From the NCBI GenBank assembly GCA_038087875.1, contig CM075989.1, positions 25,174,001 through 25,238,000 of the forward strand: a DNA stretch of 64,000 nucleotides, written 5' to 3'. Below are positions 1 to 64,000 of this stretch, piece after piece; position 1 is the stretch's first letter; each line of letters opens with the position of its first letter. A model generated the notes under the pieces. It did not search any database. It was not told where the DNA came from and saw nothing but the letters and a program-made list of their open reading frames with translations. Source of the stretch: Malacoraja senta. Its lineage: Eukaryota. The translations under genes and the position numbers were made by a program.

Positions 1-2328
1 CTCAAACTGGTGAATGTGGGTTGAAGACAAGAGGCAGCGGCTGAGCGGGGACTTGGGGATGTTGGGATGGGAAGCGCTGGGGGTGAGAGCGGTTACCGTG
101 GGAGTGGTGGTGTTGGTCGCCGATGCGATGGCTTCACTGACCACATCTCCTGGCCAGTACCGGACTAGCGCTGGGTTACACTGGAATCTGGATTCCGTGT
201 GAACGGTGGGAGCAGGGACAGGACCTTCGGCCCACAGTGGCCGTACTGAACACGATGTCAAAGTATGGCGGTTCAGTGAGAACTATACCTGAGGTAGATG
301 TGGACAGCTGCAGGTGTAGACGAGGAAGGCAGCGACACCGATCCGTATCCACCTCACACCCGGGAACGTTACCGGCAAATCCCCAGCGCGCTGGCAGCAT
401 AGACAACATAATACAGCATAGGGTCGCAGTAAGACGAGTTGTCCGTGATGTCCGCGTGTGTCACACCTGTCCCCACACAGTGGGTCGGACAGCATCTGTG
501 GAGGGAATGGGCAGAGCGAGGATACGTCTTTAGACTCTGGTGTAAGCAGTATTATGTTTGACATGAACACATCAGGAACATCTGTGTGAGCTCCACGCAG
601 TGAGAGCGGCAGCCACAACACATGTGGACAGATGTGTTGCAGATTCAATCACACTCATTTTCTCAAGATGCCAGCGTTTGCAATTTCCCGTGTCTCCACT
701 TAACGCCGAGCCCCCTGTCACCAGCCCGGGTTAGGGGGTAGACAGGAGACTGGACGGTGTAACCCCACGGGGTATTATCTCCCCCCCCCCCCCCCCAGGT
801 ATTTCTTTCACCATGGGCCGAGGGTGTGAGGTTCTCCCGTTTCCCTGGTCAGTGAGGCCGGGACCCGCAGCAACAGAGTCACCTCTGGAAGGGAAGAGGA
901 GCTGGAAGAGCTGAGATTCTCATCCAGATCCAAATTGTGTCTGTGAACTGGAATAGAAACAGACTTGGACAGTTTGATTGCATCCCAGGTGCAAGAGTAT
1001 ACACACTGGTGTGGGCACATCCAGAGAGTCACTGTGATCTGAATTCTGGGTGAGGGTTTGTAGGGGCTACTGAGCAGTGCAACGGAGCAAGGTGATTCTG
1101 CTTCATCGGAAACAGTAAAACAAAACTGTTCTGATCCATATTCCGTATAACCGGCTTTAAGAATAAATGAGGACTGATCTCGTGTGGATTTAGTGGGAAA
1201 GGTTGGGACTTGCACGGAACAGGTTTGGATAGGATCACTGGTTGATGGTGTAGATGCTGGAATCTAGAAGATGAGGAGAATGTTGGAGGAACTCAACAGG
1301 TCAAGCAGCATCTATGGAGGCAAGGGACCTAAGGATTTATCGACATCTCCCTCTTGCCTCCGTTTGTGATGTCAATCTGTGCAGACAGTGATAGGGCCAG
1401 ATGAGAACGGGCTTGGACATGATCCCATTGGCCTGGGTTCAGTGTGAACAGGAATGGATGGGAACTGGACAGATCCATTCGGATCAAGTCACCTATATGT
1501 CCATGTACACGGGGCACTGGGAGATGACAGTCAGCTGGGGCAAGGAATGAAGGAGGCAAATGCTGTACAAGAGGTTGCGAATACTTTAAAGATCACCATG
1601 TTGGTGTGACTAGTGAAGAAGGTCTGATGATCCAAATAGCCAGCGATCTTCAGCGATCTGTTAACATGAACTGAGAGGAGGACAAGGGCTCAGAGCGTCC
1701 GATGTTTCCTGGAAAGGTGAAAAGGCAGGAGATGTGGAGGCAAACCTCAGTGGAATGGAAGGAATTGTCTCCGTGATTAGTGGAGGACAGCAAATGTTTC
1801 TGGAAATCTGGCAACACTAACAAAAGCAGAAACTGTGGACGGTCTCTTTATAAACTGCTTTTACCAGAAAGTGATTCATGTCATTCACGAACCTTTGTGC
1901 CTGATGCAGGTACATGTCTTGAATCTGTTTCTGTAGTGGAATGGAAATCGCATCTATTGGTCAAAGATAATCCCAAATAGCAATGTTGATGCCTTCTCCA
2001 AACCATTGGTGTGTTAATTAAGTTTAGGGATACAGCATGGAAACGCCCTTTGGCCCATGTGTCCATGCCGACCATCGATCACCCATTCACACTAGTTCTA
2101 TGTTATCCCATTTACTCACCCACTCCCCACACACCGGGGGAATTACACAGTCAAAGTTCATGACTTGGAGCTGATGACTATACACTGCATCTGTGATGCC
2201 CAATGCTTGGCCAGAAAGCTTCATCATTACAGATGCTAACAACTAGTCTTTGCAAATAGTTTGGGTTTAAAACTACCTTGCATATCAATGTCCAGATACA
2301 AGCAGCATTGCACTGGAGCCCAAGTGGC

Positions 2329-2512
2329 AGAGTGTGTGAGTGAGTGAGTGAGTGAGTGAGTGAGTGAGTGTGTGAGTGTGTGAGTGTGTGAGTGAGTGAG
2401 TGAGTGAGTGTGTGTGAGTGAGTGAGTGTGTGAGTGAGTGTGAGTGCGTGTGTGAGTGAGTGTGTGAGTGAGTGAGTGTGTGAGTGCGTGTGTGCGTGAG
2501 AGTGTGAGTGTG
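2329..2512. repeat. Compound (GTGA)n/(GT)n microsatellite
   Basis: Directly visible in the sequence. Confidence 0.95.
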
Positions 2513-5500
2513 ACACAATTCTTTAACAAATAGCATTATGTTTGTGGTGAGACAATGTTCAGCTCTATTGACCTGCCATTATCGGCAGATAACTAGTCCT
2601 TTTCTCACTGGAATAATTGCAAATATTACTGAATGCTTCTTTCCTCTTGTCACTTCCCATCAATGCTTTCAAAGCTGTTTTAAACAGTTCTTTGTGGCTT
2701 CAGTCATCGCCTTGTCCCAACCCTCACCATCACTCCATGCCCACATATTTTGTCTTTCTGAAATACTTCAGGACATTCTATTGCAGGTCAGACATGGGAT
2801 AAGGGCGGTGTGGCTGTTATTGCAATGTGCCTGTCTCTGGTTCAACGTTGTGGCTGTGGAGATGTAAGAACATTGACACACAATTGAAGGCACAGATGGC
2901 CCCTTCGTTAAATTTGTTTTTGTGTAGATATAAATATTTCTGTGTTTATGTATCCCTTTTAAATTTGAAATATTTTAGCCCCAAGAGGAGCCCTTATTTT
3001 AACATTTTTCCCATTCCTTTCATGGAATTTCATCATAACAACTTGGATCAGGTGTGATGTGGCATCCAGGTCTGGCACTGAATTGTCCAAAAGGCAATGT
3101 GCGGAGAGGAGTAGGGCTTCTGAACAGGGAGTGATACTCACTCAGACTTGGTGTATGTTTAGTGGGGACCTATAGTGTTCCTCTAGGTAACCTGGGTGGA
3201 AGGGAGGTTAAAAATAATCTCCAAGGATTAAGGAAAATGCCATTTCCATTTCAGAGGTGTTCTACAATAGTTTAGGTTCAGTAGTGGAGCTGAAGTTCTT
3301 AAGTGAAGGGTGTTTAATGTTTGCAGTGCCATGCTGTAGCCCTGGGCTCAGCAACAACTGGGGACATGTCTCCTCGGAACAAGATAAAGCCCTGACCAAT
3401 GGTGGGTAGAAGGGATTACTACTAAAGATCCAATATTCTTGCCTTCGTCTGACATCATGTATTGTCTTTCCGTTGACTGGATAACACGCAACAGAAAGCT
3501 AAACTAAACATCTGAATCACTGCATCTAGATCCAGTTCCCACTAAACATTGATAAAAGGTTCACATCAGATGGCGTATTCGATTGATTAGACTGGTGTTG
3601 CCTTTTTTCTGCAGATTGTGAAACTTCAGAAAATACTTATTCATTAATTCTGAAACCAGAATTGGTTTGTAAATTGTTCAGTGTTACTTGTGTTTGTCAG
3701 ATGGACAGAGGGAATTTCAGTCCAATAATGATGAGTTTGGTAAATATATTAATGGATCACTTGCGGGGTCTGGCTGTCCTTTGGTCAGAACTAACACCAC
3801 CACATGACAGTTAATTTACAGACAATGTGGAAAATAAAATCGAGCAGACACACAAAATCAAACACTTTCTCCCATCTATATAATTCCAATCCAGAAGATG
3901 CATTGTGCATTTGTGATCTGATTCTTTCCATTTCTTACCCTTTCTTATTCCAACCCTTTCAATTTTACCACAAATATTTCTCCCTGTGATACAGCACAAC
4001 AGCAGGCCCTTCAGCCCATCATGTCCATGCTGCCCTTCAAGCACCTGACTAGATTAGACCCAGTGACCAGACAGGCTCTAAGTCACGATGCCTTGGTGAC
4101 TCCAACACTCATCCTGATGCTTAGTAACTGTGGTGAGAGTATCTGCCTGCGTCACCTCAGGCAGTGTGTTCCACATGTCCACCATTCTGTGGTGAGGACA
4201 ATTCTTCCTCAGATCCCCTCCAAACTTCCCTAACCTATATACCCTCTGGTATGGGGAAACGATGTTAATCATCTAACCCTCTGATAGTTTTGTTTCCCTC
4301 TATCAGGTCCCCTTTCCACTCCAAGGAAAACAAATCCAGTCTCTCCTCTTAACGGAAATGTTCCATCCAGGCCACATGTTAGTGAATCTCCTCCGCACCC
4401 TCTGTGTGTAGTCCTTTCCTATAGTGCAGTGACTGTACACACATCTCCAGTTGTGGCCTGAACAATGTCTTCTATAATTGTGCCAAGAACTCCCTACTCT
4501 TTAAATCTATGCTCTGGGTAATAAAGGCAAATACCTTGTAGCTTCTCCACTATCTTACCTACCTGTCCATTGATCCTTGGGCTTGGTCTTGTTCCTCAAA
4601 GCTCCCGAGGGTCCTCGTATCCCACCCCCACCCCACCTCAAAACACATCATCTCACGCGTCAGAGTGACATTCATTGCCGAGAGGACATGTCCCCAGTTG
4701 CTGTTGAGCCCAGGGCTACATCCTGGCTCTGCCATCTTATTAACTGATCAATATCATGACTTTTCCTTAAAATGTTTTCTTCATTTTCCACCGATGTGAC
4801 AAGCTCGGGACGTGAGATGAAAACAAGAGCAATGTTTCTGTTTCCCTTTCCCACCATCTGCTCTTTGTTGGCTGTCCTCACGTGCGATCTTGTCCTCGCC
4901 CTGTTGCTACAAGATGCAGTCATGATAACGTCTCTGCAGAAATTATTTCCAAACATCCACATTCCCTGCAGTGGATAAGATCTTTACTTCAATTTTCAGT
5001 TCCAGGTTTTTGTCAGGTCCTCAGGGTATTCTCTCTACAATAAATAACCATGAGGTATACCTCCATTTCTGCATAATCTGTGGAACTGTGTCATTTAATC
5101 TATATTGTCTCACATTACTTATTTTCCACCAAATTATTTACAGGTTTGTATTTTATATCCTTTCTTATTCCTGGTAAATTCAATCAGACAAAACTATTGT
5201 TTCACTGCATTCCACCAGCAGGTTCCAGGTAGTTTGTGAATTGTAGTTTGTTGAGCAAATTGATGGGGAGTTAGCTGTGGGAAGGGCTGTGGAGGGAAGG
5301 GCTGGTTCCCATGTGAATATTTGAGGGTGTCCACACTAAACTTGGGTGATTTGACCATTAGCCTGGGCTCAGGAAATGATTAAAAAAACTGGAATGAAAC
5401 CTTTGCTTGCATGGATGTTTGTGATCTGGGAAAGATTTGCTATTAATGGAGACCAAGCCTTTGCTTCAGAGGAGCAGGCATGAAAATAGGCCCTTCGGCC

Positions 5501-8500
5501 CACTGAGTCCATGCCAGCAATTAATCCATTTACAGTGTTTAGATACATGATAATGGAATAACGTTTAGTGCAAGGCAAAGCCAGCGAAGTTCGATCAAGG
5601 ATAGTCCGAGGGTCACCAGTGAGGTAGATAGTAGTTCAGCACTGCTCTCTGGTTGTGGTAGGATGGTTCAGTTGCCTGATAACAAAGTGGGACAATGGAA
5701 CGAAGGAATGAGGAAGAACATGAAGGTAAATTGTCAAGGACGCTAAAAAGGAAATGTCAAGCAAAGCAAATGCAGAGTGAAAATAATAACAATTAGACAA
5801 ACAAAAATAACTGATGTGAAATTGGGAGAGGAAATGGTAACGTATGATCTATCAAAGTCAGGAAGCATCATTGGATGCAAACTAATAATTGAATAGAAAT
5901 GCTAACTGCCATGTCCAGTGATATATGAAATGACAGAATGGGTAATACTGGGACAAGGTCGAGGTTCTTCCAGAAGGTCAGAGTCAGAAAGTTGCGTTTA
6001 GGGAAATGGAGGAGATTATTAGAACATACAGAGACAATTCACCCTGAGTAGTGCGTAGGAACTAATGGTAATGATTGTGTTGAAGTGTAAAAGGTAATTG
6101 GAATTATATCTGGCCATAATCTAAAGATCTCCCCCAATAATTCCTTACGAAACACAAAAAAGAACACAAATTGCAATGGGTAAAATCGCTAAAAACATAC
6201 AGGTAAAAGTAAGATCATACATACTCTCTGTCGCAAACTGTCGTGACGTTATAGCCTGATCTGAGGTTTCACCCAGGGGGCATCTAGTGATTTCCCACGA
6301 GACCAGACATTTATCAACAATGCATGAACAGCGAGCCTTCATCTGATCAATGGAAAGAAAACCACAGTGCTGGGGAACATGGGGTCAGATGAGCTCAGAG
6401 AGGACAGAGCTCCAGGGAAGATCATTCCAAAGCCAAATGATCATGGAGCCTATTGTCTTTAGAATATTCTCTTCATCTCAACATCTAATGATCATCATAG
6501 GTATCTTCTATCAAAGTCAAAGCACTTTGTTAAGCAGCATTCGTTATCTGTGATCTTAAAACTTGTCGCTGGATATATGGATTAACTAACCTCTGTAGTT
6601 ATTAGTGCCATATGGTCTAAGGGAGATGGCTCCCAGTTTTGGCTTTCTCCTTCAACAGGCTCATCAAAGAGTACAGGCTGAAGCTAAAACACTCGTTGAA
6701 ATGTTGAATTATACACCGATGCATTGAATTAAATAAACAATTACAAGATTACAAATAGTTAGCAACAACAAACATTCTGTGATGAAAGTGTTATCTTGGT
6801 GTATTTGACTACTGAAGAGTTGTGGCTGGGCTCCGAGCGTGTTTTAGTAAAGACCCAGCATGTTTGGAGAATGGCAATGTGAGTTGTGTCTCAGCAATGG
6901 TACTGAAGGAGTTAAACAGCTAGATGTCTTTGATCAGAATGTTTGCAAGGTTAAATACGCGGTGTGTTTGGAATAAAGGGAGAGCAGCTATTAACTTGGC
7001 TAAGTGGGTTGTGGGGGTTAATTCCACTGTTTATTCCACGAATGGCACTGTGGATTAATTACCAGGGTCCTTCTGAACAATAGTGCAGCAGGTGTGAGTG
7101 AACAAAGGCGCTGGAGACTTTACCCACCCAGGTGTGTTCCAACAATGCCCTACACGGACTCTGGCTCCTGGTTGGACAACGCCTTCATCCTTGGATTGGC
7201 TGTGACAGTAATCCTCTCCAGCCCACAAGCGCCAGGAATCCCAGCGTTCCTCCATTTCTGGTCAATGCCCCCTTCAGTAGATTCAACATGATTTAACAAA
7301 ATCTTTGAAATACGCTGGAGACACCGTGTCAATAGTTTCTGACCTCCGCTCCCTCATTCACTTGTGTCCACGGTCAGAGTATCCAGTTGATCCATTGTCA
7401 GTTCTGGACCTTTCACCTGTGGCTGGCCTTAGCACCAATCGGCAATGGGCAACATTTGTTTCTGTGCTGTTTCCCAGCTATAGTGCTTCAGGCGCTTTCA
7501 AGGTCAAAACCCACCAGTGAACCTGAAGGGAGCCATGTGAGGCCCTGACTACAATGGACTTGTGAGAACTATCGTCCATTCAATGGGCCAACACCGCACC
7601 AATACCATGTGGTGATGCTTTACAAGGTGATACAAACACTGTTTATTGAGCAGTGGACTGGCACACAGCAGTTGTAACAATTCTTTGGAATACACACAAG
7701 CCTTTTCTTGAAATTCAGTCCATCTCCACCTCACATTGTTTTACAGCGATAGGTACAAACCAGGTAATAGCTTGGATGCTGCTGAAAGACAAGGATTTAA
7801 TATAATAATTTAACAACCCTGGATATGCATTCTGTTATATGGGCTGGAGTATATATATAGTTTTGTGCACCTCTGTTAATTTTGTACATGCAGTGTTTGT
7901 TCGCCGTTAGCATCTTTGGAGAACATAGATAGGTGATGTTTCATAGAGTGCTGGAGTAACTCAGCGGGTCAGGCAGCATCTGTGGAGAACATGGATAGGT
8001 GATGTTTCAGGTCAGGCCTCTTCTTCAGATATTTGTGACAATGATGTTGGGTTTGATGTAGAGCACTAGGCTTTGCTACTTATTCATGAACACCGTTACA
8101 TGAAACGGCCCATTTCACCTGCAAATTGTTACTTGTCGATTGGACAATTTTCAGCCTGTTCTCAAAGGTCAGATTTACTTCTGATAACATCTCCGATTCC
8201 AGTCGTCACTGATGCCGCACACTAACTCTTCCCTCAGCATCTGAGAGAGGGTGAATTCTCACTCCATTTAATTTATTTTCTCCTCCTTACTTCTAAAGTG
8301 GATGCACTCACATTTTCCTTCATTACACTCCTTTTACCAATGTCTTACTCATTAAACCTGTCGACATTCCTTAATTGTGTAGGAAGGCTCTTGTCTCTTG
8401 AAGGGTCTAAAGAAGGGTCTCGATCCAGATTCCTTCGATCCAGAGATGCTGCCTGTCCCGCTGAGTTACTTCAGAATTTTGTGTCTGTCTACATTCCTTA

Positions 8501-9010
8501 ATTGTCCATCGATATCCTGACCAATTATCCAGCATTACAATGAGTTTGCACTTTCAGCCCTTTGAGCCAAAGCATAAACCAGGGTAAGACATGCCTTGGA
8601 CATGCCAGTCTGAAGAAGGGTCCCGACGCAAAACATCACCCATCCATTGTCTCCAGAGATGCTGCCTGACTCCAGCACTTTGTGCCTATCTCAGGCTCCT
8701 TACCATGCATTGATAAATGGAGACACAAGGAACTGGATACTAGAATCTTCAGCAAAACTCAACGTGCTGGAGAAACTCCACAGGTCAGGCAACATCGGTG
8801 TAGGAAATGGAGAGATACATTTTGGGTTGGGATCCTTCTTCAGACAGTCTGAAATCTAAAGCAAGGTCCTTACCTGAAACGCTGTCTGTCCCTGTCCTCC
8901 AGAGATGGTGCCTGACCCGCTGAGTTTCTCCAGAACTCTGTGTATGTGTTAATGTTTGCAGCATTACTGCCAGTACTCTCTCCCCAAACTACACCTTGTC
9001 TTCCCAACAG

Positions 9011-9115
9011 ATATTCATTAATAATGAATGGCACGACTCTGTGAGTGGGAAGACGTTTGCGACCTTCAACCCAGCATCGGGAGAGAGGATTTGTGACGTT
9101 GAAGAAGGTGACAAG
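9011..9115 (+). CDS. ALDH1A3: ALDH1A3 coding exon 2 ([35 protein letters not shown])
   Basis: cccaacag acceptor, AAG|gtaaaa donor, 105 nt. Translation matches the ALDH1A N-terminal IFINNEW segment. Confidence 0.93.
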
Positions 9116-10582
9116 GTAAAAATGTTACTTTTTATTCTTATTTCTTCCAAGATTGCACAATGTTAGTTTTGCTGTTAATGATTAGATCGTGAACCAGGAA
9201 ATGCATTTTGTGGCTTTGTTTTGTTTACATATTGGTGAGTTTTGAATATTCCAGGAATATTCTGGGGCACTGGGCTATTGATTTTTCCCACACAGCTGAT
9301 TTGTATCAGTCATTGTCTGTAACCTTCTCCAAGCTGAATCACCCATTCTGAATGTATCCGTCATTCTCATTGTCCTCTTGCACTATACACCTTCTTTCAC
9401 AACATGAATCTGAAACAACCTCTCATGGTGCAGTGTCTAACCCATCCCCACACCTTCATCTCTGGTCCTTGCATCCAGTGGTGCTCAGACAACTTTGGTT
9501 CCATTTGTGCTTTTGCTGTATTTCCAAAATAACTATTATTTACACGCAGTGAATATTATTTCTAATCTATGCTATTTGAAATATGGAGGAATTAAGTTAC
9601 AGAACTGGCACAGAAGAGCCCAGTTTGGTTCAGCCGTGACTGTGTAAATAGTGGGCTAGGCTGGAAGGGCCGAGTGGCCTACACTTGTTTTATTGTGTAC
9701 TCTGTTCCTGAAAATACAAAGCTCCAGACAATTTAACTTCTTCCTTCATGGGACGAGTTTGTTGCTGGTGAGCTCAGCAGTGATTGGTGAGGTCAAATGT
9801 TTTTGGGAAGGTTTGGAAGGCGTAATGTTATATCCAGACAGTCCTTCTGATGAAGGTACCTCCACACTGCTATTGGGCAGGGAGCTCCAGGCTTTAGACC
9901 CAGCACTGAAGATGGAAGGACAAGGTGAGGGAAATATTATTCTGCCACGTGGTCGGGTTGTGACGTCTGGACACGTCATTGGTGACTTATGTCGATGGCA
10001 CACACTGAACGTGGGCCCTCAGGACAAAGACCTCTTTGAATGGTTTATTGTGGGAGGAGCTGGACTGTGGTTGGGATGTGCTGAGGAATGTGAAGGAGCC
10101 TGCCTTGTTGTTGCTGGCCCAACCTCTGGCAGAGACCCTCCTTTACCTGTAATACCTGTAAATGCCGTGACCTATGAAGCAGGTGTAACCAGAGCCAATC
10201 TCAACCTCAGTCTGTCTGTTGAAAGCGGGACTTGTCGATTTTAGTTAAGTTGCAAGACTTGAGTCAGGACTGGAAAGGAAGGACATGTTGAGGCTCTGAT
10301 TGTAAAAATATTACATGGAAAATATTGTTGATTTATTTCAAAAGAACTGGTTTGTCCTGTTCTGAATGTGAGCACTTTACACAGGTGGCTAGTTTTAGCA
10401 AAACTACATTGAATATGAAGACGGCCCCATGGAACACGGTTACACATTTTTATCTTTTACGATAAACAGTGATTTCTGTCTCACTCCTCTGCTTTGCTGA
10501 ATATATTTGTGATAGTTTATTGTAACTGTTCCAGCGTTAAACTGCAAAAATACCACCGAGGGGAGCCTTTACTCCACAGTGT

Positions 10583-10935
10583 TTAGACACGCTAGAGGCA
10601 GGAAACATGTTCCCGATGTTGGGGGAGTCCAGAACCAGGGGCCACAGTTTAAGAATAAGGAGTAAGTCATTTAGAACGGAGACGAGGAAACACTTTTTCT
10701 CACAGAGAGTGGTGAGTCTGTGGAATTCTCTGCCTCAGAGGGCGGTGGAGGCTGGTTCTCTGGATGCTTTCAAGAGAGAGCTAGATAGGGCTCTTAAAAA
10801 TAGCGGAGTCAGGGGATATGGGGAAAAGGCAGGAATGAGGTACAGATTGGGGATGATCAGCCATGATCACATTGAACGGTGCTGGCTCGAAGGGCCGAAT
10901 GGCTTACTCCTGCACCTATTATCTATTGTCTATTG
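10583..10935 (+). mobile_element. CR1-like LINE 3' end
   Basis: RTRGHSLRI...FFSQRVVSLWNSLP followed by a 3' UTR with a ctattgtctattg tail. Confidence 0.88.
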
Positions 10936-12240
10936 ATTCTCCAGATAAGTGAGCAAAAATGACTTCATTATTGAGGCACAAGAGACTGCAGATGCTGGAA
11001 ACCCGAGTGAAACACACAGTGCTGGAGGACATTTTGGGCTGGACCCTACTTCAGACTGATTGAAGTAGGGAGGAGGGGGAATGAGGTGGGGATGGGACAA
11101 AGCCTGGCAAGTGATAGGTGGATACAGGTGAGGGGATTTGACTGGCAGATGGGTGGTGTAAGTGGCAAAGGCTAGAGGTGAAAAGGAGACAAAAGGTTGT
11201 CAGATCAGGAAATTAGTGCATGACTGTATGTGTTATTATTATCTGGATAATGTACCAAAGAAAGATGGCTGAGGGAAAGGAGATTAGGTGGCATTGGAAT
11301 AATACAGATGGATCGATTTTTGAGTCCTTCCACTTCCTAGCTCTTTGTCCATAGCAATGTATTTGAAATATTTCTCAGCTCCTTCACCCTCCCAGGCAAT
11401 GAGTTTCATTTGCCCGGTAGTCTTGGGTGAAGAATACGTTTCCACAACTCCCCTCTCATTCATTCACCAATTAACTTGAATCCCTGCCCCTGGTTATTGA
11501 CCGAAGATAGACACAAAATGCTGGAGTAACTCAGCGGGACAGGCAGCATCTCTGGAGAGAAGGAATGGGTGATGTTTCGGGTCGAGACTATTCTTCAGAC
11601 TGATCTGGTTATTGACCTCTCTACTGAAGGAAGTAGGTCCTATCAGTTCACTGTGTAAAAGGTCTCCATAGGTTTACACATCTTGGTTAAATCTCCCCCT
11701 TTAGCCTCTGTTCCTAAAGCAAGTACAGTCTAGCCAACCCCTCTTCAGCCCTGGGAAGAGCCTCAGTAATTTCCTCTCTGCCTTAGTGCTAACACATCCT
11801 TCCTGCACTATGCTGACCAGAACCAAACAAGGTACTCAGAGGTCTGACCAGTGCTTCATTCAGTTCTCGCACGATCTCCCCGCTCTTGCGTACCCTGCCT
11901 CTAGTGAAGGCAGTTGTCCCGGGTGCCTCCTTGTCCAGCCTATCTGTCTGAACTCCTACCTGGACCTGAGAACATGCCCTCCACTATGTAATTACTGCTT
12001 CACATTCAGGGTTAGGGATCTGCTCGGATAAGGTTATGGAGATTCATGGACAAATGAGAATTCCTATTTCAGGATCTCATTACCTTTCACTAGCCTCTAA
12101 CTATCACTCAGATTGAGTGCACATCCACTCCGAGTCCGGCACTGAGCATCACAATGAGACTAGTTCATGTCCCCAGACATTGAAAAGATGCAACTGACAG
12201 ACCGACGCAAAGTGATGAACCAGGGTATTTCCAAAACCAA

Positions 12241-12430
12241 AGATAGACACAAAAAGCTGGAGTAACTCAGCGGGACAGGCAGCATCTCTGGAGAGAAGGA
12301 CGCCCTTCTTCAGACTCAACCTGAAATGTCACCCATTCCTTCTCTCCAGAGATGCTCCATGTCCCGCTGAGTTACGCCAGCTTTTTGTGTCTATCTTCGG
12401 TTTAAACCAGCGTCCGCAGTTCCTTCTTAC
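12241..12430. mobile_element. Inverted pair of Penelope-derived pseudo-LTR repeats forming a 60-bp-arm hairpin
   Basis: 12241-12300 is nearly the reverse complement of 12337-12396. Confidence 0.7.
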
Positions 12431-12871
12431 AATCCCTGGCAACCAGGTGCTGTCCCAAACCACTGCTCCCCATAGCTCAGCAATTCCTACCTCTCCACAT
12501 TCTTCTGACGTGCCAATTCTTTATTCTCCTCAGATATTTTTTAATTGAAGTTTTATATTTATCATTAAAAGTTTTATTTTTATTAATTGGTTCAATGATT
12601 TATTATTAAAAGTTTATTGGATCCTCAATGACTATGGAGGATAAATGTTGCTGACCGTATTGTGGTGGCTAACTGGGCAATGGGACTTGAATTGTCACGT
12701 TGTGATTGCAATGTCGATCGGGACTTATACATGTGGCTTGTGTGATGTTTGGTGGCTTGTAAAAGCCAACACAATCCTTAACTGGGATGACTAATTTGGA
12801 TGTGAATCTCCATGTTCTTGCAGTGGGTTAACACTAAACATCAGTATTTCTTAAAGGGTTGGATCTTGGTG

Positions 12872-13147
12872 TAATTTAGAGGTACAGTATGAAACAGGCC
12901 CTTCAGTCCACGTCGACCATCAATCCATCTACGCTGACCACATTAGTCTATGCTAGAGGCAATTTACAGACCACTTACCCTGCAGATCCACAGGTCTTTG
13001 GGATGTGCGAGAAACTGGAACTCCCAGACCAAACCCATGCGGTCACTGGGAGAAGGTACAAACTCTACAGACAGCACCCGAGGTCAGGATCGAACCCAGG
13101 TCTCTGGCGCTGTGAGGCAGCAGCTCTACCCACTGCATCACTGCGCC
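12872..13147 (-). mobile_element. V-SINE (HE1-like)
   Basis: Reverse-complement box B (ggatcgaacc), V-domain and tail. Confidence 0.8.
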
Positions 13148-14631
13148 AATCACGACTCGATGAAATAGTCCTCTCAATAATAATTGAAGCCTAGTTTAGA
13201 TTTTAAGAGTATTCATAGCAAAAGGATTAGAATTTGTTGACTAAAATTGGTCCTGACATTCTGCTCTGACGTATTTCCATTCCTGGGACAATTATTTAGC
13301 CCTTAGGAAAATCTCAGTGCTTTTCACACATACTTGCCCTTACAAGCTGACGTGATTACTGTACTGCAACACCTTGTTATGTACAGTGAGATATGTAACG
13401 ATCTGAGCAGACCAGCTATGTGGAGCGTGGTAACTGAAGGCCATTGTGCCCACACCTGTGTTTATGGTGTGGCCCAGAGCCAAGGTAAACACCAACAAAA
13501 CTCAATCCCTTTACCTAGCAGCATGCTGCTATTTATACTTTAATTAGTCATGGTATTTATGAAGAGACAAAGCAGATATTTTCTGAAGGTGGATTTTATG
13601 ACATACAATACCATATCTGTGGTGTAGACCAACTATAAATCCCAGGCCACAGTAATGAAACATGTTTTCCACCAGATCGTGCAGATGTATCTAGTTTTCA
13701 ATGTGGTATTTTAGTAATTTGATGGATTTAATTACCGCTGGCACGAACACTGACAACTGGCCAGAATTCCATTCATTTTTGGATGATTCTTAGTTTAAGG
13801 TGATTTATGATTTGCGTAATTAAATGGTGTCACAAATATCCAACTTACAAATAGTTGCTGGCACTGGTTAGCATGGAAGCCCCTTGAATCCAACTGGGTA
13901 CTTTGTAGGAACATTTTTGCCAGTTTTACGCCAAAATGTAACAAGGAGCAAATTTCCTTCTGAGATTCATCAGCGGGTTACTGTCAGAGTGGTGGATGGG
14001 ACAGAGGCACCTCCACCTATTCAGTGGAGCAGCCTCGGCTCACAGTAAATACAACATGGAATCCACAATACACACAAATGCTCCAAGAAATGTTTAAAGA
14101 ATTTTTCAATAGAAAGATGTTAGATATGGAAATCCAAACTAGTATTCATTAACAACTGGATACAGTATATGTTTCATTAGTTTAATTATGGGCGTGTTAG
14201 GGCGAACATAGACATTCAATAAAGTGAAAGAATGGCAGGAACTGTATACATGTGATATGGGCAGATATATATCAACTAATGAATGGTTTCTGTTCAATAA
14301 TATGGGGCGAGTTGATTCTGATTATAGTTTCCAATTCCAAATTCTATTTAATTAGGTTTTTGTGAAACTTGGTTTTGTGGGTGAAGATTTGGATGGGCTT
14401 GTAAAGATTAGTTTAGTTTAGAGATACAGCATGGAAATAGGCCCTTCGGCCCACAGATTCCGCACTGACCTGCGATCACCCATTATGCGACCTGCAAAAA
14501 ATCTATTACATTAATATCAATAACAAATATTTTATAATGCATTAAAGAATGGTAGCCAGGGACAATTCATATCACTGTGCAGTATACAAGACAGTATTGG
14601 TGTAGGATTGGGATAACCAAAGTAGACACAT

Positions 14632-14662
14632 CTGAAGAAGGGTCCCGACTCGAAACGTCACC
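14632..14662 (+). ncRNA. Minimal hammerhead-like core, identical copy at 20555-20585
   Basis: CTGAAGA A GGGT CCCG ACTC GAAA CG TC/ACC. The 5' strand of stem I is truncated. Confidence 0.4.
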
Positions 14663-15863
14663 TACCCATGTTCTCCACAGATGCTGCCTGACCCGCTGAG
14701 TTACTCCAGCACTCTGTGAAACGTCACCTATCCATGTTCTCCACAGATGCTGCCTGACCCGCTGAGTTACCCCAGCACTCTGTGATTTGGAGAAAATCGC
14801 CTCTGTACTGGTTGACGTTTGTAAAGAGCAGCGTACGGAGTTCTCATGAACAGAAACCCAGGGACGGCCTATACAGGGCTTACGGGGTTTCAATGGAATA
14901 TTAACTTGATAACGTCTTTATCCAAGAACACCGAGATTCACTAGTATGTCAGTGCAGACAAGAACTTGTAAAGTAAAAAAAGAAAATGCCAAAGGAATCA
15001 AATGCTGTGCCAATGGGAAGTTGTCCACTGTGAGTGCTACTTACAAAAACATCCTGATCCAGCAATAATGTCAGAGTTCCCTTCATGTAATTTCAACAAG
15101 TGCTTGGTTTGAAATCTAATTCTTTGTCTCAAACCTACAGCAGACAGCTCCAAGGTACGAACAGTGAGTTTGTTTCCACATCAGGTTTCAGGGGCAGTGG
15201 TCCTGAATTTATCTGTGACCAGTGGCAGTATTAGTCAGGACTGAGATATGTATAACTGGTGTGAAGGAATTAATCTTTTAAGCTTGTGGTTATGCATGAA
15301 GAGCTTTGATAAGATTAATTTTGAAGATCTGGCGTGTTTATTGATCTTGACGATTGAAAGAGGGGGAGGAGGCTGAGGGCAATGCCAACTGGAGATGACA
15401 GAATATTAAGAATGAGGTGGAGGTAACTGGAGGCGAGGGGGAGGTGGCACAAGTTAACCCTTCACACTGATAGACTTTAACTAGTTATTGTCTCCTTACC
15501 GACACTGGACTAATTATGTCAATAACTGGGTGCTGCTTTACAGGATTATGTTAATGCTGTCCCATCTAATCACCATGAGGACAGGAAGGCTCAGCCAACT
15601 CTGGGAGGTGGAAAGTCATTAATCTGAAACAATAACTCTGTTTCTCTCTCCATTGATGCTGCCTGACTCTCTAAATGTTTAATAAGTTTCTGTTTTTATT
15701 ATTCTGTGCCTCAATGCAAAGGTATTTTCATGGGATAGTATTGGAGCCATTGACACAATAGAAGGGGCTGAGCTGCCTGTCCCTGTCTACCAGTGTTGCC
15801 TCCATTGGAAATGGTTCTGCAGTCATTACACTAAACCTCAGATTCAAAGCGAGTGCTACATTA

Positions 15864-16245
15864 GGCTGGCGCAGCAGGCAGAACTGCTGTCTCACTGCAT
15901 CAGAGACACGGGTTTGATCCTGACTACAGGTGCTATCTGTGTGGTGTTTGCACGTTCTCCATGTGACCGCTATGGTTTCCTCTGGGTGCTCCAGTTTCCT
16001 CCCACATGCCAAAGACGTGCAGGTTTGTAGGTTAATTGTGTTCTGTAAGTTGTCCCGAGTGTGTAGGGAATGGAAGTGAAAGTGGAATAATGTAGACTTA
16101 GTGTGGTTGACATGAGCTAGTGGGCTGAAGGGCCTGGCTGAAGAAGGGTCTCGACCCGAAACATCACCCATTCCTTCTCTCCAGTGATGCTGCTTGTCCC
16201 ACTGAGTTACTCCAGCGTTTTGTGTCTGTTCCTTCGGCCTGTTTC
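15864..16245 (+). mobile_element. V-SINE with a Penelope-derived repeat (16137-16235) inserted in its tail
   Basis: SINE head and V-domain. ggcctg occurs on both sides of the inserted repeat. Confidence 0.75.
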
Positions 16246-16369
16246 CATTGATGTATTCCTCAATGAATCAACCAATTGCTACTAGGATGAATTGCTAAAG
16301 CCACAGATATTACTGGTGGCCTCACGGTAAGTGCTCCATCTTTACCGTGTGTCTGCCTTTTGTTTGCAG

Positions 16370-16510
16370 GCTGATGTGGACAAGGCGGTGCAGGCAGCTC
16401 GGGCAGCGTTCCAGCAGGATGCACCCTGGAGACAGCTGGACACATCTACCCGGGGGAGACTCCTGTGTAGATGGGCAGACCTCCTGGAGCGGGACCGGAA
16501 CATTCTAGCT
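16370..16510 (+). CDS. ALDH1A3: ALDH1A3 coding exon 3 ([47 protein letters not shown])
   Basis: tttgcag acceptor, GCT|gtgagt donor, 141 nt, phase 0-0. Confidence 0.93.
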
Positions 16511-17539
16511 GTGAGTCAAGATCATGTGACTATACCACCCGTCTACTCAGTAACTGACCACATTTAATCCTCACTCCCATTTTTGTCACCTGAGCGGTTT
16601 CATTATTCCCTGCTTTTACAAAACTCAAATGGCACTTTTTAAAACACCCAATTTTATGTAAATTTAAATTATAGATCGTCATAGAGTCACCCAGCACGGA
16701 AACAGGCCCTTCGGCCCAACTAGCCCACACCGGTTAACATGTCCCATCTACACTAGTCCCACCTGCCCACGATTGGCCCATATCCCTCTAAACCTGTCCT
16801 ATCCATGTACTTGTCCAAATATTTCTTAAATGTTGGGATAGTCCCTGCCTCATCTACCACCTCTGGCAGCTTGGTATAAACCAACATCTGTGGTTCTTTG
16901 TTTCCATATACTAGGGTTGAGCCTGATCCTGCTGATTCGGCCCATGGTTTAGTGACTGCCCCCTCATAGCTTCTAACGAGAGACCATCCATCCGGTGATC
17001 CATTCGAAATGTTAGGACCTCACATTTCTTCCCGAGTGCTGCCGTCAGACAGCACTAGGTACCGAATAAAGTATTAGAGTTAATAGAATAATACGATTAT
17101 CCCACATCACAGCACAAGATGACAAGTTAAATTAATTTTCACTAAATGAACGCGGATTATTACTGAGATATGTTTCCATGAAACAAAGGGCTTTATAAAT
17201 TAAAGGAATGATAGACAATGAGGTATCTGAGCAGTAGATAAACCCTTTTGTTTTGCTGATGATTCTATTACTGAAAAAGAGAAAAATGATACAAGGACAT
17301 TACAAATACTTTGTACATCAGAGGAACAGCACAGAGTAATTCAATAGCAAATAAATAGCTTTGAGTCAAGTTCCAATGCACCTGGCCCAGACCACATTGT
17401 CTGCAAACTTTGTTCTTTTCATGTTAACACGAATAAAGAACAATCACAACTCTGATTGCAAATATTTAGTTTGTCAGTGACTGTCCCCATTGTCACTCAG
17501 CACTACCACCAAGGCAGCCCATTGACATCGATGAAGGGA

Positions 17540-17910
17540 ACAGGCCCTTCGGCCCACATCTGTGCTCAACATGATGGTACATGAAACTAATCTCCTCTGC
17601 CCTCCATTCCCCACATATCCATGTGTTTATCTATTAAAGCCTCTTAAACATCACTATCGTATCTACCTCCACCACCACCCCTGGCAGCACCCTCCACCCT
17701 CTGTGAGAATAAACATGCCCACACATCTCTTTTAAACTTGGCCCGTTCACTTTCAAGCTATTCCCTCTAGTCTTTGACATTATCACTCTGGGAAAAAGGT
17801 TCTGACTATCTACCCTATCTACACCTCTCATCATTGTCTGTATCTCTACCAGGACTTCCCTCAGCCTCCAGAGAAAACAATCCAAGGTTTTCCAACCTCT
17901 CCTTATAGCT
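17540..17910 (-). mobile_element. Degenerate CR1-like LINE 3' fragment (boundaries approximate)
   Basis: Minus-strand MRGVDRVDSQNLFPR...TRGNSLKV motif. Confidence 0.7.
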
Positions 17911-20200
17911 GATACCTGTGATCAATCAAGAGCTTGTACATGTGTAAGTTGTCCCCCTTTAGAGCCTCTGGCTGCGACTGAGTAAACGTACACGGGTTTG
18001 TCACTGTTCAACACCTGCATTATGCTTATTGCACCAACAACATTACCAAAACAACCAAGTTATTATAACATTAGAGTCCTAGAGACACACCATTCAGAAA
18101 CAGGCCCTTCGGCCCACCACTTCAAAACTAACAATCAAGTGCTCTCCATACCAAGCGGGTCAGGCAGTATCTCTGGAGAAAAACAATGGGTGACGTTTCG
18201 GGTCGGGACCCTTCTTCAAACTTCACCAACAGCAGTTCTGTGTTTCCACCCATCTATGCCAGAGCCATTTGCCAGGACTTGATCTGATTCTTTGTGTTAA
18301 TCAAATGCTCATCTCGATGCTGGTTAAATGTTGTGAGAGTCCCTGCCTCCACCATCCGCTCACGCTGTGCTTCTAGATTCCAACTGCCTCTGGGTGTAAA
18401 ATCCTCAAACATTCTTTGTTCCACGCTGATGTCTGGAGGTTGGCTGTTGGATGTTGAAACAATGGTGGCAGGACTAAAACAATCTGCTGACTATAAATCA
18501 CATTAGCACGTTCTGAAAGGCAATACGTAAATGCAAGCCTTTCTCCACTTTGTTGATCAGTCTACCGTGCTTGGCTGATATTGACCACACTTCATTATTG
18601 ATCTAGTTCCTCTGGTCACTGGGAGATTTCTCTGGACACAGTGGAAGTGCATTTTTCCATTCTCTTGTTGCTTCTGAAGCATGAGAGGCCACTTGGGTTT
18701 CTGTGCCACAAAACCTTACTCCACTATTACCGACATGAGGGCTGCCATATTGTCCCACCACGCAGGTCCACGTATCCTTGGCAACCAGCAGGAAGTATGT
18801 TGGATAACATTAATGACCATGCCGCCTCCCTCAGTGATATGGGCAAGGAAGGCAGGAGCAGCGAGGGAGAGAGAATGGGCAAGGAAGGAGAGGAGCAGTT
18901 AATGGGAGAGAATGGGTGAGGAAGGCAGGAGCAGTGAGATTGTTCAAACCCCAGGGCTGCCAGAATGCGCAGAGACCGAGTGTTTATGTATCAGAGTTGC
19001 TTCAAACCGTAATGTGGTAATGTCCCCACTGTCTCACTGAAGCTTTGCTCTACCCTGCACTGAGCAACTTGGCATGGAGCCACTGTCACAGATACCTTGG
19101 CTGCTGTACTCCTCTAACACTGCAGTTTCCCAAGGGTGTAGGATATCATGATTTGTACACATGGGCTCTTTCAGTCTGAATCAGGGCAAGCCTGAGAAAG
19201 AGGAAAGGACAATAGTTGATGCAGATAGTGGTAGTGTCACTTTGGATGGCCACCATTAGTGTAGGAGATACTGGGAAACTGGATCACCGTCTGTTCAACA
19301 AAGATGAAAGATTTATGGATGTTTGATAGAGAAACCCATTTTCCTATTTGATCTTGGAGGATAAAACCAGTTAACATGATAAGCATCAGATGTTATATTG
19401 AGCAGTAAATCAAAACAAGAGCATTTTGTGAGCAGTGTTTTGAAGTCTAGAAGTAATGATTCTATTACCACGCCCAACCTGCCCACACCGACTAACGTGC
19501 TCCATCTACACTTGTCCCACCTGCGTGCATTTGGCCCACATCCCTCTAAACCTATCCTATCCATGTACCTGTCCAATTGTAGTACCTGCCTCAACTATCC
19601 CCTCCAGCTGCTCGTTCCATACACCCACCACCGTTTGTGTAAAAAAAGTTAACCCTCGAGTTACTATTAAATCTTTCCCCCCTCACCCTAAACCTCTGTC
19701 CTCTCATTCTCGATCCCCCAACTCTGTGCATTTACCCAATCTATTCCCCTTATAATTTTGTACACCTCTATATGACCCCATGACTTTATTCAGTTCTGTT
19801 CCAATAATGCATCACCATGTGGCCAAGAGGCAAGATCGCAACAATCTTCTTACTTGAGGTAAACATTGGCAAAGTAGGAATTGTATTACAAAATTGGCAG
19901 ATGGTGACCAACGCCACCGAGAGAAAGTTGAACCACTCGTGGGGTGCCGTCTCATTCAGGGGTCGCAGGTTATCTGGGAAAAAGAAGACACAAAATGATG
20001 AAGCAACTCAGTGGGTCATGCAGCATCTCTGGAGAACAAGGTTCTGACCCGAAACGTCACCTATCCACATTCTCCAGAGATGCTGCCTGACCCACTGAGT
20101 TACTCCAGCACTCTGTGAAACGTCACCTATCCATGTTCTCCACAGATGCTGCCTGACCCGCTGAGTTACTCCAGCACTCTGTGAAACGTCACCTATCCAC

Positions 20201-20681
20201 AATGAATGGTTTCTGTTCAATAATATGGGGCGAGTTGATTCTGATTATAGTTTCCAATTCCAAATTCTATTTAATTAGGTTTTTGTGAAACTTGGTTTTG
20301 TGGGTGAAGATTTGGATGGGCTTGTAAAGATTAGTTTAGTTTAGAGATACAGCATGGAAATAGGCCCTTCGGCCCACAGATTCCGCACTGACCTGCGATC
20401 ACCCATTATGCGACCTGCAAAAAATCTATTACATTAATATCAATAACAAATATTTTATAATGCATTAAAGAATGGTAGCCAGGGACAATTCATATCACTG
20501 TGCAGTATACAAGACAGTATTGGTGTAGGATTGGGATAACCAAAGTAGACACATCTGAAGAAGGGTCCCGACTCGAAACGTCACCTACCCATGTTCTCCA
20601 CAGATGCTGCCTGACCCACTGAGTTACTCCAGCACTCTGTGAAACGTCACCTATCCATGTTCTCCACAGATGCTGCCTGAC
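20201..20681 (+). repeat. 481-bp direct duplicate of 14278-14758
   Basis: Read-through comparison found one mismatch. Offset is 5923 bp. Confidence 0.9.
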
Positions 20682-20819
20682 TCCAACACTTTGTGTCTTT
20701 TTATTTTGTAAACCAGCATTTGCAGTTCCTTGTATCTACTGGTGAATTGGGCCTATTTTCAGGGCTAACTGATTAATGGTCCAATCTATTCTAAATCCAC
20801 TCCAATTTGAACTTATCAG

Positions 20820-20949
20820 ACGCTTGAAACATTGGACACGGGCAAACCGTTCCTGCAATCATTTGCCATCGACTTGGAAGGATGTATAAGGACACTACGC
20901 TACTATGCTGGCTGGGCAGATAAAATCCATGGGAAGAGTATACCAGTGG
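20820..20949 (+). CDS. ALDH1A3: ALDH1A3 coding exon 4 ([43 protein letters not shown])
   Basis: ttatcag acceptor, G|gtgagt donor, 130 nt. DTGKPFL and [12 protein letters not shown] resemble ALDH1A3. Confidence 0.95.
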
Positions 20950-21124
20950 GTGAGTCTCACATCTTTCATGGAATTTTACTGTTTACACAAGTAAATCTGA
21001 CAACGCTCTTGTACGAACCAACCAGAGCCTGCAATATTATCTTCAGAAATTCCCTGGACTGCCTCGATCACCAATGAGATATTCGGGCTGGTTCTGTGAT
21101 CATCACACCGACTGTATCCAAGCA

Positions 21125-21985
21125 ATGACTCTCCTTTGTCTATCCTGTCCATTCCTCAAAGAATTTGTCAGGCAAGATCTCCCCTTCACAAAACCATGCT
21201 AACTTTGCCCTATTTTATCATGAGCTACTAACTACTCTGAAACCTCATCCTTAATAATGGACTCTAACATCTTACTAACCACTGAGGTCAGGATAACTGG
21301 CCTATAGGTTCCCCTCTTTTACCCTGCTCCCTTCTTGCACAGCAGAGTAACGTTTACAATGTTTTAGTCCTCTGCGACCACTCCTGACTCTAGTGACTCC
21401 TGAAAGATCACGACTAACTCCTCCACAATCTCTAAAGCCACCTCTTTCAGAGTCCATCCATCCAGGTGACTTATCCACCTTCAGCCCTTTAAACTTCCCA
21501 AGTAATAGCCTCTCCACTAACTCCCACCCCCCGAGTCTCTCCAGCACATTGCTGGTGTCTTCCACTGTGAAGACTGACAATAAAATCATGTTCAATTCAT
21601 CTGCCATTTCTTCATTCCCCATTACTACTTCTCCAGCATCATTGTCCAGTGGTCCAATGCCCTCTCTTTCTATATCCAAATAAACGTTTGGTGCCCTCTT
21701 TATATATTATTGGTTAGTTTACTTTCATATTTCTTCTTTTCTCCCCTTATTGCCTTTTTGGTTGCTCTGTTAGTTTTTAAAAGTTCCCAATCCTCTAGCT
21801 TCCCATTAATCTTTTAGTTTAATGCAGTCATTAACACATTGATTATCTTTGTTAGGCAAGGTCACCTCATTCACCCCTGAGAATCTGTTTTCCTCTTTTG
21901 GATGAAAAGATACAGAATCATTTGAATTATTCCCCAAAACACTGTCATTGCTGTTCCACCGTCATTCCTACGAGGGTCCCTGCTA
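21125..21985 (-). mobile_element. Degenerate internal CR1 ORF2 fragment (boundaries approximate)
   Basis: Minus-strand EMADELN...SVFTVED...LKVDKSPG motifs, with frameshifts. Confidence 0.8.
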
Positions 21986-22275
21986 GGACACGGACACGCA
22001 GTAACATGTGGCACAGACTGGGACACACAGTAAAAAGGTGATGCATTATTGGAACAGAACAATGTGCTGGAGAGACTCGGGGGGTGGGAGTTAGTGGAGA
22101 GGCTATTACTTGGGAAGTTTAAAGGACACAGACACGCAGTGACGTGTGACATAGACTGGGACACGCAGTAACATGTGACACAGACTGGGACACACAGTAA
22201 CATGTGACACAGACACGCAATGACGTGTGACACATACACACAGTGACGTGTGACACAGACACACAGTGACGTGTG
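21986..22275. repeat. Imperfect minisatellite (cacagactgggacac[ag]cagtaacatgtg-like), interrupted
   Basis: Directly visible. Contains an inverted insertion at 22060-22125. Confidence 0.85.
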
Positions 22276-22564
22276 CAGAGTTGCTTCCTCACACATTCAT
22301 TAATCATCCAGCTTCACTACGCCTTTACCTCTGGCATGGTGCCTACATATTTCTCATCTCTATGTTTACTGCCTGACACTTAATGACAGACGTGCAAATG
22401 ATGCCCGTGTGCTGGTTCCAATATCCTGAGGTGTTTAAAATGCCACAGCATTAGAAGACTGTGCAACATGACATTCTGGAGGATTGTTCTCACAATGATG
22501 TTGCTGAATAAGTACTTTGATTCAAGTTTCGGTTGTCTGTCATTCTTGTCCTTTATTTCGGCAG

Positions 22565-22626
22565 ATGGAGACTTTGTCATGTTTACAAGACATGAGCCAA
22601 TTGGTGTGTGTGGTCAGATCACCCCG
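22565..22626 (+). CDS. ALDH1A3: ALDH1A3 coding exon 5 (DGDFVMFTRHEPIGVCGQITP)
   Basis: cag acceptor, CCG|gtaagt donor, 62 nt. Phases fit the neighbouring exons. Confidence 0.95.
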
Positions 22627-22825
22627 GTAAGTAGGCAACTTGCTGCAAGGACTTCCAGTCTCCAGCTCGCAGTATAAAGCTGCGTTCTGCTTTCAACAAT
22701 GGGGCAGGCGGCTCAGTGTGTTGGCACTTCAGCTGACCAAACCATGAGATACATTCCAGGATGCTTCTTGTGTCATTATCTCAGCTCCTGATCATAAACT
22801 CTCCCTCTCCCTCTCCCACTTATTC

Positions 22826-23380
22826 AGGTTCTAGGAGCAGAATTTGGCCATTCGGCCCATCAAGTCTACTCTACTATTCAATCATGGCTTGATCTATCTT
22901 TTCCCTCTTAACCCCATTCTCCTGCCTTCTCCCCATAACCCCTGACACCCGTACTAATCAAGAATCTATCTATTAGTGCCTTAAACATATCCATTGACGT
23001 GGCCTCCACAGCCATCTGTTGCAATAAATTCACATATTCACCACCCTCTGGCTAAAGATATTCCTCCTCATCTCCTTCCTAAAGGTACATCCTTTTATTC
23101 TGAGGCTATACCCTCTGGTCCTAGACTACCCCACTAATGGAAACATCCTCTCCACATCCACGCTATCCAGGCCTTTCACTATTTGGTAAATTTTAATGAG
23201 GTCTCCCCTCATCCTTCTAAACTCCAGCGAGTTCAGGCCCAGTGCTGTCAAATGCTCATCATATGTTAACCCACTCATTCCTGGGATCATTCTCATAAAC
23301 CTCCTCTGGACCCTCTCCAGAGCCAGCCCATCCCTCAGATATGGGGCCCAAAACTGCTCACAATGCATCTGACCAGCGCC
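22826..23380 (-). mobile_element. CR1-like LINE 3' fragment
   Basis: QFWAPYLRD..LALERVQRRF...LEFRRMRGDLI followed by a CR1 3' UTR. Confidence 0.85.
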
Positions 23381-23480
23381 ACTTGTAGCCACTCCTCCAG
23401 TGCAGTCTATCTCACTCACTAACCAACCCCAACACCTCTGGCCTTCCCATGTTTATGGGTGAATTTGTTATTTTCCTCAG

Positions 23481-23609
23481 TGGAATTTCCCTCTGCTGAT
23501 GTTCGTTTGGAAGGTGGCGCCTGCTCTGTGCTGTGGGAACACGGTGGTGATTAAACCAGCTGAGCAGACCCCACTGACGGCACTCTACATGGGAGCGTTA
23601 GTACGAGAG
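23481..23609 (+). CDS. ALDH1A3: ALDH1A3 coding exon 6 ([43 protein letters not shown])
   Basis: ttcctcag acceptor, GAG|gtcagt donor, 129 nt. Contains the WNFP and KPAEQTP ALDH motifs. Confidence 0.95.
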
Positions 23610-23809
23610 GTCAGTAACAGACATCTCTGTGAGTACTCTACATGGGAGCATTAATTAGGGAGGTCAGAAAGTCTGAGTGATGAAAGGTCTCGACCCGAAA
23701 CGTCACCCATTCCTTCTCTCCAGAGATGCTGCCTGTCCCGCTGAGTTACTCCAGCTTTGTGTGTCTATCTTCGACATCTCTGAGAGTACTGTACATGGGA
23801 TACACACAC

Positions 23810-25789
23810 AATTAAACGAGTATTTTGTATCAGTCTTCACCATAGAAGACACAAAAAATATTCCAACGCTGGATAAACAGGGGGCGGTAGGAATGGAGGA
23901 GCTAAATACTATTAAGATCACCAAGGAGGTGGTATTAGGGAAATTAATGAGACTGAAGGAGGATAAATCCCCTGGGCCTGATGGATTACATCCAAGGGTC
24001 TTGAGGGAGATAGTGGTGGGGATTGTGGATGCATTGGTGATAATTTTCCAAAACTCCCTGGAGGCAGGAACGGTCCCAGTGGATTGGAAAATGGCCAATG
24101 TAACACCTATATTTAAAAAAGGAAGTAAACAGAAGGCGGGTAACTATAGACCGGTTAGTCTAACATCGGTGGTGGGTAAAATGTTAGAGACAATTATTAA
24201 AGAAACACTAACGGGGCACTTGGATAAACATGACTTCATCGGACAGAACCAGCATGGTTTTGTGAAGGGGAAGTCCTGTTTAACGAATCTGCTCGAATTC
24301 TTTGAGGAAGTAACAACCCGGGTGGATAAAGGGGAACCGGTGGATGTGGTATACTTGGACTTCCAAAAGGCTTTTGACAAGGTGCCACATAAGAGACTAT
24401 TGCTAAAAATAAAAAATTATGGGATTGGGGGTAATATATTAGCATGGGTAGAGGATTGGCTAACAAATAGGAAGCAGAGAGTGGGGATAAATGGTTCATA
24501 CTCGGGATGGCAACCGGTAACTAGCGGGGTTCCGCAAGGGTCGGTGCTGGGACCCCAGTTGTTCACAATTTATATAAATGATTTGGAGGAGGGAACCAAG
24601 TGTAATATATCAAAATTTGCGGACGATACAAAAATGGGAGGAAAAGTAGGGGATGAGGAGGATAGGAAGAGTCTGCAAAAGGATATAGATAAGCTAGGTG
24701 AGTGGGCAACAACTTGGCAGATGAAATTTAATACTAATAAATGTGAAGTCATTCACTTTGGGAAAAAAAATGATAGGGCAAGTTATTTTCTAAATGAGGT
24801 GGAGCTGCGTTGTAATGCAACGCAAAGGGATCTAGGGGTAGTAGTACATGAATCACTAAAAGTTAGTATGCAGGTGCAGCAAGCAATCAGGAAGGCCAAT
24901 GGAGTTTTGGCCTTTATTGCTAGGGGGATTGAGTATAAAAACACGGAGGTCTTGCTGCAGCTGTACACAGTATTAGTGAGACCACATTTGGAATACTGTG
25001 TACAGTTCTGGGGTCCATACTTAAGAAAGGATGTACTGGCCCTGGAGGCAGTGCAGCGAAGGTTTACAAGATTAATTCCTGCAATGAGGGGATTGACATA
25101 TGAGGAAAGGTTAAGTAGGCTGGAACTCTACTCTTTGGAGTTTAGAAGAATGAGAGGCGATCTCATTGAAACATATAAGATCGTGAGGGGCCTTGATCGG
25201 GTGGATGCACCGAGGATGTTCCCAATGATCGGGGAAACTAGAACTAGGGGACATAGTTGTAGAATAAGAGGGGGCTCTTTTAAAACTGAGATGAGGAAGA
25301 ACTTCTTCACCCAGAGGGTGGTTAATTTATGGAATTCACTGCCCCAGGGAGCAGTGGAAGCAGAAACATTAAATATATTTAAGTCTAAAATAGATGGTTT
25401 TTTAGCTGCCAAGGGGATAAGGGGCTACGGGGAGAGGGCAGGGATATGGACCTAGGTATGGTTAGTATAGTAAGACCTGAGTGATCTCCTGGACAAGTGT
25501 CGATCGCCTGGATTGGGGTCGGAGAGGAATTTCCCGGATTTTTTTCCCGAATTGGACCTGGGTTTTTATCCGGTTTTTTGCCTCCCCCAGGAGATCACGC
25601 GGTTCTTGGGGTGGAGAGGGGTGATAGCGAGATAAAGGGGAGGGTAGTGTCTTGTGTTCTGTGTCTTGTGTCTACTGTTTGTGGGTAAGGGTGTCTCTTT
25701 AGTGTTCAGCCATGAGCGAATGGCGGTGCGGGCTCGATGGGCCTGGTGGTCTACTCTCGCACCTACTTTCTATGTTTCTATGTTTCTAT
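23810..25789 (+). mobile_element. CR1-clade LINE, 5'-truncated, with an uninterrupted reverse transcriptase ORF and 3' UTR (ALDH1A3 intron 6)
   Basis: ORF open to 25455 with KSPGPDG, NYRPVSLTS, YLDFQKAFDKVPH, GVPQGSVLGP and KFADDTK. Ends in a (TTTCTATG)n tail. Confidence 0.95.
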
Positions 25790-26822
25790 AAAGCTGGAGT
25801 AACTCAGTGGGATAAGCAGCATCTCTGGAGAAAAGGAATGGGTGGCGTTTCGGGACAAGACCCTTCTTCAGACTGGTCAGGGATAAGGGAAACGAGATGT
25901 ACATGGAAGAAATAGAGTGTTAATCAGGCAGCCTGTATCAGCAAAATATAATCGTATAATTATTTGAGAAAGAAAATATAAATAATAGAAGTACAGATTA
26001 TTCTAAGAACATTTGGTATGTATAATGCAGACAGGTAAAGTCCCATCATTGATGAGACCGTGACCTTAGATGCAGTTGGCGTTACACAGTGCCACAGAGA
26101 TGTATCTGTGATGACCATTTAACACACATTGCTACACAAATACTACACAAAGCCATGTTATTCTCCTGACATTCTCACCAACCTGCCCCCCACTCACCAA
26201 CAATTTGTTATTAATTTCCACACTAGCTGGCAAATTCACCAACAAACCCGCACGTCTTTGGGATGTGGGAAAAAAACGGAGCACCCGGGGAAACCCATGA
26301 GGTCACTGGGAGAACGTGCAAACTCCGCACAGATAGTGCCCCTGGTCAGGATTGAACCTGAATGAAAGAGGCTGTAAGGCAGCAGCTCTACCTGCTGCAT
26401 CACGGTGTTGAATCATTGTCACGTGACAAGTCTTTGTTGACACATTCCATTGTGGTCACCCCACACAGGCTTCTCCTTTGTACTACGTCAGTGTAAATGG
26501 GTGCTCTATTGTAGGTGGGGATGGAGCAAGCTGAAGAGCCTGGTTCCATGAAGCCTAGGCTTTGTGGCTGTAGATACTTGGGGACCTCCTTGGGCTGTTC
26601 AGTGCTCCAGCACAGAGCTGCCTCATGTGGGATACACTGCCCCCTGCTGTCCAGGTCCCCAGCTGCAGGTTGAAGTGTGAGCCTCCAGACCAGGGCGACG
26701 TTGGCCCAGAGAAACACCATGGCATTGACAGCTGAGACCCCCAGCAAGAACATGTGGGATTGGGGGGGGACGGGTTTGTGGAGGGGAGGGGGAGAGATTG
26801 TGTCACCTCCTCCCGGTTCTTC

Positions 26823-27750
26823 AGTTTGCGGATGACACGAAGCTGGGGGGCAGTGTTAGCTGTGAGGAGGATGCTCGGAGGCTGCAAGGTGACTTGGATA
26901 GGCTGGGGGAGTGGGCAAATGCATGGCAGATGCAGTATAGTGTGGATAAATGTGAGGTTATCCACTTTGGTGGCAAAAACAGGAAAGTAGACTATTATCT
27001 GAATGGTGGCCGATTAGGAAAAGGGGAGATGCAACGAGACCTGGGTGTCATGGTACACCAGTCATTAAAAGTAGGCATGCAGGTTCAGCAGGCAGTGAAG
27101 AAGGCGAATGGTATGTTAGGATTCATAGCAAAAGGATTTGAGTATAGGAGCAGGGAGGTTCTACTGCAGTTGTACAGGGTCTTGGTGAGACCACACCTGG
27201 AGTATTGCGTACAGTTCTGGTCTCCTAATCTGAGGAAAGACGTTCTTGCCATAGAGGGAGTACAGAGAAGGTTCACCAGACTGATTCCTGGGATGTCAGG
27301 ACTTTCATATGAAGAAAGACTGGATAGACTCGGTTTGTACTCGCTAGAATTTAGAAGATTGAGGGGGGATCTTATAGAAACTTACAAAATTCTTAAGGGA
27401 TTGGACAGGCTAGATGCAGGAAGATTGTTCCTGATGTTGGGGAAGTCCAGAACAAGGGGTCACAGTTTAAGGATAAGGGGGAAATCGTTTAGGACCGAGA
27501 TGAGGAAAACATTTTTCACACAGAGAGTGGTGAATCTCTGGAATTCTCTGCCACAGAAGGTAGTTGAGGCCAGTTCATTGGCTATATTTAAGAGGGAGTT
27601 AGATGTGGCCCTTGTGGCTAAAGGGATCAGGGGGTATGGAGAGAAAGCAGGTACAGGATACTGAGTTGGATGATCAGCCATGATCATATCGAATGGTGGT
27701 GCTGGCTCGAAGGGCCGAATGGCCTACTCCTGCACCTATTGTCTATGTTT
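26823..27750 (+). mobile_element. CR1/HER1-like LINE 3' fragment
   Basis: FADDTKLGG...LVRPHLEYCVQFWSP...RVVNLWNSLP ORF followed by a CR1 3' UTR and ctatgttt tail. Confidence 0.93.
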
Positions 27751-28028
27751 CAGAACCATTGCTGCCCTCTCCTGAGCTCTACCTCTGAAAACACAGTGGC
27801 ATCCACACTGAACTAGAAACTAAATCACAGCATGAAACTCAGATGTTCTCATGTTCTAATAGTTAGATGGTGGAATGTAACATTTTTATGCAATATCCAA
27901 TTGAGTTTCAGTATAAACATTACCCTGCATTAATGTCCATAGCCAGCGTAAAATCTGCTGTTACTCTGGAGGCTGCAAGTGGTTGCAGATTCCAATCTTT
28001 AACTTGCAAATCCATTTCTTCATTTCAG

Positions 28029-28142
28029 GTTCCGTTCCCTCCCGGTGTGGTGAACATCGTTCCAGGATTTGGACCCACCGCTGGGGCGGCAATAGCCTGC
28101 CACAGAGACATCGATAAAGTTGCCTTCACTGGCTCTACCGAG
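28029..28142 (+). CDS. ALDH1A3: ALDH1A3 coding exon 7 ([38 protein letters not shown])
   Basis: tttcag acceptor, GAG|gtatca donor, 114 nt. Contains the NAD-binding FTGSTE motif. Confidence 0.95.
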
Positions 28143-28337
28143 GTATCACAGCACCTGTAGAAGCACACAACACTATCACACCAATGCAGGGAGGCCCAAC
28201 TTCTCACTAATGCAGTCCAATGTATCTCTGGTGAAGACAAGGTCAGAGACCTTGATCTTCACATCAGGGAGGACAGTGAGGGAGGTGTAGGATCTCCTGC
28301 TGACCTCATTGTCTTCCTGTTGTTGCCGTGTTGACAG

Positions 28338-28440
28338 GTGGGAAAGTCTATCATGGAAGCGGCCTCCAGAAGTAACCTGAAGAGAGTGACCCTGGAGCTC
28401 GGCGGCAAGAACCCCCTCATCGTGTTCGCCGACTCGGATT
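28338..28440 (+). CDS. ALDH1A3: ALDH1A3 coding exon 8 ([34 protein letters not shown])
   Basis: ttgacag acceptor, T|gtaaga donor, 103 nt. Contains the catalytic Glu motif [18 protein letters not shown] resembles ALDH1A3. Confidence 0.95.
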
Positions 28441-28721
28441 GTAAGAAAAAGCCTCTTTTGTCTTTTTTTAATGAATTTCATGATGTTACATCAAACCATG
28501 ATCAAATTGTGTTTCAGTCGATTAAAACTCAGGGTGTTATGAATCTTGGGAAGTGCCAAACTCTGGTGGCATAGACGGGGCAAACGAGGTCAATTTGGAT
28601 GCACCCTGGGTCTGCATGGCCGAGTTGGGCCGAGCGGCCTCTTTCCACGCTGGATGTTCTATGACTGTGAATGTGACTTTACGGGTTAAGCGCATTCATC
28701 TCTGAGATCAGTCGATTGTTG

Positions 28722-28970
28722 GGTGAAGAGGAAAAGATTTAATAGGAATCTGACGGGTAACTTTTTCACACAGAGGGTGGTGGGTGTATGGAACGAGCTG
28801 CCAGAGGAGGTAGTTGAGGCTGGGACTATTCCATCGCTTAAGAAACAATTGGACAGGATAGGACAGGTTTGGAGGGATATGGACCAAACGTGGGCAGGTG
28901 GGACTAGTGTAAATGGAGCATGTTGGCCGGTGTGGGCAAGTTGGGCCGAAGGGCCTGTTTCCGTGCTGGG
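28722..28970 (+). mobile_element. CR1/HER1-like 3' end fragment
   Basis: FFTQRVVGVWNELPEEVVEAGT followed by the gggccgaagggcctgtttcc tail shared with the SINEs. Confidence 0.8.
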
Positions 28971-29165
28971 TGAAAGTTGGAACTGTTGAGAAACTATATT
29001 CCAGACTGCAGGATCTTTCCCATTGCTCGACCCTTTGTAAGAGTTGGGCTGGACTGTATTTGTGTATAGTATGCCTGATTAGATTGGGGAGCAGACAGAC
29101 AAAGGCGTTTCAGTGTTCTCTGTAGCTCAGTACGTGGCAATAACCTGGGCCTATTTCCCCCTCAG

Positions 29166-29350
29166 TGGGCTTGGCTGTGGACTGCGCCTCACAAGGGGCT
29201 TTCTTCAACCAGGGCCAGTGCTGCACGGCGGCAGCTCGCATCTTTGTGGAGGAGCCGGTGTACAAGGAGTTTGTGCAACGCAGTGTGGACAGGGTGAAGA
29301 GGAGAGTGGTTGGCAATCCATTCGACCCAAAAACTGAACAAGGACCACAG
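29166..29350 (+). CDS. ALDH1A3: ALDH1A3 coding exon 9 ([62 protein letters not shown])
   Basis: cccctcag acceptor, CAG|gtaaga donor, 185 nt. Contains the catalytic Cys motif FFNQGQCCT. Confidence 0.95.
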
Positions 29351-29416
29351 GTAAGAAAGAGGACGTTACCTGGAGCAGCCGCCAGCGTAGAGAGTGGGGT
29401 TGATGTAGAGTAAAGC

Positions 29417-29622
29417 AGGGCTTGTAGTAACACGGGGCTTGTAGAGTAACAAGGGGCTTGTAGAGTAACACGGGGCTTGTAGAGTAACACGGGGCTTGTA
29501 GAGTAACACGGGGCTTGTAGAGTAACACGGGGCTTGTAGAGTAACACGGGGCTTGTAGAGTAACACGGGGCTTGTAGAGTAACAAGGGGCTTGTAGAGTG
29601 ACACGGGGCTTGTCGAGTGACA
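29417..29622. repeat. 19-bp minisatellite (ggggcttgtagagtaacac), about 10 copies
   Basis: Directly visible in the sequence. Confidence 0.95.
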
Positions 29623-30930
29623 CAGTACTAACGCAAAACTGTGATGGTGAAAGACCTCATGGAGTGGGGGGGGGGGATTATCTTGGTTGGTGCGTATAGG
29701 TGAGACTAATCTGTGCAGTGCAGTAGCTTGGTTCATCCCAGTAGTACAAAGTGAATGATCCCAGAGGTGAGGGAGTAATCAAGAAGAGGATGGATTATCC
29801 CATGAGAGAATGGCTTAACATCAGCGGTGGATACATTATTCTGGGAGAGGGTGGGATATAGGTGAGAGGGGACAGAGGAAGGGGAAAGGGAGGAATGGGT
29901 GTGCACGCAGGTGCGGTACAGGGAAGGGGGGCGTGGGTTGAGGGGGGGGGGAGAAGGGGGGCTGGGGGGTGTTTGTAGATTAATTACCTAAACCAGGTTG
30001 TAGGTTAGTTTCTAACACAGGGGTAAATCTTTAAATTGTCTCACTCTGAGATTTTCTATCACTCTGACCATAATGTGGAATGTCCAGGCCAGGACTGCAC
30101 GGTCACTCTATGGTCAGTGTAAACGGCTGTGATGTGTAACGGGCAGCTTATCCCATTGTACACCATGGTCCTGGGGCACGAGAGGTGCCCTGTTGTGTAG
30201 GTAGAGGGGTGTTTCAGCAACATTCCAGCTGATTGACTCTCATTACATGTAGCTGAAACTGGTAGCAGATAGATAAATATCCCTAAATCAGGTTGACTTG
30301 GATTGAATTGATTGAAAAGTACAGCCTGGAAAGAGGCCCTTTGGCCCACTGAGTCCATGCCGACCTTGATCACCTGTTCACACCAGCTCCTCATCCTGTA
30401 GCAATTTAAACTACAAAAACCGCGTGCCTCAGGGATGTGAAAGTAAACCGGAGCACCCAGCGGAAACCCATCTGGTCATGGGGAGAACATGCAAACTCCA
30501 CACAGACAACACCCGAGGTCAGGATCAAACCCAGGTCTCTGGTGCTCTACCCACTGCGCCACTGTGCTGCCCAGATACAATAAACTCAGTGCCTTCACAA
30601 GTTTAATTAAATAGAGAAAAAATTACATTCTTGTTTACGTTCAAACAGGATTAGATTAAACTATTCCATGTGATATTCCGTGACCATCAATGAACATAAT
30701 TTCTAAAGTTAATTAGACAGATATATGGACAGGAAGGGTTTGAGGGATCTGGGCAAATTGCAGGCAAATGGGACTAGCCCTGAATGCCAACTTGGTCGGC
30801 ATGGACAAGTTGGGCCGAAGGGCCTGTTTCCATGCTGTACAACTTTGTGACTTTATAAAGCACTGTTTACACCCGTAACGCCGGTGGTCTCACACCTCTT
30901 CCCCACCTCTATTTCTCTCCACCCACACAG

Positions 30931-31095
30931 ATCGACCAAGACCAGTTTGACAAAATCCTGGAGCTGATCGAGAGTGGCAAGAGTGAAGGAGCGCGGCTGG
31001 AATCTGGCGGCGGTGCCTACGGGGACGAGGGCCACTACATTCAGCCCACCATCTTCTCCGAGGTGACGGACTCCATGCGCATCGCTAAGGAGGAG
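30931..31095 (+). CDS. ALDH1A3: ALDH1A3 coding exon 10 ([55 protein letters not shown])
   Basis: cacacag acceptor, GAG|gtatgt donor, 165 nt. Confidence 0.95.
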
Positions 31096-31184
31096 GTATG
31101 TATGTCCACGGCAACCAGACTTGTCAATGAGAACCTTACATCCACCAGTACACGTACGTAACCAGTATCTGTCCTGTGCTGCAG

Positions 31185-31342
31185 ATCTTTGGGCCAGTCC
31201 AAGTGATAATGAAGTTTAAGAGCATGGAGGAGGTGATCAGAAGAGCCAACAGCAGTGAGTTTGGGCTGACTGCAGGAGTGTTCACCACCAGCATCGACCG
31301 AGCAATGGCCGTGGCCAAGGCCCTGCAGTCTGGAACCGTCTG
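31185..31342 (+). CDS. ALDH1A3: ALDH1A3 coding exon 11 ([53 protein letters not shown])
   Basis: ctgcag acceptor after an 89-nt intron, TG|gtaaac donor, 158 nt. Completes the EEIFGPV motif. Confidence 0.95.
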
Positions 31343-31582
31343 GTAAACCTCAACAGCATGGACACAGGCCCTTCGGCCCACCGAGTCTGTGTCGACCATC
31401 AATCACCCGTTCGCACTAGTTCTATCTTATACCATTTTCCCATCCACTCCCTACACACTAGGGAAAACGCTCTCATCTATCGATTACCCTTCTTAATCAG
31501 TCCCTCGCTGTCAAGAAAGATTGGCTTCGAGAGTCATAGAGTGATACAGCTTGGAAACAACTTGCCCATGTCATCCAACAAG

Positions 31583-32441
31583 CCCCATCTACACTAGTCC
31601 CACCCCGACCAACATGCCCCATCTACACTAGTCCCACCCCGACCAACATGCCCCATCTACACTAGTCCCACCCCGACCAACATGCCCCATCTACACTAGT
31701 CCCACCCCGACCAACATGCCCCATCTACACTAGTCCCACCCCGACCAACATGCCCCATCTACACTAGTCCCACCCCGACCAACATGCCCCACCTACACTA
31801 GTCCCACCCCGACCAACATGCCCCACCTACACTAGTCCCACCCCGACCAACATGCCCCATCTACACTAGTCCCACCCCGACCAACATGCCCCATCTACAC
31901 TAGTCCCACCCCGACCAACATGCCCCACCTACACTAGTCCCACCCCGACCAACATGCCCCATCTACACTAGTCCCACCCCGACCAACATGCCCCATCTAC
32001 ACTAGTCCCACCCCGACCAACATGCCCCATCTACACTAGTCCCACCCGAACCAACATGCCCCATCTACACTAGTCCCACCCCGACCAACATGCCCCATCT
32101 ACTCTAGTCCCACCCCAACCAACATGCCCCATCTACACTAGTCCCACCCCGACCAACATGCCCCATCTACACTAGTCCCATCCTGACCAACGTGCCCCAT
32201 CTACACTAGTCCCACCCCGACCAACATGCCCCATCTACACTAGTCCCACCCCAACCAATGTGCCCCATCTACACTAGTCCCACCACAACCAACATGCCCC
32301 ATCTACACTAGTCCCACCACGGCCAGCACTAGTCCCACCCCGACCAACATGCCCCATCTACACTAGTCCCACCCCGACCAACGTGCCCCATCTACACTAG
32401 TCCCACCACGGCCAGCATGCCCCATCTACACTAGTCCCACC
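31583..32441. repeat. 34-bp minisatellite (ccccatctacactagtcccaccccgaccaacatg), about 25 copies, inside a minus-strand CR1 3' end
   Basis: Directly visible. The LINE sequence continues at 32442-32830. Confidence 0.95.
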
Positions 32442-33190
32442 TGCCTGTGTTTGGCCCATTTCCCTCTAAACCCATCCCATCCAAATACCCGTCCAAATGT
32501 TTTTAAACATTTGTGATACCTCCTCTGCCAGCTCATTCCATACACCCACCGCCCTTTATGTAAAAACAGTTGCCCTTCAGGTTCATATTAAATCTCTCCC
32601 CTCTCACCTTAAACCTATGTCCTCTGGTTTTTGATTCACCGACTCTGGGCAAGAGACTCTCTGCAAGATTCACTATCTATTCCCCTGTCTGTGTGGAATG
32701 TGCATGTTCTCCCCGTGACCACGATTTTATACACCTCTTTAAGATCACACCTCATCCTCCTATGCTCCAAGGAATAGTCCTAGCCTGACCAACATCTCCC
32801 TGTAAGGCAGGCTCTCGAATCCTGGTAACATCTATCTGTCATTAGCCAAGGATTCCCATGAGTGGGTGGGGATGGAGCCTAGTCCAGTCACACTTGTCCA
32901 CCCACATCCCCCGAGGAATGACGCCAACAGGTGACCTTGTGGGACCTGGACCCAGCTCTGCCTCGTGACCATTGTGCCTGTACTTGCCTTAACCCGGGAG
33001 TGAGTAACAAACACTCGCTCCGACACAGCGACTCAGGAGGCTGCCTGGAGCACAGTGGCCAGAAGGTGGCGATCACCACTGGCCACCTGTCCAGTGCTTT
33101 GGTAAAGAGATACAGCAATGTTGGGAAGTTTGGTTTAGGGATAGAGCATGGAGATTTAGTCGTTTAATAGACTTTTGTCTTCCTTTACAG

Positions 33191-33265
33191 GATCAACTGC
33201 TATAATGCTCTGCATGTCCAGGCCCCCTTTGGTGGCTTCAAAATGTCTGGAAATGGAAGAGAAAT
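33191..33265 (+). CDS. ALDH1A3: ALDH1A3 coding exon 12 ([25 protein letters not shown])
   Basis: tttacag acceptor, AT|gtaaga donor, 75 nt. Contains the PFGGFKMSG motif. Confidence 0.95.
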
Positions 33266-33369
33266 GTAAGAATGTAGTACTTTAACTTTTGTTTGAATTC
33301 CAGATCTGTGGGTCTCAGTTATTCCCATTACAGAACGTTCTAGAATTCTTCCCAGTCTGGCAGCGCGGT

Positions 33370-33634
33370 TTTGGTATAGAGATGCAGCGCGGCCCACCAA
33401 GTTGGCACCGACCAGCGATCCCCGCACATTAACACAACACTACACACTAGGGACAATTTTACATTTATACCAAGCCATTTAACCTACAAACCTGGGCGGG
33501 AGGAAAGAAGATCTCAGAGAAAACCCACACAGGTCACAGGGAGAACGTACAAACTCCGTAAAGACAGCACCCATAGTCAGGATCGAACCCAGATCTCTGG
33601 CGCTGTAAGGCAGCAACTCTACCACTGCGCCACC
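33370..33634 (-). mobile_element. V-SINE (HE1-like)
   Basis: Reverse-complement head ggtggcgcagtggtagagttgctgcc and box B. Confidence 0.8.
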
Positions 33635-33635
33635 C

Positions 33636-33890
33636 AAGGTTTGAAAAGGTTCAGAACAAATCAGAGCTGACAGCAATGACTGAGGAAATGTGAAGCCCAC
33701 AATGGTCCATTATTGGGTGTGGAAGAGGTGATAATGAAGGGATATTTGGATGCAAACGGGAACTCGCAGGATAACTGGGATGTGGAGGAGCGGAGAGAGA
33801 AGGAATGAAAGGCTTACTTGAAATTAGAGAACTCAATATTCATATCCTTGTGTTGTAAACTGTCAAAGCAAAATACAAGGTGCTGTTCCA
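33636..33890 (-). mobile_element. Penelope-like element fragment: GIY-YIG endonuclease C-terminus plus 3' UTR
   Basis: Minus-strand EQHLVFCFDSLQHKDMNIEFSNFK* resembles the PLE terminal E-Q-x-x-I-x-x-L-x-[ST]-L-x-P-x-G-[LM]-N motif. The downstream UTR recurs at 39580-39640, joined to the hammerhead-bearing repeat. Confidence 0.68.
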
Positions 33891-36015
33891 CCAGGAAACC
33901 CACGTGAGCACATTCCACACAGACAGCACCCGAGGTCAGGATCGAACCTGGGTCTCTGGTGCTGTGAGGCAGTGACTGCACCCGCTGCGCCACTGTGTCT
34001 GCCTTCAGTGTTGGGCATTGTCCCAGAGTAGGAGTTGTGTGAACCCCTCTATCCCGTCTGTCTTTAGTACTCAAGATCCTTCACTCCCATCCCCACATCC
34101 TTCATGACGGCAGGTTGTAGGGAAGTCACTCTCAGTGGAAGGGGATGTGGCAGGTTAGTCCGAGGGCTCTCAGAACTGAAACAAAAGGTCCAATGTTTAT
34201 CCAATTGCCGCTTGTCGACATGTACTCCTGAATCTTCTTTCACCATGTCTTCAACAGCAATTTCCAGATCACAGCCACTCACCATTAAAAACAGAAATCG
34301 GTGCATCTTCCCCAAAATACTCTCGTGCCTTGCTCTCCAATGCGGTATTGTGCCTTGTTGCTGTTTTGTATATTTGTACCAGAACAGGGCGACCATGTAT
34401 TGGTTTATTATTGTTGAGTAACCAAGATACTATCCAGTCCAATCATACTATACATGAGTATAATCAACCCATGTAGAAGTACAACAGGTAGTGTGAAGAG
34501 AAAAAACCCAGAGTGCAGAATATAGTGTTACAGCATCACAGCACAGAGAAAGTGCAGATTTAAAAAAGTGCAAGGGTCCCAATAAAGTAGGTTGGAAGAT
34601 TGAGACTATAGCTTTAGCTTATAAGTACAGCATACAATATCTAAACTTGAATATTAGCTTCTCTTGTTTCACTTAGTGTCTTGTTGTTCAGTTGATCTTG
34701 TGTTGACCTTGTGATGTTATAGAAATCCTAAATGCATCACAGAGGTGGAAATCTGTCTCCTCGAGCAACAGACTGAAGGTACGAAGGATTTAACACCAGA
34801 GACTCACTGAGCAGTTATGCTTCAGCAAAGAGGCAGGGTGGAGCACTCCCTCCTCACCCTCTCCGAACGATGGGCTGAGGCAGAGTTGTCTCCACATTAA
34901 TCACCTCACCGCCTTTAACTCACATTGGATTTGCACCTTTGAACATCAGTTAAACACGAGCCCTGCGTGATTCTATGTCTGTCCCAGTCTCATTTAGATT
35001 GAACCAGACTGAGACCTGTTTGCAGTTAGTATGTATAAATAAGATGATTAAATCCCAGTCCATCAGATGACTTAGTCCCTGGCTACTCAGTTACTAAACA
35101 GGATGCTCACAGTTTTACAGGGCTAAGTCTGCTCTCAAAGTATCTGTTACCAATAATTAGTGGATCAAATTAGCTTCCAAAAATGTTTTTAATTTGTGAT
35201 TTTACCACAATCTCACAAAGCCTGATAATTAGCTGTGAATGATGTCTTGTGGTAATAATCATTTCCCATCCCTGCTGTTTGAGAGAAGCATAAACAGGAT
35301 GAAATTATATTATTTGTCCCTAAAAGGTTAGCTGCCATGTAAGGTTTATAGCTATTGTCACCTTACATAGAACACTACAGCACTGGAACAGGCCCTTCGG
35401 CCCACAATGTCTGTACTGAACGTGATGCCAAGTTAGTGATCTCATCTACCTGTACATAGTACAGCACAGAAACAGGCTCTTCGGCCCATCTTCTTCCATT
35501 TGATTGCCAGCTACTTGTTCACAATTTATATTAGTTTTAGATTTATTGAGACCGAAGCAGGAAAGTCCAGCCAGACTGAGAACCCCTTGGTCACGTGGTT
35601 TCCTCCCTCCACACTAGGATGCTGCTCCTTGCTGCCTCGTTGCTGATGCTGATAAACTGTGTGGTGATGGAGCCGGGCAGAGGATGCAGTGGGTCACGTT
35701 AAATAGGAAGTAAACACAGTGAAAGTGATTGAGAATCAAAACATCTATAGGTGCTGGAAGCCTCAATGAAGAACAGAAAATACTGTAAACACTCAGCAGG
35801 TCAAGCAGTGTCTGTGGAAAGAGAGAGGGAGTAACGCTTCACACTAAAGACCTTCATCAGTCGAGAGTATTGATGTATTTCTATTTCACACTGCAATATG
35901 CAAAGATGCTGGAAATTAATTCCTTATCTGGTGATAAGTATCACACTTCACTGATTGCCACTGGTTCTCTCTCCATTGCTACAGTTCACTGTAACATCCT
36001 GTGCCTACAATATTT

Positions 36016-36603
36016 AGGCTGATGCCCATACACACCTGTGTTCACTAGGCTGATGCCCATACACACCTGTGTTCACTAGGCTGATGCCCATACACACCTG
36101 TGTTCACTAGGCTGATGCCCATACACACCTGTATTCACTACTTAGGCTGATGCCCATACACACCTGTGTTCACTAGGCTGGTGCCTGTACACACCTGTAT
36201 TCACTAGGCTGATGCCCATACACACCTGTATTCACTAGGCTGATGCCCATACACACCTGTATTCACTAGGCTGATGCCCATACACACCTGTGTTCACTAG
36301 GCTGATGCCCATACACACCTGTATTCACTATTTAGGCTGATGCCCATACACACCTGTGTTCACTAGGCTGATGCCCATACACACATGTGTTCACTAGGCT
36401 GATGCCCATACACACCTGTGTTCACTAGGCTGATGCCTGTACACACCTGTATTCACTAGGCTGATGCCCATACACACCTGTGTTCACTAGGCTGATGCCC
36501 ATACACACCTGTGTTCACTAGGCTGATGCCTGTACACACCTGTGTTCACTAGGCTGATGCCTGTACACACCTGTATTCACTAGGCTGATGCCTGTACACA
36601 CCT
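36016..36603. repeat. 31-bp minisatellite (aggctgatgcccatacacacctgtgttcact), about 19 copies
   Basis: Directly visible. Ends 36 nt before the last ALDH1A3 exon. Confidence 0.95.
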
Positions 36604-36639
36604 GGTGGGCACTGATGTTTATTGTACTGTTCACTGCAG

Positions 36640-36712
36640 GGGTGAATATGGACTGAAGGAGTACACAGAAGTAAAAACTGTCACCATCAAAATCTCACAG
36701 AAGTGCCAATAA
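36640..36712 (+). CDS. ALDH1A3: ALDH1A3 last coding exon 13 (GEYGLKEYTEVKTVTIKISQKCQ*)
   Basis: actgcag acceptor, TAA at 36710-36712. Exons 2-13 sum to 1440 nt without a frameshift. Position immediately upstream of LRRK1 on the same strand supports orthology to ALDH1A3. Confidence 0.93.
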
Positions 36713-37214
36713 ACTGGAGAAGTGGAGACTGAAATGGTACCAGAGGGAGTCTGGAGAAAAGCTGAAAGATGAAGAACAACAAGGACACTGACAAAATCGA
36801 GTTTTATAACTGGGCAAAAGCTTTAAGTTCTTAAAAAATAATTTCTGACTTTGCACAAAGAAAATATTTTTATATTTCCTTTTAAAACATAGATTTAACC
36901 TGATATTAGCGTTTTCAGTCAGTGTTGCCAGTGACTGAAGGAGACTGTCTATAGTCCTCATACATAGGACCGTTTTTTGGCCGGCAGAAGCTGGCATAAA
37001 TTGGCAAATACCCATCATTCACTGGGACCCCTTCAATCACACAAGGCACAATGCCAGGGCGGCTGGGATTATGTCATGCCATTAACATAGAGCACTTCAA
37101 ACCCCCTCCCAGAGGATGATAAGCAATCACTGGAGCACGTGTTTCCCAAATTCCCCAAGGGTCTGTACATCAACTTTGAAAAATCATTTTTTGTATCTAA
37201 TTCTTGAACATAGA

Positions 37215-37220
37215 AATAAA
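37215..37220 (+). terminator. Candidate ALDH1A3 polyadenylation signal AATAAA (alternatives at 36708-36713 and 38434-38439)
   Basis: AATAAA hexamers downstream of the stop codon. Usage cannot be determined from sequence. Confidence 0.3.
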
Positions 37221-37509
37221 TGTATTTTAAACCTTCCAAGTCTGAATCTTTGAGTGAAGGCATTGGAACATTTATCGTCCGGCTCTTCCGTGGTGACTGT
37301 TCACAGTGACACTTTGCTTCGGTTGGGGATAGTAAATGTTGACTACCGGGAAATGCCTTGTGTTTTGGTCTGGATTTGATTAATGACCTTCCAGTTTTGG
37401 TGATCTCTGGAGCAATGTTTGGCCATAAGTTATTGTTTGAATTATGGGAATTTCCTCCCAAATTTGAAAATACTTTTCTTTATAACATTGTGGTAAGAGT
37501 GTGAGATTA

Positions 37510-37945
37510 AGGTCATAAATGATAGGAGCAGAATTATGCCATTCGGCCCATCGAGTCTACTCCGCCATTCAATCATGGCTGATCTATTTCTCCCTCCTAA
37601 CCACATTCACCTGCCTTCTCCCCATAACCCTTGACACCCTAGTTCACAAGTTATAGGAGTAGAATGAGACTATTTGGCCCATCGGGTCTACTCCGCCATT
37701 CAATCATGGCTGATCTCTGCCTCCTAATCCCATTTTTCTAGCTTCTCCCCATAACCCTTGACGCCTGTTCTAATCAAGAATTTGTCTATCTCTGCTTTAA
37801 AAATATCCACTGACTTGGCCTCCACAGCCCTCTGAGGCAATGAGTTTCATAGATTAACTACCCACTGACTAAAGAAATTCCTTCTCACCTCCTTTTCAAA
37901 AGAGCGCATACTAATCACCCATACTAATCAAGAATCTATCTCTGC
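37510..37945 (-). mobile_element. Two nested or tandem CR1 3' end fragments in the ALDH1A3 3' region
   Basis: Repeated reverse-complement CR1 tail (ctactccgccattcaatcatggctgatct...ttctccccataacccttga). Confidence 0.75.
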
Positions 37946-39410
37946 CTTAAAAATATCGATTGAATAGAAATGTGGAATCAAGGAAGAAGGGAAAAATCAT
38001 TCAATGCAACAAAGATTATTCCTGGCGAGCTGCGGGTACTTTAGCCAACCATGGAACATAACTAGGCTGTTTTGTACATGTTTTGTCTGAAGAAGGGTTT
38101 CGGCCCAAAACGTTGCCTGTTTCCTTCGCTCCATAGATGCTGCCTCACCCGCTGAGTTTCTCCAGCACTTTTGTCTACCTTCGATTTTCCAGCATCTGCA
38201 GTTCCTTCTTAAACAAATGTTTTGTACATAGGTTGTGTCTTCAGCAGAACAGATTAAGGAGACGCTAGCTCCAGATCTTTAATCAGGCAAAAGAAACTGT
38301 TCGTAAGTGTAACACAATTATGAGTTTAAAAGCCTAAAGGCACAGTATTGAGTAACGTTGGATATTTGGCACACCATTACACTTGTCGACAGATGTTTTG
38401 ATATTCTGAATATTCATTTCTAACTCATTAGTGAATAAAAGTTGTAGTGAGAACAATGGCTGCTTCAGAAAACAGAGGCAACATTCTTCCAGAGGTCAAA
38501 GATTTAAGGGGGAGGTTGTTGAGACATTACTATACCAAAATTTAAAAGACATTTGGACAGGCACATGGATAGGAAAGGTTTAGAGGGCTATGGGCCAAAT
38601 GCATGTAGATGGGGCATGTTGGTCGGCATGGGCAAGTTGGAACGAAGTGCCTGTTTCTGTGCTGTGCGACTATGATTCTATGCTGAGGAGTGATTTGGTG
38701 AAAATAAATGAAAGAACAGCTTAAAGGTAGTTACATGAGAAGTTGGAAGGTGTTCAAGCAAGTGAGTAATTCAAAAGTGCTATGTTCCTAATAGAAGAAA
38801 AGGGGAAGTGGCAAAATTAGACCCTATGAGGAAATATTTGGTTGCACAAACCAAATAGAGAAGTTTATGACAAATACTGAAAGTTCAGCATTGCAGAAAG
38901 TGCAAGATGAAACGCAAAAGGAAATTAGGAAGGAGCTGCATGGAAAGAGATTGGTCAGAAAAATCAAAGAAAAGCTTTAACTCATCTGTAAAGATGAGAT
39001 ATGTTATCAAAGAATGTGTCGCTTAAAGTAGCATCTGGTATTGAAAGATGGTTTCATCAATACGTGACATCACATAACACACAAACAAGAAGCTTGTGTT
39101 AAACATGTTTAAGAAGGAACATGTCTATTCAGTCTGATGAAGGGTCTCGACCCAAAACGTCACCTATTTCCTCAGCTGCCTCACCCGCTGAGTTTCTCCA
39201 GCATTTTTGTCCACCTTGTGTTAGACGGGTCAGTTTACAGCTCTGGCACTATGCGCAGTGATGGCCACCACAATACAGGAAGGGTTGGTGGAACTAGTAA
39301 CGGTCCAGAGGAGGTGGGCAGGGATGTTGCCAGGCCTCATGAATGATGTCTCTGTGGAGAAACCCTAAGGATCCAGCTGCTGTCTCAGGAACAAAGGAGA
39401 GTAGTGGAAG

Positions 39411-39645
39411 GTAAACACAATGTGCTGGAGTAACTCAGCGGGTCAGGCAGCATCTCTGGAGAGAAGGAACAGGTGTTGTTTCGGGTCAAGGCCCTTCTTT
39501 AGACAGAGTCAGGAGAAAGGGAAACAAGATATAGAGAAGGTACATAGAACGAATAAATGAAAGATATGCCAAAAGCAATGGTGAAGCCCACACTGGTCCA
39601 TTGTTGGCTGTGGGATAAGGTGATAATGAGTTATACAGAGAGTGG
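39411..39645 (-). mobile_element. Penelope-derived 3' UTR/pseudo-LTR repeat
   Basis: Joins the UTR seen at 33690-33740 to the common gctggagtaactcagcgggtcaggcagcatctctggag repeat and a degenerate hammerhead core. Confidence 0.65.
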
Positions 39646-40878
39646 GAGGTTTGACTGAGGTACACACAATTATGCAAGGCATAAAGTGAACAGGAAAGTC
39701 ATTGTTCCCCGCGATAGATTGAAAATCGAGAGAAATAATTTAATTATTTGGTGAAAGGATCAGAGGGAAAAATAATCACCAAAAATGTTCTGAAATTCAC
39801 TGCTTCACAGGCCTGTGAATAGAAACCCTTGATATTTTAGAAGTCACCCGGACAAGCAGTGGCTTATAAAGCTCTTAGGGCTAACGGAATCAAGGGATAT
39901 GGGGAGAAGGCAGGAACGGGGTACTGATTTTGGATGATCAGCCATGATCATATTGAATGGCGGTGCTGGCTCGAAGGGCCGAATGGCCTACTCCACCTAT
40001 TTTCTATGTTTCGAAGTCATGGGCTAAGAGTTTACGGGGACAGCAATGTTCTCCCCATCTCTCCCATTCACAGTGAGATACTGGATGGTTTTAACATACA
40101 AAGTGAGGCACTTCATTCACCAAACGACTTACATTGTATAAACAGCAATTCTTATAGGGGGTTTCACATAGAACCTGTGGAAGCTTCTGGAACACTGGAG
40201 TAAAACACAGAGGTCAGTGGGTCACACCACATAGCTGTTAAAGTAATATTGACCCATATTACCTACGTGACAGTAACCTAAGTTTTATGTTAGGCTATCA
40301 CAGACACAATAGGCCACATAAATACTTTGTACCATCTTTTATTTTATATTTTATAAATTCTTTGTACCATATTTTTTAATTATTCTGGTTAACATTGAAC
40401 AAGCTGTTAATCACCTCTCCCAATATCCTGTAAACCCAGTCCCCAGCGACCACACATGGCCGTCCGTCTGGTCTCCATCCCCCACACACACTCCACCCTC
40501 TGTGTATAGTCTCAGATACAACTATTCAGAAGGGTCTCCAACCGAAACGTCATCCATTCCTTCTCTCCACAGATACTGCCTCATCTGCTGAGTTACTCCT
40601 GCACTTTGTGGCTGTCCATGACTATTCACCCTCCAGGTACCCGGGTTCAATCCTCACCTCAGGTGCTGACTGTGTGGAGTTGTGAACATTCTCCCTGGGA
40701 CCAGGTGGGTTCCTCCTGGTGCTCAGGTTTCCAGCCACATGTGGGTTGGATGGCGACAGTAAATTATGTCATGTGCAGGCTGACGGGCATGTGTGGGGGC
40801 AATAAGTTAGAGCTGGTCCCGCCGTCAGAGGCCAAGACCCTCGACACGGCACAGTTACACGTGAGGGCGCTGAACAAA

Positions 40879-41782
40879 CCCGGGACTGACCCAACACTAG
40901 CCCGGATCTGACCCAACACTAGCCCGGGACTGACCCAACACTAGCCCGGGACTGACCCAACACGAGCCCGGGACTGACCCAACACGAGCCCGGGACTGAC
41001 CCAACACTAGCCCGGGACTGACCCAACACGAGCCCGGGACTGACCCAACACGAGCCCGGGACTGACCCAACACTAGCCCGGGACTGACCCAACACTAGCC
41101 CGGATCTGACCCAACACTAGTCCGGGACTGACCCACAACACGAGCCCGGGACTGACCCAACACGAGCCCGGGACTGACCCAACACTAGCCCGGGACTGAC
41201 CCAACACTAGCCCGGGACTGACCCAACAGTAGCCCGGGACTGACCCAACACTAGCCCGGGACTGACCCATCACTAGCCCGGGGCTGACCCAACACTAGCC
41301 CGGGGCTGACCCAACACGAGCCCGGGGCTGACCCAACACTAGCCTGGGACTGACCCAACACTAGCCCGGGACTGACCCAACAGTAGCCCGGGACTGACCC
41401 AACACTAGCCCGGGACTGACCCATCACTAGCCCGAGGCTGACCCAACACTAGCCCGGGGCTGACCCAACACGAGCCCGGGGCTGACCCAACACGAGCCCG
41501 GGACTGACCCAACACGAGCCCGGGACTGACCCAACACGAGCCCGGGACTGACCCAACACGAGCCCGGGACTGACCCAACACGAGCCCGGGACTGACCCAA
41601 CACTAGCCCGGGACTGACCCAACACTAGCCCAGATCTGACCCAACACTAGCCCGGGACTGACCCAACACGAGCCCGGGACTGACCCAACACTAGCCCGGG
41701 ACTGACCCAACACTAGCCCGGGACTGACCCAACACGAGCCCGGGACTGACCCAACACGAGCCCGGGACTGACCCAACACTAG
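40879..41782. repeat. 22-bp CpG-rich minisatellite (agcccgggactgacccaacac[tg]), about 41 copies
   Basis: Directly visible in the sequence. Confidence 0.95.
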
Positions 41783-41879
41783 TTCGGGTTAGTCGAGTGC
41801 TGGTCCAGGGTGGTCGGGATCTGTATGTGGGTTGGTCCGGGACTGATCGGGAAATTAGCCCGGGTGACCCGCGCTCCCC

Positions 41880-41949
41880 GGCCGTCCCCGTTCCCACTTC
41901 CTCATTCCGCAGCTTCACTCCAGCTCCAGCTCTGGCGGCCGCTCCTCTG
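41880..41949 (+). promoter_or_regulatory. LRRK1: Putative LRRK1 promoter and non-coding first exon in a CpG island (5' boundary approximate)
   Basis: CpG/GC-rich region (about 40880-42300) between the two genes. Strong donor CTG|gtaagc at 41950 and an ETS-like CACTTCCT at about 41895. No ATG in the putative exon. Confidence 0.6.
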
Positions 41950-41961
41950 GTAAGCGAGTCC

Positions 41962-42025
41962 GGGACGGGACGGGATGGGACGGGACGGGACGGGACGGGA
42001 CGGGATGGGACGGGACGGGACGGGG
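41962..42025. repeat. (GGGAC/GGGAT)n pentanucleotide repeat
   Basis: Directly visible in the sequence. Confidence 0.92.
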
Positions 42026-42347
42026 TTCGGGGATGGGATGGGGGCCGGGACCGGGGCAGACGCTGCAACCGCCGCCCGTCCTCTCCCGCTCCCCGCCTGG
42101 GTGAAGATGTGCCGGCGCTGCCCACAGCTGGGGGAGAACCGCGCCAGACGCACACAACATCTGCACACATCTGGGGGAGCACCGCGCCAGACCCGCACAC
42201 ATCTGCACACATCTGCCTCACGTTGATCCAGCGGTTCCCCGGACCGAGAGGTCTCCGCGGGTTATTGGGCATCGGGTTGTGATTTGAAGCGAAGGCCTTT
42301 TGGCGGCGGTTTGAGGAACAAGCAGTTGTTCATGTGTTGAAAGCAGT

Positions 42348-42538
42348 TGGGGGAGGCGGCCACATCTGGGGGGAGGCGGCCACATCTGGGGGGAGGCGGC
42401 CACATCTGGGGGGAGGCGGCCACGTGTGGGGGGAGGGGGCCACATCTGGGCGGAGGGGGCCACATCTGGGGGGAGGCGGCCACATCTGTGCGGAGGGGGC
42501 CACATCTGGGCGGAGGGGGCCACATCTGGGGGGAGGGC
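42348..42538. repeat. 20-bp G-rich minisatellite (ggccacatctggggggaggc), about 9 copies
   Basis: Directly visible in the sequence. Confidence 0.93.
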
Positions 42539-42569
42539 ACAGTTGGGGCCGAGGTAAGAGACGCATTCT

Positions 42570-42850
42570 AGTTTATTGTCACGTCTACTGAAGTACAATG
42601 GAAAGTTTATTGTCGCGTGTCATGTCAGCGAAAAGACTGAATGATTACAAAGTGAACAGACACAGGATGAATGGATACGTTTATTGGCAGTCCGGAGTCG
42701 CCTCTCAGTGGGAAGTGATTCAAAGAGTTTGTGGCCAGGATGAGAGGGGTCAGAGATGATCTTATCCGCTCGCTTCCTGGCCCTTGCAGTGTACAGTTCG
42801 TCAACGGGGGGGGGGGGGGGGGGGGGGAGGTTGCAGCCAACAGCCTTCAA
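42570..42850 (-). mobile_element. Rex1/Babar-type LINE 3' fragment
   Basis: Minus-strand DELYTARARKRADKIISDPSHPGHKLFESLP, the typical C-terminal domain. Confidence 0.7.
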
Positions 42851-43174
42851 CATATAGTGAATGTTTGAAATATGAAGCAAGCAGAATAAGCCAGTCTGTG
42901 GAGGGAGAACATGACTCTGAAGAAGGGTCCCAACCCAAAACGTCACCCATCATGTTCTCCAGGAATAGTTAAAGGTGCTTTATTATCACGAGGTACGGTG
43001 AAATTCTTTCTTAGTTCAGTAAATGATTACTGTTTACCTGACAGTACTGTCAATGCTGCCTGACCCGCTGAGTTACTCCAGCACTTTGTGTCTTTGCTCA
43101 TCAAATATTTTATTACAATCACGACATTGCTGCTTTTACTTAGTCAGTCCATTAAGTGTTAGAATTACTTGGCA

Positions 43175-43515
43175 CCAAAGGCAGCCAGTATCATCAAGGA
43201 CCCTGACCACCCCCAACAACACTCTATTCTCACTCCTACTATTGGGTGTGGGTAGAGTTTGAAAACGGTGATCTCCAGGTTCAGGGACAGCTTCTTCCCA
43301 ACAACCACCAGGCTCTTAAACACTATTAACGCCGACTAAAGTATGAACCAGGTACTTGGGGCATTTGTTCTGCATTAATATTGTTTTTTAATTTATTGAA
43401 CTCTTTTTGCGAGTTGTGTTATTTGCGAGTAGTGTGTTTGTAGGCCTATTTCGCTGCTGCAAGTAAGAATTTCATTGTTCTGTTTCCGTTACATGACAAT
43501 TAAATACTCTTGACT
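43175..43515 (+). mobile_element. Rex1/Babar-type LINE 3' fragment
   Basis: AASIIKDPDHPNNTLFSLL...RFRDSFFPTTTRLLN remnants followed by a 3' tail. Confidence 0.65.
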
Positions 43516-44442
43516 CTCCCTTGAAATCAAAACAAAACACAAAGTGGCAGGTGTGGCCATGTGTGTGAATTGGGAAAGTGTAGACGACCTTTGATCAGAA
43601 CTGTAAAAAGCTGGAGATATAAAGGCTTTGATCAGCACAAAAGGACATCTGTGATGAGAATAATTGCATGAAAACAAAGATGATGGTGCAAACGCCAGTG
43701 GTTTGTGTAGATGCATGAGAAGGATTTGGTAGTGGTTGACCAGGCTTCTACTTATCGCCCTGTTTACCTGCCCTTGAGAAGGTGCAGTGGGTCTGGGGAA
43801 AGTGTCTCACAGCAGAGGTGGGGGTTACAGGATGAAGCAGAGTGTTCATATATCCAGGCAAGTGGAAACTACTCCACACCTTCTTGACATTCCTCGTAGA
43901 CAGTTGCAAGGCAGTGAGGAGGAGCCACGTGGCTTTTATCTGCTGTTGTAGCCACTGATGATTCCAATGGGGATGAAGGTGATAGTCACTCATTGGTAAA
44001 GACCATCACGTTTCATCGATCAATGGCTGCATTCTTCTTGAAGAAATAGCTGGACATTTTCGTTACTTAGTTGCTAATGAGCTGTCCATACCTGAACATT
44101 GACCGAGCCTTGCTGCATGTATGAAGAGCAATGAATGGAATTAAGCATTGTGCAGTCATTAACAATCATCCCTGCTTCTGGCAGTATGAAGAAAGTTGTT
44201 TCTGAGGCATCTTCAAAGATGCAGCTACAAGACATGTGTGTGGAGAAGCAGAAGCAAACTAACAGCAGAGTCACGAGGCCTGAAGAAATGTTTCGACCCA
44301 AATCTATTCCTTTTCTCCAGATATGCTGCCTGACCTGTTGAGTTATTCCAGCAATTTGTGTCTATCTTCAGAGTAAACCAGCATCTGCAGTTGCTTCCCA
44401 CACTGTTAGCATTTACTGGTGGAACATTGGGAGCAGTGATTT

Positions 44443-44744
44443 TAGTTTAGTTTACTTTAGAGATACTGCTCTAAAACAGGCCCTTCAGCCCACCAGCCAG
44501 TGATCCCCACACATTAACTCCATCCCATGCACTACGGACAATTTACATTTATACCTAGCCAAATAACCTACAAACGTGTACGTCTTAGGAGTGTGGGGGG
44601 AAACCGAAGATCTCGGTGAAAACCCACGCAGGTCACGGGGAGAACGTGCAAACTCCGTACAAAGAGCACCAGTACCCGGGATGGAACTCTGGTCTCTGGC
44701 GCTGTAAGTGCTGTAAGGCAGCAACTCTACCGCTGCACCACCGT
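44443..44744 (-). mobile_element. V-SINE (HE1-like)
   Basis: Reverse-complement head, V-domain and (ctaaa)n tail. Confidence 0.8.
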
Positions 44745-46571
44745 TCCACACACTATTGTTTTTTAAATGCCAGGTTACAAAGATTACAAAATACCTAATG
44801 GAAAGATGAGGCAACATTCCTCGCTTGTACATTGAGATGCATTTGTACAGTGTGGGAGGTGAAAGACAGAGAGTTTAGGGGGGGAGTGAATTAAAATAAC
44901 AAGATCAGGTGGTGGTTCTGGACTTGAGGAGGTGCATAGTAAAACAGATGAGGCAGCGCAGTGCGAGAGATACCAATGGTTTCAGCTGCAGCAGTGTTTG
45001 GAGATCTGAGTGACCAGTGATGCAATCTTACTCTGGGATCAGGGAGGGACTGCAGGAGGAAAGCTGCTGCTGATGATTAAAGAAACAGTTGGACAGGTAC
45101 ATGGATAGGACATGTTTGGAGAGATATGGACCAACGCGGGCAGGTTGGACTAGTGTAGCTGGAACATGTTGGCCGGTGTGGGCAAGTTGGGCCTAAGGGC
45201 CTGTTTCCACATGTGTCAGTCTATGACTCTATGGTAAGCACAGGAAAGTCACTGTTCCACAGAGAAGGACGCAGTGCTGGAATAACTCAGTGGGTCAAGC
45301 AGATCTCTGGACAATATGGATAGGTGACAATTCGGGTCGGGACCCTTCAGACTGATTGCAGGAGGAGCACGAAAGAGAGCTGGAAGAGAGGAGGGGGCAG
45401 GACAAAACATGGCCATTGTTTCCCAAAGTATTTCCTGCTGCCCTGCAATCAGTCTGAAGAAGGGTCCCGACCCAAAACATCACCAATCCATGTTCTCCAC
45501 AGATGCTGCCTGACCCGCTGAGTTACTCCAGCACTCTGTGAAACATCACCTATCCACGTTCTCCACAGATGCTGCCTGACCCGCTGAGTTACTCCAGCAC
45601 TCTGTGAAACATCACCTATCCACGTTCTCCACAGATGCTGCCTGACCCGCTGAGTTACTCCAGCACTTTGTGCCTTTCTAAGGTGAACCGGCATCTGCAG
45701 TTCCTTGCTATTACACTATTACACAGAGCATCAGTTCCTTTGGGAGGCTGAGGTGGGTCTGAAGGGTGTGTCTGCTGTGAATTTTCAGCATTTATCACCT
45801 TTCACATTCCCCAACTTGCTGTGTTTTGCCTCGTGTCGGGGTTTAATGTCCCTGTTGGGGTTCTGCTGTGTGCTCCATGTTTTGTCTTTTACAATGAGTG
45901 ACAACATCACTGCAGGAAGAGGGAGCCAGGTCCTGCCATCTCTCTGTAGGACAGATCAGTGTATTCCCTGCCCCACTCTCTCTCTCTGCTCCTCCAAACT
46001 ATACTCCACCAACTGCTTACCTAACTCCCTCTGGAAAGCCCTCACTTTCACCCCCCCCCCTCTCCCCATAGCAGTGAGTTCCAGATCGTAACTTCCTTTC
46101 CCTTTTTACAAAGCATCTTCTCACTCCGCCTCTGTACTTTGCCATTCCCTTTCACAATAAGTTATTTCTATTTACTCTATAAATCTGCACAATGTTGTCC
46201 ACTCTATCGAATCTCATCACCACTGGAAGGAGAGTATCTCTAACTCCTGCAGTCTAACCTTGCTCTCGTTCCCGGAACCACTCTAGTGAATATTTCCCGC
46301 ACCCTCTTCAGGGCCTGTAATTAGTGTGGAGAGTAGGATGCATTACTTCACTCCCGGCCTACTTGGCTTTATAAAACATTTACAAGGCTGAAGGTTATTT
46401 GGTCCATTGCTTCTGCTGATCAAGAAACATCAATTTATTTTTAAATAACCTGCAAAACTAAGTAGCATTTGTTTTTTTAGCAGAGAAGATTATCGGAATA
46501 ACACAGAGTTGATGATGAACTGAGGAGCCACTGGTTTAACTTGCGAGATTTGTGGAGAAGCCACCATCAAG

Positions 46572-46629
46572 ATGTATTGGGATGTCAGCCATGAAGACAC
46601 AACTGAGGACAGCATGCCACAGGAAACTG
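46572..46629 (+). CDS. LRRK1: LRRK1 first coding exon (MYWDVSHEDTTEDSMPQET); exon acceptor at about 46481/46484
   Basis: tttttttag/cag acceptor. aagATG has an in-frame stop upstream (46521). MYW matches the human LRRK1 N-terminal MYW. The G|gtaatg donor in phase 1 fits the next exon. Confidence 0.72.
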
Positions 46630-47253
46630 GTAATGTGCTCACTCCTTGAATATAAAGAATGTGATGCCAATTAATAAATTAAGCATTGAATATTTGCAGT
46701 ATTATCAGATTTGGTTAATCGTGGAATAAGAGTTTCATTTGGATCATTTGGCTTCAACCCTGTCACTGCCCCCAAACCTCAGTGTTGCCGTCCCTGGGTT
46801 GACCTTGCCCATCAACACCGTCAATTAAACCAATAACCTCCACACATGGCCATCAGTTGAAGTAAGAACATGGTCCATAGAAGGCTCAGTTGAAGAGTGG
46901 AGAGGCAAAGTTATCAGTGATTGGTTTGTTTCTTGGGCGTGGAGCACCATTCTGAATGGGCCAGAGGACCTCTGCACTGTGTCATTGACCAAGATGTTGA
47001 ATTGGGTACAGATTGATTGAAATGCTGTTCAGGCCTGAATTGCAGTAGAGTCTAGAGTTATAGACCTCCATGCTCCTGCACAGAATAGAATATTCCTCGT
47101 CTATTTTCTTTTAGCAAAGTGATGTGCTGTCTTAGCTTGGGAAGTGATGGGTGAGGGGAGGGGGAGATGCAGGAGATTCAAGAGACTTGGAACAGAAAGG
47201 CTGGCTGCTCTTGTAGACCTGCCCGTTTAATGCAAGTGTGGCAACGTGGTAAA

Positions 47254-47415
47254 TGTATCGGGCTGGAGCAGTGTATCGGGCTGGAGCAGTGTATCGGGCT
47301 GGAGCAGTGTATCGGGCTGGAGCAGTGTATCGGGCTGGAGCAGTGTATCGGGCTGGAGCAGTGTATCGGGCTGGAGCAGTGTATCGGGCTGGAGCAGTGT
47401 ATCGGGCTGGAGCAG
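47254..47415. repeat. 18-bp perfect tandem repeat (tgtatcgggctggagcag) x9
   Basis: 162 nt, equal to 9 identical units. Confidence 0.96.
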
Positions 47416-47440
47416 CTTCAGTGAATAGGTCAAAAAGTAA

Positions 47441-47910
47441 TGGCCCTGTCCCACGGGCAGGTGGTTACTGGCGGTGAAGTTGTGGTAAGTTAAAAAAAAT
47501 TAAACTTTACCGGAAGCTGTTGCCGCGCGTATGCCGGGTGATCACCGCACGGCCTGTCCCATCGGCGCGGCGTCGGGTGATGACGACATCGCGCAATGCA
47601 ACGCGCTACGCGATGTCGTCAATTCGGCTCGTGGCGGTGCTAGTGGTGCTCGTGCCACACTGGCGGTGGCTGTGGCTGTGGCGGTGCTAGTGGTGCTCGT
47701 GCCGCACTGGCGGCGGCTGTGCGGTAGGACAACATTTTTGAACGTTGTCGACTTTTTGTGAGCACCGTGCGGTGTTGGGACCAACACCGCACGGTCCCGG
47801 CGGTGTGCGTGGGACCGACCCCGCGTGCCATGCGCGGTCTCTGGCGGTCCACGAGCGGTCCCAACTTCCTGCTTCACCGCCAGTAACCACATACCCGTGA
47901 GACAGGCCTT
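47441..47910. mobile_element. Non-autonomous DNA transposon (PIF/Harbinger-type MITE), 470 bp
   Basis: About 38-bp imperfect TIRs (tggccctgtcccacgggcaggtggttactggcggtgaag / cttcaccgccagtaaccacatacccgtgagacaggcctt) with TAA on both flanks (47438-47440, 47911-47913). Interior is CpG-rich. Confidence 0.82.
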
Positions 47911-48887
47911 TAAGAGATGTCTGTATCCTGCAAGGTTCCCCCCTGGACTATCTGGTGCCCAGGTTACTAAGACCAAGAGGCCTCTTCACAGACTGTAACA
48001 TCTCCTGAGTTTGTAACTAATATAATAGCAAAACATGAACGTTTCTGAATAATTTGTTTTATTAATATTGAAATGCAAGTTTTACAGATAACGGTTCCGG
48101 GAACATTGAAGTCAGGGGTTGGTGTGACACAAAGCTGCTCCAGTTTCATTGCAGAAGACGTGAGCTAATGATGTGGTAATGTCCTGTGGTTTGTGCACCG
48201 ATGTTCTTTCACTTTAGCTCGGGCCTTCCCAGCCAAAACTAACTTCCCATTCCCTCTCCATGCTTACATGACAACACCGTACCTTCAGCAGCTTCCCTCA
48301 GGGGCATTTATTTGATGAAAATCATTTTGGCCCCATAATCCTATCCCACCGTTCAATATGAACATGGCTGCTCATCCATATCCCTGCACAAACATTCTTT
48401 GTACGTTAACCCAATCATTCCTGGGATAATTCTTGTAAACCTCCTCTGTACCCTCTCCAATGCCAGCGCATCCTTCCTCACAATCCTCTCAACACCATTG
48501 AATATGGGCCTAATTGACCCAATCTCTGTCCATTCATCAGTTCTGCCATTACAAGAATTAGTCTGGTGAACCTCCCTTCAAGCAAGGTCATCCTAGCCCA
48601 AGTAAGGAGGTCACACGATATTCCAGATGTGGTCTCAACGAGGTCCTGTATAATTGCAACAAGACACCCCTGTTCCTGTGTTCAAATTCTCTCGCTGTGA
48701 AACCCAAAATGTACGTTTCCTTTTATCCACCTGCTATACCTGCATTTTAACCGTGTGCTTACCTTTAGGAACTGGTGCATAAGGTCTGATCACATCTCCC
48801 TCATCCCTCATCCCCAATCAATCAGCGTACAGATAGTAATCTGTTCTTACCACCATAGTCATGTGAAAACAGGCCCTTTGGCCCAAT

Positions 48888-49764
48888 GTCCATGATAACG
48901 TCCATGCCAACATCCATACCAACGTCCATGATAACGTCCATGATAACGTCCATGATAACGTCCATACCAACGTCCATGATAACGTCCATACCAACGTCCA
49001 TGATAACGTCCATGATAACGTCCATGCCAACATCCATGATAACGTCCATACCAACATCCATACCAACGTCCATGATAACGTCCATACCAACGTCCATGCC
49101 AACATCCATACCAACGTCCATGATAACGTCCATACCAACGTCCATGCCAACATCCATACCAACGTCCATGATAACGTCCATACCAACGTCCATGATAACG
49201 TCCATGATAACGTCCATGCCAACATCCATACCAACGTCCATGATAACGTCCATACCAACGTCCATGCCAACATCCATACCAACATCCATACCAACGTCCA
49301 TGATAACGTCCATACCAACGTCCATGATAACGTCCATGATAACGTCCATGCCAACATCCATACCAACGTCCATGATAACGTCCATACCAACGTCCATGAT
49401 AACGTCCATACCAACGTCCATGCCAACATCCATACCAACGTCCATGATAACGTCCATACCAACGTCCATGATAACGTCCATGCCAACATCCATACCAACG
49501 TCCATGATAACGTCCATACCAACGTCCATGCCAACATCCATACCAACGTCCATGCCAACGTCCATGATAACGTCCATGATAACGTCCATGCCAACGTCCA
49601 TGATAACGTCCATGATAACGTCCATACCAACGTCCATGCCAACGTCCATGATAACATCCATACCAACGTCCATGATAACGTCCATGCCAACATCCATACC
49701 AACGTCCATGATAACGTCCATGCCAACATCCATACCAACGTCCATGCCAATGTCCATGATAACG
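48888..49764. repeat. 12-bp minisatellite with variant units (tccatgataacg / tccataccaacg / tccatgccaaca), about 73 units
   Basis: Directly visible. It explains the three long low-complexity ORFs here. Confidence 0.96.
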
Positions 49765-51324
49765 CCCATACTAACTAGGTGGCAGTCTGGTCTGGTCCCT
49801 TTTGCCTGGGTTTGGCCATAATCTCGCTCCACCCATCCTAATGTGAGGCTACGTGTGATAACTGAGAGGTTATCCACTAGAGGAGATGACCTCACCATGA
49901 AGAGGGGTCCCAGTCTGGTCTGTCCCTTTCCTGCACTGATGTTGCCTGATGACCCGCTGATGTTCCTGCAGCCGGTGTCATTCTATATCTCATATGTTCT
50001 GCTGCTGGAGAGGAGGTGACTCCCGTTTATCCACAGAATGCTGTATTATGAGCATTATCCATTCCTGAGACCATACAAGATGCAGTGTTGTACGTGATCA
50101 GTAGTAAACAGGTCATGGAATGGGCATAAGGAATAGTGAAATGTTGTGAGGAATGATTAGAAATGATATATAACTTATGGAAGGTAGAGAGAGGGACAGT
50201 GCCAGGATGTCAACATTACATTTGAGGATGGTGAGCGTGATCGTGTGAGCGGCGTTGAGAATGGTGTGTGTTTCCGTGACATCACCGCAGCCTGTACCGT
50301 GCGATGTTTATCTGTACACTGCCTGTTCATGCAGAAAAACAGAGCATGAAATTATAAAGGGAGCAGAGCCCAGCCTAAGCTGGTCTAACTAGATTATTGG
50401 AATCTACAGTTCGGGCCAAACCATTCCCATTTATATAATTATGTCTCAAGGTGCGCCATCACCAGCAAACCTGCTTTAGAGTCCAGTCTTGGCCATCTTG
50501 CAGGAAATCTGCAGTTGACTGCACAAATCTAGCACCCACACATGGCAATGCAGCCACACAACATGGGAAATAGGGCAGAAAGTGTTGGAGTAACTCAGCG
50601 GGTCAGGCAGCATCTCTGGAGAACATGGATAGGTGATGTTTCAGGTCAGGACTGATCTTCAAACTCTAGCAGTCTGATGAAGGGTCCCAATCTAAAATAT
50701 TGCCTATCCATGTTCTCCAGAGATGCTGCCTGACCCACTGAGTTACTCCAGCACTTTGTGGTCTATGCAAGATTCCAGCATCTGCAGTTCCTTGTGTGTA
50801 ATGGTCATAGAGAAATGAGCATCCATTCTGTGTGACCTGGCCTCTGTACAACTCTACTATAAACTGTGTGTCTGACCCCATCTGTCGCATTAACACTTTC
50901 CTCAAACTATAATGGCAGTGCTCCGTAAATCACCTCCATGTGATGGAAATGAAATGGATGAACACGTTGGGATCAACGTACTATCTAAATGGCCTGTTGA
51001 TCTCCTTATGTTAGAACGTAGAATGATTACAATAGACAATAGGTGCAGGAGTAGGCCATTCGGCTCTTCGAGCCAGTACCTACACACCTGTGGCCTCGGG
51101 TTGCTGATGATGGAAACAGTTTCCCTTTACTTGCTCAAGTACTTCATCTTCCACTCCCATTCGAGTTCCATGTCGCTGCGAATTAGGGGAAAGCAGGGAA
51201 ATCTTGGAACGTATTCTTGGTAAAACTGGCACAATTGGATCGAATGACATTTGGAAAACAGTAGGTCGACAAAAATGCTGGAGAAACTCAGAGGGTGAGG
51301 CAGCATCTATGAAGCGAAGGAATA

Positions 51325-51358
51325 GATGACGTTTCGGGTCGAACCCCTTCTTCAGACT
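51325..51358 (-). ncRNA. Minimal hammerhead-like motif in a Penelope-derived repeat
   Basis: Minus strand reads AGT CTGAAGA A GGG GTTCGA CCC GAAA CG TC/ATC. Core intact, stem I weak. Confidence 0.45.
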
Positions 51359-52296
51359 GAAATGGTCTTTTCCAACACTAAGAATAAATATGACTAGACT
51401 TTGAGGAGGAAAGCTATGACTAAAGTTAGAATTAGTCTACAAAATACTTCAAAACAACTTTTCAGTCAGAAACAACGTTCTCATGGAAATCCCAGGCAGA
51501 AAATCCTATCTCTGAACTTCATGTATTTTATCAATTATTGTGCGTCTTTTAAAAAAGTCTATTTGAGTTTGTTAGTCAATGATCAGTATTGAAAGGGGAA
51601 GTTGTAATGAGGAAGTGACAGCCAAGTGTGATCTGGTGCAAAAGAACTGTGTGTGTGAGAGAGAGGCTTCCACTTTGAATGGCCAGGCTGGCTTGTCCAT
51701 CTGGGATGTGGGCAGTAGCTGACCGGTCTGCGGCCAGTGTTCCTGGGCAGGTTGATCACAGCCCTGGACTTCCACCTGCCGTCCAGTGCGGTTAGGAAGG
51801 TGTTGCAGAGTTTGTCACTGAGTGACAGTACAGGCGTGATGCTGGGGACAGGTGCACATGTCCCACCCTGAATGAAATGCAAATAACTGCAGTCGTACGA
51901 AAACTGAAATAATAACAGAAAAGTATGCCGGAAATACTCAGCAGCTCAGAGAGTAGCTTTGTCCACGACCCCCACAGGAGCTCCCTGGTGGTCCCCTGCA
52001 GAGGACTCCAGTGGCTCAGGCCATGATCCCTGACCCCGGGCCTCATGATCCCGGGCCTCATGACCCCTGACCCTGGGCCCCCCCTGCCCCCACCCCTCCT
52101 TGTTCTTGCTCTGCCCTGGACTCTGGAATCGCTCTGTATTAGGAAAGCTTTCAACAGACGCATTGTCCAGCCTTCCCTGAGCTGGACAATGGCAGTGTCA
52201 GCTCATCTGCTCACACATGCTTCAGAACCAATCCCAGCTTCCTGTTGCTGCTTGCTTCACTCCTTGAACCTGCATGATTACTGTCTGCTGTGACAG

Positions 52297-52602
52297 TGGG
52301 GCCAGTGTGACAGAGTACTGGGGCTGGTGGGGCCAGTGTGACAGAGTACTGGGGCCAGTGTGACAGAGTACTGGGGCCAGTGTGACAGAGTACTGGGGCC
52401 AGTGGGGCCTGTGTGCTGTGGCCAGTGGGGCCAGTGTGACAGAGTACTGGGGCCAGTGTGACAGAGTACTGTGGCCAGTGGGGCCAGTGTGACAGAGTAC
52501 TGTGGCCAGTGGGGCCTGTGTGCTGTGGCCAGTGGGGCCAGTGTGACAGAGTACTGGGGCCAGTGGGGCCAGTGTGACAGAGTACTGTGGCCAGTGGGGC
52601 CT
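52297..52602. repeat. Complex minisatellite (ggggccagtgtgacagagtact-like)
   Basis: Directly visible in the sequence. Confidence 0.9.
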
Positions 52603-52849
52603 CTCCAAACATCAGCCAAAGGGTTAATGCCCGGGTCACACCCACTAAGCTCAAGGGCAAATCGATTGACAGACGGTAAAAGGGTTACAATCTGGGGGCA
52701 GGAACTCACCTAACAATGAGCTGCTGTTATTACTGGTGAATCCCACACCAGGCCAGTATGAAACACACACGGTCCATGCTGCCTTTGCTCAGCATTCCTG
52801 CTGCATCTCCGTTCTGGATCATTCTCCACTGCTCAGTGCTGAGTGTGTT

Positions 52850-53859
52850 ACATAGAAACATAGAAAATAGGTGCAGGAGTAGGCCATTCGGCCCTTCGAG
52901 CCTGCACCGCCATTCAATATGATCATGGCTGATCATCCAACTCAGTATCCCGTACCTGCCTTCTCTCCATACCCCCTGATCCCTTTAGCCACAAGGGCCA
53001 CATCTAACTCCCTCTTAAATATAGCCAATGAATTGGCCTCAACTACCCTCTGTGGCAGAGAGTTCCAGAGATTCACCACTCTCTGTGTGAAAAATGTTTT
53101 TCTCATCTCGGTCCTAAAGGATTTCCCCTTTATCCTTAAACTGTGACCCCTTGTCCTGGACTTCCCCAACATCGGGAACAATCTTCCTGAATCTAGCCTG
53201 TCCAACCCCTTAAGAATTTTGTAAGTTTCTATAAGATCCCCCCTCAATCTTCTAAATTCTAGCGAGTACAAGCCGAGTCTATCCAGTCTTTCTTCATATG
53301 AAAGTCCTGACATCCCAGGAATCAGTCTGGTGAACCTTCTCTGTACTCCCTCTCTGGCAAGAATGTCTTTCCTCAGATTTGGAGACCAAAACTGTACGCA
53401 ATACTCCAGGTGTGGTCTCACCAAGACCCTGTACAACTGCAGTAGAACCTCCCAGCTCCTATACGCAAATCCTTTTGCTATGAATGCTAACATACCATTC
53501 GCTTTCTTCACTGCCTGCTGCACCTGCATGCCTACTTTCAATAACTGGTGTACCATGACACCCAGGTCTCGCTGCATCTCCCCTTTTCCTAATCGGCCAC
53601 CATTTAGATAATAGTCTACTTTCCTGTTTTTGCCACCAAAGTGGATAACCTCACATTTATCCACATTATACTGCATCTGCCATGCATTTGCCCACTCACC
53701 CAACCTATCCAAGTCACCTTGCAGCCTCCTAGCATCCTCCTCACAGCTAACACTGCCCCCCAGCTTCGTGTCATCCGCAAACTTGGAGATGTTGCATTCA
53801 ATTCCCTCATCCAGATCATGAATATATATTGTAAATAGCTGGGGTCCCAGCACTGAGCC
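52850..53859 (-). mobile_element. CR1/HER1-like LINE 3' fragment, same subfamily as 26823-27750
   Basis: ORF GSVLGPQLFTIYI...KFADDTK... nearly identical to the 26.8-kb copy, with a tttctatgtttctatg tail. Confidence 0.93.
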
Positions 53860-54276
53860 AACATCAGAGACCACAGTACTCCTTTGGCACTGCACAGCAC
53901 ACTGCAGCCCACCTTCACTACCACACACCAGTGTATGTCGTGTCAACCTGCTCCAGTCCGTCGCTGAGCCCAGAAGCAGAGCCCTCTGACCCTGAGGCTC
54001 AGGGCAAGTATCTGAGTCTGGGCTGATGTGAAGACAGAGATGGTGAAATAATGAAAACAAGACTCACATGCGATCATCCACTTGAATGATGTGATGGTGT
54101 CATTCTATATTTTTGATTTGATGACATGCTTTGGCGAAATGAGGGGGGGAAGATTATTGGTGCTCAGGGAATAACCAGTCAAACACTCTCCAAACAGAGA
54201 TATCCAGCTCAGCTTATCCAGAGGTAAAGCACAAGGTGCTGGAGTAACTCTACGGGCCAGGCAGCATCTCTGAGGG

Positions 54277-54312
54277 GAATGACGTTTCAGGTCGGGACCC
54301 TTCTTCAGACCC
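54277..54312 (-). ncRNA. Minimal type-I hammerhead-ribozyme-like motif in a Penelope-derived repeat (best-paired copy)
   Basis: Minus strand reads GGGT CTGAAGA A GGGT CCCG ACCT GAAA CG TC/ATTC. This gives the conserved CUGANGA and GAAA core, stem II, palindromic ACGU and a weak 4-bp stem I with two G-U pairs. Confidence 0.55.
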
Positions 54313-56662
54313 TGGTCTAGGTGTGTTGTTCATTGTCTCTCAGATTCTGGGACAGTCTGACAATATCCAGGTGCCAGCTCGTGTGCTGCAGTCTGTCTCT
54401 GATGGTAATTGTAATCTCTGTATCAATTTCCAAAGCAATTGATTCTGCAGAGGGTTGTGATGGGTGTGGATGCTAGAGGTTGCCTGAGGGAAGATTGATT
54501 TACTGCAGTGTTGCTGCTCCACCCAGTGCCCTTCACTGTCCACAGCCACAGACCCAGAGATGGGACACTAGCGCTGGGAAAACACCAACATCTACAGACA
54601 AAGCATCCTTGTGGTGAGCCAGGGGCTGGGACTCAGCGAGTGGCGTGAGGGGGAAGCTCTGACTTTATCCGATCTCCAGCGTCATGCTGAGAATCCTACC
54701 GGAATACTTGGGAAAGATCGCCATGGATATTGTAGACTTTGGCTGGTAATCTGCATTGTTAATGGGGATGTAATGGGGATGTACTGAATCACTGCTGTGA
54801 CAAGGTCAGTCTTCTTTACAGAAGCCTTAATAGTCTCAGTAAGAGAACACAAATATAATCAGAGACACGTTGAAGTAGAACAAGAATTGTCTTGACATAA
54901 TGACAGAAATCTGAATGGAATCTATTATTCTGAGAGCTTGCTCTTTAGCACCATTTTGTTTACTGTTTGTTTAATGCTACTTTCATTTTATTTTGCCACC
55001 ATTGGCAGTCTGAATTCTGAACTGTTCTGGGGTTTGCCCTGAATTGTATAAATATGCGCCCGTTATTAGGGACTGAGGAATGGTGATGTGGGAGTGAGTG
55101 TCATAGTCGTGCAAGTGTTGTACAGCAGGCTCTCTGTGGCATTGGGTGAATGGATGAATGATTAATGGGAAGTATTGTTGGCTGTGCTGATGGAGCAGTG
55201 CCATGCTCAGCTCAAAGATTCTGTGCCTCCAGAAGGAACAATTCCAGCAAGCGCCCAGCGTCAGACCACACTTGCATGGAAATAAACCCGTCTGAAACAT
55301 AACATATACTCAGAAGGGTTTAGCTGAGGTACGTGTCCTAAATATGGAACCAGTCTACTGTTTAATCTCATTCTCAAATTTACAATCAGTGCAGCGATTT
55401 GCTAACAGTTACAGTAACGAAGATAAAGGAAACCACGACAAGGTAGTTTTGTACTAAAAATAAAAAACACTACAGTTGCTGACAAATCTGAAATGACAGA
55501 CAAATGCTGGGAAGACTTGTTTCAGAAGGAAAATCCTTTGTCCAAGCTGTCACCTCTCTCCCTGTCTATAGATGCTGCCAATCCAATGGTTTTACTCGCG
55601 TAGACTCTGTCTGTCTGTGTCTCTCTGTGATTAACCCAACCTCCAGCCCACCAACCACCAGCAAGAAATATAATTGAGTTAATGGTTATGATTCATTGCT
55701 GTAAACACTGTGATTAATAGTCACAGTGCAGAATGTAACTGGAACCATCGGGGGGGAGATTGGGAGGAGTTGTGCCGGGCTGACGAGGGGGGGGGGAGGG
55801 TTGGACAGGGGTGAGAAGGTGATGTTTGGGATGTTCTGTTTGTGTTTGATTTCTGCGTGCTTCTGTTGAAGACATTGTGTATGTTCTTTGCCCTTACGGT
55901 CAGGGTGAGAGTGACCATTGTTTCAGTGAGGAAGAATTGAAGGTGACTAGTTTCCTATTTCCTGTAGATTTCCCCATCGCTGTTATTGGGAGTGAGGAGC
56001 AGGTTTATGGTGAAGGAGGTGGAGAAATACCCAGTTTGGCACCTGTCTGCATCAGGGTTAGGTCTATGGAGGGCCCATTGCCTAGGATCAGGCCTTTCAA
56101 CTCACTTGGTAGCAGACTTAGACTGAGGACATATAAAGAGATTTTACATATGGTGATGGTGTCTCTGAGGAACCTTCGTCCACATGGGGGAGGTGGATGA
56201 GATGTGAATTCCACCAAGACTTGGAGCTTCATTTATATCATTTGGACAGGAATATGGATAAGAAAGGTTTAGAGGGATGTCGGCCAAATGCAGGCAGGTG
56301 GATCTAGTGTAGATGGGGCACCTTGGTCGGCATGGGCAAAGTGGGCCAAACGGCCTGTTTCCGTGCTGTACCACATGATTGCCCTGTGCACCAGTTGGAC
56401 CAATGGTTGCAGGCTGCGGGATGGCCCTGTGCACCAGGTGGCGTGAAACTGCTGTCAGAGCGTGGAGAATGTGGGGACAATATCTGGAGGTCACTGCCAC
56501 CGCACTGCGACCAATCGTGCTAGAATCCCATGCTGGTTTGTTCGTTTGTAGCCCACACCTCGTAACCCTGAGAACCATTGGTTTCTGCATCATTGGGTAA
56601 TTACAGCCACTGCTATCATTCCGTGACTGCCTGAGGGATCTGATCTACGTCTTTGTTTACAG

Positions 56663-56829
56663 GGACTGCCGATGAGACTATGGGAAGCAAGCAGTCGGGG
56701 CTGGAGAGCCCAGCCTTCGAGCAGTGCCCAACCCTACAGAGTGTGCAGGCAGCTTACAGTGCAGGCGAGTTGGAGCAGGCTCAGCATCTCGCCCGCCTGT
56801 TGTGTGAGGAAGCTGGCAGTGAGGAGAAG
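56663..56829 (+). CDS. LRRK1: LRRK1 coding exon (GTADETMGSKQ...VQAAYSAGELEQAQHLARLLCEEAGSEEK)
   Basis: tttacag acceptor, AAG|gtaaga donor, 167 nt, phase 1-0. Resembles human IRAAYRRGD...QLEK. Confidence 0.8.
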
Positions 56830-57896
56830 GTAAGAATGTCACAGCACCTGGCCCCCAGTGGAGAAGGCATGGATATTAATGATGGGCCGAACGGCCTAAT
56901 TCTGCTCCTATTACATCTGAACATGAAGTAGGTGAGTGGAGGATGAAGCATGGACCTGCCGCTGGTAGACTAACAGGTAGCTTCTTCCACTCCTTGCCAC
57001 AGCTTCCCCAAATTTCTCGTCCCCTTCCATGTGCAGTCATGGCTGGGATGAGCTGGGAGATTCCTCCCCTCATCCGGTTTCCTGTTGGAGAGGCTGATGT
57101 GGAAGTTAGTGATGCCTGCAGTCCTGGTCACCACTTTACCGGAAGGCTATGGAGACCCATGGTCAGTCATGACAGAGGGGGGGCTACTACTATGGAGGCT
57201 TTGGAGAGGGTGCAGCAGAGCAGGGCTGTGGAGTCGGTCGGAGTCGGAGTCGCGTGTGTTGGGTATCGACTCCACTGCCCTTGGACGTTGCCTCGATCAC
57301 AGAGATTTAGTTATGAGAGATTTGACAAACTTGCGTTGTTTTCTCCAGAGCATCGGAGGCTAAGAGACAATCTGGTAGAAGTATCTAAAGCTAAGGGAAG
57401 CATAGTCAGTCTTTTACCCAGAGTACAAACGTCAAATGCTAGAGGGGGAAAGTTTAAGGGAGATTAGGTGAGTGATGATGTGAGGGGAAGGTGATGGAGA
57501 TACAGGGAGAATGAATATAATGGGCGTTTGACAGTCAGTGCAAACTCAGTGGGCGAAGGGCCTGTACCTCGCTCTATGACTCTGTGGACAGATAGCTAGA
57601 AGGGGCCTTAGTACAAGGCCGGCTCTTTGGCAGCTGATTAACCAAAGTGTTGGTGTGGTTTTCCAGACAATTAATTAAGACAAAGAGGTTGCACAATTCT
57701 TTGTAAACTTATTGCTCCATGTGTGAGTGCAAAGAGCAGGACTGGAGGAAGGACGTCAAACACAAGGAGTGAGCAGATGGACAGGAAACGGCATGAAGCT
57801 GGAGGTTTCAGACATGAGTCCAGGGGAGAGGCTGTAAATGCACCAGTCTGTGCTGTCTGATGGTGTGGGTCTGACTCTGGCTGCCTCTCTCCTCAG

Positions 57897-58068
57897 TCTC
57901 AGCTCCTGACCTTTGCTGCCTCCCATGGAGATACCGAGACGGTTCGGTTCCTGGTCCAGGACGTGCAGGTGGGATTGTCCAAGGAGCCCAGTCACGAAAA
58001 CCCCGTGATCATTGCCACACATCAGGGTCACGAGGAGGTCGTCAAAGTCTTCTTGGATTCGATGCCAG
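57897..58068 (+). CDS. LRRK1: LRRK1 ankyrin-repeat exon (SQLLTFAASHGDTETVRFLVQDVQVGLSKEPSHENPVIIATHQGHEEVVKVFLDSMP)
   Basis: cctcag acceptor, G|gtaaga donor, 172 nt. Ankyrin pattern aligns with human QLLSIPAAYGDLEMVRYLL. Confidence 0.9.
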
Positions 58069-58273
58069 GTAAGAAGTTTCATATTGTGTCATTATTAGAC
58101 CGACAAGAGCAGGAATGGAAACCCTGGCCTGTGTATATTTAACGCAGCCCTCAGTATCACTAACGCAGCCCTGTGTATCACTAACACCGGCCTCTATCAC
58201 CTGCTGAACATGGTGGAACATTCGATTCTCTATGATCCATTCCCTCTCACCTTGTTCTATGATCCAATCTCTC

Positions 58274-58375
58274 TGACCGGACCCTGTCTCTGACAGCTCC
58301 CTGTATCTGACCGGTCTCTGTATCTGACCGGTCTCTGTCTCTGACCGGTCTCTGTCTCTGACCGGTCTCTGTCTC
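58274..58375. repeat. Short minisatellite (ctgaccggtctctgt[ac]t)
   Basis: Directly visible in the sequence. Confidence 0.85.
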
Positions 58376-58442
58376 TGCACCAGGCCAGCTGAAGGGTTTG
58401 TCACGTACCGTTCTCCTAAAGCATCCTTGGGCAAATCCTAAC

Positions 58443-58735
58443 AGCACGGTGGCGTATCGGTAGAGTTGCTGCCTCACAGCGCCAGAGACCCAGGTTCGAT
58501 CCTGACGGCCGGTACTGTCTGTGGGGAATTTGTGCGTTCTACCCGTGACTGCGTGGGTTTTCTCCAGGTGCTCCGGTTTCCGGTTTCCTCCCACATCCCA
58601 AAGATGTGCAGGTTTGGAGGTTAATTGGCTTCTGTAAATTGGCCCTAGTGTGTAGGATAAAACTAGTGTGTGGGTGATTGTTGGTCAGCACAGACTCAAT
58701 GGGCCGAAGGGCCTGTTTACAGCCTGTATCTTGAA
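58443..58735 (+). mobile_element. tRNA-derived V-SINE (HE1-like)
   Basis: Box A TGGCGTATCGG, box B GGTTCGATCC, V-domain gtgggttttctccaggtgctccggtttcc and a CR1-like gggccgaagggcctg tail. Confidence 0.85.
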
Positions 58736-59333
58736 AGTAATCTAAGCTGATAGTCCTCGGTGGTACTTTAGCAGAGGCATGGGTTGTGGCCACAGGTGCT
58801 GGTTGTGGAGAGGCAGGGACAAGCCTGGTCTGGGGAGGTCCGGGCAGGTCCAGCACTCAAGGGGACATTGACCATTTCATCTCAAACGTTGTCTCCTAAC
58901 CTCGTGTGGCACGTAAGCCTTGACTGCACACAGGAATGTTCTCCCCAACATGGAGAGGTTTCAAGAGGTTTATAGATGGGCACATGGATATGGATCACAT
59001 GCGGACAGAGGTCAGTTTATCTTGCCATCATGTTCGGCACAGACACTGTTCCTGTGCTACTCTGCTCCATGTTCCAGTAGTTTGTAAACTGCTGTAGTAG
59101 CAGGAACTCATCACACCGGCCCGTTGAAACATAACGTAGGACTGATTCCAGGATGGGAGAGGGACTGGAGTGGACGTTATTGTGTCTGCATTGTGTTCCC
59201 TAACTATATCACAGGCATGTTTGTTTCAGCTGCACCGTGGACTTTATCACGGATATTAACATGTTCATTGTCACGGACTTTATCATGCCTGCATCTTTGT
59301 ACTCTCTAACTGCATTGGTATGTGTTGTTCCAG

Positions 59334-59507
59334 GTGCATGCATGGACCTGCTGAGCTGCATGTTGGCAGCAGCCTGCCGGCAAGGTCACATGTCACTGGT
59401 GAAGCTGCTGGTGCTGGAGTACAAGGCAGAGGTGGACAGCTGTGGGATGAGGACCCAGAACCATCCTGTCATCATGGGGCAGCCTCTGTACGCAGCGATG
59501 CAGGCAG
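59334..59507 (+). CDS. LRRK1: LRRK1 ankyrin-repeat exon (ACMDLLSCMLAAACRQGHMSLVKLLVLEYKAEVDSCGMRTQNHPVIMGQPLYAAMQA)
   Basis: ttccag acceptor, G|gtatgt donor, 174 nt. Matches human LACQRGHLGVVKLLVL...PLYAAIKS. Confidence 0.92.
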
Positions 59508-59934
59508 GTATGTGGCCTGCCCCGTCTGTGTTGTCTATGTGCCTATGTCATGAGCAAGGGTGTTCCTGACCGGTCCCACACCATACTTGTGGGGACCACA
59601 ATGTACTCCACTTGATCTTGGCATCAACATTTAATTCAGGTTTCCAGCAGCTCCATTGTTTTATCTCAATAGTTTTTATTTTTCAGTGAAATATCTTCCT
59701 CCAGAACTCTGTCTCTCGCTGCGTGTTTCCTGCTGTAGTTCTGTCCCTTTGTTCAGGGGTGTTTTTGCTCTTCATCTTCCCGTTGTGGGAACCATGAGCA
59801 ATAGGCACCGTGCTGGAGGTACTCAGCAGGTCAGGCAGCATCTGTGGAGGGAATGGGCAGATGGCATTTCAGGTGGGGAATCATCTGGTTTCTGGACCGT
59901 TGTGGTTTTACTGGAATGTTTATTTTTGTTGCAG

Positions 59935-60101
59935 GGAATGAAGAGATCGCTGCCTTCCTCCTGGAGAATGGAGCGCACTTCACCTCATACGTACTGATGG
60001 ACCATCCACAGCTCAGCAAGCAACTGCTCAGGACCTGCTTTACAGAACCCAGCTCGTGTGAAGAGACCTACACTCACACAGTAGCACAGCCCCTCACTAT
60101 G
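59935..60101 (+). CDS. LRRK1: LRRK1 exon (GNEEIAAFLLENGAHFTSYVLMDHPQLSKQLLRTCFTEPSSCEETYTHTVAQPLTM)
   Basis: ttgcag acceptor, ATG|gtaact donor, 167 nt. A weaker in-frame donor after 60080 is possible. Confidence 0.88.
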
Positions 60102-60533
60102 GTAACTGGCAACAAAGTATTACACTAACTAGTAACTAACTGGCAGCAAAGTACTGCACTAACTAGTAACTAATTGGAGCTGATAGTTCATAACCAGGGA
60201 ATGAGTGGACAGACCATTGGTCTTGAGGTCAGATTGTATGCGTGGTACTGGACAAAGCGTTGACCAGCCACTTGTTTGTGTTCATCCGCACTTTGGGCAC
60301 TTTGCTGTGGCTCTGGCAACCCAGAGAGGTCACGGGGGGGACTGTGGATATAAAGAAAGAGAGACCTGCCCCCCCCACACACACCCCAAAAGTGTGAGAG
60401 GGGCCCATCTTGTCCATGCTGACCAGGATGCCCCATGTACACTGGTCCCACCTGCCCATGTTTGGTCCAAATCCCTCTAAAGCTTCCCTGCCCATGTTGT
60501 TGTGAGGCTCTGATTGTTGCTTTTGAATTGCAG

Positions 60534-60760
60534 GGCCAGTCACTGAAGTGGTCTCGCCTGAAGCTGCCTTGGTTGGACCTGGATTGGTTCATAGATGTGT
60601 CTACTCAAGTAACAGAGCTCGATCTGGCTAGGAACAACCTCACCCTCCTCCCTTCCATCATTCCTTGGGGTTTAGTGCATCTCAGAAAGCTCAACGTGTC
60701 TGCAAACCAGCTGAAGGAATTGCCGAATACCATCTCATCAGAAGAAATCCTCTGCACAGG
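60534..60760 (+). CDS. LRRK1: LRRK1 LRR exon ([75 protein letters not shown])
   Basis: ttgcag acceptor, GG|gtgagt donor, 227 nt. KWSxLxLPWxDLDW and IPWGL are characteristic of LRRK1. Confidence 0.95.
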
Positions 60761-60891
60761 GTGAGTGAGGAACAGGTCTGTCCCTGAGTAAAGGGCCGTG
60801 CTCAAAGCTGCAGAGTGTTAGAGGAAGCAGGCCGATGGTTGCAAATACCAGGAATCTTCAATGCAACAGGAAAGGCTAAAACATACCCTGA

Positions 60892-61210
60892 TGGCACAGT
60901 GTCTGGTCGAGCTGCTGCCTTACTGCACCAGAGATCTGGGTTCAATCCTGACTTTGGGTGCTGTCTTTGTGGAGTTGGCATGTTCTCCCTGTGACCCAGA
61001 ACCCTGTCACATGGGGTTCCTCTGGGTATCCTCCCACATCCCAAAGACGTGTGGGTTTGTAAGTTAATTGGCTTCTATAAATTTCCCCTGGTGTGTAGGG
61101 AGTGGATGAGAAAGTGGGATAACATAGAATTAGTGTGAATGGGTGATCGCTGGTCGATGCGGACCCAGTGGGCTGAAGGGCCTGTTTCTGTGCTGTTTCT
61201 CTAAACCAAA
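60892..61210 (+). mobile_element. tRNA-derived V-SINE (HE1-like)
   Basis: Same head, V-domain and tail. Ends about 19 nt before an LRRK1 acceptor. Confidence 0.82.
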
Positions 61211-61229
61211 GTAACGCATGCCCTTTCAG

Positions 61230-61357
61230 AATCCTGGAGATGGACGTATCACGGAACCAGCTGACCTCTCTACCCACAGGCATCTTACATCTCCCAAAGC
61301 TGCAGAAACTCAAGGCCTCCAACAACCTACTTGACCGGTTATTTGATGAAGAGAAAG
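61230..61357 (+). CDS. LRRK1: LRRK1 LRR exon ([42 protein letters not shown])
   Basis: ctttcag acceptor, G|gtagtg donor, 128 nt, phase 2-1. Confidence 0.93.
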
Positions 61358-62127
61358 GTAGTGCACTCGTCAATGGGTAAAATGCACAGCTCAATCTGTT
61401 GCAAAGTTCTACCCTGTACGGCTGGTTGTGTAACTGTTGATTGGGCAGACCGTCGCAGGCAGAGCAATGGTCAACGTGTTGGTCAAGACCCAGGATCATG
61501 TTCCTTCATCTTTCCTCTGCTCCACCCAGGCTCTCTTACCTCCCTTACCTCCCTTTATCTGAAGAAGGCTCTCGACCCGCAATGTCACCCATTCCTTCTC
61601 TCCAGAAATGCTGCCTGTCCCGCTGAGTTACTCCAGCTTCTTGTGTCCATCTTCCCTTTAACCAAATACTCCTACAGGCCAGTTTCATTCCCCTCCCCCA
61701 ACTGGCCCCATTCACCTATCACCCACATACTAACCTACTGGCTCCCTGTCCTCTCCCCCAATTGGATCCATCTGCCCGTCATCCCTTCCTCACTTTCCTT
61801 ACCTATCAGATTCCAGCATCTGCAACCCCTTGTGTCTCCACTTATCACGTCCCACTCTCTGCCCCCCCCCCCCCCCTAATCGATCAGGTGCAGGTTTAAA
61901 TCACTAGTGATGGACAGGGATGCCTTTGATTCATGTGACTGGTCATGAAAATATTCGTCTTTTCTGATTGGATAGGTAAGTGTTGGGCTCCTGTATGATT
62001 GGTCAGGTAAAGGTGTGACTAGTGTGATGGGTCAGGTAAAGGTGTGATTGTCAGGTAGAGGTGGGTCAGGTAAAGGTGTGTCTCTGGTGTGGTGGGTCAG
62101 GTAAATGTTCGATTCCTCTGCCCCCAG

Positions 62128-62291
62128 CGCCGAACTGGATTGGATTACGAAAGCTGAGCGAGATTGATGTGTCTGACAACAGACTGGCGATCTTGCCAAC
62201 GTCCTTGCTCCATTGCTTCAAGTCCCTCAGCTGCCTCATTGCTGCTGGGAATGTACTCAGATGCTTTCCTGAACCTTGGGCCTGTGGTTTG
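62128..62291 (+). CDS. LRRK1: LRRK1 LRR exon ([55 protein letters not shown]); gene continues beyond the window
   Basis: cccccag acceptor, TTG|gtaagt donor, 164 nt. NWIGLRKL and PWAC match human LRRK1. Confidence 0.95.
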
Positions 62292-62555
62292 GTAAGTGCG
62301 TGCTGTTTATTCACAATGATTACATTGCTGAAGCAAGAGGCCGCGAGGTTCTGTTTTTTAGTATTTGTGCTGAAACTTTGCAGATGCTAGATGTCTGAAA
62401 TAAAAACAGAAGGGTCTGTGAGATCGAGGCTTGACGTTGCCTGTTCCAGTGGCGATAGTTGCATCACGGCACTGGATAGGTTATATAACAGATTTATAAA
62501 CAGTGCCGTGTGGAAGATATCCACTTTAATATGGACAGTTCCATCTGAAGAAAGC

Positions 62556-62800
62556 ATGTAGAGTTACTGCCTCACAGCGCCAGAGACTGGTTCAATCTGA
62601 CCCCGGGTGCTGTCTGCGTGGAGTTTGCACTTTCTCCCTGTGACCACGTGAGTCTCCTCCGGGTGCTCCGGTTTCCTCCCACATCCCAAAGATGTGTGGA
62701 TTTGTAGGTTAATTGTCCCTCCGTAAATTGCCCCCTAGTGTGTAGGGAGTGGATGTGAATGTGAGATAATGGGTGATTAATGGTCGGCATAAACTCAATG
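62556..62800 (+). mobile_element. V-SINE split by the L2 insertion; its tail resumes at about 63975
   Basis: Head and V-domain present. The gtgggccaaagg tail follows the 5' end of the L2. Confidence 0.8.
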
Positions 62801-63974
62801 TCAAGTCAAGTCACATTTATTTATATAGCACATTTAAAAAACAACTCTCGTTGGCCAAAGTGCTTTACATTTGTTATAAGAATAGTATAAACAAACAAAC
62901 TACATACTATATACATATAGCCCTCGCTCAGAGGACGTCATGAAAGGCTTGGGAGAACAGATATGTCTTTAGTCTTGACTTAAAGGAGTCGATGGAGGGG
63001 GCAGTTCTGATGGGAAGGGGGATGCTGTTCCACAGTCTAGGGGCTGCAACCGCAAAGGTGCGGTCGCCCCTGAGCTTATGCCTAGACCGCGGGATATTCA
63101 GCAACCCCAAGTCGGCCGATCTGAGGGACCTGGAGGTGGAGTGGTGGGTGAGAAGACTTTTAATGTAGGTGGGGGCAAGCCCATTGAGGGCTTTGTAGAC
63201 ATAGAGGAGGATCTTGAAATGTATACGGAACCGCACAGGGAACCAGTGGAGAGAGGCCAGGATCGGGGTGATGTGGTCCCTTTTTCGGGTGCCCGTCAGG
63301 AGTCTCGCTGTGGCGTTTTGGACCAGTTGCAGGCGGGACAGGGAAGATTGGCTGATGCCAGTGTAAAGGGAGTTGCAGTAATGGGGTAAGTAGTGGGGTA
63401 AGGCTTCCAAGGCTGCCTACTATCATTTTGATTGAGTCCGAGGGGCCGAGAAGGATGACCTCAGACTTACTCTCGTTTAGTTGGAGGAAGTTCTGGGCCA
63501 TCCAACACTTTATATCCTCGAGGCAGCGGGTAAGGTTAAGCAGATTTGATTGTTTTTTGGGCTTCAGGGGGAGATAGAGTTGTGTATCGTCTGCGTAGCA
63601 ATGGAAGGAAATGCCGTGCCTTTCAATGACTTGGCCTAAGGGAGAAGAGAATGGGGCCAAAGATGGAACCTTGTGGAACCCAGAGCAGAGATTAGCTGGG
63701 GAGGAGAAAGAGTTGCCTATGTTTGTCGAGAAACTCCTACCTTTGAGGTAGGAGATGAACCAGCTCAGGGCAGTGCCATCAATACCAACCCCGTACCGGA
63801 GACGGTCAATTAGGATGGTGTGGTCGACGGTATCAAATGCTGCGCTGAGGTCAAGAAGGAGCAGGATTGCACAGTCGCCGGAGTCAACGGTGAGCAGTAG
63901 GTCATTATGTACCTTCAACAAGGCAGACTCTGTGCTGTGGTGAGCCCTGAAACCTGATTGGAAAGTTTCCAAGA
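62801..63974 (-). mobile_element. L2-clade LINE, 5'-truncated and frameshifted, inserted into a V-SINE
   Basis: FQSGFRAHHSTESALLKV...LLLLDLSAAFDTVDH...FHCYADDTQLY and RLQLVQNATARLL...APRLWNSIP. 3' tail is aataaa followed by (ttgac)n. Confidence 0.92.
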
Positions 63975-64000
63975 TAGTGGGCCAAAGGATCTGATTACAC

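What the first reader, a model, noticed from the sequence alone, without database searches (positions are those of the whole stretch)
54277..54312. Abundant Penelope-derived repeat carries a minimal, dimer-type hammerhead ribozyme motif
Seen: more than 15 copies on both strands, e.g. + at 14632, 16138, 20555, 38087, 39134, 42917, 45454, 61558 and - at 11570, 18190, 25842, 51325, 54277. They share CTGA[AT]GA-A-GGGT-N4-ACCC-GAAA-CG-TC. Established: CUGANGA and GAAA flanking a hairpin, followed by a UH site, is the hammerhead core. An extra A after A9 occurs in a natural viroid hammerhead. Penelope-like retroelements are known to carry minimal type-I hammerheads with a palindromic stem III that cleave as dimers. 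Here stem III is just the palindrome ACGT, which could pair only between two copies. Inference: this is the ribozyme of the PLE pseudo-LTR, spread through host introns. Many degenerate copies differ at the CpGs (CCGAAA>CCAAAA, ACGT>ACAT), which fits methylation decay of an intact ancestral core. Caveat: stem I is only 2-4 bp in these copies, so activity is uncertain.
Basis: partly seen in the sequence, partly recalled or inferred. Interest (0 to 1): 0.72.

Follow-up and report, generated by a model that had tools for sequence, protein, structure and literature searches.

The report
Penelope end-repeat hammerhead, mostly decayed copies
The motif is real and sits in the end repeats of a very abundant Penelope-type jumping gene of a shark or ray, a kind of tiny self-cutting RNA motif described in 2014; it likely cuts only in the parent element's RNA with protein help, and the scattered copies, this one included, are likely inert leftovers.

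Summary
Observation confirmed: 15 copies within 3 mismatches in the window, none in shuffles; 39,209 exact matches to two variants in the genome. The motif fits the published minimal type I hammerhead consensus and lies in both terminal repeats (pLTRs) of a Neptune-like Penelope element with RT and GIY-YIG domains (25 of 30 RT loci carry it downstream). It is a new member of a known kind. Stem I is only 2 bp, there is no double-sided covariation, and cleavage could not be tested. Genomic copies look unselected: the CpG at catalytic G12 decays as fast as control CpGs. The focal copy has lost G10.1-C11.1 and lies antisense to both neighbouring host genes. Most copies are ~100-nt pieces starting just 5' of the motif, almost none at the cut site. 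The one new point: a young 66-nt tandem derivative (14,459 exact junctions, 1.3% divergence) keeps only the GAAACGUC half and is spreading without the catalytic 5' half. That suggests the ribozyme is not needed in cis for mobility. A circular-RNA origin for these arrays is possible but unsupported.

The parts
54281..54308 (-). Minimal type I hammerhead motif: CUGAAGA, extra A, stem II GGGU-CCCG-ACCU (C11.1 decayed to U), GAAACGUC; predicted cut after the C at 54281
54223..54310 (-). Whole solo pLTR piece (motif plus tail), starting about 2 nt before the core, with a short deletion after the cut site
   Evidence: profile hit, E 1.5e-20
14632..14785 (+). Motif-bearing head followed by one added 66-nt unit that carries only GAAACGUC plus tail
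20029..20201 (+). 66-nt tandem array on a damaged head, with an inverted arm upstream
20555..20700 (+). Second head plus 66-nt unit; upstream flank identical to the 14632 copy
45454..45683 (+). Head with decayed G12 and G16.2, followed by 66-nt units
51260..51359 (-). Solo copy with intact core
50570..50766 (.). Head-to-head inverted pair of pLTR pieces, a typical Penelope junction
8751..8949 (.). Head-to-head inverted pair of pLTR pieces
16136..16229 (+). Solo copy, G16.2 decayed (one of about 20 further solo pieces listed)
38084..38185 (+). Solo copy of the young subfamily (stem II GGGU-UUCG-GCCC, cut site GUU), G12 decayed
59315..59512 (+). Context: LRRK1-like exon on the strand opposite to the focal copy
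   Evidence: E 1.6e-10 to LRRK1 chains
29171..31355 (+). Context: two aldehyde dehydrogenase exons (29171-29404, 31179-31355)

Best explanation
The motif is the minimal type I hammerhead in the terminal repeat of an abundant Penelope-like retroelement of a cartilaginous fish; it likely cuts after GUC or GUU only in the parent element's RNA, as a pair and with the element's protein as chaperone, and the dispersed copies are likely inert by-products. Shown: the position in both pLTRs, the RT plus GIY-YIG parent, the match to the published consensus, the copy numbers and the decay pattern. Inferred: two motifs pair through the ACGU palindrome to make stem III; protein help is needed because stem I is 2 bp and the active fold is not the most stable one; the RT starts inside the tail and usually stops at or near the 5' edge of the motif, so most insertions are about 100 nt, and fold-back there gives the head-to-head pairs; the template is uncut RNA; after insertion the copies decay without selection.
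For: Parent: L061 has the motif at 2137 and 6067 around RT (Pfam RVT_1, E 5.8e-06) and GIY-YIG (E 4.2e-04) coding stretches (both scores are below Pfam's cut-off, and the GIY-YIG hit on L006 is above it). Motif downstream in 25 of 30 RT loci (three pairs of these loci look like duplicates) and 29 of 38 endonuclease ends, 17 of 24 in the evenly spaced sample. Best named protein homologues are from rays and sharks. Consensus match to CUGANGAH G..C GAAAN palindrome NU H (PMC4209133 supplement). Five subfamily majorities differ at 0 of 11 catalytic columns, against 8 of 19 and 7 of 40 columns downstream; changes inside the motif fall in loop II, at position 17 (C/U) and at one stem II partner (U-A/U-G). 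Four lineages with different 3' UTRs (89-254 nt) share the same core. Contigs of four other organisms show listed changes inside the motif only at 11.4, 17 and 1.1 (40 of 44 rows shown). Neutral decay: the CpG holding G12 is changed in 74 of 165 copies, control CpGs in 58 of 166 and 62 of 162; the core is intact in 77 of 166. Uncut template: only 7 of 377 profile hits start at model columns 32-36, around the cut site; 88 of 144 solo copies extend 6 nt or less upstream of C3. Precedent: the Anolis Poseidon hammerhead cuts only with its protein and is not needed for insertion in vitro (PMC11167929, main text read).
Against: No pair changes on both sides: 0 of 8 pairs in 28 distinct rows, and the shuffles do as well. 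Rfam finds no hammerhead in the window or in a young pLTR. Stem I is 2 bp in 25 of 34 descriptor hits, the lower limit of the published examples. Monomers fold no better than shuffles (z -0.2 to +1.3 for five of six sequences). A natural young monomer prefers a misfolded duplex (-24.6 kcal/mol) to a one-site dimeric hammerhead (-9.7) (non-canonical core contacts are not modelled). The conserved block may also serve as promoter or protein-binding site, and the tail is about as conserved between lineages as the core (0.79 against 0.78). Against strict neutrality: non-CpG core positions differ less than tail positions (67 of 1645 against 496 of 7174); matched by base this holds for A only (29 of 828 against 101 of 1148), not for T, G or C. 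The focal copy's own subfamily (loop CCCG) was not seen downstream of an endonuclease end; its link is by homology to the others.
Confidence: 0.82

Rival explanations
1. The motif descends from a hammerhead but is now kept in this lineage as a promoter or protein-binding element (TCAGT initiator-like site plus hairpin), and it no longer cuts.
For: Stem I is 2 bp and the active fold is disfavoured. No double-sided covariation. Copy 5' ends cluster at the TCAGT that all four lineages keep; an Inr-like TCACT is reported in a rotifer pLTR (PMC3846280, passages). No copies pile up at the cut site. A derivative lacking the 5' half spreads well.
Against: All 11 catalytic positions, the extra nucleotide, the palindrome and both short stems are kept while tolerated positions vary. 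Equally minimal PLE motifs cut weakly as dimers or with protein (PMC4209133, PMC11167929). There is no cap-G signature at the presumed start: G at -4 in 6 of 50 copies.
Confidence: 0.12
2. The dispersed intact copies (about 110,000 by extrapolation) act on host transcripts, pairing in cis or in trans and cutting pre-mRNAs.
For: 34 strict-descriptor hits in 599,400 bases, none in 5 shuffles. Many copies lie in or near genes. Head-plus-unit arrays could close stem III in cis.
Against: The G12 CpG is not protected. No strand bias in the window, 16 plus and 13 minus. The focal copy is antisense to both genes. Intermolecular pairing would rest on about 6 bp.
Confidence: 0.05
3. The resemblance to a hammerhead is chance in an abundant repeat.
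For: One family amplifies any chance match; no Rfam hit; no covariation.
Against: The motif sits exactly where PLE hammerheads are known, in both pLTRs, and has features that are not forced by the core: the extra nucleotide after A9, G10.1-C11.1 and palindromic 15.2/16.2.
Confidence: 0.01

Closest known systems
Minimal type I hammerheads (min-HHR) of metazoan PLE pLTRs (Cervera and De la Pena 2014, PMC4209133; parts 1-2 of 4 of the text and parts 1-2 of 3 of the supplement read)
   Same: Core, extra nucleotide after A9, G10.1-C11.1, palindromic C15.2-G16.2 with no loop, GUC/GUU site, place in both pLTRs, mostly solo dispersed copies, opposite-strand pairs.
   Different: Stems I (2 bp) and II (4 bp) are at the short end. 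Copy number is far higher (39,209 exact matches against 4,000-9,000 motifs in coelacanth and Xenopus). No cartilaginous fish is named in Table S1 or in the Figure S3 rows that I read.
Poseidon element of Anolis, PAc (Frangieh et al. 2024, PMC11167929; main text read)
   Same: pLTR hammerhead followed by a tail. Two preferred 3' ends about 35 nt apart are seen here too (loose ends at L065 6193-6195 and 6228-6229). No sign that cut RNA is the template.
   Different: This element has a C-x4-C-x2-C linker between RT and endonuclease, as described for Neptune and Nematis. Cleavage is untested here.
Neptune-clade EN+ Penelope-like elements (Craig et al. 2021, PMC8557442; passages read)
   Same: RT, Zn-finger-like linker, C-terminal GIY-YIG; pLTRs, optional tail, head-to-head inverted 5' copies.
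   Different: Clade not tested with a tree. Most copies here are ~100-nt pLTR pieces.
Non-LTR retrozymes (Li et al. 2026, bioRxiv 10.64898/2026.07.22.740005, parts 1-3 of 5 read, supplements closed; Cervera and De la Pena 2020, PMC7229834, passages read)
   Same: For the 66-nt arrays: short tandem units derived from a pLTR, non-coding, dispersed and concentrated near chromosome ends.
   Different: Retrozyme units each hold a whole hammerhead; the 66-nt unit lacks CUGANGA and stem II and could not cut itself.

Membership tests
PLE minimal type I hammerhead | CUGANGA and GAAA boxes around stem II, UH site | tested here: met
   intact in the focal copy and in 77 of 166 sampled copies
PLE minimal type I hammerhead | [quoted passage not shown] | tested here: met
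   A in all five subfamily majorities
PLE minimal type I hammerhead | G10.1-C11.1 pair | tested here: met
   C in 136 of 166 copies; the focal copy has U, a CpG decay
PLE minimal type I hammerhead | Palindromic 15.2/16.2, no stem III of its own | tested here: met
   ACGU in all subfamily majorities
PLE minimal type I hammerhead | Stem I closing the motif | tested here: met
   2 bp only (G-C and U-A/U-G); 2-bp stems occur in the published alignment (Culex, D. virilis, Oikopleura)
PLE minimal type I hammerhead | Compensatory changes in the stems | tested here: inconclusive
   0 of 8 pairs change on both sides; only one-sided changes; the family is little diverged
PLE minimal type I hammerhead | Located in both pLTRs of an RT-endonuclease element | tested here: met
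   L061 2137 and 6067; 25 of 30 RT loci
PLE minimal type I hammerhead | Self-cleavage as a dimer or with protein | not testable with these tools
   needs a bench assay; only contigs, no raw RNA reads, were on offer
Rfam hammerhead families | Match to an Rfam hammerhead model | tested here: not met
   no hammerhead hit at E up to 1 in the window or up to 10 in L065 5900-6300
Neptune-clade PLE | [quoted passage not shown] | tested here: met
   linker seen in the L061 translation
Neptune-clade PLE | RT falls in the Neptune group on a tree | not tested
   no named reference sequences at hand
Non-LTR retrozyme (for the 66-nt arrays) | Whole type I hammerhead in each tandem unit | tested here: not met
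   unit runs from GAAACGUC to the tail end and lacks CUGANGA and stem II
Non-LTR retrozyme (for the 66-nt arrays) | Circular RNA intermediate | not testable with these tools
   no raw small-RNA reads available

The most novel reading that the evidence does not exclude
The young 66-nt arrays are a split retrozyme: each unit carries only the substrate half of the hammerhead, is cut out between successive GUC sites by a catalytic half supplied from the array's head or from other pLTR transcripts with the PLE protein's help, is closed into a 66-nt RNA circle, and is copied round by the PLE reverse transcriptase into multimers that often land in older pLTR copies.
Probability: 0.12. Interest if true: 0.7.

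Novelty: new member of a known kind. Interest (0 to 1): 0.3.

Why it matters
The motif itself adds one lineage to a class known since 2014. Its value is as a large natural data set on an open question: what PLE hammerheads do in vivo. Hundreds of thousands of copies show that the copied RNA was almost never cut at the site, and a young derivative that lacks the catalytic half is spreading. Both agree with the in vitro result that cleavage is not needed for insertion. If the 66-nt arrays came from circles cut in trans, they would be a very small mobile RNA circle and a natural trans-acting hammerhead.

Tried and rejected
Rfam scans: no hammerhead hit; the MIR7994 and mir-5856 hits are inverted pairs of this repeat. 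Splicing into the CAG just before the core, as in D. virilis Penelope, to lengthen stem I: no such GT..AG joint among the listed joints (15 of 48 shown; 15 of 281), so no support, but contigs cannot exclude it. A sharp capped start at the A of TCAGT: the boundary is graded over -1 to -5 and G is not enriched at -4 (6 of 50). Copies templated by the 3' cleavage product: no peak at the cut site. For the 66-nt arrays, a young head-plus-units master: only 20 exact head-plus-unit matches against 14,459 unit junctions. Starts of headless arrays do not mark the cut site: they range over unit positions 1-63, and those at 1-11 are partly damaged old heads. Sequencing runs: no RNA holder listed, so nothing is said on expression. 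Other hammerhead families: the descriptor found only this family in 599,400 bases. Lunse et al. 2017 (PMC5785218) is not held; I know it only by its title in reference lists and a summary in PMC6765202 (passages). Searches for a printed description in cartilaginous fish found none; Li et al. 2026 sampled one chondrichthyan and its closed supplements may list this family. Target-site duplications were not analysed.

Full report
Observation. The motif is at 54281-54308 on the minus strand. A profile built from natural copies finds 42 pieces, 29 covering the core. In the 1.94-Gb genome two exact variants have 20,039 and 19,170 matches; reversed controls have 0. In 100 evenly spaced stretches (998,800 bases) the unit has 377 hits covering 31,699 bases, about 3% of the genome and some 730,000 pieces by extrapolation. 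A strict descriptor gives 34 hits in 599,400 bases, all of this family, and 0 in five shuffles.

Parent element. One of the first 30 motif loci (L006) showed RT and GIY-YIG coding sequence ending about 110 nt before the motif. Of the 30 best RT loci, 25 carry the motif downstream in sense; three pairs of these loci look like duplicates. Of 38 endonuclease C-termini, 29 have it within 300 nt, 17 of 24 in the evenly spaced sample. L061 is a full-length, frameshifted copy of about 4 kb with the motif in both pLTRs. It has a C-x4-C-x2-C linker before the endonuclease, described for Neptune and Nematis elements (PMC8557442, passages). The best named homologues come from Mobula, Rhincodon, Hypanus, Stegostoma and Chiloscyllium, so the host is a cartilaginous fish.

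Is it a hammerhead? It has every feature of the consensus in PMC4209133: both boxes, the extra nucleotide, G10.1-C11.1, palindromic C15.2-G16.2 and a GUC or GUU site. Five subfamily majorities agree at 11 of 11 catalytic columns and differ in loop II (2 of 4), position 17, one stem II partner, and 8 of 19 and 7 of 40 downstream columns. Four lineages whose 3' UTRs differ in length and sequence share the core (these copies were picked by the motif, so the core identity is biased upward). In contigs of four other organisms the listed changes inside the motif are at 11.4, 17 and 1.1, all tolerated by the structure. Against: no pair changes on both sides, Rfam is blank, stem I is 2 bp, and the active fold is not the most stable one. 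Published PLE motifs are likewise weak: no cleavage as monomer and low as dimer (PMC4209133), or cleavage only with the element's protein (PMC11167929). I therefore file it as a member by sequence and position, with activity inferred.

The dispersed copies. Of 284 copies picked by the tail alone, 166 had a recognisable stem II and aligned CUGANGA columns; 77 of these have an intact core and 52 also keep the palindrome. The CpG holding G12, the general base (PMC6155905, passages), is changed in 74 of 165 copies; the palindrome CpG in 66 of 164; control CpGs in 58 of 166 and 62 of 162. So insertions are not protected. Non-CpG core positions do differ less than the tail (4.1% against 6.9%), but base-matched this holds only for A; unresolved subfamily variation in the tail or alignment bias could explain it, and I cannot exclude weak selection. 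The focal copy has U at 11.1 and a short deletion after the cut site, and its 4-bp stem I uses flanking bases. It is antisense to the aldehyde dehydrogenase exons and the LRRK1-like exon; whether it lies in a 5' intron or upstream of that gene was not settled.

How the copies were made. Of 284 tail-picked copies, 205 have a core; 61 of these are in head-to-head pairs and 144 are solo. Of the solos, 88 extend 6 nt or less upstream of C3, 32 extend 7-19 nt and 24 extend 20 nt or more. The full-length L061 also starts there, and contigs of other organisms have loose ends at the same place. Only 7 of 377 hits start at columns 32-36, around the cut site. The template was therefore mostly uncut RNA whose copying ends at the 5' edge of the motif. 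A transcription start at the conserved TCAGT (an initiator-like sequence; consensus recalled, and an Inr-like site is reported in a rotifer pLTR) is the likeliest cause, but the boundary is graded and shows no cap-G. Internal starts in the tail and inverted 5' copies are known PLE traits.

The window holds 66-nt tandem units at 14652, 20051 and 45475 that run from GAAACGUC to the tail end and lack CUGAAGA and stem II. The unit junction has 14,459 exact matches in the genome but only 1 relaxed match in the 100 evenly spaced stretches; the listed hits cluster near contig ends. In 78 arrays from stretches chosen for holding them or lying near the window, 138 internal units differ by 1.3% from their majority; arrays have 1-10 junctions, one has 27. 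Thirty-four arrays sit behind a recognisable head, 11 have an inverted arm and 33 scored as headless, some of which are damaged heads by eye. Heads are older and mixed: mean 16.6% mismatch over 20 nt, inflated by a few gapped cases, and only 20 exact head-plus-unit matches exist. Several arrays start at arbitrary unit positions in unrelated DNA. My reading (inferred, about 0.7): the PLE machinery copies a multimeric RNA that keeps the tail, and often inserts it into older pLTR copies, a known PLE habit (PMC6765202, passages). A long array such as the 27-junction one would suffice as a linear template. DNA-level conversion near chromosome ends may contribute. A circle cut out by a catalytic half supplied from outside the unit is not excluded: head plus unit can form a cis hammerhead, 7 kcal/mol above the best fold. 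Nothing here favours it over the linear template.

Comparison and verdict. The class is in print (PMC4209133; reviews PMC7761336 and PMC6765202, passages). My searches found no description in cartilaginous fish, but Li et al. 2026 sampled one such genome and its supplements were closed. Earlier notes of this scan on other genomes reach the same filing; they are unchecked and not independent support. Verdict: real, correctly interpreted, a new member of a known kind; interest 0.3, most of it from the half-hammerhead arrays.

Noticed in passing
window 14652-14785, 20051-20201, 45475-45672; L244 near 5348 (27 junctions): Young 66-nt tandem units carrying only the 3' half of the hammerhead; 14,459 exact junctions in the genome, concentrated near contig ends, often placed inside older pLTR copies.
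   Followed up: partly
L214, L215, L226, L227: At four loci the 66-nt array switches at the same unit position (22-23) into an inverted piece of the young subfamily; in L226 and L227 more units follow. A shared composite template is likely.
   Followed up: no
G000 C1:5164104-5164160 and C1:8231934-8231990: Head-to-head exact copies separated by one base, a near-perfect palindrome centred at the motif's 5' edge; 61 of 205 sampled core copies are in inverted pairs.
   Followed up: partly
window 14590-14790 and 20510-20700: The two copies share an identical upstream flank, which suggests a local duplication rather than two insertions.
   Followed up: no
window 23677-25455 (+), 26729-27664 (+), 52942-54063 (-): LINE reverse-transcriptase frames (Pfam RVT_1, E 1.6e-33 for the first; CR1-like by recall). 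The first begins right behind a pLTR piece.
   Followed up: no
L061 2140-2320; L064 near 2159: The element's reading frame appears to be open from within the pLTR tail into the long ORF, and a pyrimidine tract plus CAG precedes the motif in the 3' pLTR, resembling a 3' splice site; no spliced joint was listed.
   Followed up: partly
window 50611-50727 and 19998-20108: Sub-threshold Rfam microRNA hits (MIR7994, mir-5856) are only inverted pairs of this repeat.
   Followed up: yes
window 29171-31355 and 55400-59512 (+): Aldehyde dehydrogenase exons followed by an LRRK1-like gene; the ALDH1A3-LRRK1 order is recalled from other vertebrates.
   Followed up: partly
window 31575-32441, 36015-36604, 40879-41782, 48883-49775: Several long minisatellites (periods 34, 31, 22, 24/36) in this window near the contig end.
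   Followed up: no
RT matches (e.g. L037-L041): Many RT matches hold a single TGA; CpG decay is the likely cause, and whether the position is shared was not checked.
   Followed up: no
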